Shown piece by piece: positions 1-53,966 of a stretch of 53,966 bases of DNA. The position numbers were made by a program, and so were the translations under genes. Origin of the DNA: a virus. Taxonomy: Duplodnaviria; Caudoviricetes. Location: IMG/VR virus record IMGVR_UViG_3300042885_002233, positions 1 to 53,966 of that record, one strand, 5' to 3'. Below the pieces are notes generated by a model. The model worked only from the letters and a program-made list of their open reading frames with translations, made no database searches and was not told the origin of the DNA. The number at the start of each line of letters is the position of its first letter. Position 1 is the stretch's first letter.

Positions 1-238
1 GGTCGGCGCTGGCACCAACTTGATGACCGTAACCACGGGCTTCGTGCCATCGGCTGGGTGGAAGGTCGATGCTGTTGACGCACTGGCACCCGGCACGTAT
101 CCGATCCTGAAATACTCTGGAACGGCCACAACCATTCTGCCAACAATCGGCATCAACAACACGGGCCGCACTGTGACGTTTGCATATAACAACGCAGTCA
201 ACCCCAAAGTGCTCAACATGATTGTGACTGGTCCATGA
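1..238 (+). CDS. 3' end of a gene truncated by the window edge (probably tail/fibre-associated beta-rich protein)
   Basis: Frame is open from the window start, with Thr/Gly/Val-rich sequence. Its TGA overlaps the next ATG (ATGA). Confidence 0.5.
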   Translation, partial: VGAGTNLMTVTTGFVPSAGWKVDAVDALAPGTYPILKYSGTATTILPTIGINNTGRTVTFAYNNAVNPKVLNMIVTGP

Positions 239-450
239 ACAACGACATCCAAACCCTCCTGCACAGCAAGATCAACCTTGCAATTTCTTGGGTGGCAGCA
301 CTGACTGGCCTTGGGGCTTTCGCCGGGCTGGTGTCCACCGGCGTGGCCGTACTCTCGGGCGTGTGGCTGGTCATTCAGATTTACGGGTGGTTCCGTTTCA
401 CCTTGCCGCGAAACAAGCAGGAAGAAGCTGCGCGAAAATCACTGAAGTGA
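235..450 (+). CDS. Small membrane protein, holin-like
   Basis: 71 aa, two hydrophobic segments, basic C-terminus, located in the lysis cluster. Confidence 0.55.
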   Translation: MNNDIQTLLHSKINLAISWVAALTGLGAFAGLVSTGVAVLSGVWLVIQIYGWFRFTLPRNKQEEAARKSLK

Positions 451-482
451 TAAAATTGACAAATCTTTTCTGAAAGGTTTGT

Positions 483-815
483 ATGTCAAAAGAAGCAAGA
501 GCCTATCTCGCCGCTGCGATCTTTCTTGTTGCCACCTTGGGGGTTACCTATTTCCTGGTCGGCAACGAAATCAACCCGACCAACCGCGACGTGGTGATCG
601 GCCTGATCGCCGTGATCACCTCGGGGGCCAGCATTGCCGTGGGCAAGCTGTTCGGCACAGCCACGGATGAGCAGGTTCAAAAGCTGCAGAAGGCGCTGGA
701 CGAATTGGAATTGCAGCATGCACTGCTGAAAGTCAACTATGACTCGCTGACCCGAATGCTGGTTGACCGGCATGTCATTGCTGGCGAAGGCTTCACCATA
801 AAGGACACCCCATGA
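483..815 (+). CDS. 2-TM plus coiled-coil membrane protein (lysis cluster)
   Basis: GAAAGG RBS, two N-terminal TM segments, heptad stretch QVQKLQKALDELELQHALL. Confidence 0.6.
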   Translation: MSKEARAYLAAAIFLVATLGVTYFLVGNEINPTNRDVVIGLIAVITSGASIAVGKLFGTATDEQVQKLQKALDELELQHALLKVNYDSLTRMLVDRHVIAGEGFTIKDTP

Positions 816-1207
816 AATCCATCCTCGCATCCCTCATCGCCGTCACCCTTGCCGCTTGTGGCGGTGGCTCAAACGAAGTGGTCAACGTGGCCACGAACAC
901 CGCGCTGCCCCCCGGCTTGACTTTGGGGCCAGTAGACCCCTTGGCTCCCGCCACACAGCCCTTGCCGGTGGTCATAGCCCCGGTGGTCGGCCCCCAGGTG
1001 CAACCCTCTCCGTCGATCGATGCAAACATCTGCAAGCCTGACTCGTCCGGCTTTGTCATCGGACCGTGTATTCCCGCCAAGAGCCCGATCAACTGGTGCT
1101 CGGACGGCATGGTCATCGGCCCATGCACGCCCCTGCCTGAGCCTGTGTGTGCCAAGCCCGGTGAAGTGGTTGTTGGACCTACGCCATCATGCGCAAAGTC
1201 AGACTGA
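812..1207 (+). CDS. Pro/Cys-rich lipoprotein (o-spanin-like or other envelope lipoprotein)
   Basis: Lipobox LAA|C after a hydrophobic signal, repeated V(I/V)GP(C/T) units, AAGGA RBS. Confidence 0.6.
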   Translation: MKSILASLIAVTLAACGGGSNEVVNVATNTALPPGLTLGPVDPLAPATQPLPVVIAPVVGPQVQPSPSIDANICKPDSSGFVIGPCIPAKSPINWCSDGMVIGPCTPLPEPVCAKPGEVVVGPTPSCAKSD

Positions 1208-1617
1208 CTCGCATTGAGCAATCGGACCAGGGGGTCTTTGGGATCCTGTCCTTCGAGGGTCGGCAGTTGTTCACGCTGGAGTGCCCGTGGCGCGACAACC
1301 AGCCTATGATCTCCTGCATCCCCACGGGACGTTACGAGGTGGTCTGGGCCATGAGCCCGCGTTTTAAACGCAACACGTGCCGCCTGGTCGGCGTACCCGG
1401 GCGCAGCGGTGTGCTGATCCACTCGGCCAATTACGCGGGCGACCCGGCGATGGGATGGATCAGCCAGCTCAACGGTTGCATCGCCCCGGCCAAAGAACTC
1501 GGGCGGCTGAAAAACCGCAACGGGATGTGGCAGCAAGCGGGCCTGTTGTCCGCCCCTGCCACCCGCGAGTTCGACGCCTGGGCCGACAAGAAACCTTTCA
1601 CATTGGAAATCGTATGA
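1189..1617 (+). CDS. DUF5675-family protein, probable endolysin
   Basis: Motifs TLE.PW..N....SCIP.G.Y, VPGRSGVLIHSAN and GCI, typical of DUF5675. Flanked by holin-like genes. Confidence 0.8.
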   Translation: MRKVRLTRIEQSDQGVFGILSFEGRQLFTLECPWRDNQPMISCIPTGRYEVVWAMSPRFKRNTCRLVGVPGRSGVLIHSANYAGDPAMGWISQLNGCIAPAKELGRLKNRNGMWQQAGLLSAPATREFDAWADKKPFTLEIV

Positions 1618-2141
1618 TCATTTCTGGAATTCTTTCTATCCTGGGGTCCAGCTTCATGGGCACCCTGCTGGGCGGCGCGTTTGCCTTCATGAACAAAAAG
1701 CAAGACACCGCGCTTGAGCTGGCCAAGCTACAGCACGAGCTGCACTTGCGCGACAAAGACATTGCGCTGGCCACCGCCGAAGCCCAGGGCCACGCGGCCG
1801 TGGCGTTTGAGCAGGCCGAAGGGGCACGCTTTGCCGCCATTGGCCAAGCCCATGCAGCCGATGTCACCACGGGCGAACAACTCAAAGAGGCAGGCTTCTG
1901 GCGCTTCCTGTTTGTGTGGGCCGAGGCATACCGAAAAGTGATGCGCCCTGCCATCACCACGGCGCTGCTGGGCGCTGCGCTCTGGGCCAACTACATCGTG
2001 TTTACTTACCTGCAATCGGCTTGGCCAAACATCGGCGTCACGGGTCAACTCGACCTGGTGCTCCAAGCGTTTGGCTGGGTCAGCGGCCAGGCCAGTGCGT
2101 GTGTTGCCTATTGGATGGTTTCCCGTGGCGCTCCGAAGTAA
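1614..2141 (+). CDS. Holin-like membrane protein (3TM holin type)
   Basis: Start reassigned to the ATG at 1614 (ATGA overlap). N-terminal TM, an RP.IT motif, two C-terminal TMs ending YW.VSRG. Confidence 0.6.
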   Translation: MIISGILSILGSSFMGTLLGGAFAFMNKKQDTALELAKLQHELHLRDKDIALATAEAQGHAAVAFEQAEGARFAAIGQAHAADVTTGEQLKEAGFWRFLFVWAEAYRKVMRPAITTALLGAALWANYIVFTYLQSAWPNIGVTGQLDLVLQAFGWVSGQASACVAYWMVSRGAPK

Positions 2142-2247
2142 AGCGTTGTAAAATGACAACACCGGCTCCGCATCGGACCCCATGCGGTAAAAAAGTTGTG
2201 CAGCCACCCGGCTGTGCTTTTCAAAGTGCAACTTAAAAGGTAATACT

Positions 2248-3513
2248 ATGTTCGTATCCTGCGCAAAACTCACCGCCGAACTGGCGCTCAAACAAGATGT
2301 TCTCAACGGTTGTGACGGCACCCCCCTGCCCGCTGGCACCGAAGTCGCCACATGCGCCGACTTGGCCAATGTCACCGTCCCTGACGCAACCGATACCGTC
2401 AAAGGCAAAGTGGCGCTCAACGCTGGCACATCCCTACCCGGCGATGCGACCAACTGCACCGATGCCCTGACCGCTTGCGGCTTGAACGCTTTGCTGACTG
2501 ACCCCGCCGCCGGTGGCAATGCCGTCATCAACAACGTCAAGGCCTTGGTCCCCCTCGCAACCACAACAGTGGCAGGCCTGATCGAAGAAGCAACAGGCGA
2601 AGAAACCAGACTCGGTGCAACTGACCCAAACAAGGACGACCGGGCAGTTACTCCGGGGAGTATGAGTTATGCGTTGCAGACGGGGAAGCAGTACAACATT
2701 CATTTAAACAATACCGCAGCTACAACATCTAGTTTCCCGCATCGGTTTGATGTAACAAACGGCACCAGCTTGGGTGGCAGTGCCGACAACTCTGGGTCTG
2801 CGCTATTAGCAATTGTCGCGGGAACAAGTACTGTTGCGGCGGGCGGTGTATATAGCGCAAGTCAAGGGCACGTTACTCCCGGCGTGACAACCAACGGGAC
2901 ACTTGCTGCTGTCTACGGCTTTAACAGCAGTGGTGCAGGTACAGGGACAAAGCAGGGAGTTAACGGTACGTCCATAGGCGTAGGGGGCGGCACCAACATC
3001 GGTGTGTACGGCACTGCTGCAAACGGCGCCACCAACTGGGCCGGTTACTTCGAGGGCAACGTAGCCGGTGGTGCATACACCACTCTTTCTGACGCAACTC
3101 TGAAAGAGAACGTTGAAGCCATCGACCCAGCCAAGGCTCTGCAATTCCGAAACGGCTTGTCTTGGAAAAAGTATGAGATGTTCACCGAGCAGCAAGTCGA
3201 GATCATGCAAGACGTGACCGACTCTGAAGGCAACACCATCCAAGTCCCAACTGGCCGCTACCAAGCCATCCGCAACAGCCAAGGCATCAAGCGCGGCCTG
3301 ATTGCTCAGGAAGTCTTGGCTCTGGCACAAAGCATCGGCGACTTCACTGATGTGGTGGTTGAGGTTGGCGAGTACTTCACGCTCGACGCCCAAGGCTACC
3401 CCGTCAAGGACGCCCAAGGCAACAACATCGTGAACAAGCGATTGGGTATTGATTACGGGTCCGTGAACGTGATCGTCATGGCAGGGGAGCAAGCCCTGAC
3501 ATTGGGCGCTTAA
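2248..3513 (+). CDS. Tail fibre/spike with C-terminal intramolecular chaperone (peptidase S74-like)
   Basis: ATDTVKG and ATTTVAG fibre repeats, Gly-rich GVYG/AGYFEG segment, autocleavage motif SDATLKENV, GLIAQEV and IDY motifs. Confidence 0.85.
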   Translation: MFVSCAKLTAELALKQDVLNGCDGTPLPAGTEVATCADLANVTVPDATDTVKGKVALNAGTSLPGDATNCTDALTACGLNALLTDPAAGGNAVINNVKALVPLATTTVAGLIEEATGEETRLGATDPNKDDRAVTPGSMSYALQTGKQYNIHLNNTAATTSSFPHRFDVTNGTSLGGSADNSGSALLAIVAGTSTVAAGGVYSASQGHVTPGVTTNGTLAAVYGFNSSGAGTGTKQGVNGTSIGVGGGTNIGVYGTAANGATNWAGYFEGNVAGGAYTTLSDATLKENVEAIDPAKALQFRNGLSWKKYEMFTEQQVEIMQDVTDSEGNTIQVPTGRYQAIRNSQGIKRGLIAQEVLALAQSIGDFTDVVVEVGEYFTLDAQGYPVKDAQGNNIVNKRLGIDYGSVNVIVMAGEQALTLGA

Positions 3514-3527
3514 TAGCCTAAAGCCTG

Positions 3528-3558
3528 AAGCGCCTTGCCCACAAAGCAGGGCGCTTTG
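3528..3558 (+). terminator. Hairpin/terminator after the tail fibre gene
   Basis: AAGCGCCTTGC-ccacaaa-GCAGGGCGCTT stem followed by a short T run. Confidence 0.55.
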
Positions 3559-3621
3559 GATTGAAGGTTGACCTTCTGTGGTAAAAAAGATACAATCGCG
3601 TGCAAGCATAGGAGCACTCAA

Positions 3622-3999
3622 ATGATTCTCGTCTCAACCGAGCAGCGTCGATCAGACCCTTTCACGATTAAACAGCAGGTAACCATCGTTGCCTCGGGCC
3701 TGCAGGGTACCGATGTGGTTGAGTTCGATGTGGTGAGCATCACCAAATCCGCTCCCGCATCGGGGGACCCCTGCTGCCCTGGCCAAGTGAGCCTGCCTGA
3801 CTTCAACTCGGCCGTGCCGCTGACCAGTTGTTTTGGTTGCTCGCACGAAGAGCGAGTCAAGCTCACTGCCACAAAGCCCTGGATCGTGATCGACATGCCC
3901 CAGCAAGTTCCGTTGGTGGCCCGCGTTGTCGCTGACGACGACGCTGTGATCGAGGTTGAGTACTTCGAGACCACCAGCCAAGGCATCACTTGCGTCTAA
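3622..3999 (+). CDS. Cys-containing beta-rich hypothetical structural protein
   Basis: AGGAG RBS before the ATG at 3622. Paralogous to the N-terminus of the next gene. Confidence 0.7.
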   Translation: MILVSTEQRRSDPFTIKQQVTIVASGLQGTDVVEFDVVSITKSAPASGDPCCPGQVSLPDFNSAVPLTSCFGCSHEERVKLTATKPWIVIDMPQQVPLVARVVADDDAVIEVEYFETTSQGITCV

Positions 4000-4008
4000 G
4001 GAACTGAC

Positions 4009-5196
4009 ATGCAGCAGATCATCAAAGCGGGCGCCGGTGCGTCCACGGCATTTGTCATCCAGCCAGGAAAACAGTTGACGCTATCTGCGTCCGGCCTCGC
4101 CGGTGACGACGTTGTGGTGATCGAGGTAGTGACGCTCTCCCGCGCACCCGAGTTCACCGGCGATTCGTGCTGCGCAGTTACCGCGCCGGACATCCAGGTT
4201 ATCGCGTTCACTCCGTTGCTGTGCGCCCCAGGCGTTGCCCGTGAGTTGACCGCCGAATCCCCTTACGTGGTTCTGGACGGCCCGCAGTTGGTCACTTTGC
4301 GTGTCCGGGTCATAGCCGATCCAGGCGCTTTGGTCGAAGTGTTCTTGCACGAAACCGACAGCGACGGTTGCGCTGAAGCCTGGCGCTGCCCGGCAGTTGC
4401 AGCACCGGTTGAGGTGTCTTCACTGCCTTGCCTTGAGATTTGTGAACTGCCTGTTGTCGAACTCAAAAAGCAAGTCGTTGACACCCAGGTGGTGTGTGGT
4501 GAACTTTGGTACATTTGGAGCGATGGCACCAAGACCACCGAAACTTTGCCCGTGTGCCCCGTGCCCGTGACGTACTGCCCAAGTATGCGCTTGTCCTGCG
4601 ACGGCCAACCCGGCTACGGTTTCCACTTGATGGACCCCAAAGACCCAGCGGCTACGGTTGAAATGGCCACATGCCCTGGTGATGAAACGACGGATTCGAT
4701 ATGGATCTACCCGGCGGCCGGCCCAGGCCACACAGTAAAGGTAATGGATTGCGACGGCAATCCTATTGGCTACGCCGCCAACCGTTCCGACTGCGCCCCT
4801 GACTGCGGATGCCCCGAAACTGTGATCAATGTGAACAACACCAACAACGTCGCTGCGCCGACCGTGAACGTGGCCGCGCCTGAAGTGACCGTGACGCCCG
4901 TCAACAACTTCACGCCAACCACCAACGTGGCCGCACCTGCTGTGACCAACAACTTCACGCCGACCACCAACGTGGCCGCGCCTGCTGTGACCAACAACTT
5001 CACGCCGACCACCAACGTGGCCGCGCCTGCTGTGACCAACAACTTCACGCCGACCACCAACGTGGCCGCACCCGAAGTCAACATCACGCAAGCTGCCCCC
5101 AACCTGGTGGCACAGGTTATCGCGGACGACGGTACGATCACAAGCACGTTGTCAGACGGTAGCACCGTGGTGTCCAACCCCCTGCCAAGTTGCTGA
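4009..5196 (+). CDS. Cys-rich protein with C-terminal 15-aa tandem repeats
   Basis: AAGGA RBS, about 17 Cys, NNFTPTTNVAAPAVT repeats. Confidence 0.75.
   Translation: MQQIIKAGAGASTAFVIQPGKQLTLSASGLAGDDVVVIEVVTLSRAPEFTGDSCCAVTAPDIQVIAFTPLLCAPGVARELTAESPYVVLDGPQLVTLRVRVIADPGALVEVFLHETDSDGCAEAWRCPAVAAPVEVSSLPCLEICELPVVELKKQVVDTQVVCGELWYIWSDGTKTTETLPVCPVPVTYCPSMRLSCDGQPGYGFHLMDPKDPAATVEMATCPGDETTDSIWIYPAAGPGHTVKVMDCDGNPIGYAANRSDCAPDCGCPETVINVNNTNNVAAPTVNVAAPEVTVTPVNNFTPTTNVAAPAVTNNFTPTTNVAAPAVTNNFTPTTNVAAPAVTNNFTPTTNVAAPEVNITQAAPNLVAQVIADDGTITSTLSDGSTVVSNPLPSC
4903..5073 (+). repeat. 45-bp coding tandem repeat, ~3.8 copies
   Basis: Unit aacaacttcacgccgaccaccaacgtggccgcgcctgctgtgacc. Confidence 0.95.
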
Positions 5197-5247
5197 AAAA
5201 CAACACGTGTGGTATATTTGCAACAACTAACCGAAAGGTGAATCATC

Positions 5248-5424
5248 ATGAAATCAATGTCCCCTAAACCCAGCTACGGTAGCAAGACTGTGACTCACAG
5301 CCGACCTACCACGTTTGGTTCCACCGCTTCGGCTCGCATGCCCAATGTGCCCAACGTGCCCAAGATGTCGATGGGCAAACAAGGCTGCATGACCGGCAAC
5401 TGCCCCGGCAGCAAGCGCAAGTAA
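5248..5424 (+). CDS. 58-aa basic peptide, absent from the ORF track
   Basis: GAAAGGTG RBS, MKSMSPKPSYGSK...CPGSKRK, no acidic residues. Upstream TGg-TATATT -10-like element. Confidence 0.7.
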   Translation: MKSMSPKPSYGSKTVTHSRPTTFGSTASARMPNVPNVPKMSMGKQGCMTGNCPGSKRK

Positions 5425-5426
5425 TC

Positions 5427-5681
5427 ATGACCCCTCAAGCAGCTGAAGCCCTGCTTCGGGCAGAACTCGCCTCCGACTCCGCAGTTGGCAAGGCGCTTGT
5501 TCTGTTCCTGCAAGATGCCGAAGTCGCAAACTATCGGCAGACATCTCGTGTGTCCGACCCCTACGCAATGGCCCGCACCGTGGGCCGCGGCGAAGGTATC
5601 CACTCCATCCTCACCCGTATCACGCCAGTCAAAGATCTTGCCGATCCCCGCCAAGTTCCAATGACTGCCGAAGGAAACTAA
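5427..5681 (+). CDS. Small head-module protein
   Basis: 84 aa, directly upstream of the scaffold gene. Confidence 0.7.
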   Translation: MTPQAAEALLRAELASDSAVGKALVLFLQDAEVANYRQTSRVSDPYAMARTVGRGEGIHSILTRITPVKDLADPRQVPMTAEGN

Positions 5682-5684
5682 ACC

Positions 5685-6665
5685 ATGGCAAACGTACCTA
5701 CCACTGAAGAAGGTTTGGCCGCGTGGCGCGCACAGCGCCTGGGCAAACCCGTCAATTTGAAACACGACTTGGCCGCTGAAGGCGTGCCGAGCAACGGCGG
5801 AGGCGGCCCCGATTCGGAGCGCCCAGAACCCCGCCACCCCCTGGAAAAGTTCAACCCCATGGAGTTGGACACAGGCGGCAACCAAAACGAAAACGAAGGC
5901 TCCGGCTACGGCGCCGAAGACGATAACCTGCAGCAGCAATTGGCTGCCGCCAACGGTCGCCTCGGCCCCGCCCAGCGCCAGCTCGAAGAGATGCGTGCCG
6001 CGATGCAGGCGATGCAGCAACAAAACGCCGACATGGCCGCCCGTCTGGCCGAGCGCGAAGCGCAAGAAAAAGCCAGCCGCTTCCAGCGTGCCGCCCAAGA
6101 GTTCAATCCGCTGGAAGGCTTGAGCAAGGACGAGCTGGATATGCTCGACCCCGCCGCCCTCAAAATGATCGAGCACGTCGGCCGCCAAGCCTACAGCAAA
6201 GCCCACGGCTCAATCCGCGAGCATGAAGAGTTGATCGAGAAAACGCTGTCTCAGCGTGACGCCCGTGAGCGCGACAACTTCATCTACGGCACCGCCGAAT
6301 CCCTGGGCCTGAACAAGCTGGGCAACGACAACAAGTTCACCAAGTTTCTGAATGAAGACGATTCGGCCGCACTGCTGCTGAACAGCTTCACTCAGAGCAA
6401 AGACATTGCAACCGCCCGTATGCTGGAACCCCGCGTGCGTTCCATGCTCAAGCGCTTCGAGAAAACGACCAACTCCACCCGTACCCCCGACCCGCAGGAC
6501 CGAGCATCTGCGCACCTGGCCCGAAAGCCCGATGCGCAGTCCGCTGGGTCTCAGCGCGGTGGCCATGTTTCTGCCGATGAGGTTCGCCGAGTCACAGAGC
6601 AAGCTCGTCGTCTGGCGCGGGCCGGCAAGCACAAGGAATCGCGAGAACTCCTTGCGTCAATCTAA
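5685..6665 (+). CDS. Capsid scaffolding protein
   Basis: Acidic disordered N-terminus, coiled coil, basic C-terminal helix, directly upstream of the capsid gene. Confidence 0.75.
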   Translation: MANVPTTEEGLAAWRAQRLGKPVNLKHDLAAEGVPSNGGGGPDSERPEPRHPLEKFNPMELDTGGNQNENEGSGYGAEDDNLQQQLAAANGRLGPAQRQLEEMRAAMQAMQQQNADMAARLAEREAQEKASRFQRAAQEFNPLEGLSKDELDMLDPAALKMIEHVGRQAYSKAHGSIREHEELIEKTLSQRDARERDNFIYGTAESLGLNKLGNDNKFTKFLNEDDSAALLLNSFTQSKDIATARMLEPRVRSMLKRFEKTTNSTRTPDPQDRASAHLARKPDAQSAGSQRGGHVSADEVRRVTEQARRLARAGKHKESRELLASI

Positions 6666-6690
6666 ACTACTCAACTCCACGAGGTAACAA

Positions 6691-7686
6691 ATGAGTAACA
6701 ACGTCAATAGCGCCGGGTACGGTGGTGGCATCAAAGGCTCCATCTACGCACCGGATCGTATCTCTACGAAAATCCTGCAAGCGTACCAACAGTGCTCCTT
6801 GCTGCCCAACATCGCCAAGTCGAACTTCATGTCGAACGAAGAGCTGATGTGCGGCGGTAAGGTGATCTACGGTATCGAGCAGACCCTGAACCTGTTCGGC
6901 ACCGACCGTCAGAACAACGAGCACCCCGATGTGTTCGATGGCCCTGGCATGGACACCAACAGCATGACGATCTGCCAAGGCCGCAAGTTTGAGTGGAAAC
7001 TCTCGAACTACGACCGCCGCATCATGTGCGACAACTTCGACCTGTGGGAAGAGTCTGTCAAGCGTCGTCTGGACAACGGCATCCGTCAACTGATCGACGC
7101 ATACTCGATCCCCAAGATCATGGCCTCGGCTTCTCCTGACAACGTGGGCAACCGCGCTGGCAAGATCAGCCACTCGGTCGACCTGGGTTGGCAAGACGCC
7201 ACCGCCTTGAATGCCAACAGCATCGCCGGCATGGAAGAGCTGTTCTACAGCTTGCGCCAAGTTGCCCAAGAAGCTGGCATGATGGGTTGCGCAGGCAACA
7301 TGGACGCAGCTGGCCCTGGCTATGCTGGCGATGTGCCTGTCATCATCTTGCCTATCCAGCTGGAACGCTGGGCCTTGAAGATGATGAGCGAGTACGGCAA
7401 AGACGGTTGCTGCACCGAAAAGAACGCTTTCGTCACCGGTTATATCGGCAAGATCTTGGGCTTTGAAGTGTTCACTTCTAGCCAACTGTTCTCTGCAAAC
7501 TACGGTGCCGCCGGCAACATTGCTCCAATCCTGATGCTCGATCCTTCGCAAGTGCTTCATGCTTTTGAGACGCTCGACGTGAAGTGGTATGAAGGTAAAT
7601 TCGAGTGGAGCCTGGTCGGCGAGTTTGTTTTTGATACTATGGTAGTAAGACCAGAAGCCGTGGCCGTGGCCTTCAGCAAGGTCTAA
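6691..7686 (+). CDS. Major capsid protein
   Basis: 331 aa, GAGGT RBS, biased codon use, G.I.GFEVF.S and VVRPEAV C-terminal motifs of podoviral coat proteins. Confidence 0.85.
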   Translation: MSNNVNSAGYGGGIKGSIYAPDRISTKILQAYQQCSLLPNIAKSNFMSNEELMCGGKVIYGIEQTLNLFGTDRQNNEHPDVFDGPGMDTNSMTICQGRKFEWKLSNYDRRIMCDNFDLWEESVKRRLDNGIRQLIDAYSIPKIMASASPDNVGNRAGKISHSVDLGWQDATALNANSIAGMEELFYSLRQVAQEAGMMGCAGNMDAAGPGYAGDVPVIILPIQLERWALKMMSEYGKDGCCTEKNAFVTGYIGKILGFEVFTSSQLFSANYGAAGNIAPILMLDPSQVLHAFETLDVKWYEGKFEWSLVGEFVFDTMVVRPEAVAVAFSKV

Positions 7687-7710
7687 GTGAAGGGGCTTCG
7701 GCCCTTTCAC
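7687..7710 (+). terminator. C(UUCG)G hairpin after the capsid gene
   Basis: GTGAAGGGGC-TTCG-GCCCTTTCAC, no strong U tract. Confidence 0.6.
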
Positions 7711-7743
7711 CTCCGAAACTTTTTACAGAAATCGAGGTACAAA

Positions 7744-8421
7744 ATGGCTTTCGTAGCTAAAGACAACAAGACCCTGCAGGTCTTCCGCGGCGGCTTCAAC
7801 GATTTGAGCAAGAATCCTTGGCTGCAAAACATCGGCAACGGTTGCTGCGAACCTGGTCAAACCATTGACCAGGAGCGTCTGCCCCGCTCGCTGCACCCTG
7901 AGAACGCGCTGGTTCACAGCCGTCCTTTCGGTAACCGCCTGCACTGGCGCTTCAGCGAATTGGATGACACGACTCGTCGCCAGATCGTTGCCCACATCAA
8001 CACCCACGGCGTTGGTGCGAAAATCGAAGTGATCACCATCCCCACGTTTGCCTTTGTGCACAGCGTGCACACCGTTACCTTGGCTGAAGAGTCGGGCTTG
8101 GTGTTCAAGCTGTACGCCCGCAATGGTACTGCCGTGCCTTCCGGTCAGTTGATTAAGGTCAGCGAAACCGACAGCGGCGACGGTTGCGGTGAAGTTGCTC
8201 GCGTGCGCGGTGCTGCCGACAAGAACGCCATCGGCGCTCTGGGCGGTGCCAGCCGTGTGCACAACATCTTTGCTACCGCCAACGGCGGTGAGTTCGCCTT
8301 GGAGGCAGATGTGTGGGTGCTTGAGGTTGTGTCGGTTCCAGCCGACGGCGTGATCGGCTCGTTCGATCTGCTGATCCACAGCTTGACCGTGGCCGCAGGC
8401 CGCACAGAAGCCAGCCGTTAA
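7744..8421 (+). CDS. Putative capsid decoration/minor head protein
   Basis: GAGGT RBS before the ATG at 7744, follows the capsid gene, similar codon bias. Confidence 0.65.
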   Translation: MAFVAKDNKTLQVFRGGFNDLSKNPWLQNIGNGCCEPGQTIDQERLPRSLHPENALVHSRPFGNRLHWRFSELDDTTRRQIVAHINTHGVGAKIEVITIPTFAFVHSVHTVTLAEESGLVFKLYARNGTAVPSGQLIKVSETDSGDGCGEVARVRGAADKNAIGALGGASRVHNIFATANGGEFALEADVWVLEVVSVPADGVIGSFDLLIHSLTVAAGRTEASR

Positions 8422-9210
8422 TCAAACGGCAAGGTCTGAGAGGGGCGCCCAAGAGGCGCCCTTTTCTTTTAGTGCTGCTGTTTCTTCTGGTGTAGCGTAC
8501 CGCCAGGTGTGACCGTATGCGTATTTAATTTTTCCGCGGCAACACTTGACGATGTTTGATTTGTCCGCCAGCGGATTTGTGTTTTCCCTGCACCATTGCT
8601 CCGCCACAGAGGTGCCTTCAAAAATAACGCTTTCGCTTTGAACAACGGCAACCTTCGGTCTAAACCCAAAAGTACTTCGATCTCGTTTGCGTCCGGCTTC
8701 TGCCATTTTCAACAGTGTTGATTCAGAGTGAACACGTCCTTTTCGCGAGACGCTCATTTTTAACCGAGTCTCTTTTGACACCACGGTGCCCCTCTTTGCC
8801 TCGCTAATATTTTTCTTTGTTGCTTCTGAACGTTTTCTTCCGGTGTGAAACGCAACGTTTCTCGCTTTAAATTCATCGGATCTGATTGCACCGGACGCTC
8901 CATCACCTCCGTCGGTATAGTTTACAAGAGGGCCAAGTCCCTTGTCTTTGCGCCCAATTCTTGCAATCAGATTGCGCTCAAGCTCAAACGCAAATGCTTC
9001 CAGCATGTCGTCTTGGGCGATCATTACCAGAACCCCGTGCTTGCGCACCACAGAGTTCCAGTGTTTAGATCTCCCGTGCGTGTGCCAGCCGCGTCGTTTT
9101 TGGCCCTCCCCCACGTAAAAGGGTTCAAGGGTGTCGGCCTTCAAGTGCACGTAAACATAGTGCCGCTTGGGTCGCTCAATGGATTTGAGTTTCAACACGG
9201 CGACGGTCAC
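8422..9210 (-). CDS. GIY-YIG-type homing endonuclease with NUMOD3-like repeats
   Basis: YVY..H...PFYVG.G..RR, E..LI...G, LVN.T.GGDG, repeated G.K.SE.TK.K(I/M)S motifs, C-terminal NI.KCC.G...AYG..WRY. Confidence 0.85.
   Translation of the reverse strand: MTVAVLKLKSIERPKRHYVYVHLKADTLEPFYVGEGQKRRGWHTHGRSKHWNSVVRKHGVLVMIAQDDMLEAFAFELERNLIARIGRKDKGLGPLVNYTDGGDGASGAIRSDEFKARNVAFHTGRKRSEATKKNISEAKRGTVVSKETRLKMSVSRKGRVHSESTLLKMAEAGRKRDRSTFGFRPKVAVVQSESVIFEGTSVAEQWCRENTNPLADKSNIVKCCRGKIKYAYGHTWRYATPEETAALKEKGASWAPLSDLAV
8439..8470 (+). terminator. Rho-independent terminator
   Basis: GGGCGCC-caaga-GGCGCCC followed by TTTTCTTTT. It lies inside the 3' end of the antisense endonuclease ORF. Confidence 0.8.
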
Positions 9211-9524
9211 GCTGCTTGATCCTCATCGGACTCTTCTTCGGCTTCGGCCAAAATTTCGTCAACGGCCAGTTGAAAGGCTTCTTCCCCGATGATCTCGATA
9301 ACTGTCTCCATGCACAGCGAGTCAAGCGGGTCTTGGTCTAACGAACACTGGATGTCAATCAACATTGAGATAACGTGCTTTGCCCCGGCACACGCCAGCA
9401 GTACTGGGATGTGGTTTGACAAGGCTGCGCCCATGTGTATTGTCGCAGTGAGAATGCCGTCATCGAAGCTGGGTGCTTTTGAATGAGGCACGCCGTTGGG
9501 ATAAGCGTGTTGAAAAGTGTGCAT
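9207..9524 (-). CDS. Hypothetical acidic protein
   Basis: AAAGG RBS, translationally coupled to the endonuclease gene. Confidence 0.6.
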   Translation of the reverse strand: MHTFQHAYPNGVPHSKAPSFDDGILTATIHMGAALSNHIPVLLACAGAKHVISMLIDIQCSLDQDPLDSLCMETVIEIIGEEAFQLAVDEILAEAEEESDEDQAA

Positions 9525-9526
9525 GA

Positions 9527-9661
9527 TTAACCTTTAGTTGAGTTGAGAAATTTTTCAATTGCTTGTCGTACAAGTTCGGAGACTGAATACCCGGAGGCTT
9601 CTGCCCGCGCCCTTAAACTTTCAAGCATTTGATGGGGGAGAAAAAAGTTTGTTCGCTTCAT
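9527..9661 (-). CDS. Ribbon-helix-helix (CopG-like) regulator
   Basis: MKRTNFFLP...L...A...G.SVSELVRQAI. Promoter-like TTGCGT-16-TATACT at 9671-9698 on the - strand. Confidence 0.8.
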   Translation of the reverse strand: MKRTNFFLPHQMLESLRARAEASGYSVSELVRQAIEKFLNSTKG

Positions 9662-9790
9662 GGTGTGCCTAGTATACATACAAATCGAGCCGACGCAAAA
9701 CAAATTTTTAGCCGGGTGGCGGTCTGTTGCGCCGGTGCAACACTGGTGGTAAAATGCCCAGGCCAATTCCACTTAACCTCAAGGAAACCT

Positions 9791-10243
9791 ATGGAACTCC
9801 CTCACATCACCTCCCGCATAAACGGCATGAAGATCCCGTTGTTGCCAGGTCAAGCGAGCATTCTGCACCGCTTCGAGCAACCAGAAAACAAATTGGTTGT
9901 ATCAAGCACAAGCTACAACGCTTTGCTGGATCAACGCGACGACTCCAACGACATCGTAATCCCGGCCAGCCAAGATCCCGCTGAAGCGCCTCGCGCACAC
10001 GTGTCGCAAACCAAGCCACGCCCGCAAACACAACCGGTTACCGACAACGGTGCACAAATCCAAGCACAGAGGCAAGCCGAAGCCCGCGCTGCTGCAGCCG
10101 AGCAAGAACTGGCCGCACTGAAAGCATCCCTGGCCGTGACGACCAAGGGGCCCAAGGTCAAGGCTGAGAAAGAGCCAGCCGTGCCTGCGTTTACACCTCC
10201 TGCAATTCCAGCAATCCCAGTAGCGGAAGGCGCAGTGTCGTGA
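9791..10243 (+). CDS. Hypothetical protein (Ala/Pro/Gln-rich)
   Basis: AAGGA RBS at ~9781, upstream TGg-TAAAAT element. Confidence 0.65.
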   Translation: MELPHITSRINGMKIPLLPGQASILHRFEQPENKLVVSSTSYNALLDQRDDSNDIVIPASQDPAEAPRAHVSQTKPRPQTQPVTDNGAQIQAQRQAEARAAAAEQELAALKASLAVTTKGPKVKAEKEPAVPAFTPPAIPAIPVAEGAVS

Positions 10244-11124
10244 CACAACCACGGGGTTGGACCCCCACCCTCAGATACTCACCGGTCAACCAGATCATTG
10301 TGAATTGGGGGATCAACGGGCAGGCGTTCAGCATGTGCTGCATGCCTGCGCCTGTGTGCCCGGGTCCAACTCCCGTTCCCGTCGAGCCTGAGTGCTGCGG
10401 CGGCGAAACGCCGATCATCGAAGCGGTCGACACCTACGACTGGTATCGTTTTGTGCCCGAGATCATTGTCGGTTTTCCCGAAGCATCGGAAGACATGGCC
10501 GCCACGTATGCCCGGCGCGCGGCACGTGAGTGGGCAATCAAGACTCGCGTGCTCAAGCGCCAGATATACGTGCGCCTGCAAAAAGGCGTGTACCGCTACC
10601 CCCTCGAAGCGTTCGAGGACGAGGACGTGCAGGGCGTGCACCGAATCGAAAGCGCTCAGGGCCTGTGTGCCTGCGAGTGCAACACCCACGGCTTGAACAT
10701 TGGGCGCGTGAGCGTCAATGTCGCCAAACAAGAATTACAGATTGAGCCAATGGGCGGATCGTGTGGCTGCCATGTAGATGGTTGTGGTCCCGAGCACCTG
10801 TTGGTCACAGTTTGGTCCGCGCCCACAGAGGACTCCTGCAAACACGATGTCTTTCTTTATGAGCAGTACCGCCGGGAGATCACCCTTGGTGCGCGGGCCG
10901 ACTTCATCTCCGAGGTGCAAGCCTACGGATCGTACAAGACCACGCGGGGCTACGCCAGTTTCCGTGGCGACAACCTGATGTTCCAACGGTCGGATCGGTT
11001 GCGCACCGAATTCATGGCCATGATGCGCAAGGCGCGCGTCGAGAGCCAGGACAACCCGATTGATGTGCACGTTGCTGCGCCGCTGTTCGGATCGAGCTGC
11101 TGCGCTTGGGGGGCACGTCGATGA
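10240..11124 (+). CDS. Putative head-tail adaptor, Cys-rich
   Basis: Position after the head genes, about 14 Cys, helical N-terminal part. Confidence 0.55.
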   Translation: MTQPRGWTPTLRYSPVNQIIVNWGINGQAFSMCCMPAPVCPGPTPVPVEPECCGGETPIIEAVDTYDWYRFVPEIIVGFPEASEDMAATYARRAAREWAIKTRVLKRQIYVRLQKGVYRYPLEAFEDEDVQGVHRIESAQGLCACECNTHGLNIGRVSVNVAKQELQIEPMGGSCGCHVDGCGPEHLLVTVWSAPTEDSCKHDVFLYEQYRREITLGARADFISEVQAYGSYKTTRGYASFRGDNLMFQRSDRLRTEFMAMMRKARVESQDNPIDVHVAAPLFGSSCCAWGARR

Positions 11125-11795
11125 GCGTTTATGAATTCCTGCGCACGGTGGCTGCGCAACTGGGTGACGATCGCCCAGGCAGCCCGTTTCGCCGATACGC
11201 CCTGAAGGATCTGGTGGCCTACTACCAGGAGGCCATGTGCTTCGTGTCAGCCCACCGGCCGGACCTGTTCACCGACTTCGTGGTAATGAAGCTGGCCACC
11301 GGCTCGTACCAGGACGCCAAGTGTTGTGGATGCACCAACGTCATTCAAGTGGTTGCCCAGATCGACGCCGACGGCAACACCGTTAAAGATCTGACAACCA
11401 CGGGCGGATCGAAGGTCGACACCACGCGCTGGTACCGCGCCGCGTGCAAGAGCACGGCAAGCGGCGCAGTGACCCTGATCACGTCCCTTACCATTACACC
11501 CGGCATGAACGGAGTGTTTGAAGTTTCGCCTGCAATCAAGCCGGGCGAAGATGTGTGGGTCAAGCTCAAGTGCGTGCACGCACCGCCAGCCCCCAGCGAA
11601 GCTGATGTGCTTGGCGGTAGCAGCACGGGTGACTGCAAGTTCCTCGTCGCGATTCGCAGTTACGTGTTGTACCGCGCGCTGCAGGGCGACCGGCATGCGG
11701 TGGGCGCAAGCACCGAAGCGCAAAACGAACTGAAGAACGTGTACACGTACCTCGGAATGCAGTACAAAATGGAACAGGCCCAGGAGAATCAATAA
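11121..11795 (+). CDS. Putative adaptor/tail tubular A-like protein
   Basis: A.QL.D...R....L..Y..EA......RPDLF and YVLYRA motifs typical of podoviral adaptors. Confidence 0.65.
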   Translation: MSVYEFLRTVAAQLGDDRPGSPFRRYALKDLVAYYQEAMCFVSAHRPDLFTDFVVMKLATGSYQDAKCCGCTNVIQVVAQIDADGNTVKDLTTTGGSKVDTTRWYRAACKSTASGAVTLITSLTITPGMNGVFEVSPAIKPGEDVWVKLKCVHAPPAPSEADVLGGSSTGDCKFLVAIRSYVLYRALQGDRHAVGASTEAQNELKNVYTYLGMQYKMEQAQENQ

Positions 11796-13042
11796 TGGCA
11801 TGCGACAAACCAACCGGTGATTGCACCAACGTGTCGCCATGCGGCAGCGGCTGCTCGGGCTGCGGTGGGTCGACGACCCCTGAGCCAGTGCTGCCCAAGT
11901 GCCAGGACGTGAGCCTGGCAGCAGGCACCTTCACAAACGCCACCATCACGGTGAACTCGCAAGGGTGCATTGCGGCCATCGCCAGCGGCGAGCCCGAACT
12001 GTACACGCCCGATGAATGCTGCGGCGACAGCGGTGGCGGCGGCGGTGCGGCCGGTGCCCGCGGCCCAAAGGGCGACCCGGGTGCCGCGGCCACAGTAAGC
12101 GTTCAAGAAGTTATTGGCACGGGCACAACCTGGTCGGTGGAGAACATCGGCACGCCAAGCGCAGCCGTCTTCAAATTCACGGCCCCCGCCCCAAGCACCG
12201 GTGGTGGCGGCACAACGTCGGGATACACCGGCACCGTGGGCGGCTTTAGATTCCAAGCGGGCTTGGTTAAAGAGGCCCCCGGCGGTATCGTTGAAAGCGT
12301 CGAGGCAAAGAAGGAGGGCAACCGCGCATCGCTGTTCTCATTCCAGGCTATACCCGATTTGCAGAACCTAAGCGAATACGACATCACGCTGAACCTCGAT
12401 GCGTTTTACGACAGTCTCGACAACAAGTTCACCGGGTTGCACAACGACCAGGCTGCCGCGATCGCGGCGCTGACCCAGCAAGTGGCGGCGCTGGCAAACC
12501 AAGTGGCGCAGCTTGAGGACCAGCAAGTTTGCATCGGCACGGTGACCAGCAGACAGTCGGGCCCGATCACCAGCAACTACATTATCGAAGTGTCGGGCGT
12601 TGCCCCGAACAGCACGCTGACACTGACCGGATGGAACATTACAAGTTTCACAACGGACGCAACGGGCTACGGCATAACGCAGGCCCAGCTAACGGCTACC
12701 GAAGGGACATGCGGAACAATTTCGCACCCAACATGCGCCCTTGTTATGGCTGGAGGCGATGTTGCCATTGCATGCACCAACGGATCAGGAGGCGGCGGTT
12801 CGACAACTGCCGACTATTGGGCCTTCGTCTCAGGATCTTGTCAGTTAAACCCTACCGTCGTCGGCGGAACCACAACCTACACTACGCAAGCGGCGTGCGT
12901 TGCGGCCAACCCTGCTCCGCCTCCAGCCGATTACTGGGCATATAACGTTGCCTTGGGGGTTTGCGAATTAAACCCATTTGTCGTCGGCGGCACCACAACC
13001 TACGCCACGCAGGCGTTGTGCAACGCAGCCAACGGGATCTAA
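11795..13042 (+). CDS. Cys-rich fibre-like protein (collagen-like stretch, coiled coil, duplicated C-terminal module)
   Basis: GTFTNATITVN..G.I motif, GARGPKGDPG, heptads IAALTQQVAALANQVAQL. Confidence 0.65.
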   Translation: MACDKPTGDCTNVSPCGSGCSGCGGSTTPEPVLPKCQDVSLAAGTFTNATITVNSQGCIAAIASGEPELYTPDECCGDSGGGGGAAGARGPKGDPGAAATVSVQEVIGTGTTWSVENIGTPSAAVFKFTAPAPSTGGGGTTSGYTGTVGGFRFQAGLVKEAPGGIVESVEAKKEGNRASLFSFQAIPDLQNLSEYDITLNLDAFYDSLDNKFTGLHNDQAAAIAALTQQVAALANQVAQLEDQQVCIGTVTSRQSGPITSNYIIEVSGVAPNSTLTLTGWNITSFTTDATGYGITQAQLTATEGTCGTISHPTCALVMAGGDVAIACTNGSGGGGSTTADYWAFVSGSCQLNPTVVGGTTTYTTQAACVAANPAPPPADYWAYNVALGVCELNPFVVGGTTTYATQALCNAANGI

Positions 13043-14668
13043 ATGGCACGCAACCTAATCACGGCCAGCTTTGCAGGAAGCACGCCTCGGCGTGCCGAGC
13101 ATCTGACGCCTGTTGGCCAGGCGGTGGTGGCGCTTGACTGCAGGCTTTCCGACGGGTCGCTGGACTCGTGGCGCGAACCGCGGCAAATTGACACCGTGCC
13201 AGCGAACACCAAGAGCGTGTACCAGGCGTTCAACTGCTGCTGGTTGCAGTCAACCAAGTGCGCCAACTGGGCCGAAGGCTCGGTCGATCAGCGGCACGTG
13301 TTCGCCACCCAGTACAACGACTTCGACTATCCAGTGCGAATCGTGCTTGGCGAGATGTGCGAGCCAACGGTGCTGCGCTTGGGGCTACCTTGCCCGGCAG
13401 AGCGCATTGTCGCCACGGCGGCAGCGACGTTCAACAAAGGCTCTGCGCCGCGCCAGTACCTGTTTCAGTTCGAGGATTCGTTGGGCAACCTGTCCGCCGC
13501 ATCGGAGCCAAGCGACGCAGTGGTTGTGCAAGAGGGCGCGTCCGTGCAGCTGTCTGGCTGGGCCGTGCCCACCGGTGGCTGGGACATTCAAAAGATCCGC
13601 ATCTACCGCAGCGTGGCGGGCACCGAGTCAACGCCGTTCCAAGAGTCGGGCAACAAGATTGACTCTGCCTGGATGTTGGTTGACACCATCCCCGCCTCCC
13701 AGGCCAGCTACACCGACAGCAAGTTTGATGCTGACCTGATCGACGCCTTGGCCGAGGACGAAGTGGAACCCCCACCGGCTGGCCTGCGCGGCATGACCTG
13801 GATTCGCACGATGAACTGCCTTGCCGGTTTCGTGGGCCGGGAGTTGTTCTTCACGGAAAACAACAACTACCACAACTGGGCATACAAGATCAAGCTCGAC
13901 GATACGGTCAAGGCGCTGTGCGAAGTCAACGACAGAATCTACGTGGCCACCGACGGCGCGCCCTACGTGGTGGCCGGTGCAACCAACTGCGAAAACGCGG
14001 GCTGCCGCCAGGCGGTTCGCATGCCCGAGTCGCTGCCCCTGGTTGGCGGCGGGTTCCGAAGCATGATTGCCCTGCCATCCGGGGCGATTTACCCAACTCA
14101 CAGTGGCCTGGTCTACATGAGCGGCAATCGTGCGCCGGCGATCCTGACGGCCAAGCATTACGCGCCCGAGGACTGGCAAGCCCTGCACCCCGATACAGCC
14201 AAACTGGGCTATCACGAGGGCCTGGTGTTTGCGTTCTTTCGCAAGGGGGCGTTTTGCCTGGCCGTGCAAGACGGCGCGGGCACGGCGGCCGAGACAGAGC
14301 AGCACACCGAGTTGTCGCTTCGGCCCGACGAAGTTTTTACCAGCCGGTTGGGGCGCCTGTATCTGCGATTTGGCACCGATGTCAAGGAGTGGAACCGAGG
14401 TGTTGCAAAAATGCCACACCGCTACGAGTCCGGCGAAAGCCTGGCCGGGGTGCCCTTTAACTTTGGCGCGGCCCAGGTCTTGATGGAACTTGGCACCGAG
14501 ACGGTGCAAGTGTTTGTCGACGGGGACGAGGCGCTGAACGAAACGATATTTAAAAACGAGCACTTCCCGTTGCCGATGTGGGCTACGGGCCAAGAGTGGC
14601 GCTGGGTGTTGACGGGCACGGCCAATGTTAAAATGGTCGGACTCGCACCATCCACCAAGGAACTCTGA
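13043..14668 (+). CDS. Tail tubular B/stabilisation-like protein
   Basis: 541 aa, F.G..PR N-terminus, IRIYRS, YTD and ELFFTE...H.W beta-propeller-like segments. Confidence 0.7.
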   Translation: MARNLITASFAGSTPRRAEHLTPVGQAVVALDCRLSDGSLDSWREPRQIDTVPANTKSVYQAFNCCWLQSTKCANWAEGSVDQRHVFATQYNDFDYPVRIVLGEMCEPTVLRLGLPCPAERIVATAAATFNKGSAPRQYLFQFEDSLGNLSAASEPSDAVVVQEGASVQLSGWAVPTGGWDIQKIRIYRSVAGTESTPFQESGNKIDSAWMLVDTIPASQASYTDSKFDADLIDALAEDEVEPPPAGLRGMTWIRTMNCLAGFVGRELFFTENNNYHNWAYKIKLDDTVKALCEVNDRIYVATDGAPYVVAGATNCENAGCRQAVRMPESLPLVGGGFRSMIALPSGAIYPTHSGLVYMSGNRAPAILTAKHYAPEDWQALHPDTAKLGYHEGLVFAFFRKGAFCLAVQDGAGTAAETEQHTELSLRPDEVFTSRLGRLYLRFGTDVKEWNRGVAKMPHRYESGESLAGVPFNFGAAQVLMELGTETVQVFVDGDEALNETIFKNEHFPLPMWATGQEWRWVLTGTANVKMVGLAPSTKEL

Positions 14669-14670
14669 CC

Positions 14671-15063
14671 ATGCTCAAAATCTCCCCCATCTTGCCGTCA
14701 AAAAACGAAGAGCAGTTGAAGCAGCAACTCAAGACGCTGCTGGAAGCAGCCTCGGCGTTGAGCGTGACGCTTGACCCGGATGGCTTTGCCCGCTCTTGGT
14801 TGTCTGACAACACCCGGGTGGTGCTGGCCCACGAGGACGACAAGCCCGTTGGGTTTGCCATCATGGCGTTTGGCCGCCGGTATTACGACAGTGCTTTTAC
14901 CGCATCGGTGATCACCGCTGTTGGCCCGGCCCGCCCCCGCGTGCTGGAGTTCATCCTTGAGATGGCCAAAGTGCTGGGCGCAGAAGCTTTGTTCTACGAA
15001 GCCGAAGAGGGTGACACGATCGGCGGCACGCTGGCCAACATGAAGATGGTTGAGGTGACCTGA
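14671..15063 (+). CDS. Small protein, possible GNAT-like tail/ejection assembly factor
   Basis: VLA.EDDKPVGFA and AKVLGA segments. Occupies the slot where podoviruses often have acetyltransferase-like genes. Confidence 0.45.
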   Translation: MLKISPILPSKNEEQLKQQLKTLLEAASALSVTLDPDGFARSWLSDNTRVVLAHEDDKPVGFAIMAFGRRYYDSAFTASVITAVGPARPRVLEFILEMAKVLGAEALFYEAEEGDTIGGTLANMKMVEVT

Positions 15064-15917
15064 TGGCCTCGCGCAAGATCGCCTGTATCGAAGACGCTCA
15101 GTACGTTGCTGCGGCAACGGCGCAAGCCGCGTCCATCACAAACGAAGCCTATGTCTGGGCCGCGATTCAGCTTGCCCTGATGGTGGCCCAGCGCGCCGTC
15201 AATACGGCGATCTCGGACATGCAAGAAGAGCTGGCCGATCGGCGCATGAAGCTGGCCGAGGAAATCCTTGAGCACGCCAAGAAGACCTGGGTCAAAGAAA
15301 AGGCGTTTGTCGATGAGATGATGGCCGAGGCTAAGGCGGTCACGGGATACGGCATTACGCAGAGCATGCTCAACGAAATGGACCGGGTTGAGGGAATCGC
15401 CATCGAAGGGGTTGACCAACGGCTGGCCCGCTTTGGGCTTGAGGTGGGCGCGTGTGACGACGCCCGCACTCGCAGGGGCCTGGCCACGGCACGTGCCGAT
15501 CTGGTATCGCACACCATGCGCTCCGAAGAAGCCCGCACCGAAATGCTCAACGCCCGCCGCTACAGCCGCCAGGTGGCAGCCGTGGCTCTGGGTCGGGGCA
15601 CGTTGCAAAACGCCATGTCAATGGGCGGCCTGGGCAACGCAGGAGACGCGGTGCGTGGATCGCTGATCCGTACCATCAACTCGGGCATGTCGCTTTGGGG
15701 CTACAGCGCAAATCGCTGGCGCCATGGCGGCAACTACGCCACCGGCGAGAACGGCGCACCGCGTGTCGTGCCACAGGGTTACAGCTTGCTGGAAACCCGT
15801 AGCCCGACAACCAACGTGGTGACCCTTTCAGTGCAAAAAGACAGCATGGCCGACATCTTGGCGGCGGGCCAACCTACGCCCGTCGAAGGGTCCAGCTTCT
15901 TTGAAGGAGCAAATTAA
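15063..15917 (+). CDS. Putative internal virion/ejection protein
   Basis: Ala-rich and helical, coupled TGATG junction. Confidence 0.6.
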   Translation: MASRKIACIEDAQYVAAATAQAASITNEAYVWAAIQLALMVAQRAVNTAISDMQEELADRRMKLAEEILEHAKKTWVKEKAFVDEMMAEAKAVTGYGITQSMLNEMDRVEGIAIEGVDQRLARFGLEVGACDDARTRRGLATARADLVSHTMRSEEARTEMLNARRYSRQVAAVALGRGTLQNAMSMGGLGNAGDAVRGSLIRTINSGMSLWGYSANRWRHGGNYATGENGAPRVVPQGYSLLETRSPTTNVVTLSVQKDSMADILAAGQPTPVEGSSFFEGAN

Positions 15918-16882
15918 TGGCTAACATGTGCGTCACCCAAGCGGGTTACAGTGCCGCCGAATCTGCACGGTTCGGGGCACTGAGTACAGCCGCGACGATT
16001 AAACAGGTTGTTGCCGTTGCGCAGTTTGCCTTGAACGCAAACGACGCGATCAAGAACTTCAAAAAACTGCGCGACGTTTCGAGCCGCGGCGTTTCGATTG
16101 AAGAGGAACAGCACGGTCATTTGAAGAACACCTTCTGGCCCGCCGAGCTGCAGATGCTTGACGAGTTCACCCAGGCCACGCCATGGGAGGCTCAAGCTGT
16201 GCTGGCCAAGCGATACGCGGGCCGCATGTGGGCGCCGATCGCCGTGGGGTTTGCCCGCGAAATGCGCAAAATGGAATGCGAAAAACCACGGTATTGCAGC
16301 AACGCTTTTGTCAAGCGCATGCAAGAGATGATGGTCCAGCGATCCGCGACTCGCGCCAACGTGACCCTGCTGGCCGATCGAATCGCGTTCTATGAGATCG
16401 AGGCTGTTCGCGAAACGGATATCGAGCGACGCAAACAGGTGATCGCGACACGCCAAGGTTTGATCCAGCAAGCTGCCACCCTCATGGGCGCAGCGGCGAA
16501 AGGATACGCCGGTGCCAACGCCAACGCCATGGCCGCCGTGAACAACGCGATCTCCACGTTTGGGCACGCCATGGGCGAGCGCCAGGCGGCCGAGGATCGC
16601 CGAGGTACCGACCCCTATTTCCATAGCCGGACTCAGCGGGAAGTTTCTCGCATCAACGGCGTGCCGGTGGAAACCATGGGGCCGACCAGCTACAACCAGC
16701 CCGACGTGTCGGGCCTGGACGAAACCTTTGGCATGGGCCAGACTTTCCCAACCAGCACGACCCGTTCATTGACGGCGCAAGCTGAGATGAACCCTTTGAA
16801 CATTGACAGTGTTGTGTCTTTCCCCCTTGGCGGGAGTGAACCGAACATGTCTTCGATCACCGACTTGTCGGAGGCGCAGTAA
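15917..16882 (+). CDS. Putative internal virion/ejection protein (paralog of the preceding gene)
   Basis: Ala-rich and helical, shares motifs with 15063..15917. Confidence 0.6.
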   Translation: MANMCVTQAGYSAAESARFGALSTAATIKQVVAVAQFALNANDAIKNFKKLRDVSSRGVSIEEEQHGHLKNTFWPAELQMLDEFTQATPWEAQAVLAKRYAGRMWAPIAVGFAREMRKMECEKPRYCSNAFVKRMQEMMVQRSATRANVTLLADRIAFYEIEAVRETDIERRKQVIATRQGLIQQAATLMGAAAKGYAGANANAMAAVNNAISTFGHAMGERQAAEDRRGTDPYFHSRTQREVSRINGVPVETMGPTSYNQPDVSGLDETFGMGQTFPTSTTRSLTAQAEMNPLNIDSVVSFPLGGSEPNMSSITDLSEAQ

Positions 16883-17232
16883 TGAGTAGCAAAGTCACCC
16901 CCATTCAAGCGGTAGTCAACTACCAGAACTCGCAGAACGCCCGCAACTCCGATTCCGATGCGGCCATTGATCGTGCCCGAGGCGGTACAATCCACATCAA
17001 AATCACGATACCTGAAGAAAGAATTCGAGTCACCGGTGGTATCGGCGCTGTTGTGATCCCCAAAAAAGAAGTCAATGTTCTGATCGACTTGGAACAAATG
17101 CCTCTGGTCAACGTGGCCAGCTACAAAATTGAACAAGAACAAATTGGTCCGGATAAAATGTCTTACCCCTACGGTGGTGACAAAGACGACGGTGAAGAAA
17201 ACATCTGGGCCGGCACGTTCCAAAGAGCATAA
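16882..17232 (+). CDS. Hypothetical protein
   Basis: Coupled TAATG junction, 116 aa. Confidence 0.65.
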   Translation: MSSKVTPIQAVVNYQNSQNARNSDSDAAIDRARGGTIHIKITIPEERIRVTGGIGAVVIPKKEVNVLIDLEQMPLVNVASYKIEQEQIGPDKMSYPYGGDKDDGEENIWAGTFQRA

Positions 17233-17241
17233 GGATAAATC

Positions 17242-18540
17242 ATGGCAGACTTTATAGACTTGATGGGCTTTGCCAAGGGGCAGCAACAGGCCAACAAAGA
17301 GAATTGGCAAGACACGATTTACGACATCAACACTCGTAACGCCGAAGAGAACTTGCGCCAGTCGCAAACCAGGTTTGACCTGGCCCTGCCGTCGATGCAG
17401 TTTGGCCAAGAGGAATCCTACAAGGCTGGCTTGGGTAACCGTGCGGGCCAAGAGTTTCAGACCAACGTGCTGACCGAAGCAGGGAAACTGCCGGCCGGAG
17501 AACGCGAACAGTTCATCGCTGATTCGGCGATTCGCCGTTTGCAAAGCCTCGATCCGGCCTCGCCCGGTGCTGCGCAAGAGCGCAACTCGATCGAGAGCTT
17601 CCTCAAAGTGCAGGCCAGCAATCTCGTCAGAACAAACCCTCAAGCTGCTGCAGCTTTGTACGGTGCAACCACGATGGGCCAAAGCACGGCCGATACGTTG
17701 CGCCAGGTGGCCATGCTGTCTGACCCCAAGACCGCGTATGACCCGATCAACCTTGCCACCCTGGCCAACCAGATGAACGGCCAATACGATCAGGCCACCA
17801 ACTCGGTGCGGTTTGCAGGCTCCAACGCTGTCATGCCGGTGGATCAGTTCATCGGTTTCGCCCGGCAGCGGGCCATGGACCAAACGGCCGATCTGACGCC
17901 GGGGATGCAGCGTGCCGGCAACGAGGCGAAACTGAGCGCGTTCGCCGATCAAACAATCGAAGAGTTCCGCAAGAACGGAATCTTGGCCGTGAAAAATCCG
18001 GTGACAAACCAAGTGATCCCCCTGCTCAACCTTCAGACGGGGCAGCAAGTTTCGCAGGCCCAAGGTCCGCAACTAAACGTCACGGGCCTGGATCAAACCT
18101 TCGGTATGAATGTCAACCCTTTGACCTCGCCGCCACCGCAGTATGCGCAGCAGCCGGGTGTGGTCCCCAACGGCCAAGCGTACACAAACGTGTTCCCTGA
18201 AACGGCGAGCGTAAGGATGGCTGGCGGGGCGCCTGCAACGCCGGTGGGTGGGACGGCGTTTAATCCACAAGTTTTGTCGCAAATAACCGCGCAACTTGAA
18301 AGTTTGCAAAAAACCGAGCCCCAATATGCGTTGCCAAATGGCCTATACAATCCGGCGTACATGCAACAGTACGAGCAATGGCGAACGCAAACAGGGCCTC
18401 AAATCCAAGCGTTGCAACAATTGCAAAGGGTGCAGAGACTTGCCGCTCAGAATCAAGAAAACGCTCCTTTTATGGCCAGCGAACAGGCTCTTCGTGCCAA
18501 CACATTGAGCCAGTACCCTTGGCTCACAAAACAGCGATAA
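17242..18540 (+). CDS. Gln-rich putative ejection protein
   Basis: AAGGA RBS, Gln/Ala-rich, upstream of the transglycosylase gene. Confidence 0.6.
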   Translation: MADFIDLMGFAKGQQQANKENWQDTIYDINTRNAEENLRQSQTRFDLALPSMQFGQEESYKAGLGNRAGQEFQTNVLTEAGKLPAGEREQFIADSAIRRLQSLDPASPGAAQERNSIESFLKVQASNLVRTNPQAAAALYGATTMGQSTADTLRQVAMLSDPKTAYDPINLATLANQMNGQYDQATNSVRFAGSNAVMPVDQFIGFARQRAMDQTADLTPGMQRAGNEAKLSAFADQTIEEFRKNGILAVKNPVTNQVIPLLNLQTGQQVSQAQGPQLNVTGLDQTFGMNVNPLTSPPPQYAQQPGVVPNGQAYTNVFPETASVRMAGGAPATPVGGTAFNPQVLSQITAQLESLQKTEPQYALPNGLYNPAYMQQYEQWRTQTGPQIQALQQLQRVQRLAAQNQENAPFMASEQALRANTLSQYPWLTKQR

Positions 18541-18543
18541 ACC

Positions 18544-19407
18544 ATGGCAAAAGAAACCTACACCAAAGACCAGCTCAAGCAGCTGGCAGCCGAGGCGGCC
18601 CGCAAAAACGGTATCGACCCTGTGTTCTACGTGGCTCAGATCGAGCAAGAATCAGGATGGAATCCGAACGCCAAGTCGAGCGCGGGTGCCCGGGGGCTGG
18701 CCCAGTTCATGCCCAAAACGGCCAAGTCATTCAACCTGAACCCGCTTGATCCCGTGGCGTCACTCGATGCCGGCGCCAAGTACATGGCCCAGTTGAAAAA
18801 ACAATTCGGCGATGAAGACACCGCCCGGTTGGCATACAACTGGGGCGAGGGTAACGTGGCCGAGTACCTGAAAACAGGCAAGGGTGCCAAAGGCCAAGCG
18901 CTTCCCAAAGAGGCTGAAGAGTACAACAAAAAGATTTACTCTCGCGCCGGTGCCAGCAAAGACTGGGGCGGCGAATCGCGACTCGCCGTGGCCGCGCCGC
19001 CCGACACCCGAGCCGTCGGAGTCATGGGCAAACCGATGGCCGCCACGCCACAAGTCTTTGAACAAGCGCTCACGGAGATCAATCAAGGTCTGCCGCCGGG
19101 CGCGTTACTAGGGCAGCAAGAGCCCGCTTCTCAGCCTTTCAATTTCGGCGCTGACACTGCTGTGGCTGCTGCGCCGCAAGACGACTGGCGCCAACGGCTG
19201 GCCCAGATGTCCCAAGGCCCGGAGCTAAAACCCCTGGCCTCGATGGAGGACCAGGAGAAGATGTTCGGCATGATCCAAGACGAGGCATCGCAGGCCCAGG
19301 ACCGCACGCTGAACAAGATGTTTGCTGACATGGGCGGCGTACAGCGCGACGAGGGCCCCCGCCTTCCGGCCAGCGTCGACCGGTACCTGGATAAACTGCT
19401 GTCATAG
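18544..19407 (+). CDS. Virion lytic transglycosylase (SLT domain)
   Basis: QESGWNPNAKSSAGARGLAQFMPKTA, GAKY and AYNWGEG motifs. Confidence 0.92.
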   Translation: MAKETYTKDQLKQLAAEAARKNGIDPVFYVAQIEQESGWNPNAKSSAGARGLAQFMPKTAKSFNLNPLDPVASLDAGAKYMAQLKKQFGDEDTARLAYNWGEGNVAEYLKTGKGAKGQALPKEAEEYNKKIYSRAGASKDWGGESRLAVAAPPDTRAVGVMGKPMAATPQVFEQALTEINQGLPPGALLGQQEPASQPFNFGADTAVAAAPQDDWRQRLAQMSQGPELKPLASMEDQEKMFGMIQDEASQAQDRTLNKMFADMGGVQRDEGPRLPASVDRYLDKLLS

Positions 19408-19449
19408 AGGTAGAATCGAGGCAGTTTCCACTCAGCCCTGGTCTGCCCA

Positions 19450-22400
19450 ATGTCCGATTTCCTCGACCCAAACAAGATCCTTCGTGAACTCCAGCAAAAG
19501 GGTTCGCAGTTTGACCCCGTGGGCGTGACCCTCGGGGACATCCCCTTGTTCAATCCCGCACCGGCGGGCCGCGGTCAAGCCGCGTTCAATCCCTACACCT
19601 CCCCCATCACCGACAAAGAACTCGGTGCCCAAGGTGGCGTGGACATGAGCACGTTCAAAACTGTTAGCGCCATGCAGAGCCAGGCGGAGCGGGAAGCGGA
19701 TCGCCGCGAGCGGGAAGCGGAGCGCAAAGCCCGTGCCGCGGAACGCGATGCGGCGAAAGATCTCAAGACATCCAAGGGCGGCCTGGACGACATCATCCGC
19801 AAAGACCTGGGCTTGGACCCTGCCAGCTCGGTTACCGCCACTACGACACTTGCTGGCGTTGGCGCGGCACCCACGATGCGAATCCGTGCAGAGTTGGATT
19901 GGCCAAGCGTTACCAACTCGCCCGAGTGGAAAGCCCTGCCGGTGGAAGAGCAGGCCAAGCAACGCCCGTTGTGGGTGCAAGCCCGCGTCGGCGAAGCGGT
20001 GGCTCGCGTGGAAGCGGCCGGCTACAAAGTCAAAGACAAAGAGATCGCAGAGCTGCGCAAAAAGTACGACGACCTGACCAAGACCTCGTTGTCGAAAAGA
20101 CCCGAAAGCTCGTGGACCGACACCGACTATTTCGACCGGGCGGTCAAGAGTGTCAAGGACGTGTATCAGGGTGCCCGTTTGGCGTACGGCGATACGGCGA
20201 CACGCGAAGACGCTTTGAAGCAACTCAAAGCCAACGATGTCGAGTGGCAAGCCAACATGAACGCCGTCACCGCCGACAATTTAAAGAAGGCGGCGATGTG
20301 GCGCAACGACATGCTCAACGCCACTGAAAAGACCTCGGGCAAACGCGAGTTGACCGTGGGGCAGGAAGCAGAGATCGCGGCCAAGGTGTTCAACCTTGAT
20401 AAAGTTGGGGCCATCTTGGGTAACCTGCCCACCACCTTGCTGTCTTTGGGGGTGTCAGCCGCAGGTGGATTGGCTGCTGGTGCTGTAACCGGTGGCGCTG
20501 GTGCAGCAGCGGGCGCATCGGCCGCTGGCGCTGCCGTCAACGTACCCCTCACGGTTGCTGACGTTTCGGGCGGCCTGGCCGATACGATCGGCAATATGTC
20601 GGAGCAAGATCTGGCCAAGTCGCCACGTTGGCAAGCGCTCTTGGCTGCCAACAGCGGTAACGTGAACGCAGCCAAGACAGCTTTCATTGGCGAATTGGTG
20701 GACGAAGCCAAGCCATTGGCCTCCGCAATCGGCGGTGCATCTGGTGCGTTGGAAGGCGTCATTGGTGCTGGTAAATTGCTGGGCGTGGGCAAGGCCGCAG
20801 CCGGAAACACCGCTGCAAAAATTACGGAACAGGTGCTGTCCAAAGTGGGGCTGTCTGGCGCAAGCAAAACAGCTGCGCTCAAAACCTTTGCCGCCAACAT
20901 TGGTAAACCTACAGCAGGGTTGATCTCCACCGCCACCGCAAAGGGTATCGGCGGGGAATTGGTACAAGAGTTTGGTGAAGAGGGTGCGGGTCAGGTTGCG
21001 CAAAACCTGGCCATGCGCGCAAAAGATTTGGAGACCGGTATCTTTACCGGTGCAACCGAAGCCGGTGTGAGTGGCGCTCTGACTGGCGCCGGTACTGCAG
21101 CCGGTGCTGCCGTCGGCAAATCGGCATACGGTTCGCTGCTTGGCCCGAAGCGCGATTCCAATGGCGATTTTCTGCTGGTTGAAAAGAACGGCCAGTTGAC
21201 ACGCACAAGCAACGGTAAACTCTCGGCCGCCTCCAATTTGGCAATTGATCAAAACTCCGGCTTGATGCGACTGGTGGATGCCGAGACAGGTAAAGACCCA
21301 GAAGCGAATGCGTTAACAGCGTATCGCAACAACGCCAACGTGTTTAGCAGGGTGGCTAGCGCACAAGGTCTTGACGTAGAAAAAGCGGGTCTGGTTGGCT
21401 CGGCCCTGGCCGCGTCAATGTTTGGCGACCAGGTATCGGCGGTTGCCACCCCAACGATCAACCTGCCGAGCGGCGTGCCAATTCAGTTTAGCGTTAACGG
21501 CAACGGCACAGTAACGCCCGTCATGCCCACAAACGCAACACCGCAGCTGTTGGCCGAGGCACAGAGTGTCGCCGATGCGGCAAACGCCGCAGCTGCCCCT
21601 GTGTTAGAACAAGTCAATGCTTTCTGGGGCCGCACAACCGGCGTTGCTCCTGCGCCTGGTGCATTAACAGCCCGAGGTGTTGTTTCTACGCAACAAACCC
21701 AAACAACCGGAGGCGCAAATGCCATTCAAGTCGGAAGCACAACGCAAGTTCCTGTGGGCAACGGACCCCAAGCTGGCCAAACGGTGGGCCAAGGAAACAC
21801 CCAAGGGCAAGCTCCCGCCCAAGGTCAAGCCCAAACGCAAGTAACGCCTGCGCCTGCGTTTGATACGCAACTGGAAGAGGCGATTCGGCTGACCGCGTAT
21901 GGCGATGAGCGGTCCTTGTTGACCAGCATCTTGGGTCAGCTTCGCAATCCGGGCACGCCTGCCAATGTTCGTCAGTCCCTGGAACAACAGGCACGGGATG
22001 TCATTCAAACAGCACCTCCGTTGGAGCAGGGTCAGCCGCTGCCCAGCGGCGTCTTGGGTGCTCGCGCATCCCTTGGTGAGAACTTCGGCGCAAACCGTCG
22101 TCCCGCCGTGCCGCTTGATGCGGCAACCGCCGCGGCCCGCGCTGCAATGGGAGACCGATCGGTGCCCGCGTTCACGCCACCACCTTTGCCAACGGTTACC
22201 CCGCCTACCGCCGTGCCTGCTGCGCCTGTTGTTTCTACGCAACAAACAGCCGCAACAACACCGCCTGCACCAACATTTACAGCCGGCCAGCAAGTCCAAT
22301 ATCAGGGGCAACCCGCAACAATTGAATCTGTCAACGAGCCTTTAGGGACAGTGACGTTGCGCTTGCCCAACAACTCATCGGTCGGTGTTAACCCAAGCGA

Positions 22401-25400
22401 GGTGACACCTGTTGTTTCTGCGCAACAGTCTGCTGCCGCTGCGCCAACTACGACCCTGAGCCAGCAAGAGCGAGAAGCCCTTGCCGCGGCAGATGGTTCG
22501 GTGCGTCGCTATCGAGACAACGATCGGTTGTCCTACTACGAAAAGTTGCGCGACATCACGAACACCATCAAGCGCACGATTACAACCAACCCGGTGCTCA
22601 ACGATCTGTATGTCAACAACCCGGGCGCGCTGCCAGAAAATCTACAGTGGGCTCGACTCAAGCTGGGCCTTGAGGTCGGCACCAACGTGCATACCGACAC
22701 AATTGGGGAAGCGGTTCGTGCAGCCACCGATCCGCTGACAGCCGTTGCTGATTCCAGCCGCGCCGGCACGGCCAACGCCAATGCTGCAGCAGCAGTGCTC
22801 GACATGTACGCCCAATCGGGTGTCCCAATGCCGACACTGGTATACAGCGATACGACTCCGCCTCGCGGAACTCGGGGCTCGTACTCTTACGGCGGCAATG
22901 CCCACACGGTGACGTTCTTCCGCACCACGACGTTTACGACCATTCCGCACGAATACCTGCACGGCCTGACCGCCAAGGGTTATGCGGCCATGCTCACAGG
23001 GTCACCAGAACAGCGGGATACCGCCGCCTTGTTGCGCCATCTGGCAACCCTGATGCCACAAGAAGCGTACATGACAGCGTTTGGTAATGCACAAAACGCG
23101 CCCTACGAAGCACTGGCTGAGTTGTTCCGGCCGGAGGCTGTTGCCTTCATGTCGCAGAACACCTACGACTTGTCGACCTTCCCACCGGAAGCGCGCCGCG
23201 CAGCCGAGCGCCTGCTGGCCGCGCCCCAGGGCAGGATCTTTGATTTGTTTATGTCGACAATCATCAGCATCCTGCGCACCATCGTGCCCACGCAGCGCCT
23301 GGCCGCCGTTGAGAACAGCCTCGCTGATCTGATGTCCCGCGTGGCCGCCGAAGCTGTGCAAGCAACGGTGCAACGCACCGGCGGTGTATCGCAAGACGGG
23401 GCGTTTGCTGCACCTGCTGCGCCTGCCGCATCGACACAAGCTGCACCGGTGGCGCCACCCGTGTTGCCCGTTTTGCCAGACGCGGTTCGACTTGAAATCT
23501 ACAACAACGCAGTTGCTGCGGGCATACCCGCCAACTGGTTACGAGATACGGCGCGTGGGGTTTATGTCACAGCGCCTATGAACAACCGGGGTGTCGCCGT
23601 TGTGCCGTCGCAGGGCCAACGGTTGGCCCAAGCGTTGCGATACGCAACCGGTTCAGGTTTGCCGTTTAGAGAAGTTACCCCTCCCAGCGGCGGCGGAATG
23701 TTTGTTCTGTTGACTGCACCAGCTGCACCTGCTGCACCAGCTGCACCAGCTGCACCTGCTGCACCGGTGGCGCCAACGGTAGCTCAGTTGGCCATCGGCA
23801 ACCTGAACCAAGCTCAGTCCATGGGGCAAGCAACCGGTTTGCGTGTCGGCGATACGATTACCTTCACGGACCCCATCGGGTATGCAAGCCCCCAAGTGCC
23901 GTATGTTATTGAGGATGTCGGTAATCGCCGCATAGACATACGCAACCCGATCACCGGTGGTGGGACTAGCATTGATGCGTCCGATCTTATCGGCACCGTC
24001 GCGCGCAACCCGGCGTTTAGTTGGACCATCGGGGCGCCAGCACCTGCTGCATCTGCTGCACCAACACAATCAAACCTATCCCCGGAAGCAGAGGCAATCT
24101 TAACCCGATTGGCGCAGACTGCGGTTACAAACGGTGTAACGAGTGACGTTTTGACAGTAATGGTGTCTAACGCTAGTGGCTTGCTCCCCGGGGTTGACAA
24201 CCCGGTGGCCGAGATCAACGCCGTGGCTTTTGCCGAGCAAGAGTTTCAGCGCCTTCGCGCCGCCCAGCAACCAACAGCCACTACCCCCGGCACACCAGTA
24301 GGCCCAGATGAAATGCAGCGCCGCCACGCAGCGGGCGAATCGCTGGCAAGCATATTGGGTGTACGAGCTGTGGGAGATATCTTGACTCAAAGCAGCGGCG
24401 CCACATACAGAGTGGCTGCGATAGTTGGCGATTCGCTTGAGCTGGTAAACATTAGATCCGACGGCACCGAAGGGCAAGCCCGAGTGTTCAGCACCCCCGA
24501 TGTTTTTAACGCACTGGGCTCAACACAAACCTTAACCGCGGGTACGGCTCCCGTTACGCCTGCTGCACCTGCTGCGCCAGCGTCAACGCCAGCACCAGCA
24601 CCAACGAACCAACCGTTGCGCAGCCTCGACACCCGGTTGCCCGGCGACTTGATGCGCACCAGTGAAACGTACGAACAACACCGGGTGAACTTTAGCCGCG
24701 ACTTGGATCGCGCAGCGTGGGTTGCGCGTGGCAATCGAGGTGTCACTGCAAGTGGCAATCCGCGTCGCGCAAGCGCCCGTGACGCACGCATGGTTGCCTT
24801 TGTGCGTTCAATCACCGGTTGGTCAGAATTCCAAGTGCGTCGCCACGGTGACCAAGTTAACAGCGCTGTCGCTGCAGCGGCCCGTCAAGCAGGTAATCCT
24901 GACAGTGACATCCGTCTGGCTATTCAGCCCATCAACGCTCCGTTTGGCACCGCCCCCGCAACGCCGCAACCCGGCACCTTGCTTGGGCGCACGCCTGCGC
25001 CAACGTCGCAACCCGGTTTGCCCGCAACGTACCAAGGTAGGGATAGCAACTCTGACAACGTGCGCGGCGTGGCTACGGGGATCAGCAACCCTGAGTTTTT
25101 GTCCCGCGCAACGCCGCTCGCGCAACTTGTGGTAAGCAACGGCGGTGCACGAAGCGACCGCTATCTGCAAGGCGCGGGTCTGCCAACCACCGTGCTGCCA
25201 GGGCTCGGCACTGATCGGCAAGTCGCCGATACCGCTGTGTCGGACTACCTGACCAACGGCTTGGCTCTGAACATGTCGCCTCAAGTACTGCTTGGCTCCC
25301 CTGCCGTTGGGGATACCATACAGATCAATGCCGCAATAGCTCCAAATGGACCCCGTGCAGATATCACCTACACCGTGCGCGAAGTTTTACCAAACGGCAG

Positions 25401-28400
25401 CTTGCGCGTCGAATCAACACAACTCGCTGGCACTTTCCGCGATCTACGCACAGAAGAGCTGCGCGATATGGCAGCTCGCGGCGCCCGCTGGACAATTAAC
25501 GGTACTGCGTTTGCTGTGCCTCGCAGCGCAGGCGCGGCGCCAACTGCCGTTAGCTCGGACGAACGAAAAACTGCGTTCGACACTTTCGTAAAAGATTACA
25601 TCTCTGCTGCGAACACCAAGCTGCAACAAGCGCTCGCGGGCACAACTACGCTTGAGGAAAAGCGTGCCGTGGGCAAGAACTTGTTTGGCATAAACCCGCC
25701 TCGCAGCAACGGGTATCTCGCGGAAATGAAAGTAACCACTGATCCCCGAGGTGGACTTACCGTTAGCTTTGCTTACAAAGACATGAACGGCGCTGTAGTG
25801 CACACCGGCGCTGCATCTCGCGATTTTCCTACCGGGCAAGTTCACTTCGGGGCCACTGGCTTGACTGAAGGGAGTGGCGAAGGCACACCTTTCTACGACG
25901 CTGTGTATGGTGCAGCAGTTCAAAGCGGTTTGCCTATTCAGGTTACCGGGTTGTACAACGCCAACGTGCGCCGCATGCCCATCAACAGGCTTCGCGCCAT
26001 CTTGCGGTGGGGCACCTACTTCGGTGACCTTAACCGCGCTCAAAAAGTATTGTCCCTTGAAACCGGGCAGATCAAAGATTGGAATACAAGCCAGCGCCTT
26101 TACGCCGGTACGTCTTCCGTAGACGGCCGTGCCCAACTTGACGGTTTGTTTGAGCACGTCGAGGCTTCGCTGACCTCAAGCCTGAACCCCAACGGCGGTC
26201 GCCCTATCGGCTACGACTTTGCTACCAACCAAGTGGTAATCGGGCCCAACCGCACACCCGTTCCGAACTTGTCAGACTGGTTGCGCACACAGTCGGCCAA
26301 CGTAACAGGTCAGTCGCAAGCCTTTGTGAACCGTCCCACTGAGGACAGCGTGCGCTTGGTCGGAATTTTGCGCGAGCTGTCTCGTGCCCCGAATCAAGCA
26401 GCTGCGCAACAGATGATTGATCAACTTACCAATCGTGCAACCGATCGGTTGTTTGACATGCCCTCCGGGGGTACAACCGCTGCACCGATCGACGGACTGT
26501 TTGGCGAACAAGCAGACGAAGCGCCGGTCGGGCCAGAGCCTACCAACGGCACGCCCCCTGGCGGCGGCGGCGGCGGCAAGAAGCTGCTGGCCAAGGGTAC
26601 GGTTGGGCCGCAAGCACAAGGCGACGACATCCTTTTCGATCGCGCACCCGGCGACTTCGCCATCGGCCAAGCCGCGATTCCCGCAACGGATGTTCGCGGT
26701 ATCACCCAAGCCTTGACATCACCCGGCCTGTCCCCCAGGGCCCGCGTGACAAAGGCCAAGCCGTTCTTGCGCAACATCTCGGACTTCGTGGTCGAGCAGT
26801 TCGCCGATTCCCTGATCCCCACGGTGCGCTGGATACAGTCACTGCCTATCGGCGAGCAAGTTAAAGTGAGCCTGCTTGGCTCGATGTACGCGGCTCCCGA
26901 TATCCGTGACACGATCCTTGAGCGTGCCGAGAAAGAGTTCGGCGGCGAGCAGTTGAACCTGTCTTTGAACACCATGTTCAACAAGCTGCGCCAGACCCGC
27001 AAAGATGTGACCCTCGAAGACGTGATCCAAGACGCCGGATACTGGGCCACTGCCCGGTATTCCAAGCTGAAAAACGAGCGCATGCTGGCCGCCGATGAGC
27101 AAGCCGTCATCGAAGCACAGACCCAGGTGGCCGCAGCCCAAGCGCTCAACGCTCCGCAAGCCGAGATCGCCGCGCTGCAAGCCGAAGTCAACCGGTTGGA
27201 AGGTATCTACGAGGACCGCAAGTTTGCCTTGGCCCAGCCCGCCAACACCAACGTGCACGTGGGTCGCCCCGTGCCCTCCGGTGAGCGCCCCCAGATCGGC
27301 CTGGCCGGCGGCTTTAACAACGCCAAAGCCGATGAGGTGATCGCTGCGGCCGAGCGCCAGTTCGGTGCCCAAGCCCTGCAAGAGATGGCCAAGCACCTGT
27401 ACAAGCTGAACGCTTTCCGCATGGCCACCGACATCGTAAGCGGGCGCACCGACCCGGCCCAGGCCGCGTTGTTCTCGCCCGAGTTGGAAGCCTTGCTGCC
27501 CGAGATGCAGCGTTTGGCGCAGATCAGCGCCGACCCCAACGGCAACCAACGTGCCCTGGATCAAGCACGCCGCGACTTTGTGAATAAGCTGGCCAACACC
27601 TCCACCTACGTGCCCACCACCGGCGACCCCGAGCAGGGCTTTGAGATGGACGTGCTGGGCAGCGGGTTCAAGACCCCCAACACCGCGCGCGACAAGCGCC
27701 TGCTGGGCCGCTCTACCTCGCTGGCCAACGACGGCATCACCGCATCGCTTGGCGGCATGCAGCGATCCGCCTCGGCTGCGGGCTGGAACAAGTTCACCGC
27801 CCAGATCGAGAGCGTCTACGACTCGATGACCGATGCGCAGCGCGACGACGCTGGCATTGCCCGCGTGCCGATTACCGCGCTCGACCGTTTGAGCGACAAC
27901 ATGATCATCCGCAACCAACCGGACGGATCGGCCGTTGGCTACACCATCAAGGACGGCAAGGTGCTGCAGGCGCTGCGCAAAGAGAACGTCGAGGATCGCT
28001 CTTCGGTGATGCGGGTCATGGAAATTCCCAACCAGATCTTCGCCCGTTTGGCCACCCGCTACAACCTGCCGTTCGGCCCGATCAACGCGCTGCGCGACGT
28101 GTGGGAGCGCTCCGAGAACATGCGTGCCCGCGAATACTTCACGCCCGGGGGCAAGAAGCTGGACTCCGACAAGCTGGCCCGCCGCATGATCGAGATCGCC
28201 CGCCAGCCCGGCGTGCTGAAAGACCTGACCTCGTACTACTGGGCCCAGGCCCAGGGCAAACCGCAACCCAATTCGGTTTACTCCAACTACATGCGCGAGT
28301 TCGAGGAACTGGGCGGAGGCGGCAGCAAGTACGGCGCTTCGATTTCCCGGGACCGCAAGAGCCTGGTGGCCGACGTGGCTGCGGCCAAGGGCGGCGTGAT

Positions 28401-29655
28401 CAAGCCAACCTACGAGTTCATCAACAAGTACGTCAACTTCTGGAACGATTCGTTCGATGGCGTGGCACCGCTGGCCGCCTACGTGGCGATGCGCCAAGGC
28501 GGCATGTCCAAAGAAGCGGCGGCCCAGGGTGCCAAGGATCTGATGAACTTCCGCAAGTCGGGCGCGTTTATGCCGCTGGTGCGAGCAATCTACGCCTTTG
28601 CCCAGCCTACGGTGACAGGTGCTGTCAACCTGGCCAACACACTCAAGACCAGGACCGGTCAAAAGCGTTTCATGGGTTACGCCGTGGCGATGTTTGCGAT
28701 CCAGTCTATCTTGGCTGCAGCCGGTGGCGAAGATGAAGAGACGGGCAAGAACCTGTTCGATTCGCTGGACGACTACGCCCGTGAGCGCAGCTTACCTTTG
28801 CCCATCCCAGGTACCAACGAGTTCTTGAAGATGCCTATTGGCTTCGGCTTGCCGCTGATGGCCCACCTTGCGGCCCTGCGCTCACGCGACCTGGCCGGTG
28901 GCGAGGCCACCCCGGGCGAGACTATCAGCTCGGTGTTGACGGACATCGCCCAAACGATAACGCCGTTGCAGGCATCCAAGATCGCGTTAAGCGATTCGCC
29001 GATTCGCGCCGCTGTGCAAACCTTGACGCCAACCTTTGCGAAACCAATCGCCAACATAGCGATCAACCGAGGTGGCCTTGGCCAGCAGATCGTGCGCGAA
29101 GAGTTCTTTGCCAAGGGCGACGAGGCACGCTTCCGAGCCGAGCAAGGTGCACCGCTGACCGCCGAGTTCTACAAGGACACGGCCAAGTTTGTGCAGTCCA
29201 CATTCGGCCTGGACTTTGCGCCAGAAGAGATCAAAGAACTTAGCTCCCTGTTCAGCTTGGGTCTGTTCCGTAACCTGCAGCAAGCGGTCATCGACAACCC
29301 GAACAAAGAACTGCAGGGTCGCCCAACCGCCACACCCATCATCGGTAGCTTCGTGGTCTCGGCAGACAATGCGCTGGTGCGGGATTCGCGCAAGTTCGAG
29401 GCGACCGCGCAGGAGCTGGTCAAGCGCCGCAACAGTAACCCCGAGACGGAGTTCTCGCCGCAGGAAGAGCAGACACTGGAGCAATACGCACAGTGGCTGG
29501 CCCTGGAAACAGAGTTCCGCAAACGCGGCGCTGCGCTGACACGGGCCGGGGTGGACAAGGGTGTCGATCCGGCCCGCCTGGAACTGCGTCAAGAACGAAC
29601 CGCTGCGCAAGCGGATCTGCTAAGACAGTTCAACGCGACTCGGCAAACACCTTGA
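19450..29655 (+). CDS. Giant (3401 aa) polyvalent internal virion protein with zincin motif and LPD38-like C-terminus
   Basis: N-terminal Gly/Ala hydrophobic region with E...E.GEE motifs, HEYLH motif, Ala-Pro linkers. C-terminal N..RD, A...K.L.NF.K.G and LKMPIGFG segments resemble LPD38-bearing proteins. Confidence 0.8.
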   Translation: MSDFLDPNKILRELQQKGSQFDPVGVTLGDIPLFNPAPAGRGQAAFNPYTSPITDKELGAQGGVDMSTFKTVSAMQSQAEREADRREREAERKARAAERDAAKDLKTSKGGLDDIIRKDLGLDPASSVTATTTLAGVGAAPTMRIRAELDWPSVTNSPEWKALPVEEQAKQRPLWVQARVGEAVARVEAAGYKVKDKEIAELRKKYDDLTKTSLSKRPESSWTDTDYFDRAVKSVKDVYQGARLAYGDTATREDALKQLKANDVEWQANMNAVTADNLKKAAMWRNDMLNATEKTSGKRELTVGQEAEIAAKVFNLDKVGAILGNLPTTLLSLGVSAAGGLAAGAVTGGAGAAAGASAAGAAVNVPLTVADVSGGLADTIGNMSEQDLAKSPRWQALLAANSGNVNAAKTAFIGELVDEAKPLASAIGGASGALEGVIGAGKLLGVGKAAAGNTAAKITEQVLSKVGLSGASKTAALKTFAANIGKPTAGLISTATAKGIGGELVQEFGEEGAGQVAQNLAMRAKDLETGIFTGATEAGVSGALTGAGTAAGAAVGKSAYGSLLGPKRDSNGDFLLVEKNGQLTRTSNGKLSAASNLAIDQNSGLMRLVDAETGKDPEANALTAYRNNANVFSRVASAQGLDVEKAGLVGSALAASMFGDQVSAVATPTINLPSGVPIQFSVNGNGTVTPVMPTNATPQLLAEAQSVADAANAAAAPVLEQVNAFWGRTTGVAPAPGALTARGVVSTQQTQTTGGANAIQVGSTTQVPVGNGPQAGQTVGQGNTQGQAPAQGQAQTQVTPAPAFDTQLEEAIRLTAYGDERSLLTSILGQLRNPGTPANVRQSLEQQARDVIQTAPPLEQGQPLPSGVLGARASLGENFGANRRPAVPLDAATAAARAAMGDRSVPAFTPPPLPTVTPPTAVPAAPVVSTQQTAATTPPAPTFTAGQQVQYQGQPATIESVNEPLGTVTLRLPNNSSVGVNPSEVTPVVSAQQSAAAAPTTTLSQQEREALAAADGSVRRYRDNDRLSYYEKLRDITNTIKRTITTNPVLNDLYVNNPGALPENLQWARLKLGLEVGTNVHTDTIGEAVRAATDPLTAVADSSRAGTANANAAAAVLDMYAQSGVPMPTLVYSDTTPPRGTRGSYSYGGNAHTVTFFRTTTFTTIPHEYLHGLTAKGYAAMLTGSPEQRDTAALLRHLATLMPQEAYMTAFGNAQNAPYEALAELFRPEAVAFMSQNTYDLSTFPPEARRAAERLLAAPQGRIFDLFMSTIISILRTIVPTQRLAAVENSLADLMSRVAAEAVQATVQRTGGVSQDGAFAAPAAPAASTQAAPVAPPVLPVLPDAVRLEIYNNAVAAGIPANWLRDTARGVYVTAPMNNRGVAVVPSQGQRLAQALRYATGSGLPFREVTPPSGGGMFVLLTAPAAPAAPAAPAAPAAPVAPTVAQLAIGNLNQAQSMGQATGLRVGDTITFTDPIGYASPQVPYVIEDVGNRRIDIRNPITGGGTSIDASDLIGTVARNPAFSWTIGAPAPAASAAPTQSNLSPEAEAILTRLAQTAVTNGVTSDVLTVMVSNASGLLPGVDNPVAEINAVAFAEQEFQRLRAAQQPTATTPGTPVGPDEMQRRHAAGESLASILGVRAVGDILTQSSGATYRVAAIVGDSLELVNIRSDGTEGQARVFSTPDVFNALGSTQTLTAGTAPVTPAAPAAPASTPAPAPTNQPLRSLDTRLPGDLMRTSETYEQHRVNFSRDLDRAAWVARGNRGVTASGNPRRASARDARMVAFVRSITGWSEFQVRRHGDQVNSAVAAAARQAGNPDSDIRLAIQPINAPFGTAPATPQPGTLLGRTPAPTSQPGLPATYQGRDSNSDNVRGVATGISNPEFLSRATPLAQLVVSNGGARSDRYLQGAGLPTTVLPGLGTDRQVADTAVSDYLTNGLALNMSPQVLLGSPAVGDTIQINAAIAPNGPRADITYTVREVLPNGSLRVESTQLAGTFRDLRTEELRDMAARGARWTINGTAFAVPRSAGAAPTAVSSDERKTAFDTFVKDYISAANTKLQQALAGTTTLEEKRAVGKNLFGINPPRSNGYLAEMKVTTDPRGGLTVSFAYKDMNGAVVHTGAASRDFPTGQVHFGATGLTEGSGEGTPFYDAVYGAAVQSGLPIQVTGLYNANVRRMPINRLRAILRWGTYFGDLNRAQKVLSLETGQIKDWNTSQRLYAGTSSVDGRAQLDGLFEHVEASLTSSLNPNGGRPIGYDFATNQVVIGPNRTPVPNLSDWLRTQSANVTGQSQAFVNRPTEDSVRLVGILRELSRAPNQAAAQQMIDQLTNRATDRLFDMPSGGTTAAPIDGLFGEQADEAPVGPEPTNGTPPGGGGGGKKLLAKGTVGPQAQGDDILFDRAPGDFAIGQAAIPATDVRGITQALTSPGLSPRARVTKAKPFLRNISDFVVEQFADSLIPTVRWIQSLPIGEQVKVSLLGSMYAAPDIRDTILERAEKEFGGEQLNLSLNTMFNKLRQTRKDVTLEDVIQDAGYWATARYSKLKNERMLAADEQAVIEAQTQVAAAQALNAPQAEIAALQAEVNRLEGIYEDRKFALAQPANTNVHVGRPVPSGERPQIGLAGGFNNAKADEVIAAAERQFGAQALQEMAKHLYKLNAFRMATDIVSGRTDPAQAALFSPELEALLPEMQRLAQISADPNGNQRALDQARRDFVNKLANTSTYVPTTGDPEQGFEMDVLGSGFKTPNTARDKRLLGRSTSLANDGITASLGGMQRSASAAGWNKFTAQIESVYDSMTDAQRDDAGIARVPITALDRLSDNMIIRNQPDGSAVGYTIKDGKVLQALRKENVEDRSSVMRVMEIPNQIFARLATRYNLPFGPINALRDVWERSENMRAREYFTPGGKKLDSDKLARRMIEIARQPGVLKDLTSYYWAQAQGKPQPNSVYSNYMREFEELGGGGSKYGASISRDRKSLVADVAAAKGGVIKPTYEFINKYVNFWNDSFDGVAPLAAYVAMRQGGMSKEAAAQGAKDLMNFRKSGAFMPLVRAIYAFAQPTVTGAVNLANTLKTRTGQKRFMGYAVAMFAIQSILAAAGGEDEETGKNLFDSLDDYARERSLPLPIPGTNEFLKMPIGFGLPLMAHLAALRSRDLAGGEATPGETISSVLTDIAQTITPLQASKIALSDSPIRAAVQTLTPTFAKPIANIAINRGGLGQQIVREEFFAKGDEARFRAEQGAPLTAEFYKDTAKFVQSTFGLDFAPEEIKELSSLFSLGLFRNLQQAVIDNPNKELQGRPTATPIIGSFVVSADNALVRDSRKFEATAQELVKRRNSNPETEFSPQEEQTLEQYAQWLALETEFRKRGAALTRAGVDKGVDPARLELRQERTAAQADLLRQFNATRQTP

Positions 29656-30484
29656 CGCATTCCTCCATCGTAGCGCGGTGCAACGCAAGCACCGGCTCGA
29701 TGGAGCCTTCGCTGTCCCTGGAATAACCTCCGGCCAGGTTCCAGGCAACGGGCACGCCCTGGCTGTGGCATTTGCCGAACACGATCGCATCGCGCATCCG
29801 CATCTGCTGCGTGGTGTAAACGCCACCCAGCGGATCGTCGATGTGGGCGTCAGCACCGGCTTGATACAACACGATGTCAACGTCGGGCAGGTGCTTGTCC
29901 AGCGTCGATGCCAAGTTATCAAGCGCGTCTTCGCCGCTGAGACTGCGCGCGCCTAAAGAATGCAACGTGATCCAATCCGTGCTGCCAAGCGTTGTGATGA
30001 TGTCTTCGCACCCGTTTGAGAAATGATAGTCCTCATCAACGATAAGGGCACGCTTGATCAGGCCGCGCTCTCGCAACTTGTACAGCGTAACCATCAGCCC
30101 GTTGAAGGTGCAAAAACCCCCGCCGAAATCGTAACCGGCGTGGTGAAAGCCGGACACCGGGGCACACGCGACTTGCTTGTTCATCAATGCAAGATGCGCC
30201 GCTTCGTACATTGCCCCCACGGTGTAGCGCAAGGACTCGGCAACGGCCAGATCCTTATTGCCAAAGCCGTTGAACTCTTCTCCGGTGAAGATGGCTTGCA
30301 CATACTTCGGATCGTGCGCCCGCTCAAGGCTTTGCAAATCAATCGCCTCCGGCTGAATCAGCGTGACGGCGAAATCCCGCACCAGCCAATCGTCGACAAC
30401 CTGCCGGGGTTTGTTGGAGCTAGGGGAATACGATGCGGTTTGCACCGACATCTCGGGGCGATACAAAACTGGAATGTTTTTCAT
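29630..30484 (-). CDS. Histone deacetylase-family (Zn-dependent) amidohydrolase
   Basis: GFHHAG, GGFCTFN, D.DYH..NG, YQAGAD.H.DDPLGG and AGGYS motifs are all intact. Confidence 0.93.
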   Translation of the reverse strand: MKNIPVLYRPEMSVQTASYSPSSNKPRQVVDDWLVRDFAVTLIQPEAIDLQSLERAHDPKYVQAIFTGEEFNGFGNKDLAVAESLRYTVGAMYEAAHLALMNKQVACAPVSGFHHAGYDFGGGFCTFNGLMVTLYKLRERGLIKRALIVDEDYHFSNGCEDIITTLGSTDWITLHSLGARSLSGEDALDNLASTLDKHLPDVDIVLYQAGADAHIDDPLGGVYTTQQMRMRDAIVFGKCHSQGVPVAWNLAGGYSRDSEGSIEPVLALHRATMEECVKVFAESR

Positions 30485-30507
30485 GGTGGTGGTCCTTTAA
30501 AGAACGC

Positions 30508-30537
30508 AGTCTACCATAAAACTTTATGCGGTGTCAA
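30508..30537 (-). promoter_or_regulatory. Sigma70-like promoter of the deacetylase gene, with operator in the spacer
   Basis: - strand TTGACA-18-TAGACT with extended TG. Spacer reads ACCATA-N6-TATGCG on the + strand. Confidence 0.75.
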
Positions 30538-31967
30538 GCGTTCCCTAACAAACTGACAACAAGGTCCTGCAGTTCCATTTTGTTTTCTACCTTGTGGTAG
30601 ATGTCGGCGTCCAGGGTGCCCCGTGCCATCACCCGATACACGTTTACCGCCCGGTTGTAGCCAGACTGCAACTGCCGCAGCGGGCCTGCCCGTTCAATTG
30701 CTTGCTCCCAGTCATCAGCACGGTAGGTTGGTTCAATGAATATCATCGACCGCCCGCCGTGCTGCAGGCTCAGGCCCATCGAGCCGCGCTGATACTGAAT
30801 GGCAAGCAGCTTAATCTTTCCTGCGTTCCAATCGGCCTGCACAACACCGTTCCTATCAAGCTCCACCAATTTATTCTTGAAGCGCTTTTTCAAAAGATCG
30901 AGCGTCGCTTTGTGGTGGTAAAAAACAATTTGGTTTTCACCAGTCTCTTCGAGGATAGATTCAACGGCGTCAACTTTGGCGTCATGTAAATGAGTGCACT
31001 TCTGAAGATCGGGATCTTCGTCCTCGTCTTTCCAGTAAGAAAAACCGGAAGAAATTTGAGAAAGGCGTGCCACCTTTGCAGCGGCCGACTGTACTGAAAC
31101 TGTCCGTGTCAGCATGCCGTCGCGGATCTCCGTGACCATGCGTTCGCGCATCTCTTTGTACTGTTTCATCGCAGCGGCAGGGATCTCAACAACACGGTCG
31201 ATGACATTGGGTTTGGCCACGTCAATGTAGTCTTCAATCCGGACCACTGTTGTTATGTCGCGAGTGCGTGCCGCGATTTCCTCTATCGCCCCCGGTAAAG
31301 GAATGGGTTTAGCAAAATCAGTGTGCCGGTTTGGCAAAGAAAACCAGCGTTGCTCAAACGCACTGAAGCTGTTGCCCAACCGATGGCCGCCGTCTACGTA
31401 CCACACCAAAGGCCACCAATCCAAAGGGCCGTTCGGGACGGGCGTCGCCGTCATGCTCAACCAAAAAGTAAAGTCGCCAGCGTGCTTTGCAAGCGCGTTT
31501 GTTTGAACACCACCATCGGTACGCAGAAACCGTTTGCCAAGAGTTGAGGTTTGCCAAGACGCCCGAGTACCGCGTAGCCTGGTGGCCTCATCACAGACCA
31601 TCATGTCCCCAAAAGCCGACCAGTCCTTTGGCCCGTACTTGTCAAGCCAGGGAAGGTTGTCGTAGTTCATGAGGTATACATCGGCGGATGCTTTTAACGC
31701 CTGCTCTCGCTCACCCTTCGCGCCCGTGATCATAGACACCTTTGCATTCGGGAGCCAGTTTGGGATTTCACTTTTCCAGTTCAGGCACACCTGAAGCGGC
31801 GCAAGGATGAACATGCCTGGCCACCGACCGGTTGCGAACTCACGGCTTGATGCGAGCATCAGAGCGGCCCCTGATTTGCCGGTGCCTGGGTTAGCCAGCA
31901 GGATGTGTCGATCAGACCTGGCCATGCCCCGCAGCATCGCGAGCTGGGGTGCGCGGGGTAGCCTCAC
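30534..31967 (-). CDS. SNF2-like superfamily 2 helicase
   Basis: PGTGKS, CDEA, MTATP.PN and GLSLQ.GG...QA.ER..R motifs. Likely GTG start overlapping the upstream TGA. Confidence 0.9.
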   Translation of the reverse strand: MRLPRAPQLAMLRGMARSDRHILLANPGTGKSGAALMLASSREFATGRWPGMFILAPLQVCLNWKSEIPNWLPNAKVSMITGAKGEREQALKASADVYLMNYDNLPWLDKYGPKDWSAFGDMMVCDEATRLRGTRASWQTSTLGKRFLRTDGGVQTNALAKHAGDFTFWLSMTATPVPNGPLDWWPLVWYVDGGHRLGNSFSAFEQRWFSLPNRHTDFAKPIPLPGAIEEIAARTRDITTVVRIEDYIDVAKPNVIDRVVEIPAAAMKQYKEMRERMVTEIRDGMLTRTVSVQSAAAKVARLSQISSGFSYWKDEDEDPDLQKCTHLHDAKVDAVESILEETGENQIVFYHHKATLDLLKKRFKNKLVELDRNGVVQADWNAGKIKLLAIQYQRGSMGLSLQHGGRSMIFIEPTYRADDWEQAIERAGPLRQLQSGYNRAVNVYRVMARGTLDADIYHKVENKMELQDLVVSLLGNA

Positions 31968-32185
31968 TCCAAAATCTCCACAAAATTCCGTGTCTCGATC
32001 CACACCCGGGCGCCACACGACAGCGGCTTGTCGGGCGAATACACCACCTCGCTTGGCCCATGAATGGCCACGCGATGCGCGTATCGGTTGTCCTTGTACG
32101 TCTTGACCGTGAGCACGGGGTCGCGCGCACCGGTACGAGCATTGGCCTTGATGACGTGCTGATTGACGTGAATGATTGTTTTCAT
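31964..32185 (-). CDS. Small conserved-looking phage protein
   Basis: IIHVNQHVI...VYSPDKPLSCGARVWIET, coupled at both ends. Confidence 0.7.
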   Translation of the reverse strand: MKTIIHVNQHVIKANARTGARDPVLTVKTYKDNRYAHRVAIHGPSEVVYSPDKPLSCGARVWIETRNFVEILE

Positions 32186-32391
32186 TCTTTGCTTTCCAAC
32201 TCGATCAACAGGTCAACAAAGTGCTTGATCTTTTCCAAGTCCTTGACGCCGCCTTTGTCGCGCCAGCGAGAAGCGTATTTGATTATGCAGCCCTCGATGA
32301 AAGGGATGTTGTTAGCGTGAATGAATTGAACCGGCTGGATCTTCATCTTGCGATAGTGATCACCTTGCACCTGGCTATCTAGTGCGCTCAT
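32182..32391 (-). CDS. DUF3310 protein (T7 gp1.7-like nucleotide kinase family)
   Basis: QV.GDHY, G..IKY..RW..KGG..DL.K motifs. Confidence 0.85.
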   Translation of the reverse strand: MSALDSQVQGDHYRKMKIQPVQFIHANNIPFIEGCIIKYASRWRDKGGVKDLEKIKHFVDLLIELESKE

Positions 32392-32392
32392 T

Positions 32393-32791
32393 TCAGTTCT
32401 CCTGTGGTTCAAACTCTTTTTTCAGTTCTTCGTATTGCTTCAGTCGCTCATTGCGAGTCGCAAGCATCACGCGCTCTTTTTCGTGCGCCGCAATCACATC
32501 CAGAGCTTCTTGGTATTCAATGCCTTGGGCTTGCGACAAAATCCCGGCCTTGACCATTTGCTCTTTGGAAAGACGGCGGTAACTTTGGTGACAGATAGAC
32601 GGGCCGTTACCTTGGACTTCCTCAATCTGAAACACCATGTATGTGCCATCCGTGAAAGTCAGGACCAAGGGGTCGATGGAAAATTCGGTGATCTTCTCAA
32701 TGCGCTTGCCGACAGCTTGGTCTGCATTACCCCACCCGCGCATTGAAACAGCATCACGCAGCGCAACGGCGGCTTTTACTTTGTCATTCAT
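32393..32791 (-). CDS. Hypothetical protein
   Basis: AGGAG RBS before the ATG at 32791. Confidence 0.6.
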   Translation of the reverse strand: MNDKVKAAVALRDAVSMRGWGNADQAVGKRIEKITEFSIDPLVLTFTDGTYMVFQIEEVQGNGPSICHQSYRRLSKEQMVKAGILSQAQGIEYQEALDVIAAHEKERVMLATRNERLKQYEELKKEFEPQEN

Positions 32792-32804
32792 TTCAGTTCT
32801 CCTG

Positions 32805-33059
32805 TTAATTTGTTGGAATTTCCACTGGCCTTGTGCAACTCTTTCCGCAGCCTTCTCTCCACTCCATTTTTGACTGCCCGTTTTCGCAGCGCACAAAGTA
32901 CCTACGATACCCATCCTCAAAGCGATAAACAGTGCATCCATCCTTTGTGAACAACGTGTCAACTTTAAAATCGGCGTTGTTTGTTGTTGATGTCTCGGCT
33001 GCTGGTTTTGAGCACCCCGCCAAAAGAATCAATGCGGCGCAAGCAATTAGTGTTTTCAT
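32805..33059 (-). CDS. DUF4884-like lipoprotein
   Basis: Lipobox LAG|C, V..LF..DGCTVYRF.D motif. Confidence 0.75.
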   Translation of the reverse strand: MKTLIACAALILLAGCSKPAAETSTTNNADFKVDTLFTKDGCTVYRFEDGYRRYFVRCENGQSKMEWREGCGKSCTRPVEIPTN

Positions 33060-33271
33060 TCTTCTCTCCATTTACAGCCAACACATCCGGGGTCGGCCTT
33101 CCCGAGTTCAGTCTTGCGAAATTGGCAGTCTCTTGTAAAGACATTGGGCCACTCTCGGGTAACCACCTCAGTGGTCATGCCGCCGGGTTTTCCGCCAGTT
33201 GAAATTGCTTCCAAAGACACAGTTTTAAACGTGTCTTTGTGTGGTGCATGGTTGTGACAACCGTATGTCAT
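33056..33271 (-). CDS. Small Cys/His protein
   Basis: YGCHN...C......DPGC.GC.W, ATGA-coupled. Confidence 0.6.
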   Translation of the reverse strand: MTYGCHNHAPHKDTFKTVSLEAISTGGKPGGMTTEVVTREWPNVFTRDCQFRKTELGKADPGCVGCKWREE

Positions 33272-33483
33272 CGGTTGATCTCGTTCAGCGTCTTGCCAGG
33301 ATCGAGATTCAGGTCCTCGCAAATCTTGACGTAATTCGAGAGGCGCAAATCGCGAGCATCTTTTTCGATGGTGGCCAGTGTCGTGGCGTGCACACCGGAT
33401 GATGCGGCCATGCTGTACCAGGTCTTGCCCTGGGCCAAGCGCTCTTGCTTCATTCGCTTGGCAAATTGTTTCAGAAGTTTCAT
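33268..33483 (-). CDS. XRE-family helix-turn-helix regulator
   Basis: R...G.T...MA..SGV...TL..IE......L....KI...L pattern. Confidence 0.85.
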   Translation of the reverse strand: MKLLKQFAKRMKQERLAQGKTWYSMAASSGVHATTLATIEKDARDLRLSNYVKICEDLNLDPGKTLNEINR

Positions 33484-33782
33484 GGTGTTGCTTTCAAAAT
33501 GTTATCGACAAATTCTTGCACCTGCTCGACGCCGTACAAAATGTGAACCTTGAACCCCCGTTTCTCGATGCGAGGGAACAGGATCGCTTGGCTGGCTTCG
33601 AGCTTCCCGGAAAGCTGCTTCAACTCCACGAAGTAGAAGCGTCCGCCGGGCATCAGCACCAACCGGTCGGGTGCACCCATCGTGCCGATGAAGTTGAGCT
33701 TCAGACACAACCCGCCAAGTGTTCGGACGGATTGTACCAGAACTTTTTCTGCGTCGGCTTCGATTATTTTTGAGTATCGCAT
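33480..33782 (-). CDS. VRR-NUC nuclease
   Basis: E...E, G.PDR, FVELK and Q motifs. Confidence 0.9.
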   Translation of the reverse strand: MRYSKIIEADAEKVLVQSVRTLGGLCLKLNFIGTMGAPDRLVLMPGGRFYFVELKQLSGKLEASQAILFPRIEKRGFKVHILYGVEQVQEFVDNILKATP

Positions 33783-33946
33783 TCGCGCAACTCCCGAATC
33801 ACTTTGCGCAGTTCAAAAGTTTCATCCCGCAAGTCTTGAATGTATTGCGCCCGGCTGACGCGCAGTTGTTCTGCTTCCCAAAGCTCCGATTGCAGTGCCG
33901 CGATTCTCTTGAGCCCGAAGGGGTCGGTAAAAAATTCTTTGATCAT
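33764..33946 (-). CDS. Small coiled-coil protein
   Basis: TGAAAG RBS, 60 aa. Confidence 0.55.
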   Translation of the reverse strand: MIKEFFTDPFGLKRIAALQSELWEAEQLRVSRAQYIQDLRDETFELRKVIRELRECDTQK

Positions 33947-33957
33947 GGTGTGGTCTT

Positions 33958-35754
33958 TCAGTTGTATCCGACTTCTTGCAACAGTGCGTTGGCGCAACCA
34001 ATGTAATAGTCGTAGTCGATGTCGCTTGGTAGCGACGGAAACATTTCCATCATCGGACGGCAGCCTTCGGAGTTGGCCACCTTGTTGCCGCTGTCGGCGT
34101 ACTTGATGAATGCTTGCTTGGCAACCATGGTGCTGTGATAAAACCGAATCGCTTTGCCCAGGTACTGGTCGTACCAGGCAGCGCCACCCTTGACAGTACG
34201 CACCGTCAAGAACTTGCGAATGTCAGTGCACCCCCGAATATGCTTACCGATGTCGGTGCCCGATTTGATGTGCTCTGACACAGCCTCATACACGATTTCC
34301 CTGTCAGGGTTTTTCATCAGGTCGGCCGGTGTGAAGATGCCCTTACCCTTGATCTTGCCCTTGTCAGTGATGGCCAAGTAATTGTTCACGTCGCGACTGG
34401 CAACCAGTCGGTAGTTGGTGCGTTCAAGCTCGTAGCCCGTGGCCTTTTGCCACCACACCAACACCTCATACAGCCAATACAAATCTGACTCTTTGAACTT
34501 CAGCACGATGCCGTCGGTGTTGGCCGACTTGCATTCGATGCCCGCCAGATGCAACCGTTCAATGAGCATGAGCAATGCCAACTGCCCGGTGATCGTGACC
34601 TGAATCAACATCTCAGGGGCGTAGAGGAAACTGTAATGGCTGCCCAGCTTTCCGAAGGTGCCGTTCAATGTGATCTTGAGGGAATCGGCAACCACTTTAT
34701 CGCCCGATCGCTTGGCCGCGATTCGCCTGTCCACGATGCTCTGATATACCTGCAAGAACGATTCGCCCACGCCTGGTGGCACCATGCCCTGCTGCAAGAT
34801 GATGTTTGGGTAGAACGAAGCCACGTCAAAGTCGGCAATCACGTAGCCTTCGCCGGACACCACGAGCTGGCAGGTCTCCTGACTGTGCAGACCGCCGATA
34901 CCTAGCTTGTATTTGGCGCTGCCAATCGTCGCCGCGTAGCGTTTCAGCCATTCGGGCATGACGGGTGAGCCACCTTCACCCAGCACAAACTCGGTGGCAA
35001 GGATCTTTGGGAACAGGGCTTGCAACTCGGGGGTCTGGAATGTCAGAAACCCCGGATCGCGGTAGCGCAACTTGGTGTCAGCAGGAACCGGAACCTTGCG
35101 CACGGCAGTGGCCGTTGTGCGAAGAGCCTCGCGCTTGAGCACAGCCTCGGCGATCTGCGCATCAGACTTGGAGCGCAAATCAACTTCGTATTGCTGCGAC
35201 ATGGCGATGCGCAGATCGAGTTGCGGGCGCAGCTTGTTGAGCAAGTCTTCCGTGGTGATCAAATCGTTGCCGCAGTAATCGCGCACGACTTGTTTTTCTT
35301 CTTCGGTCAAGGGCTTGTCGTGGGGATAGGGCAAGTCTTGCAACCGTTGGCTGTGCATGCGGCCGCCGTACAGCTTGAGCGATGTCATCTTCCCGGGTGC
35401 GACTTCGATTAGGTCAACGTGATCCCATTCCCACGGCACCTCGATGCCGCGCTCACGGCAAATCTCCCAGTGCGGTTTGCCCGAGGTGATGATTTCATTG
35501 GACAGTTCTTTGAGCGCGGGCTGGCTGTAGCCCTGTAGCGCTGCAGCAATCATCGGTAGGTCGTACTTGTTGCCGTTGAAGCTGATCGTGGTGTAGCTGC
35601 TCATGATGCGGGAAATCGTCGCATTGTCGCCGTGCTCGCAAACAATGACCGCCCCCGTCTCTACATCACGAAACGCAACAATAGAAAGCCCGGTCATGCA
35701 CTCGATGTCAACGATCTTTGGTTTGTTAATTGCAAATGTGGGTGTGGTCATCAT
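33958..35754 (-). CDS. Family B-type DNA polymerase with N-terminal 3'-5' exonuclease
   Basis: Exo motifs DIE, FN...YD and Y...D. Polymerase motifs DFDVASFYP, KITLNGTFGK and SANTDG. Start is 35754 or 35751. Confidence 0.9.
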   Translation of the reverse strand: MMTTPTFAINKPKIVDIECMTGLSIVAFRDVETGAVIVCEHGDNATISRIMSSYTTISFNGNKYDLPMIAAALQGYSQPALKELSNEIITSGKPHWEICRERGIEVPWEWDHVDLIEVAPGKMTSLKLYGGRMHSQRLQDLPYPHDKPLTEEEKQVVRDYCGNDLITTEDLLNKLRPQLDLRIAMSQQYEVDLRSKSDAQIAEAVLKREALRTTATAVRKVPVPADTKLRYRDPGFLTFQTPELQALFPKILATEFVLGEGGSPVMPEWLKRYAATIGSAKYKLGIGGLHSQETCQLVVSGEGYVIADFDVASFYPNIILQQGMVPPGVGESFLQVYQSIVDRRIAAKRSGDKVVADSLKITLNGTFGKLGSHYSFLYAPEMLIQVTITGQLALLMLIERLHLAGIECKSANTDGIVLKFKESDLYWLYEVLVWWQKATGYELERTNYRLVASRDVNNYLAITDKGKIKGKGIFTPADLMKNPDREIVYEAVSEHIKSGTDIGKHIRGCTDIRKFLTVRTVKGGAAWYDQYLGKAIRFYHSTMVAKQAFIKYADSGNKVANSEGCRPMMEMFPSLPSDIDYDYYIGCANALLQEVGYN

Positions 35755-35826
35755 CAGTCTCGGTGGGTTTGGTGAGGGCTGCCGCTGTCTCACTCGAAGG
35801 GGGTGTGCTGCGCAACCCTCGCCAAA

Positions 35827-35852
35827 CCCGACTGAGCCGAAGCCCAGTCGGG
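35827..35852 (-). terminator. C(UUCG)G hairpin after the SSB gene
   Basis: - strand CCCGACTGGGC-TTCG-GCTCAGTCGGG followed by TTT. Confidence 0.6.
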
Positions 35853-35860
35853 AGAACCGT

Positions 35861-36640
35861 TTAGAACGGAGCGCCTGGGAAGGCGGGCGCTGATGGCGAA
35901 GCGAACTGCGGTGCGGCCGGTGCAGCGAACTGCGGTGCGGCCGGTGCAGCGAACTGCGGTGCGGCCGGTGCAGCGAACTGCGGTGCGGCTGGTGCAGCGC
36001 CGATTGCAGCGGTTGGAGCAGCGCCGATCGCAGCGGTCGGAGCAGCGGCTGCGCCAAACGCCGATTCGTCTGCTGTCACACCACCGCCGAAGCGTTCGCC
36101 GTCAGCTGCAAACTGAACCAAAAGTTGGTCGCAAGCCACCCCATCAGCACCTTTATCGTAAGCCCAGAAATTGACCTCGATGTTGACGTAGCAACCGCTG
36201 TAGATACGGTTCTGTGGGCGATTCAAAACCGCAGGGCGGCCGGAGCCAGGAGCGTCTTCAAAGATGTCAAGCAATTTAGGCGGCTGATTCTCGCGGGCGT
36301 TGGCCTGCAGGAACATGTTGCCCAAGTAGCCGTCTTTGTCGGCGTTCAAAGCACCGTTCTTGAACGGGATCTTGTTGTTGGCATGGATTTGCGTCCACTT
36401 GATCTGCGCCTTGTCACCAAACTTGGCGGACACGGCAGCCCACATGGCAGCTTGGATGGCTTGGATTGCAGCGGTCTCAGTCTCAGGCACAAAATACACA
36501 CAAGAAAACTGAGGTTTGGCGCCAGCTTGTGCTTTGGCGTTGACGCGGGCTTCGTTCAAGCCGTTGGCGTAGCCGATACGCACGTTGCGAATGATGACTT
36601 TGGTGGGCACGGAAGCGTTTGGGGTAACAGTAACTGACAT
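35861..36640 (-). CDS. DUF2815 single-stranded DNA-binding protein
   Basis: NVRI.Y, IYSGCYVN and VQFA.DGERFGG motifs, repeat tail ending PF. Confidence 0.88.
   Translation of the reverse strand: MSVTVTPNASVPTKVIIRNVRIGYANGLNEARVNAKAQAGAKPQFSCVYFVPETETAAIQAIQAAMWAAVSAKFGDKAQIKWTQIHANNKIPFKNGALNADKDGYLGNMFLQANARENQPPKLLDIFEDAPGSGRPAVLNRPQNRIYSGCYVNIEVNFWAYDKGADGVACDQLLVQFAADGERFGGGVTADESAFGAAAAPTAAIGAAPTAAIGAAPAAPQFAAPAAPQFAAPAAPQFAAPAAPQFASPSAPAFPGAPF
35901..36050 (-). repeat. 24-bp coding repeats (AAPAAPQF x4, GAAPTAAI-like x2)
   Basis: Visible tandem unit gcagcgaactgcggtgcggccggt. Confidence 0.9.
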
Positions 36641-36704
36641 ATCAAACTTTCATGTGAGCCGGTTGAGAAGTCAGATCAGTTGCTCAAGCTGATCTGGTGA
36701 GTGA

Positions 36705-36734
36705 ATTGTAGCAGAACTTTTTATGTTCGTGCAA
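36705..36734 (-). promoter_or_regulatory. Promoter plus operator upstream of SSB
   Basis: TTGCAC-18-TACAAT with extended TG, operator AGCAGA-N6-TATGTT. Confidence 0.75.
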
Positions 36735-37905
36735 CACCTGCAAAAGAATTTTCATCAGCAGTCTGAATGACCACGGCGTCACGCGGATCGTTGGCCCCAG
36801 CAATCTGCAGCTTACCTTCCGGTGTCTTGATGATGTTGGCCATCTCGGCAGCAGGCAGGCCGACACGTTTGAACGCATCGCGAATCTTTGCCGGCGTGGC
36901 CCAAACTTCTTTCAGTGCAACGACAGATTCTTCGATGCCCATTTCTTTGGCCTTGGCACGAATCGCAGATTCGTCGGCAGCCAGTTGCGCGGCACCGGCT
37001 CTTCCCCGCACGAGCTTTGTGCCGGGCAACGGATTGCCGCGAATCGCTTCGTCTAGGGCCAGCTGTTCCATGTCCTCAAGGTAACCCTTGATCGCGTCAC
37101 GCATCTCGAACAGCATCGGGTTCCACTTGACGGTCTGACCGGGGGTGGCCACGGCAGCCAGTTCTTTTTGGAACGTGGTGCACTTGGTCTTTCTGCGGCA
37201 ATAATGGCAGTGATGGCCAGAAAATTCTGGAAACGACAACGCCAACTCGGGTGTGATGGTGCCCTGCTTGTAGGCCACGGCGGCACGTGCAGCGGGGCGC
37301 ATGCTCATCGCTGTGTCTTCGATCCAGCCCACGGTCGTCTCCCAGCTAAACGGCTTGTGACTCAGGCGCGGCTGAAAGATCGTAAACACCACACGGGCGT
37401 TGCGTGGCAGCAGCAACGGATACAGTGACTCCAACACACCGGCGCCATACAGGGCGGCCTGCTTGTTGCCTTCCGGGTTGACCGCCTTGCGGCCCATCTT
37501 CAGATCCACGATGCGAAGCACGCGGCCGTCCAAGTCTTCGGTAAACCCGTAGCAGTCGGCGGTGCCGAAGCTCAGGTTGTGCGGGGTGCCCAGCATCTGG
37601 CCATAGTGCACCTTGGCTTCGACGTTGTAGCCGTTGACCCAGGGCAAGCTGCGCACGTAGTCCACGTAGGCAGCGGTGTCGCGATGCCGATGCTCGTCAT
37701 ACTCGAAATCGAATCCGTCAGCGCTGATCGTGGAGCCAATCTCGGGATAGGCCCCACCGCGAAGCACGGTCTCGCTCACCGCATGAAGAGCGGTGCCCTC
37801 GGCCGCCGCTTCGCTGGTGCGCGATTCGTCAGTGGCCGTAACGGATACGGGGCACGCCAACCAGCGCTCGGCTGATGAGGCGGAAAGAAGGGAGTGGTCA
37901 GACAT
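36721..37905 (-). CDS. DUF2800 / Cas4-like PD-(D/E)xK nuclease
   Basis: H..LSAS...RWLACP, EGT..H, FGTADC, IVDLK.G and C.YC motifs. Confidence 0.88.
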   Translation of the reverse strand: MSDHSLLSASSAERWLACPVSVTATDESRTSEAAAEGTALHAVSETVLRGGAYPEIGSTISADGFDFEYDEHRHRDTAAYVDYVRSLPWVNGYNVEAKVHYGQMLGTPHNLSFGTADCYGFTEDLDGRVLRIVDLKMGRKAVNPEGNKQAALYGAGVLESLYPLLLPRNARVVFTIFQPRLSHKPFSWETTVGWIEDTAMSMRPAARAAVAYKQGTITPELALSFPEFSGHHCHYCRRKTKCTTFQKELAAVATPGQTVKWNPMLFEMRDAIKGYLEDMEQLALDEAIRGNPLPGTKLVRGRAGAAQLAADESAIRAKAKEMGIEESVVALKEVWATPAKIRDAFKRVGLPAAEMANIIKTPEGKLQIAGANDPRDAVVIQTADENSFAGVART

Positions 37906-38317
37906 TGTTGTTCCTTGTTTTAGCGTACCTTTTGGCTTGCGGATTTGTTTCGCTGTGATACTTTGCGCCGAGTCTGGGGCGAAGTGCTTTCAGTATTTTT
38001 ACTCGGATGTCAATTTGGTTTACAAAACGACTTGTGCTTTCAATTCCCAATGTTTCCGTTTGCTGTTTGATTGCTACTGCTATGTGCTTTATTTCACGTT
38101 GCGTTCGCTCCACTACCTCTTTCCACTCGGGGCCGTGAGCAGGACTCAATGCTGCTTTGTACAAAAACACAATGTCGTGTTGCAACATGTTCAAATTATT
38201 TTCAGACAGCACAACGCTACGTTTCTTGGTGGAGGCTTCCAACACAGGGCGCACTTGTGTAAAAAACTCCAAGATTTCCAAAGCGGTGGCAACGAACACT
38301 TTGAGCGGGTCGCTCAT
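37898..38317 (-). CDS. Hypothetical protein, AT-richer than its neighbours
   Basis: GGAG RBS, visibly lower GC. Confidence 0.55.
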   Translation of the reverse strand: MSDPLKVFVATALEILEFFTQVRPVLEASTKKRSVVLSENNLNMLQHDIVFLYKAALSPAHGPEWKEVVERTQREIKHIAVAIKQQTETLGIESTSRFVNQIDIRVKILKALRPRLGAKYHSETNPQAKRYAKTRNNNV

Positions 38318-38328
38318 GATTTCTCCAA

Positions 38329-38355
38329 GAAAAAGCAAGGCCCGAAGGCCCCGCG
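38329..38355 (-). terminator. Rho-independent terminator
   Basis: - strand GCGGGGCC-TTCG-GGCCTTGC followed by TTTTT. Confidence 0.75.
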
Positions 38356-38360
38356 TTGGT

Positions 38361-39071
38361 TTAGATGGAAGCGGTTTGTGCGCCAGCGTTCTTCAGTTGC
38401 TCGATCAAAGCAACCGTGCTGGTGTACAACCAGTAACGGTGCTCGGCAGGCAACGCCTTGTACTCGTCACGGGGTTCGTTGCGATCGGCGACAGAGGCCA
38501 GGGGCAACTGCAACTTCAACTGCTCGATCAGCGTGACAAAGTTGTTCTGCACAAACGGGTTGCCCCAGTATGGGCCGATCAGCTTGGTCAACTCGGCAAA
38601 CTGCAACTGAGGCGCGAAGCCTTGGTACTCTGGGCCGCACACTTCGGATGTGACGGGTGCCGCAGGAGCGGGTGCCGCAGGAGCGGGTGCCGCAGGAGCG
38701 GGCGCCGCAGGAGCGGGCGCCGCAGGAGCGGGTGCCGCAGGAGCTACCACGGGCGGAACGATGACGGGCGGAACGATGACAGGAGCAGGGATGCTGGTGG
38801 CCGGGATCAGCTCGCCAGATTCCAACGCCACGCCTGCAGGGAACGTGGGCGCAGCGGGCGCTTCGGTACCGATGGCCGCAACACGTGCCGCTTCTTCAGC
38901 TTCGATCTCAGCCTTGGTGCGACGCTTGCGCTTCGGTGCATCAGTGGCCACCGCATCACCAGTCGCCGAGACGGTGATCGTGTTGCTGCCGCGCTGTTCC
39001 AAGGAGTCGGCGATGCGCTCCAAGCTGGTTGCGATAGAGCCAATGTTCTCAAAGAGGATGTTCAGATCCAT
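38361..39071 (-). CDS. Ala/Pro-rich protein typical of the slot before DUF2800
   Basis: IA.SLERIA.SL N-terminus, KRKRRTKAEIEA, PAAPA repeats (15-bp unit, ~38656-38743). Confidence 0.75.
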   Translation of the reverse strand: MDLNILFENIGSIATSLERIADSLEQRGSNTITVSATGDAVATDAPKRKRRTKAEIEAEEAARVAAIGTEAPAAPTFPAGVALESGELIPATSIPAPVIVPPVIVPPVVAPAAPAPAAPAPAAPAPAAPAPAAPAPAAPVTSEVCGPEYQGFAPQLQFAELTKLIGPYWGNPFVQNNFVTLIEQLKLQLPLASVADRNEPRDEYKALPAEHRYWLYTSTVALIEQLKNAGAQTASI

Positions 39072-39141
39072 GATGGACTTTCTTATGACCGGGTGGTTGA
39101 TCAACACAGCGTTGTGGTCAGTAACGCTGCATCGTGGAAGT

Positions 39142-39171
39142 ATTGTAGCATAACTTTTTAAGCTATGCGAA
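39142..39171 (-). promoter_or_regulatory. Promoter plus operator
   Basis: TTCGCA-18-TACAAT, operator AGCATA-N6-TAAGCT. Confidence 0.7.
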
Positions 39172-39178
39172 AAGATTT

Positions 39179-41509
39179 TTACAGACTGAATTCCCTTGCT
39201 GGCACGACCCAGACATCGGTACCGACTTCTTCTAACTTCAGTACTGTCATGATGTTGCGAATTCGATTAACTCTGGTGTGATCCATAGCTGACAAGCCTG
39301 AGCTAAACAGGTGACCAAAGATGGCTAAAAGTTTTACCTTTGTCCCAGGGCTTTGCGCCAGCACAAAGGCTTCAACGTCACTGTGCCAGGCGTCAAGCAC
39401 GGTCGCGTCGGCGATGGCAGGGCCTGCCAAGTTGCGAAGCGCGGTGCTGTAGTGCTCAATGGCATCGGCAGCTGTTGGGAATTGCTCGGTCAACGCTTTG
39501 GCTTCCGCCCAGTATTGGTCGCGCTCGTTTTTGAACTTGGGATGGTCAATAAACTCTGATGTCATGGCCACCCGGATCGGTGCCCAACGGCGGTTACCGG
39601 AAGGATCGGTCAAGAAACGACGACGGTTGTCCGTACCGATGAAGATCGCCCGGCGGGGAACGGCTGTCTCGAACTCAAAATACTTCTTTACCCAGCGGTC
39701 TACCTGCTGGGTCATCAGCGCCTTGGTGGACTGAGCATCACGACCGGCGAGGCCGCGTAACTCGGGCAACTCAAGCACGACCTTGCCCTTGATGGCACGG
39801 TACACATCATCGTCTTTGCCGGTCAGGTCAACCTGGCCAAACCATTCGTGAAACGGGGACAGCGCTTCGACCAGCGAGGACTTGCCCGTACCCTGCTTGG
39901 GACTGAGCAACACGGGCGAGATGTCAGCCTTGCATCCTGGCTCCAGCACGCGGCCAACCAGCGCCACAAACAGGTAGCGCCCCAGCGCCACACCGTATTC
40001 GCTTGGCACGGCCTTCAAAATGTCTTGCGCAAAGCGGTCGATTCGGGGCACGCCGTCCCACTGCAAACGATTCACGTGGTCCTTGGCACTGTCATACTTG
40101 TTGCGCACGGCAAGCGCACAAATTTGACTGCTCATTTCTTTGGGGTCGTACATCACCCCGGTTATCCCCTCAACAGCGTTGCGGATATCCGTGATCATGA
40201 TGTCGTTTATCGGTTGCCAGATCGGGCTGCCGCCGATACTGACAAGCGTTTCGTCTTTGAACTCGTCGTACCTGGCCTCAAGCACACCTTGTCCGGCCTT
40301 GAGAACTCTCAGCAGATTCGCGTTGGTCTTTGTGACACCGCCCTTGGGGCCTGTCTCCAAGCTCATGGTGTGCTTGATGCTGATCCCGATCTCAAGCATC
40401 ATGTCGGAGGGCAGCTTGCCGTTGTTTGCCCGGGGCACGGCAGCAAAGTCAGAGCCGTAGTTCTGCTCGATCAGCGCTGTTACCTGGGCCACCGGGTTGG
40501 GCAGCAAGGTGTCGCCGCCGAAGTTGTCGTCGATTTCTTTGTCACGGTAACCGACCAGCTCCAAGAACATCGACGTTGTGATGTGTTCGCAGTGTGAATG
40601 CAGGCAGCGAAACGCACCTCGCTCCTTGCCGCCCAGGCCCGCACGCAACCAGCTGGTGGAGTTGGGGCCAGTGTCTGATGTATGCTGCGCTGCGTTGGGG
40701 CATGTCACGTTGGCCGCACCGCTGTGCACATATCCGGTGACCAGGCCCTCGCTCTCAAGCCACGACAGCACCAAGTCTTCTTTGGCCTGGCCTGCCAGCC
40801 GGGCGGTGTACTCGCCTTGCTTTTCACCAGCGATGACCAATGGCTTGCTGTCCGGGTCGTAGGCCGCGCGCAACGTGTCCCACAGCGTGGCCATGGCCTG
40901 CAAGCTGACCTCGGGAATACCGTTCTCAAAACCCCGGTGCTCGAATCGCGTGCCGTTGGTATGCAAACCAAACAGCAAGGTTTGGTTACCGGTGGCAAGG
41001 AATTCGATGGCACCTTGGGCCGTGTGCACGACGCGCTTGCCAATGTATTCGACGGGCACAACCCTGACCAGCAGCGTGCGCTTGCCACTGTCAGCGCGAA
41101 ACCGCACCGGCAACTTCACCCCAAGGGTGCCGTTGATCATGTCCTCAAGGTTCTGGGCAATCTGCGGATCGGGAATGTCAATGTCAATCGCCCGAGTGTT
41201 GCGTGTTTGCAACAGAATATTGTAGTCGGGCTCCAGCATCCACTGACCAACCTCTTGGGGCGTGGCTTGGTAGCTGGGCCACTGGGCAATGCCCGAGGCT
41301 TTACCCGATCCGCTTAAGCGGGAAGGCGTCTTGGCCCATGGGTAAGGGGCGTCAGGTTTCTTTTCGGCCAGCTCGCGCAAGCGGTCGGTGGCTGGGGTGG
41401 TGCGCGGGCCCACAAAGGCGGGCAAAATGTCAGCGCCAAAGTGAAACGCGGCAAAGCGCCATTCTTGTTCAGTGGCGCCGATGCGGGAATTGGGGTCAAT
41501 GATCGACAT
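39179..41509 (-). CDS. Primase-polymerase fused to Zn finger and VirE/VapE-like helicase
   Basis: AIDID and G.H..G..F primase motifs, CP...H...C.H.HC, Walker A QGTGKS, ELPEL and FLTDPSGNRRW. Confidence 0.9.
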   Translation of the reverse strand: MSIIDPNSRIGATEQEWRFAAFHFGADILPAFVGPRTTPATDRLRELAEKKPDAPYPWAKTPSRLSGSGKASGIAQWPSYQATPQEVGQWMLEPDYNILLQTRNTRAIDIDIPDPQIAQNLEDMINGTLGVKLPVRFRADSGKRTLLVRVVPVEYIGKRVVHTAQGAIEFLATGNQTLLFGLHTNGTRFEHRGFENGIPEVSLQAMATLWDTLRAAYDPDSKPLVIAGEKQGEYTARLAGQAKEDLVLSWLESEGLVTGYVHSGAANVTCPNAAQHTSDTGPNSTSWLRAGLGGKERGAFRCLHSHCEHITTSMFLELVGYRDKEIDDNFGGDTLLPNPVAQVTALIEQNYGSDFAAVPRANNGKLPSDMMLEIGISIKHTMSLETGPKGGVTKTNANLLRVLKAGQGVLEARYDEFKDETLVSIGGSPIWQPINDIMITDIRNAVEGITGVMYDPKEMSSQICALAVRNKYDSAKDHVNRLQWDGVPRIDRFAQDILKAVPSEYGVALGRYLFVALVGRVLEPGCKADISPVLLSPKQGTGKSSLVEALSPFHEWFGQVDLTGKDDDVYRAIKGKVVLELPELRGLAGRDAQSTKALMTQQVDRWVKKYFEFETAVPRRAIFIGTDNRRRFLTDPSGNRRWAPIRVAMTSEFIDHPKFKNERDQYWAEAKALTEQFPTAADAIEHYSTALRNLAGPAIADATVLDAWHSDVEAFVLAQSPGTKVKLLAIFGHLFSSGLSAMDHTRVNRIRNIMTVLKLEEVGTDVWVVPAREFSL

Positions 41510-41552
41510 GTGTCGGCCTTTACGAATCCGTGGTCAAGGGAAGTGTGGGGGT

Positions 41553-41629
41553 GTTGGCAGACCGAGGCCGACCAAGACTCCGGGTTGCCCCGGTGTTCCG
41601 CCCACCAACGGAACGCTCAGTCTGCCAAC
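41553..41629 (-). ncRNA. Three-stem structured RNA in the primase-helicase leader
   Basis: 14-bp closing stem with a G-U pair only on the - strand, two inner hairpins (one with a GCAA tetraloop), TACAAT -10 at 41637-41642. Confidence 0.6.
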
Positions 41630-41916
41630 GGGGCAGATTGTAGCGCGGTTTCGTCGGAACAGTCTTGCCAGCGATTGTTCTCGTCGAACACGGCAAGCTG
41701 CTGGTCGGTGGTCAGGGTAACCCGAGCCAAGGATGCGATCTCCATGTAGCTGCGGTTGTACATTTTGCGGTGCGCGATCATCTCGCGCACCCGTGCCTTG
41801 GCGTCGGATACCGACAGGCCAAATGTTGAAAGCATTGGAAACGTGCGACCACGGGTGTTGCGCACAAAGAAAACGTATCCTGAAACGGTGTCCCAGGTTT
41901 CGGTGGTTTTTGACAT
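41617..41916 (-). CDS. Hypothetical protein
   Basis: AACCAACCGGA leader before the ATG at 41916. Confidence 0.55.
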   Translation of the reverse strand: MSKTTETWDTVSGYVFFVRNTRGRTFPMLSTFGLSVSDAKARVREMIAHRKMYNRSYMEIASLARVTLTTDQQLAVFDENNRWQDCSDETALQSAPLAD

Positions 41917-41934
41917 TGGTCTGTCCGGTTGGTT

Positions 41935-42000
41935 TATCAAGTGAGCGGTCTGTACTTTAGCCGCAACCAAAAAGATTGTGACCAGACCGCTCACTTGATA
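41935..42000. repeat. Perfect 18-bp inverted repeat with 30-nt loop
   Basis: TATCAAGTGAGCGGTCTG ... CAGACCGCTCACTTGATA. Confidence 0.95.
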
Positions 42001-42118
42001 GCTCCGTTTCCTGCGCATACGTCCCCGGTTTTCTGTGAGGGGGCCGAGTTTCGATGACTGCGCAAGCTGTGTACCGCGATGGAGTTCGTGGTGTGGAGTC
42101 CCCCTAACCAATGCCTGC

Positions 42119-42148
42119 ATCATAGCAGAACTTTTTATGCTTGTGCAA
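42119..42148 (-). promoter_or_regulatory. Promoter plus operator
   Basis: TTGCAC-18-TATGAT, operator AGCAGA-N6-TATGCT, nearly identical to 36705-36734. Confidence 0.75.
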
Positions 42149-42812
42149 CTATTTCCAAAATCTTTTTCGTCTTGTCCAGACGGTACTGCTTTTTCTCGAC
42201 GGTCAGCATCCCAGTTCGGCGACTCGGCTTGACGGTCTTAAAGCTCAACGCACCCCCGTCCCCGCGTTCCACGTGACGCGCATCGGTAGTGGGTCTGATC
42301 AGCATGATGCTGTCGTCATCCAGAACGCGGTACGCGGTGCGCTGTGCCATGGGCACCAGGATGTACCCCGGCGGCATGTGCCTGAGCAAAGCGTTGGCCT
42401 GCTCGCGCGCATAGTAACGCCGCATCGTCTCGCTGCGATCCGCTTTGTGCAATTCACGAGGCAGTGTCACGTGCTTCGCCTCGAAGCGCCGTGACGCCGC
42501 CTTGCGAATCTCGATTTGCTCGGGGGTGAAATACGATGGCGCGCGGCCAGCAGGCAGCAGGCTGTACGTCGGGTAGTGATACCAGAATTTGTTGGCACCG
42601 ATTTGAAAAGTAACCGAGTACTCATCCCCGGGCATAAACGGCAAGGTCGTAAACACATGGCACACATACTTGCCCGTGGGGGCCCACACGTGCGCGTAGA
42701 TCGTCGCCTCATCGACAAAGTACGCAATCGGGTGCCCCGGTACAGTGAGCGCGCCCTCCGGTGCGCCCAGTTGCATCGCAAGCATCGCTTTTTCGTGGCG
42801 GCTGATCATCAA
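42135..42812 (-). CDS. Hypothetical protein
   Basis: 225-aa ORF coupled to the upstream gene. Confidence 0.6.
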   Translation of the reverse strand: MMISRHEKAMLAMQLGAPEGALTVPGHPIAYFVDEATIYAHVWAPTGKYVCHVFTTLPFMPGDEYSVTFQIGANKFWYHYPTYSLLPAGRAPSYFTPEQIEIRKAASRRFEAKHVTLPRELHKADRSETMRRYYAREQANALLRHMPPGYILVPMAQRTAYRVLDDDSIMLIRPTTDARHVERGDGGALSFKTVKPSRRTGMLTVEKKQYRLDKTKKILEIVAQA

Positions 42813-43123
42813 TGAAAATCCCCCACAAAACAGTGACGCACTTCATGACCAAGTAACTCATGGCTTAAGTGCAAGGGCGTGATGATGCGGCAGTTACCAG
42901 CATCATCCCAATTGGCGCATCCAACAAACATATTTGCCGACGCCGGTGATGCGAAGTGGCCCATCAACCGGGCGCAGTGCTGGCCAGCATCAGCACGCGC
43001 TTCCCATGTGATGCTGACTACCTTCTTTGCAGGCGCTGCAAACTCGCCGCTGCGTTGCGGTGTCGCACAGCCGACCAACAGCAGTGCGGATAGTGCGGTG
43101 AGCAGGGCCTTCATTTTTTGCAT
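42809..43123 (-). CDS. Small lipoprotein with zincin-like HExxH motif
   Basis: Lipobox LVG|C, C-terminal LGHEVRHC. Confidence 0.65.
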   Translation of the reverse strand: MQKMKALLTALSALLLVGCATPQRSGEFAAPAKKVVSITWEARADAGQHCARLMGHFASPASANMFVGCANWDDAGNCRIITPLHLSHELLGHEVRHCFVGDFH

Positions 43124-43368
43124 CCTAATTTCTTGGTTGCAATCAGTTTGCGGTAAGCCATAAATTTTTCAGTCCCTCTTTTGTCAAAAAGTTCAAGATC
43201 TTCTAGCTTTGCATGAAGAATTTCACGTTCTTTGCGAATTGACGACTGAAAAGTGGCGAATGCTTCGCTAGGATGTGGAAGGTTTAGCACTTTCAAATCA
43301 ATTGAGCACTGAGTCACGTGGATTGAAAGATCGAGTGTCGTCATGGCGTGATGGTGATTTTTTTTCAT
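43111..43368 (-). CDS. Hypothetical protein, AT-rich
   Basis: 85-aa ORF fitting the gene array. Confidence 0.45.
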   Translation of the reverse strand: MKKNHHHAMTTLDLSIHVTQCSIDLKVLNLPHPSEAFATFQSSIRKEREILHAKLEDLELFDKRGTEKFMAYRKLIATKKLGCKK

Positions 43369-43377
43369 GTTCTTAGC

Positions 43378-43611
43378 TCATGGTTGTCTCCAGCCTTCGA
43401 TGCGCTGGCGCAGGTCGCGCACTTCTTGGCGGGCCTCCAGCAAATCCTTGCGGTAGTTGAGGGCTCGTGTTTTCCAATCCACGGTTCGCTCGTTCGCAGC
43501 GTCCAGCTTGCGCTGGTGTAGCCGGTCCTTGCGCTTGGCCTGTGTCATGGCGTCCTTAAGCGCCACAGATGCAACCTGAGCGACTTGCTCGGGGGTGAGT
43601 GTGATGTTCAT
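43378..43611 (-). CDS. Small coiled-coil protein
   Basis: GAGG RBS, ATGA-coupled start MNITLT. Confidence 0.55.
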   Translation of the reverse strand: MNITLTPEQVAQVASVALKDAMTQAKRKDRLHQRKLDAANERTVDWKTRALNYRKDLLEARQEVRDLRQRIEGWRQP

Positions 43612-43793
43612 TTCTTCCTCATTTGAATAGTGAGTTCCCGGCAATCGTTCCAACCTGCCTTGTACTCAACGCTTTCGCTGTTGTCGGTGATGGCATCAGG
43701 GATGGGTGCTGACAGCCTGCCAATCTCAAACATCTGCCGTAACCTGATATCAGGATTTAGTCCGAATTCTTTTAGTGCTTGTTCGTAGGTCAT
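43608..43793 (-). CDS. Small phage protein
   Basis: Y..GWNDCR motif, ATGA-coupled. Confidence 0.6.
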   Translation of the reverse strand: MTYEQALKEFGLNPDIRLRQMFEIGRLSAPIPDAITDNSESVEYKAGWNDCRELTIQMRKK

Positions 43794-44059
43794 GGCTGGC
43801 CTTTCTCTGGTGCGGCGGTGATGCCGTGGGCTTGTTCAGCGGTGCGGCGGCCTCGCTCATTCATGTCATCACACCAGTCATCGGCTTTACCGCACAGCCA
43901 AGCCTCTTCCACAACTAGCCGCTGACCGAAGTTGTTGACTGGTGGGAACACCACCATCCACTGGTGCCTACCAACAATTTCATCAAACCGTTTTGCAACA
44001 ACTGGTTTGCCAACGCCGTCCTTGTAAGTGCGTGAAGGCCGTGTTGTGTGTTGTATCAT
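43790..44059 (-). CDS. Hypothetical protein
   Basis: ATGA-coupled at both ends. Confidence 0.55.
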   Translation of the reverse strand: MIQHTTRPSRTYKDGVGKPVVAKRFDEIVGRHQWMVVFPPVNNFGQRLVVEEAWLCGKADDWCDDMNERGRRTAEQAHGITAAPEKGQP

Positions 44060-44341
44060 GGCTGACCTTTCTTCTGTGCTTTACGGGCGTTGCGATAGAC
44101 GGGGACAATCAGAAAATTCCACAGTTCGTCGATTCGCTCTGGTGTGATGTGTGTGTTCATTTCTTCCCCTTGATAAGTGAGATCGTGCTGGCCTTGCCCG
44201 CTGCCACACTTGCCGACGCGTGCTGCGCCGTCACACGGCTGCGCTGCATCTTGACGGCGAACTGCGTGCCGCCGGTTCGCCAGTCGAAGACATTGTTGCG
44301 CGACTTGGGCGTACCGTCGGGCCACTGATATTGATTTGCTG

Positions 44342-44569
44342 TCATGATTGATCCTCTGTAAAGCCGCGCCACCGTTTGTTTTGGACTGAATGCCATCTGT
44401 TTAAGTAAGGAGCCAATGGGGCTACTTCTATCGTGCTGGCCATTGCACCCCATCGCTTACCAGTCCAATAAGCAAAAAACTTATGGCCTCGCCCTAGCCG
44501 TACCTCGTACACGCCCTTGCGCACCGGCTTGATGTGTGCCGGGAACCATCTGGTCATTTTTTTGGTCAT
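44342..44569 (-). CDS. Small Trp-rich phage protein
   Basis: T.WFP..IKPVR.GVYE...W.G..W...WRG motif. Confidence 0.65.
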   Translation of the reverse strand: MTKKMTRWFPAHIKPVRKGVYEVRLGRGHKFFAYWTGKRWGAMASTIEVAPLAPYLNRWHSVQNKRWRGFTEDQS

Positions 44570-44579
44570 GGTTTGTCTT

Positions 44580-44768
44580 TCAAAGAATGAATTCGGGTTT
44601 CAGTTTTGCGCGGGCCAGGCCGCATGAATCGGTGGTGTTCACGATACAGATGTGATGAACTTCCTTGGGGATGTACGGCGGTAAGGTGATCTGTTCGCTC
44701 ACGGTGCACAGGCAAGTTTCGTGCTTGGTAATATGTTTGGAGAATATGCAGTCTTTGCACTCGATCAT
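44580..44768 (-). CDS. Small Cys-rich protein
   Basis: CKDC...CLC...C...C, ATGA-coupled. Confidence 0.55.
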   Translation of the reverse strand: MIECKDCIFSKHITKHETCLCTVSEQITLPPYIPKEVHHICIVNTTDSCGLARAKLKPEFIL

Positions 44769-45409
44769 GGCAGCACTCCATAGTTGGCAAGGATCATCGC
44801 TTTGATTCGGGCTTGCGCGGCTTCAAGGTTCGCCGGAAACTTTGCCACGCACCAACGGGCGAACTCAGCCATGTCCTCAATCACCAACGTTGAAGCATGA
44901 CGGCGCTCCCCTTGGTAACCGGCAGCGCGATAGCGGGCTTCTTCTTTTTCGTCAAGATACTCAAACGCTCGGGCGTACTTGCCGTCGCCGTGGATCACGA
45001 TGTGTGCGCGCCACGTACCGTCTGGGTGCGCGATACCCTCTGGCAAGATGGCGCGTGCCAGCGGGCTGTCTGTCAGCACACTCATCGGGCCACGGGTATC
45101 GCCGGGTCCGGGTGGGATTTGCAGATACAGGTTGGCGGCTGCGTTATCGGTCGCGTCGCCGTTCAGGTGCATCACGTCCACCTTGCTGCCAAGATCGGCT
45201 TTGGTCAGCAGCACCCAAGCGACTTGCGCCGCTTTGTGATTGTGGTTGGTCCCGTCGTGGTTGACTTGGCATCGGTACCCTTTGCCATCTTTCTCCGGGT
45301 ACCAAAGTTTGCGAATCGGGTCACTCAGATTCGGCTTGCGAAAGAGATCGCCGGTAACAGGGTCGTAATGCCATAACGAGCTGGCAAGAGGGTATGTGAG
45401 TTTGCTCAT
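44765..45409 (-). CDS. HNH-like endonuclease (possibly degenerate)
   Basis: YDP.TG.L, GY, AW and H.NG...DN...NL motifs. Confidence 0.65.
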   Translation of the reverse strand: MSKLTYPLASSLWHYDPVTGDLFRKPNLSDPIRKLWYPEKDGKGYRCQVNHDGTNHNHKAAQVAWVLLTKADLGSKVDVMHLNGDATDNAAANLYLQIPPGPGDTRGPMSVLTDSPLARAILPEGIAHPDGTWRAHIVIHGDGKYARAFEYLDEKEEARYRAAGYQGERRHASTLVIEDMAEFARWCVAKFPANLEAAQARIKAMILANYGVLP

Positions 45410-45475
45410 GGTGGTGGTTGGTCGAATGCAAAGTCTGCATTCCGAAAGGCAGCAAGCCGCCCTTCAAAATACGCT

Positions 45476-45676
45476 TTACGCAAGCGCGAGGCCGTCTTCC
45501 AACACTTCACCCGTGTTGATCTTGACTGCGATTCGCGGTCCGGTGAGGTGGCGGTTCCCCACGGTGGATACGATGCCGGTGGCTTGCTTCTTGGCAAAGC
45601 CTTGGGCCAGTGCCTGCTCCAAAGTGAAGTTGACTGTTGCGCCAATGTTGCGGGCGGTTCTGCTATCTGTGTTCAT
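45476..45676 (-). CDS. Hypothetical protein
   Basis: TGAAAG RBS. Confidence 0.5.
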   Translation of the reverse strand: MNTDSRTARNIGATVNFTLEQALAQGFAKKQATGIVSTVGNRHLTGPRIAVKINTGEVLEDGLALA

Positions 45677-45685
45677 GATTTTCTT

Positions 45686-45928
45686 TCAAAGGGTTTGATG
45701 GAGACGATTTGCGCGGGATGCGCCGTTACAAAATCCCGGCTTGAAGGCCGGGCGATGCTCTTGCACCCTGATTGGTTCAAAACGAACCAAACCTTGTTGC
45801 AGCTTGGCCAAATGCGATTCGGCTTTGCTGATGCTGGTGGCACCAAACGATGTCCATTGGCCGTTCCACTTGACGTGGTGCAGGCCATCGGCCAATCGCT
45901 TGATGTTGGGGTTGGTCACGACTAACAT
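45686..45928 (-). CDS. Hypothetical protein
   Basis: GGAGG RBS before MLVVTNP. Confidence 0.5.
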   Translation of the reverse strand: MLVVTNPNIKRLADGLHHVKWNGQWTSFGATSISKAESHLAKLQQGLVRFEPIRVQEHRPAFKPGFCNGASRANRLHQTL

Positions 45929-45929
45929 T

Positions 45930-46364
45930 TTAGATCGCCTCCACATTCGCGGCAACGCCAAGGAGTTTGCCAAAGTTCTCAAGCTCGCGCTGCTTGGTTG
46001 CTTCTTCATCGAAACCCCACGACTCGGCAACCATGCGCAACAGCAACGCACAGGCCACCGATGAATGAAGCTCGTGGCTGTACCAAGCCCCCTCTGGGCA
46101 CTCGTTACCGGCAAGCAGCCACACCAAGTTCAGCACGTCTTGCTGCGTGCGCTCATGGGCACCGGGCACACCGGCACGGGCCAGCTCGGCTTTGATCAGG
46201 GCAAACTCGTCTGGTGTCAACACGGCCAAGGCCAGCGCACCGTCCTTGCGGCATAGGTGGTGCCACAAGACGGTGGGCTTGTTGTCGCAGAGGTGCTTGG
46301 CTTCCTGTTCCTGCAAACCAAGGGCAAGCAATGCGCCGATGGGGACTTCGCGATCTGGAGTCAT
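45930..46364 (-). CDS. Hypothetical protein
   Basis: TGAAAG RBS, first gene after promoter 46394-46423. Confidence 0.6.
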   Translation of the reverse strand: MTPDREVPIGALLALGLQEQEAKHLCDNKPTVLWHHLCRKDGALALAVLTPDEFALIKAELARAGVPGAHERTQQDVLNLVWLLAGNECPEGAWYSHELHSSVACALLLRMVAESWGFDEEATKQRELENFGKLLGVAANVEAI

Positions 46365-46393
46365 GGGTATCTTTCAAAAGTTGATGGTGAGAT

Positions 46394-46423
46394 ATTGTAG
46401 CACAAAATTTTATGCTGTGTGAA
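46394..46423 (-). promoter_or_regulatory. Promoter plus operator
   Basis: TTCACA-18-TACAAT, operator AGCACA-N6-TATGCT. Confidence 0.7.
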
Positions 46424-46485
46424 TTATTTTTTGCTGTATGCAGCGGCAATCACAAAGACCGCAACAAGGATGATCAGCACCCCCA

Positions 46486-46902
46486 TTACGCGGCCTCGGT
46501 GTCGAGCCAGTTGGACACGAGCCCAACGGTTTGCTCTACCGCATCTTGTGCGATTCGTTGCGCGCGTGCCCGGCTCAGTACGGGGTCCAGGTGTTGGGCA
46601 AGGTCGGTCAGCAAGTCGTGTGTCGCGTTACGCCACACCCCTTTTGATTTCGTTTTAATCGAAGCAACGCGACGAAAAGCGTGAAGCTGGGGGCCTAACC
46701 CCAACCCTCCTGTCAAAAGCTCAGGAAGGGCCTGTGTAAGCCTTGCCGGGGTGATGTCGGTTCGGTGGGATGGTGGTTGAACTCTACCGAAAGCGTTCAA
46801 GTCATGGGCGAACCCTGTCGTGAGGTTGTGTGCGAGTGTAGGTGTGTGTTCTTGCAGATAGTTAAAGCGCTCTCGGGGGGTCGCGTGAAGGATTTCGGTC
46901 AT
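46486..46902 (-). CDS. Hypothetical protein
   Basis: TGAAAGACCACC-ATG leader. Confidence 0.6.
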   Translation of the reverse strand: MTEILHATPRERFNYLQEHTPTLAHNLTTGFAHDLNAFGRVQPPSHRTDITPARLTQALPELLTGGLGLGPQLHAFRRVASIKTKSKGVWRNATHDLLTDLAQHLDPVLSRARAQRIAQDAVEQTVGLVSNWLDTEAA

Positions 46903-46911
46903 GGTGGTCTT

Positions 46912-47241
46912 TCAAAGAATGAAGGGCGTGATGGGGGTTGACGTGCGGTAAAACACGACTTCGGCACGGGGTTTGCGCCCCGCCTTGCCGCTGTATTCCG
47001 TCGCTTGGTAGGGCACCTCCCGACGCTCCACAAGGCCCGCTTTGATCAGCCGATCAACGGCAGGTAGGAAGGCCGGTAATGAGCCGTAGAACACACCCAT
47101 CGAGCGGACGTAGGCCAAGGGTAGCCCGGTGGCCCCAGCGGTCGTTACAGAGCCCAGGATTCGCCAGTCCAAGGGTTTTAGTTCGGGCCGCTTGGTGTGC
47201 AACTTGGCCGCAGCAGCCAGTATCTGATCATCGGTGGTCAT
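46912..47241 (-). CDS. Winged-helix-like DNA-binding protein
   Basis: L.P.D.RIL...AVDRLIKAGLVERR...GRKP pattern. Confidence 0.55.
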   Translation of the reverse strand: MTTDDQILAAAAKLHTKRPELKPLDWRILGSVTTAGATGLPLAYVRSMGVFYGSLPAFLPAVDRLIKAGLVERREVPYQATEYSGKAGRKPRAEVVFYRTSTPITPFIL

Positions 47242-47453
47242 AGTGAAAACTCTTTCGGCGGGTACGCCTCCACCAACGGGTGAATAGGCTTGGAAAACGG
47301 GGCCAGCGGCACGCCAGCAGCGGACAGACCGGCGTGTTCAGGGTTGGCTTCAATGGCCTTGGCCTTGCGTGCCAGCGCTTCCCAGGCCACGGCCAATCGG
47401 GTCATGGCTTCGGTGTTGGCTTTGATGGCTTCGATATATGCAGGGTCGTTCAT
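47238..47453 (-). CDS. Hypothetical protein
   Basis: GAGGA RBS, ATGA-coupled. Confidence 0.55.
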   Translation of the reverse strand: MNDPAYIEAIKANTEAMTRLAVAWEALARKAKAIEANPEHAGLSAAGVPLAPFSKPIHPLVEAYPPKEFSL

Positions 47454-47553
47454 ACGGGTGCGTCCTCATGGTTGGCGGGGTTAAAGGGTGGGCGCTTGGT
47501 GCCTCGGTCAAGAGGGTTGGGCCAAGCAGGGAACGGCCAATAAGGATCGGCGC

Positions 47554-47859
47554 TCATTGGTCTGGTTCCTCGTCTTGTTGGTCAGGTGCCGTTCTAACCC
47601 ACGCCATGACCCACACAGCGCCGTCGTCGGCGATGCTGACAATCGGTTGCGGCGGCACAGTGATGTCGTCGCAGTGGTACACGATTCGACTTTCTTCGAT
47701 GAAGTCCTCCGATTTGATGCGATCAGACTCAATCTCGTGCAAGCAGGACTGCAACGCGGCAAGTTTTTCGTCGCCGTCGGTGCCAAGGTAAAGCTCGCCG
47801 TCGTCGTAGCGGTGGATGCAAGCGACGAGCTCGCGGGATAGGCGTTCAAGGTCAAGCAT
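47554..47859 (-). CDS. Small acidic protein
   Basis: ACCACCGGAG leader, D..A.WVMAWV C-terminal motif. Confidence 0.6.
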   Translation of the reverse strand: MLDLERLSRELVACIHRYDDGELYLGTDGDEKLAALQSCLHEIESDRIKSEDFIEESRIVYHCDDITVPPQPIVSIADDGAVWVMAWVRTAPDQQDEEPDQ

Positions 47860-47922
47860 GGTAGTTTCTCCGGTGGTTAAAAACGTATTGCAAAGCGCCC
47901 GGTGGGCGCTTCACGATTCGCT

Positions 47923-48528
47923 TTAGTCGTCCAAGCAGGTTAAATTCATAGCTGTCAAAGGGTCCACGCCCCTTCTAATTCTGCTTTTCACCGTCTCGTA
48001 CACCAGTCCCAGTTTTCTGCACCATGCACTCAGGCAAAGCGTTTCGCCGCCGTGAGAAATAATTATGTTGCGCCTTGTGTTGCCTGCTTGCTGTTCGCAT
48101 GTCGCCCATCGGCAGTTACTCGGAAAATAGCCCTTGTTGTTGTCAATACGGTCGATAGAATGCTTTGGCGATGGCCTGGGCCCCATGTCCCGGATGAAAT
48201 TTGAAAACTCTTTCCACTCGTCGCACACAGTTAACCCCCTGCCCCCATAGCTTTTATACTTTCTGCTATTTGGGTTTGTGCAGCGTTGAATCAGCGTGCC
48301 CCAAACCATATGTTCGGGGGTTCTTGAGGCCCCGTGCGTGCGAACAGCTTTCGCTGCGGCTTCGCCACGGGTGCATCCGCAGCTTTTGGACTTGCCGCTT
48401 GTCAGGTTGTACTGATACACGTTTCGCTTGGCACTGCCGCAAGCACACTGCACAACCCACAGTTTCTTGTTGCCTTGTGGTGCGGCAGCGGCAACCACAG
48501 TGAGTTGCCCAAAAGTTTCACCTAGCAT
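47923..48528 (-). CDS. HNH-type homing endonuclease
   Basis: FG.LTV, C.CG, KSCGC, RC.NP....Y..YGGRG..VC.EW and SIDRIDN..GY.P.NCRWAT motifs. Own TG-TACAAT promoter at 48562. Confidence 0.85.
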   Translation of the reverse strand: MLGETFGQLTVVAAAAPQGNKKLWVVQCACGSAKRNVYQYNLTSGKSKSCGCTRGEAAAKAVRTHGASRTPEHMVWGTLIQRCTNPNSRKYKSYGGRGLTVCDEWKEFSNFIRDMGPRPSPKHSIDRIDNNKGYFPSNCRWATCEQQAGNTRRNIIISHGGETLCLSAWCRKLGLVYETVKSRIRRGVDPLTAMNLTCLDD

Positions 48529-48557
48529 GGTGGTCTCTCCAGTTGGTTGAATGACAG

Positions 48558-48767
48558 TTAAATTGTAGCAGGATTTTTTATTGGTGCCCACTGGCTTTGC
48601 GCCGTGGTGGCACCGGGGCATACGTAGCAGCGCGGCTTCGGGTTGGTCGGGGCACTCGATGCACAGGTTTCGCAGGTGCGGGTTTCGGTGATGCGGGTCA
48701 GGTCCGCACGGGTCGCGGCTTGCTTGATCAGCCGTACAGCGGCACGTTGGTTGCGGTCGTCGCTCAT
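48558..48767 (-). CDS. Small CxxC...CxxC protein
   Basis: CETC and CYVC, ATGA-coupled. Confidence 0.55.
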   Translation of the reverse strand: MSDDRNQRAAVRLIKQAATRADLTRITETRTCETCASSAPTNPKPRCYVCPGATTAQSQWAPIKNPATI

Positions 48768-48988
48768 GCTTTCACCCAAATGATAGAACGCTCGTCGGTG
48801 CGGCTGAAGTCGCTGCAAAACGGGGTGTCAACACAATACATCCCGGCAAACTTTTGACGGCTTTGAAACGCGCAACCCGTGCAGCCGGTCGGGGATGTGT
48901 CATCCACGGCAACCAGTTCGGTGCCGTCGGGCGTGACGATTCGGTCGTAAGTGTCGCTTTGGTCGTCATGAGGGTGGAAAGTTTTCAT
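48764..48988 (-). CDS. Small Cys-rich protein
   Basis: CTGCAF...C....C....R.D...IIW, ACCGGAG leader. Confidence 0.6.
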   Translation of the reverse strand: MKTFHPHDDQSDTYDRIVTPDGTELVAVDDTSPTGCTGCAFQSRQKFAGMYCVDTPFCSDFSRTDERSIIWVKA

Positions 48989-49017
48989 GGTCAGGTTCTC
49001 CGGTTGGTTGACAGGTT

Positions 49018-49893
49018 TTAGAATGTAAGCCATGGGTTTTGAGAGCGCATCAAACGGGATTTATACTGGCCAAGGTTTTCAGCATCACCCGGTAGCAGGT
49101 ATGAGGGGAACGCTGTTTTGTTCTCTTTGGCGAAGTCTCGCAACAGTTTTCTGTCGCTTTTCATGTTCCAAATGGATTTTGACTTTGAAATTTCAATGTC
49201 GAGTTTTTTTCCAAGGTCTTTTCTAAGGGATTCGCGTTCAGCCGCTTCACGTTGGGCCGCTTCAACAGCCTCACGTTGGGCACGTTCAGCCGCTTCGCGT
49301 TGGGCACGTTCAGCCGCCTCACGTAGACCCCGGTTGGTTCTTTCGACAGCTTCTTGTGCGACACGCTCAGCCGCTTCGCGTTGGGCACGTTCAGCCGCTT
49401 CGCGTTGGGCACGTTCAGCCGCTTCGCGTTGGGCGATAACCAACGGTGCGCTGTTGTAACCGTCTTGTCGGGCCTCAGCGATAAGGCGCGATGTATCGGC
49501 AGCTTGCGCGTATTGGCCGTGCAAGATGTCAAGAGTCGCCGTTGCTTGTTGCGGGGGCACGGCAAAAAATTCTTGCTCTCCACCAGCAGCGTTTGGGTTC
49601 AGGTTGACAAAGTTGTAAATGGCGTGCGCTTGCGATTCGTACTCCAGCGCTTCAGCTTCGGTGTCGAATTCGTATGCGGCAAAAACGCTCAGGTTGTTGT
49701 TGAGCATCCCGCCGTGGGGGCTGTTGCTGTTCCAATGGTCGCAGCGCGTCGTCGGGTTACCCTTGCCAATTTTGCACAGGTTCGGGTCGATGCGAGACGC
49801 AAGCACGTAAACAAATGCGTTGCCGATGTACTGATTCGCGGCGGGTTGCGACAACCCGGCGCTTCGATAATTTGTTGCTCTTGGCAGTGGCAT
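49018..49893 (-). CDS. GIY-YIG (T5orf172-like) domain protein with AQREAAER coiled-coil repeats
   Basis: FVYVL...CKIG, E..AH and EFF motifs, 24-bp tandem repeats at ~49235-49433. Confidence 0.75.
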   Translation of the reverse strand: MPLPRATNYRSAGLSQPAANQYIGNAFVYVLASRIDPNLCKIGKGNPTTRCDHWNSNSPHGGMLNNNLSVFAAYEFDTEAEALEYESQAHAIYNFVNLNPNAAGGEQEFFAVPPQQATATLDILHGQYAQAADTSRLIAEARQDGYNSAPLVIAQREAAERAQREAAERAQREAAERVAQEAVERTNRGLREAAERAQREAAERAQREAVEAAQREAAERESLRKDLGKKLDIEISKSKSIWNMKSDRKLLRDFAKENKTAFPSYLLPGDAENLGQYKSRLMRSQNPWLTF

Positions 49894-49907
49894 GGTGGTT
49901 TCTCCGA

Positions 49908-50360
49908 TTAAGCAAACAAAACGTCAATGAAGGCAAGCGCAGCGCGGTACGCTTTGCCGTGCTGGTTGTCGCCGTGGGTGTTATCCACGGCAGCGGCAAA
50001 GGCCGTGCGGGCACCTTTGAAGCATCCTGTTTCGATGAACACTCCGCCGTCGGTTTTCAGGGCCAGCAACGTATCGTTGCGGCTTCCGACGTTGCCGATG
50101 GTGGTAAAGGTTTCGATGGTGTGAGTGTGGCGTTTCGCGCCGCGCAGGCCCGCGCCGCGCAGGTCCGCGCCGCGCAGGTCCGCGCCGCTCAGGCCCGCGC
50201 CGTACAGGTTCGCGCCGTACAGGCCCGCGCCGCGCAGGTCCGCGTAGCTCAGGTTCGCGTCGCGCAGGTCCGCGCCGCGCAGGTCCGCGCCGCGCAGGGT
50301 GTCGGCTTCAACGGTGTGCAGCACTTCGCCCGTGCGGCTGTGTTTGATTTCGATGGTCAT
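49908..50360 (-). CDS. Pentapeptide-repeat protein
   Basis: About 10 A(D/G/N)L(R/S/Y)G-type repeats, C-terminal IGNVGSR...TGCF.G domain. Confidence 0.9.
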
Positions 50361-50422
50361 GGTCAGGTTCTCCAGTTGGTTAAAAGTTCACACTGCAAAG
50401 GGTTGCACGCAACCCTTCACAC

Positions 50423-50818
50423 TTAAACCCCTTTCAGTGCATTGATCAGGCCCGAACGGGACACAGTGCCGGTTTCACCGATGCGGGGCACGTGCAGGCG
50501 CACGACGGTAACGTCGCTGGGCCAGCGGAACAGCCACGACAACAAGATTTCCCGGTCGGCGGGGTGGATGTCGCCTTCAGCGTTCGTCGGCACGGTGTAG
50601 TGGGGGATGGTGCCAGCGGTTCGGGCAGGCTGGGTCGCGGCAGGGGGCACGGGCGGGGCCGAATCGGTCACGATGATATTGAACAAAGGCAAGCGGTGGT
50701 CCTTGGCACCGCTATGGGCTTGGATGCCCGAGTGTTGGGCGAAGGTCTCAGCCAGCACAAGGGCGCGGGCCAGTTGGTCGGGGGTCGCCGTGGCGATGGT
50801 CAGGGTGATGTGGTCCAT
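50423..50818 (-). CDS. Hypothetical protein
   Basis: TGAAAG RBS. Confidence 0.6.
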   Translation of the reverse strand: MDHITLTIATATPDQLARALVLAETFAQHSGIQAHSGAKDHRLPLFNIIVTDSAPPVPPAATQPARTAGTIPHYTVPTNAEGDIHPADREILLSWLFRWPSDVTVVRLHVPRIGETGTVSRSGLINALKGV

Positions 50819-50831
50819 GATGGTCTTTCAG

Positions 50832-51023
50832 TTATTTGTTGGTATCGGCAAAGCCGGTCAGGGTGTAGGTGTCTTGCCACTCTTTACCGCAGTCGTCGCA
50901 AATGATGTCTTGCCAAGCGGTGCCAGCGTCAACTTGCACGTGGTCGCCCGTGAGGTTGAGACTGCCACAGTGAGGGCATTTGGTGCCCCCGTGGTCGAGG
51001 TATTCCTGATTCGTCATGGTCAT
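50832..51023 (-). CDS. Zn-ribbon protein
   Basis: CPHC...CDDC, ACCGGAG leader. Confidence 0.7.
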   Translation of the reverse strand: MTMTNQEYLDHGGTKCPHCGSLNLTGDHVQVDAGTAWQDIICDDCGKEWQDTYTLTGFADTNK

Positions 51024-51092
51024 TTCAGATTCTCCGGTGGTGTCATGCAAAATTGCACTGATGATCGATGCACGCATCGATCAGCGGTGAAA

Positions 51093-51395
51093 TCAAACGG
51101 TGTATGCCCGGTCAGCTTTCAAGCCAGTCACGATGCCGTCTACAAAGGCACGAATGACGTAATAGGCTTGCCCCAGCGGCAGCACCGGGGTGATGCAGTA
51201 GGTGGCACCCGATTCGTTGGCCACACGGGCCAGTGAATAACCGCCGTTGCGGCCTTCGATGGTGAAGTGGTCGCGGTTCGTTTTGCGGTCGGTCGCGGTG
51301 GGGTCGCCTTGCCAATACGTTGCAGGGCTCCCGGTCAGGCGGTTGGCCCGGTCGGCCAGTGCTTCCAGTTGCTTGCGTGTCTTGCGTTCAGCCAT
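51093..51395 (-). CDS. Early hypothetical protein
   Basis: ACCACCGGAG leader, promoter/operator at 51436-51458. Confidence 0.7.
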   Translation of the reverse strand: MAERKTRKQLEALADRANRLTGSPATYWQGDPTATDRKTNRDHFTIEGRNGGYSLARVANESGATYCITPVLPLGQAYYVIRAFVDGIVTGLKADRAYTV

Positions 51396-51435
51396 GATGA
51401 TTCTCCGGTGGTGGTGGTGGTTGAGTGAGGATTGA

Positions 51436-51463
51436 ATTGTAGCATAGTATTTTATGCTGTCAC
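51436..51463 (-). promoter_or_regulatory. Promoter plus perfect operator palindrome
   Basis: TG-TACAAT -10, AGCATA-GTATTT-TATGCT. Confidence 0.75.
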
Positions 51464-51796
51464 GGCTTCGATGGCCTTGGATTTGCGATACGTGGTCCAC
51501 GTGTCAGCCAAGGTGTCGTTGAACAGGCCAAGGAATTCGGGCACCTTATCAGCCGGGATGCTTTTGCGGGTTTCTTCACGGGCCAATTCATGGGCCGGAT
51601 AGGCTTCGGTGCCGTTGGAGTACAGGCGAAACGGGATGCGGACAAATTGGCCGATCTGGTAAGCGGCAGCGTCAAGGTCGTTGGCCGCGAAACTGAAAAC
51701 CCGGCGGCTGTTTTCGGTGATAACCCATACGCCACGAAGGCCGAATGAGTTGGTGTTTTCGCTGCGACGGATGACAAGGCAGTTGAAGTTGGTCAT
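51452..51796 (-). CDS. Early hypothetical protein
   Basis: ACCACCGGAG leader, S.NTNSFGL motif. Confidence 0.7.
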   Translation of the reverse strand: MTNFNCLVIRRSENTNSFGLRGVWVITENSRRVFSFAANDLDAAAYQIGQFVRIPFRLYSNGTEAYPAHELAREETRKSIPADKVPEFLGLFNDTLADTWTTYRKSKAIEAVTA

Positions 51797-51866
51797 GATG
51801 ATTCTCCGGTGGTTGATTAAGGGAACACTGCAAAGCACCCGGTGGGGGATGCTTCACGGTGGGCTC

Positions 51867-52052
51867 TCAGGGGCCGGTAAGGCCCGTTTCGCGTTCCCAA
51901 ATGATTTGGGCAGCGTCGAGGTCGTCGCGGTCCAGCGCGTCGAGGTAATCGCGCCGTGTGCCGATCATGAAAGTATTCACGATGTAGAAACGGCGGCGCA
52001 GGGCACGGGTTTGGCGGTCGGTCTCGCGCAGGGCCAGTAGTAGGTGGTTCAT
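51867..52052 (-). CDS. Early hypothetical protein
   Basis: AACCGGAG leader. Confidence 0.6.
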   Translation of the reverse strand: MNHLLLALRETDRQTRALRRRFYIVNTFMIGTRRDYLDALDRDDLDAAQIIWERETGLTGP

Positions 52053-52071
52053 GGTCAGGGTCTCCGGTTGG

Positions 52072-52215
52072 TTATTCACAAAGGATGAAACAGCGCAGGG
52101 CGGCTTCGGTCTCGCACTCGGTATCGGTGTCACACTGATACGGCGATTCTTGCGCTGCAAGGATTGACGCGAGGGCGAGGGCAGCGAGGAAAACGGAAAT
52201 GGATAGGCGGGTCAT
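52072..52215 (-). CDS. 47-aa signal-peptide plus 4-Cys miniprotein, absent from the ORF track
   Basis: MTRLSISVFLAALALASILAAQESPYQCDTDTECETEAALRCFILCE, ATGA-coupled, GGAG RBS. Confidence 0.6.
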   Translation of the reverse strand: MTRLSISVFLAALALASILAAQESPYQCDTDTECETEAALRCFILCE

Positions 52216-52388
52216 GCTTGGGCTCCGGTGGTTGTCAGGGCCGTGATACGGCAGTCAGGGTGCAGGGCTTTGACCCCGTGCGCGGCCAATTGCTCGGCAG
52301 CGTATTCGCTGCGGGCTTGCGCAGTGAACGTGAGGGTTCGGGATTCGCCGTTGACGATGAACGATACGGTGGTGGTGAATGTGGGCAT
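52212..52388 (-). CDS. Early hypothetical protein
   Basis: AACCAACCACC-ATG leader. Confidence 0.55.
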   Translation of the reverse strand: MPTFTTTVSFIVNGESRTLTFTAQARSEYAAEQLAAHGVKALHPDCRITALTTTGAQA

Positions 52389-52398
52389 GGTGGTTGGT

Positions 52399-52572
52399 TT
52401 ATGCAAAAACGCCAGCAAGCAAAAGCAAACCGCCAAACGCAAACCCGCCCCATGCAATGGCGGTCCACGTTGCGACAAAAAGAGCGGCAATCTTGCCTTC
52501 GTCGGTGTCGGGGGCTTTGCTCACGCAAAACAAAACCCAAGCGATAAAAGCGATGATGACGATAAAGATCAT
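52399..52572 (-). CDS. 57-aa two-TM protein, absent from the ORF track
   Basis: MIFIVIIAFIAWVLFC...AGVFA, ACCACCGGAG leader. Confidence 0.65.
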   Translation of the reverse strand: MIFIVIIAFIAWVLFCVSKAPDTDEGKIAALFVATWTAIAWGGFAFGGLLLLAGVFA

Positions 52573-52648
52573 GGTGGTTTCTCCGGTGGTTGAGGGACTA
52601 ACTGCAAACCGCTCTTTTGGAAAAGCGGTTCACGGTTCGACCGTTGGG

Positions 52649-52963
52649 TTATTCGGGGATGAAATACTCGGGGTTGAAGCTCCAGCCCCAAGCGTCAGAT
52701 TTGGGGCCGATCAGGGCTCCGGTCTTGCCGTTGTCAGGGGATACGGCGATACAGTCTTGGTGGAGGGCGATTGACAATTCATATACCGATTGGGCGGTTA
52801 ACCCGGTGGCAATGATGATGGCGGTTTGTTCAGTGGCCGATTGTTCAAAACGCACAATGTCAAAGTTGTCGGTGTGCTGCAAAATTGCAGTTTCAACTTC
52901 CGATGAATGCAGGGTTTCGCCCGTATTGGTGTTCAGGCCGATGTTCAGGGTCAAGGTTGTCAT
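52649..52963 (-). CDS. Early conserved-looking phage protein
   Basis: LNIGL, E.T and QDCIA......G.LIGP...WG..FNPEYF motifs. Confidence 0.7.
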   Translation of the reverse strand: MTTLTLNIGLNTNTGETLHSSEVETAILQHTDNFDIVRFEQSATEQTAIIIATGLTAQSVYELSIALHQDCIAVSPDNGKTGALIGPKSDAWGWSFNPEYFIPE

Positions 52964-53075
52964 GGTGGATTCTCCGGGGTTCGATGCGGCGGGATTGCTG
53001 CATCATGGTGTGAATTGTAGCATACTATTTTTAATTTCCGTATGCCGGGGAAAAATATTTTGTAGGGACAAACCC

Positions 53076-53288
53076 TTAGATTTCAAGCGCGTCAATTCGG
53101 GCTTGGGCACGGGCCAGCGACAAAAACCAGTCAGCCCATAACAGCTCATAAGTCTCGCTGGGTTCGTCGATGCGTTCGGCTTTCGCATAGTACTGAACGC
53201 CACCGCTGTTAAAGATGACTTGCATGAGCGTGACGGTGATGCCCGATACGCTGTCGAACTGTTCAATGATGCGTGATGCTTGGGACAT
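53076..53288 (-). CDS. First early gene, hypothetical
   Basis: AACCGGAG leader, promoter TTGACC-16-TACAGT at 53317-53344. Confidence 0.65.
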   Translation of the reverse strand: MSQASRIIEQFDSVSGITVTLMQVIFNSGGVQYYAKAERIDEPSETYELLWADWFLSLARAQARIDALEI

Positions 53289-53374
53289 AGTGGCTCTCCG
53301 GTTGGTTGATGGATGTACTGTACCATGAATTGTGGTTCGGTCAATAGCTTTTTTAAGACTGTTACACTTTTTTA

Positions 53375-53609
53375 CGTTAAATTTTACGGGGATTCGGGGA
53401 TTCGGCGATTCGTTCTCTACAGGAAAGCATTCTCTATTCTCTACAATTCTCTCATTTTTCTATACTATTGCGCGCGGGAGGTTTTTCTCTATAGATTTTT
53501 CTATACTAGGAAAAATTAGGGTATAGGAAAACGGGGTGTTCGTAGAGAATAGAGAATGGTTTTGGAAAAGTCTGAGAATGCCCCACGGGCGAATCGGCGT
53601 AAATTTAAC
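53375..53609. other. Nested inverted-repeat, AT-rich region, candidate replication origin
   Basis: Perfect 17-bp IR at 53428-53444/53542-53558, near-perfect outer IR GTTAAATTTTACG/CGTAAATTTAAC, central GCGCGCG and TTTTTCTATACTA direct repeats. Confidence 0.55.
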
Positions 53610-53639
53610 TAAAACCACGGTTAAAACGCTAATAGCACA

Positions 53640-53824
53640 ACTTAAAGCGTATCGGCGTATCCCTAAACGCTAAACAGCGTATCGGCGTATCCCTAAACGC
53701 TATTTCGCCAACTTAAAGCGTATCAGCGCACCGCTTAAATTTAACTTAGCGCATCGGCGAATCTTGTAACACACTACAAATAAAGCGTATCACGATACAA
53801 ATAAAACGTATCACGATACAAATA
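53640..53824. repeat. Direct repeats built on a CGTATC core
   Basis: AGCGTATCGGCGTATCCCTAAACGCTA x2 and CGTATCACGATACAAATA x2. Confidence 0.9.
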
Positions 53825-53837
53825 GTTTGTCCTAGGG

Positions 53838-53915
53838 TTCGCCGTCTCTCTGATTCGCCGTCTCTCTGATTCGCCGTCTCTCTGATTCGCCGTCTCTTGA
53901 TTCGCCGTCTCTCTG
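53838..53915 (+). repeat. 16-bp tandem repeat x5
   Basis: TTCGCCGTCTCTCTGA, fourth copy 15 bp, followed by TATAAT at 53926. Confidence 0.95.
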
Positions 53916-53966
53916 TTCTTGATTCTATAATTGAAACCGATTCTCCGATTCGGCCCTGAAAGGGAA

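Follow-up and report, generated by a model that had tools for sequence, protein, structure and literature searches.

A compact HDAC-family deacylase gene in the replication arm of a caudoviricete phage, tail-to-tail with the gene of a giant polyvalent virion protein

The window analyzed here is a stretch of viral DNA of 53,966 nucleotides (Duplodnaviria; Caudoviricetes), corresponding to positions 1 to 53,966 of IMG/VR record IMGVR_UViG_3300042885_002233. The features discussed below are collected in Table 1. A gene for an HDAC-family Zn-dependent deacylase, hereafter called P0001, comes last in the minus-strand replication arm, and its neighbors on the same strand encode an SNF2 helicase, a DNA polymerase, a DUF2800 protein and a primase. 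No hypermodification genes were found beside it in the window, and its composition (GC 0.574, GC3 0.716) is like that of the genome and of the DNA polymerase gene. On the opposite strand the gene for a giant protein, P0002, follows genes for an internal virion protein and an SLT transglycosylase. The 3' ends of the HDAC and giant genes overlap as recorded in the initial annotation, and this would be a matter of geometry only, the convergent arms of the genome running into each other at this point.

Table 1. Positions of the genes, protein regions and regulatory elements in the window.
Feature	Position	Strand	Basis or remark
P0003, 130-aa GNAT-fold protein, structural arm, directly after internal virion protein gene	14671..15063	+	
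Giant 3401-aa polyvalent virion protein gene (P0002)	19450..29655	+	LPD38, phrog_14770
HEYLH (HExxH) motif in P0002, candidate zincin-type peptidase module	22948..22962	+	conserved context
Conserved ~250-aa module, P0002 aa 2064-2347, possibly N-acyltransferase-like	25639..26490	+	relatives, model, Foldseek
LPD38 domain, aa 3101-3279 of P0002	28750..29286	+	Pfam
Weak terminator-like hairpin, 16 nt past HDAC stop, inside last codons of giant gene	29600..29614	-	
Tail-to-tail overlap of HDAC gene and giant gene, 26 bp	29630..29655	.	ORF ends
HDAC-family Zn-dependent deacylase gene, 284 aa (P0001)	29630..30484	-	PF00850 and catalytic residues
Ribosome-binding site AAGGA, 8 nt ahead of HDAC ATG (30484)	30493..30497	-	sequence read
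Sigma70-like promoter TTGACA-18-TAGACT of HDAC gene	30508..30537	-	hexamers TTGACA 30537-30532, TAGACT 30513-30508
Spacer palindrome CATAAAgtTTTATG within HDAC promoter	30515-30528	-	sequence read
SNF2-family helicase gene, upstream of HDAC gene	30534..32018	-	TGA stop inside HDAC -35 hexamer
Sister promoter spacer elements	36712-36725, 39149-39162, 42126-42139, 46401-46414, 51443-51456	-	CATAAANNTTTATG pattern search

The reading of a complete Zn-dependent HDAC gene in the initial annotation was confirmed. P0001 matched PF00850 in Pfam at E 1e-26 (94.5 bits; curated threshold 27.9), and its classical deacylase signature is complete, with the His-His dyad, the Zn ligands Asp-x-His and Asp, and the Tyr of the GGY motif. 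Based upon an alignment with VcHdaH, the catalytic set consists of H114-H115, D150/D152/H154, D212 and Y254 (AGGY), and all of these residues are invariant across 21 family members. VcHdaH was the top solved relative (9gkv/9gky, E 6.1e-21, query residues 44-268); the HDAC11 homologue 9rje matched over almost the full length (E 2.1e-19) and 9gz5/9rjd at E 3.2e-8. HDAC6, APAH and HDAC8 were matched at E 2.4e-14 to about 6e-6, the last being the value for HDAC8, each over about 60-90 residues (about 70 for APAH and for HDAC8). The match to APAH (3q9b, E 4.2e-9) covered residues 106-178 only, and a likeness to APAH over the full length was not found. As judged from these comparisons, P0001 is closest to the class IV / 'cluster 5' deacylases, namely VcHdaH and the HDAC11 homologues, and not to classes I/II, AcuC or APAH, the last two being the bacterial HDAC-family enzymes named in the initial annotation. 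By sequence it is a member of a large uncharacterized branch nearest class IV / 'cluster 5', which is about 285 residues long, carries an N-terminal SYSPSxxKP motif and stands apart from VcHdaH. F113 of P0001 aligned with the foot-pocket gatekeeper Tyr of VcHdaH, and a Phe or Tyr at this position is described in the available text of PMC13325672 and PMC11532494 as the mark of a peptide-active fatty-acyl deacylase clade. The motif before the dyad reads PVSGFHH, in which the aromatic residue is present and the Gly run is one residue shorter than in GGG[FY]HH / SGGYHH. P0001 appears closer to the fatty-acyl-lysine deacylases than to AcuC/APAH, so the label of 'acetyl eraser' is uncertain. No NCBIfam or PADLOC model matched P0001, and none of the phage HDACs matched a PHROG family.

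The HDAC gene has its own promoter, in which TG precedes the -10 hexamer. This was the sole sigma70-like match between positions 25000 and 37000, and shuffled sequences averaged 3.8 such matches, so the consensus match alone is no better than chance. Searching with the pattern CATAAANNTTTATG at no more than 2 mismatches gave seven sites where 0.89 were expected, a number reached in none of 100 shuffles. All seven sites lie on the minus-strand arm, and six occupy the same place between the -35 and -10 hexamers. Together, this enrichment and fixed position establish the shared element as real, and the HDAC promoter belongs to a six-member phage promoter family. At 14 of 18 places (manual count) its spacer has the same letter as the spacer of the promoter at 46401. 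Part of the shared element is the extended -10 (TGn). Of the promoter bearing a phage operator that had been annotated, the promoter and a shared element were retained, and an operator bound by a repressor is a candidate. Terminator-like sites in the region, where one weak hairpin follows the HDAC stop, were as frequent as in shuffled sequences (14 found, 14.0 expected).

P0002 matched LPD38 (PF18857) at E 1.5e-13 and phrog_14770 at E 3.4e-33, and its C-terminal 1000 residues had a match in 135 phage records. Given its LPD38 domain, its great size, its multi-domain build and the place of its gene among those for virion proteins, P0002 is classified as an LPD38-type polyvalent virion protein and is probably injected into the host. 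The context of its HEYLH motif, ...T[VI]xHExxHxLTxxG, is retained by 8 of 13 relatives, and no Pfam family matched this region. The peptide that had been flagged in the giant protein, VHFGATGLTEGSGEGTPFYDAVYGAA, is present from residue 2131 (nt 25840) and is the core (aa 2131-2175, nt 25840-25974) of the module listed in Table 1. Thirteen relatives of the module were found among 1.84 billion representatives, every one inside a protein of 1183-3236 residues; in these collections the module is rare and confined to giant proteins. A word-index search with the module alignment against longer proteins returned one match only, P0131.

The predicted structure of the module, of moderate confidence (pLDDT 64.9, pTM 0.62), is ordered as a helix, four strands, a helix, a strand and a helix, and a Gly-rich loop, EGSGEG, lies ahead of the module helix, with only the last Gly invariant among 14 sequences. 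In Foldseek comparisons with the PDB, no match was obtained at E <= 0.001, and 18 of the 44 listed rows were MYST acetyltransferases (E 0.019-0.23, TM 0.25-0.30). Against BFVD, 7 of 50 rows were labeled acetyltransferase or NAT_SF, the best being a NAT_SF protein at E 2.9e-3. These acetyltransferase matches of the model are weak but repeated, and none is significant apart from that to another polyvalent protein. GNAT sequence models gave no match to P0002 in NCBIfam or, at E <= 0.1 over the whole protein, in Pfam, where LPD38 alone was found; a PDB profile search with the module gave no GNAT match; and PF00583 had no match across the whole genome, with a control that was positive in 14 of 14 genomes. 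An Atlas feature search of the flagged segment reached a best score of 0.84, a lead only. What had been annotated as a GNAT-like segment belongs to a conserved module whose structural resemblance to acetyltransferases is weak; GNAT models do not recognize the module, and from its predicted structure it is possibly GNAT-like or acyltransferase-like. Of the injected giant enzyme that had been envisaged, an injected protein of the polyvalent kind is supported by LPD38, and the identity of the module as a GNAT-like enzyme is at most possible.

The small protein P0003 had been put forward as a possible second GNAT-like ORF. Its AlphaFold2 model (pLDDT 91.7) had 134 PDB matches at E <= 0.001, the best at 3.8e-8, with GNAT acetyltransferases in all of the top rows, and an Atlas structure search placed it at TM 0.71-0.79 to GNAT clusters. 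A GNAT fold can be assigned to the model with confidence, but the Q/RxxGxG/A sequence of motif A (the CoA loop) is absent, the family consensus at that place being GPARxxxLEF, and no regular element follows the strand at 106-108, such that helix 4 and strands 6-7, the C-terminal third, are missing. No GNAT HMM matched P0003 in Pfam (PF00583 included) or NCBIfam. Kinship between the module and the P0003 family was considered and rejected: profile comparisons of the module alignment gave probabilities of 1.6% against P0003 and 0.4% against the alignment of its family and show no relation, and a 'GRxYYD'-like string common to the two is due to chance.

The HDAC family is widespread. Of 8000 candidates scored, 7058 were relatives of P0001, the closest homologues having 55-99% identity. 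In IMG/VR, 208 of 239 pattern matches encode a relative, so at least 208 contigs carry the compact branch; among the matches listed, at least 549 relatives were found in genomes (549 of 600) and at least 583 in metagenomes (583 of 600). Of 50,697 deposited phage records, 7 hold HDAC-family genes. No relatives came from single-protein scans of IMG/VR in which the HDAC, the segment and the giant C-terminus served as queries, nor from a single-protein metagenome scan, in collections that may lack near-identical records. Viral and cellular copies interleave in a tree of 216 sequences, a quick FastTree reconstruction in which the window sequence sits on a long branch. In 24 of 80 loci the bacterial copies adjoin WYL regulators; integrase, DUF2779, NUDIX and AAA+ genes also occur close to bacterial copies. 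Near the viral copies, DnaB was found in 20 of 80 loci, an adenylosuccinate-synthetase-like gene in 10, a 5'-3' exonuclease in 10 and RNR in 8, counts that may reflect a few related lineages and hence not be independent. In one relative (L027), the HDAC gene lies among helicase, dCTP-deaminase-like, DUF2800 and DNA polymerase genes, directly before the dCTP-deaminase-like gene. The best explanation of this distribution is that the P0001 gene is accessory and moves between phages and bacterial genomic islands.

The initial annotation had coupled the HDAC to the GNAT-like parts as an eraser and a writer of acetylation. The sole viral record found with the module (G001/L162, rated 100% complete) also has the giant protein, the SNF2 helicase and, at the equivalent place, a P0003 homologue; no HDAC was found in it. 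An LPD38 giant protein was encoded by three (G002, G026, G075) of 79 HDAC-bearing viral records searched, and in these the module, the P0003 family and, with the same 14-genome control, PF00583 were each found in none of three. Their HDACs rank 55th, 108th and 165th of 215 by distance from the window HDAC and do not group with it in the FastTree reconstruction. The module had no match in the 50,697 phage records, in which the giant C-terminal part had its 135 matches, and those 135 records did not overlap by organism name with the 7 HDAC records. A tblastn search of 241 loci with the giant protein found L162 only and is too insensitive to judge LPD38 proteins, since the LPD38 HMM recovered a giant gene inside the L027 range that tblastn had missed. 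Behind this comparison stand a single relative that has the module and three phages that combine an HDAC with LPD38. Many of the viral records are incomplete, a rating of at least 90% complete being reached by 13 of the 80 searched (G001 among them), and the counts leave out near-identical relatives as well as the contigs that encode the nearest HDAC homologues, of 55-99% identity. In these relatives the HDAC occurs independently of the segment, a pattern that had been named beforehand as one that would refute the coupling. The HDAC and the module were probably inherited independently, an acetylation on/off pair appears unlikely, and the independent distribution leaves the proposed pairing unsupported.

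The junction of the HDAC and giant genes is bridged by contigs from at least two other lake-water runs (X2 record 21, X16 record 12), so that a local functional link is conceivable. At 85% likeness, in four lake-water runs, bins from 25268 to 26218 had little or no cover, a gap not counted as a finding, and 26536-33500 was covered. To the left of 26569, contigs of X2 and X3 cease to resemble the window, and in one X10 contig 25916 is joined to 26400 across undetermined letters. These observations are no more than hints that the middle of the giant gene varies. Where a joint falls inside the HDAC gene at a likeness of less than 95 (29754 to 30090, for example), its source is probably a homologue from another organism. 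A megablast search of the phage collection with 25650-33000 gave no match.

With a probability slightly above even, P0001 is read here as a mobile accessory deacylase of the replication arm of this freshwater phage that acts on acyl-lysines of the host (or of the phage) and does not form a dedicated pair with the module. P0001 would be an active, compact, HDAC-fold Zn-dependent deacylase, transcribed by the host RNA polymerase from its own promoter, whose family would also drive other genes of the replication arm. In early to mid infection it would free the lysines of host and possibly phage proteins from acetyl or longer acyl chains, its function being independent of the module, and this deacylation may reset acylation that limits the host machinery or is imposed by the host. 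A counter-defence role is unlikely, in which the enzyme would remove acyl groups placed on phage or host components by acyltransferase toxins or defenses of the host. Anti-defense genes are usually sporadic in phages, as the phage HDAC copies are, and the bacterial homologues are island-like, with WYL regulators (labeled by PADLOC as CRISPR-associated signaling proteins) and, nearby, an IetA-like AAA+ protein and NUDIX, DUF2779 and integrase genes. However, the HDAC itself corresponds to no PADLOC model, and none of the loci examined tied it to an acyltransferase-based defense. Aminoacyl-tRNA is the target of the known GNAT toxins and, to our knowledge, is not a substrate of any HDAC.

Other substrates were also weighed. 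The nucleotide-metabolism genes that often neighbor the viral copies could point to a small molecule or nucleic acid, and it is conceivable, if highly improbable, that P0001 deacetylates an intermediate of nucleotides or modified DNA within phage nucleotide metabolism. The neighbor counts and the dCTP-deaminase-like gene of L027 would be consistent with this role, against which stand the possible non-independence of those counts and the lack of hypermodification genes beside the HDAC gene in the window; moreover, we know of no HDAC-fold enzyme with such a substrate. A substrate other than a protein has to be taken seriously, given that 9rje, of HDAC11 'clade A', scored nearly as well as VcHdaH and that clade A enzymes are described in the available text of PMC13325672 as having no activity on peptides. 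It is distinctly unlikely that P0001 deacetylates N-acetylpolyamines and in this way supplies spermidine or putrescine for replication and packaging. Such an activity would suit the position of the gene in the replication arm, and giant-virus APAHs have been proven to release spermidine and phages encode spermidine acetyltransferases, according to the available text of PMC9992855; but the APAH match of P0001 is partial, the class IV-type match extends over the full length, and APAH homologues were reported in Imitervirales only in the survey of that paper, as far as its available text goes.

The writer/eraser pairing, in which the module or the virion-associated P0003 would place an acyl mark on a target of the host or phage upon entry and the later HDAC would erase it, is given little chance. 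All three parts do occur in one genome, the tail-to-tail junction is kept in two other runs, P0003 has the GNAT fold, the acetyltransferase-type matches of the module recur, and GNATs are described, in the available text of PMC5512222, within polyvalent proteins and as solo genes in late structural clusters. Arguing against it are the relative that has the module and P0003 but no HDAC, the three HDAC and LPD38 phages that have neither, the module model with its pLDDT of 64.9, no PDB match at the threshold and no GNAT HMM match, the lack in P0003 of the CoA loop and of everything past strand 5, and the preference for long acyl chains reported for the nearest relatives of the HDAC (available text of PMC11532494). 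A broader version is just as doubtful: the ~285-residue class-IV-like deacylases would be a mobile 'acyl-eraser' family deployed by phages and genomic islands in conflicts over acylation of proteins, timed in this lineage, in which the HDAC gene keeps its joint with the giant gene 3' end, to act in sequence with an injected acyltransferase-like module, and would form the first phage-encoded writer/eraser pair. With the pairing idea weakened, what remains is an uncharacterized accessory enzyme. HDAC-fold enzymes are almost unstudied in phages, and if these enzymes do deacylate host proteins, phages would be reshaping the acyl-proteome of their hosts, a level of takeover that has yet to be described. 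Through the module, the polyvalent proteins would gain a third acyltransferase-like family.

Among cultured phages, Rhodococcus phage E3 encodes a 'putative histone deacetylase protein' (gp202) with 33% identity to P0001 over 95% of the query (E 5e-24). E3 differs from the virus of the window in being an actinophage of 143 kb whose genome context is unrelated, and we know of no functional study of gp202. In the library searched, no paper linking PF00850 or class IV HDACs to phages was found; phages and viruses are unmentioned in the main text of PMC11532494 and PMC13325672, whose supplementary lists might include phage-derived HDACs. The GNAT domains of polyvalent proteins and the solo GNATs of late structural clusters (Iyer et al. 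2017, PMC5512222), together with the phiKMV-type Rac (PMC7552054), share their setting with the window, where a giant LPD38 virion protein of many domains has a possible acyltransferase-like module and a small gene of GNAT fold borders the structural genes. The two GNAT families of PMC5512222 are RimI-like and can be recognized from their sequences, unlike the module, which no GNAT model matches, and the available text makes no mention of a deacetylase partner. The supplementary lists of that paper might include the module. The APAHs of Imitervirales are, like P0001, HDAC-fold enzymes carried by viruses, where they are used to undo acetylation; unlike P0001 they belong to the APAH cluster, are found in giant eukaryotic viruses and act on polyamines (available text of PMC9992855). 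Compared with class IV HDACs (human HDAC11 and its clades A and B; 9RJE, 9RJD; available text of PMC13325672), the gatekeeper Phe of P0001 matches the clade B signature. VcHdaH (cluster 5b; 9GKV/9GKY), described as a de-decanoylase in the available text of PMC11532494, shares with P0001 the His-His dyad, D-x-D-x-H, GAD...DPLG and GGY motifs, and an aromatic gatekeeper precedes the dyad in both enzymes (SGFHH in P0001, SGGYHH in VcHdaH). P0001 is the shorter of the two, with 284 residues against 318, and has DEDYHFSNGC where VcHdaH has DSDVHHGDG.

The predicted deacetylase of the HDAC family encoded by the phage is a real gene that is uncommon in phages, and its interpretation as half of an acetylation pair was weakened by comparison with relatives. 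The initial annotation had described an intact gene overlapping the 3401-aa giant protein gene tail-to-tail by 26 bp, with its own TTGACA-18-TAGACT promoter, and all three observations were confirmed. The protein matches PF00850 (E = 1e-26), and H114-H115, D150/D152/H154, D212 and Y254 align to the catalytic positions in a bacterial deacylase of known structure and do not vary across 21 family members. A TG extends the promoter's -10, AAGGA serves as ribosome-binding site, and the helicase stop codon lies inside the -35 hexamer. A lone sigma70-like consensus match is within chance (1 found versus 3.8 expected in shuffles). The spacer palindrome CATAAAgtTTTATG belongs to a pattern present in 7 copies versus 0.89 expected, all on the minus arm, a recurrence that exceeds chance. 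Six of the seven copies are flanked by -35 and -10 hexamers and precede replication-arm genes, and therefore the HDAC gene owns a member of the phage's promoter family; the "phage operator" assigned to this site is a putative reading of the palindrome. In GC and GC3 the gene matches the genome and neighbouring genes, so it is not a fresh insertion.

The window spans the full 53,966 bp of an IMG/VR virus record with a completeness rating of 95%, and near-identical DNA occurs in many lake-water metagenome runs. Its genes form two convergent arms, virion genes on the plus strand and replication genes on the minus strand. Within the structural arm, where GC drops locally to 0.528, the opposite strand carries a homing-endonuclease-like ORF with a NUMOD3 motif. 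The DUF2800 / PD-(D/E)XK nuclease gene is also found in G026, a distantly related HDAC-bearing phage record.

Positions of features in the window and in compared loci
Feature	Position	Strand	Remark
Head and structural proteins		+	plus-strand arm
NUMOD3-motif ORF	8422-9210	-	
Internal virion protein	13043-14668	+	
P0003, 130-aa ORF	14671-15063	+	
SLT transglycosylase	18544-19407	+	
Giant 3401-aa gene	19450-29655	+	
HEYLH motif of giant protein	22948-22962	+	aa 1167-1171
Meeting point of arms	29630-29655		
284-aa HDAC gene	29630-30484	-	last gene of replication arm
HDAC promoter	30537-30508	-	
SNF2 helicase	30534-32018	-	
DNA polymerase	33958-36057	-	
DUF2800 / PD-(D/E)XK nuclease	36721-37905	-	
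Primase/VapE-type protein	39179-41509	-	
DUF2800 gene of G026	L027 12360-13526		
HDAC neighbours, example viral loci	L025 6467-7588; L004 3080-4456; L005 4545-9619		
Methylobacter psychrophilus duplicated blocks	L087 4300-6831 and 10518-12749		

The proposed acetylating partner was a segment of the giant protein. A Pfam search of this protein found only LPD38 (aa 3101-3279), PHROGs placed it in a family of 3427 positions, and its C-terminal 1000 aa had matches in 135 phage records (Vibrio, Ralstonia, Burkholderia and other phages). Segment aa 2035-2347 had no match in the same collection (50,697 records); a search of 1.84 billion representative proteins gave only 13 relatives, each within a protein of 1183-3236 aa. 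Its conserved core coincides exactly with the peptide originally singled out and runs strand, Gly-rich loop, G-x-x-FYD-x-x-YGA, short strand and N-x-x-R-M-P-I-N-R-L-R-A-x-L-K-W-G. An AlphaFold2 model of the module from a 14-sequence alignment was of moderate quality (pLDDT 64.9, pTM 0.62), ordered as helix, four strands, helix, strand and long helix. No PDB match reached E 0.001; 18 of the 44 rows listed were MYST-family histone acetyltransferases (E 0.019-0.23, TM 0.25-0.30). In BFVD the best match was another polyvalent protein (E 1.2e-4) and the second a "NAT_SF domain" protein (E 2.9e-3), with six further rows labelled acetyltransferase. The GNAT-like reading of the segment is possible: we put the probability of an N-acyltransferase-type fold at a little over one half, and that of an active acetyltransferase at roughly one third.

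The suggestion of a second GNAT-like ORF, P0003, fared better as to fold. In the language-model atlas its confident model has GNAT clusters as structural neighbours (TM 0.71-0.79), the AlphaFold2 model from 20 homologues has a pLDDT of 91.7, and it matches 134 PDB chains at E <= 0.001, the top ones all GNAT acetyltransferases (best 3.8e-8); the GNAT-fold claim is therefore right. P0003 matched none of the HMMs searched, and its family has GPAR where the Q/RxxGxG/A loop is expected; helix 4 and strands 6-7 are missing from the model, which stops at the end of strand 5, and P0003 may be a GNAT that is reduced or non-catalytic. Its gene lies directly 3' of the internal virion protein gene, both in the window and in relative L162.

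Elsewhere in the giant protein, HEYLH (HExxH) occurs in the context ...T[VI]xHExxHxLTxxG, which is kept in 8 of 13 relatives, with a different HEILHH in two more; the region matches no Pfam model and looks like a zincin-type peptidase module, a kind thought to cut polyvalent proteins. Four similar ~45-aa stretches (vGD.i......Y.V..v....l.v; aa ~975-1000, 1480-1530, 1655-1700 and 1975-2020), spotted by eye in the translation between Ala/Pro-rich linkers, look like a repeated small beta domain. A Gly-rich linker at about 26560-26570 (aa ~2371) carries a 9-nt deletion variant. Contigs of two other lake-water runs match the window rightwards of 26569 and are unlike it leftwards, and the middle of the gene may be mosaic between populations that have the C-terminal third, HDAC and helicase in common.

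The phage HDAC is one of a large branch of ~285-aa proteins. Of 8000 candidates scored, 7058 were relatives, the closest at 55-99% identity; a relative is also encoded by 208 of 239 pattern matches in IMG/VR and, among the matches listed, by at least 549 of 600 in species-representative genomes and at least 583 of 600 in metagenomes. Deposited phages rarely carry one (7 of 50,697 records), and no PHROG family matched. Two HDAC copies lie 48 kb apart on one contig of Deefgea chitinilytica (L092, L093), and in Methylobacter psychrophilus a block of NUDIX, 79-aa and HDAC genes is duplicated and inverted. About 18 HDAC-bearing viral contigs have paired ~1010- and ~1040-aa sheath-like proteins.

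A circuit in which the giant protein acetylates a target and the HDAC reverses it, as first proposed, draws on a junction that is stable inside this phage's own lineage: contigs of two other lake-water runs span the giant 3' end and HDAC with 15 differences in about 1 kb. The co-occurrence test proposed with that hypothesis weakened it, in a comparison of few relatives (one record with the module, three with HDAC and LPD38). A single IMG/VR record was found to carry the module: G001/L162, 64.7 kb long with a completeness rating of 100%. In common with the window it has the internal virion protein (41% identity), a P0003 homologue, the giant protein and SNF2 helicase, and it has no HDAC. An LPD38 giant protein occurs in 3 of 79 HDAC-bearing viral records searched whole (G002, G026 and G075), and the module, P0003 family and PF00583 GNAT were each absent from all three (control for PF00583 positive in 14/14 known genomes). 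The layout of G026 is likewise convergent, and its DUF2800 and DNA polymerase genes are related to those of the window; its HDAC occupies another site in the replication arm, about 8 kb from the end of the giant gene, and is flanked by small ORFs and a dCTP-deaminase-like gene. A FastTree phylogeny of 216 HDAC sequences intermingles copies from viruses, genomes and metagenomes; nearest to the window HDAC are a single unrelated viral contig and copies from Planctomycetes MAGs, and those of the three other LPD38 phages come 55th, 108th and 165th of 215. Such a distribution favours a mobile gene captured repeatedly and independently, and we regard the circuit as improbable. We lean slightly towards the HDAC being a horizontally mobile accessory deacylase, expressed together with the replication genes, that would strip acyl groups from lysines of host or phage proteins and would adjoin the giant gene for no other reason than the convergence of the two arms at that point.

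Gene neighbourhoods bear on the other alternatives. Various bacterial loci have integrase, DUF2779, NUDIX, IetA-like AAA+ and VWA/TY-Chap genes close by and look like genomic islands; in 24 of 80 (including L083, L084, L087, L090, L093, L102, L135 and L150) the HDAC has a WYL-domain regulator at most a few genes away, and this may be an undescribed WYL-controlled island module. The HDAC matched no PADLOC model, and a counter-defence role against host acyltransferases is unlikely, if the least so of the alternatives. Viral loci, probably from few lineages of large phages, have mostly replication and nucleotide-metabolism neighbours, among them DnaB (20 loci), 5'-3' exonuclease (10), an adenylosuccinate-synthetase-like gene (10) and RNR (8); a nucleotide-linked substrate is nevertheless very improbable. 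Polyamine deacetylation ranks just below counter-defence, and APAH, like HDAC6 and HDAC8, aligns to the phage protein over only 60-90 residues around the active site.

The giant protein is, by its domain content, a phage-type polyvalent protein as described by Iyer et al. 2017 (PMC5512222), who report that such proteins contain GNAT domains, which fall into two RimI-like families, and that GNATs also stand alone among late structural genes; the word "deacetylase" has zero occurrences there. Unlike those RimI-like domains, the present module matches no GNAT sequence model. The solved relatives closest to the HDAC are Vibrio cholerae HdaH (9gkv/9gky, E 6.1e-21) and 9rje, an HDAC11 homologue (E 2.1e-19), each matching almost the full length of the phage protein. 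VcHdaH, a selective lysine de-decanoylase, represents bacterial cluster 5b, which also contains human HDAC11 (PMC11532494). The phage enzyme, which has Phe at the gatekeeper position (PVSGFHH), thus resembles class IV-type deacylases more closely than it does AcuC or APAH, and acetyl need not be the acyl group it favours. As far as PMC13325672 describes them, class IV "clade A" enzymes have Thr/Ser at this position and showed no peptide activity, and "clade B" enzymes, with a Phe/Tyr foot-pocket gatekeeper, are long-chain fatty-acyl deacylases.
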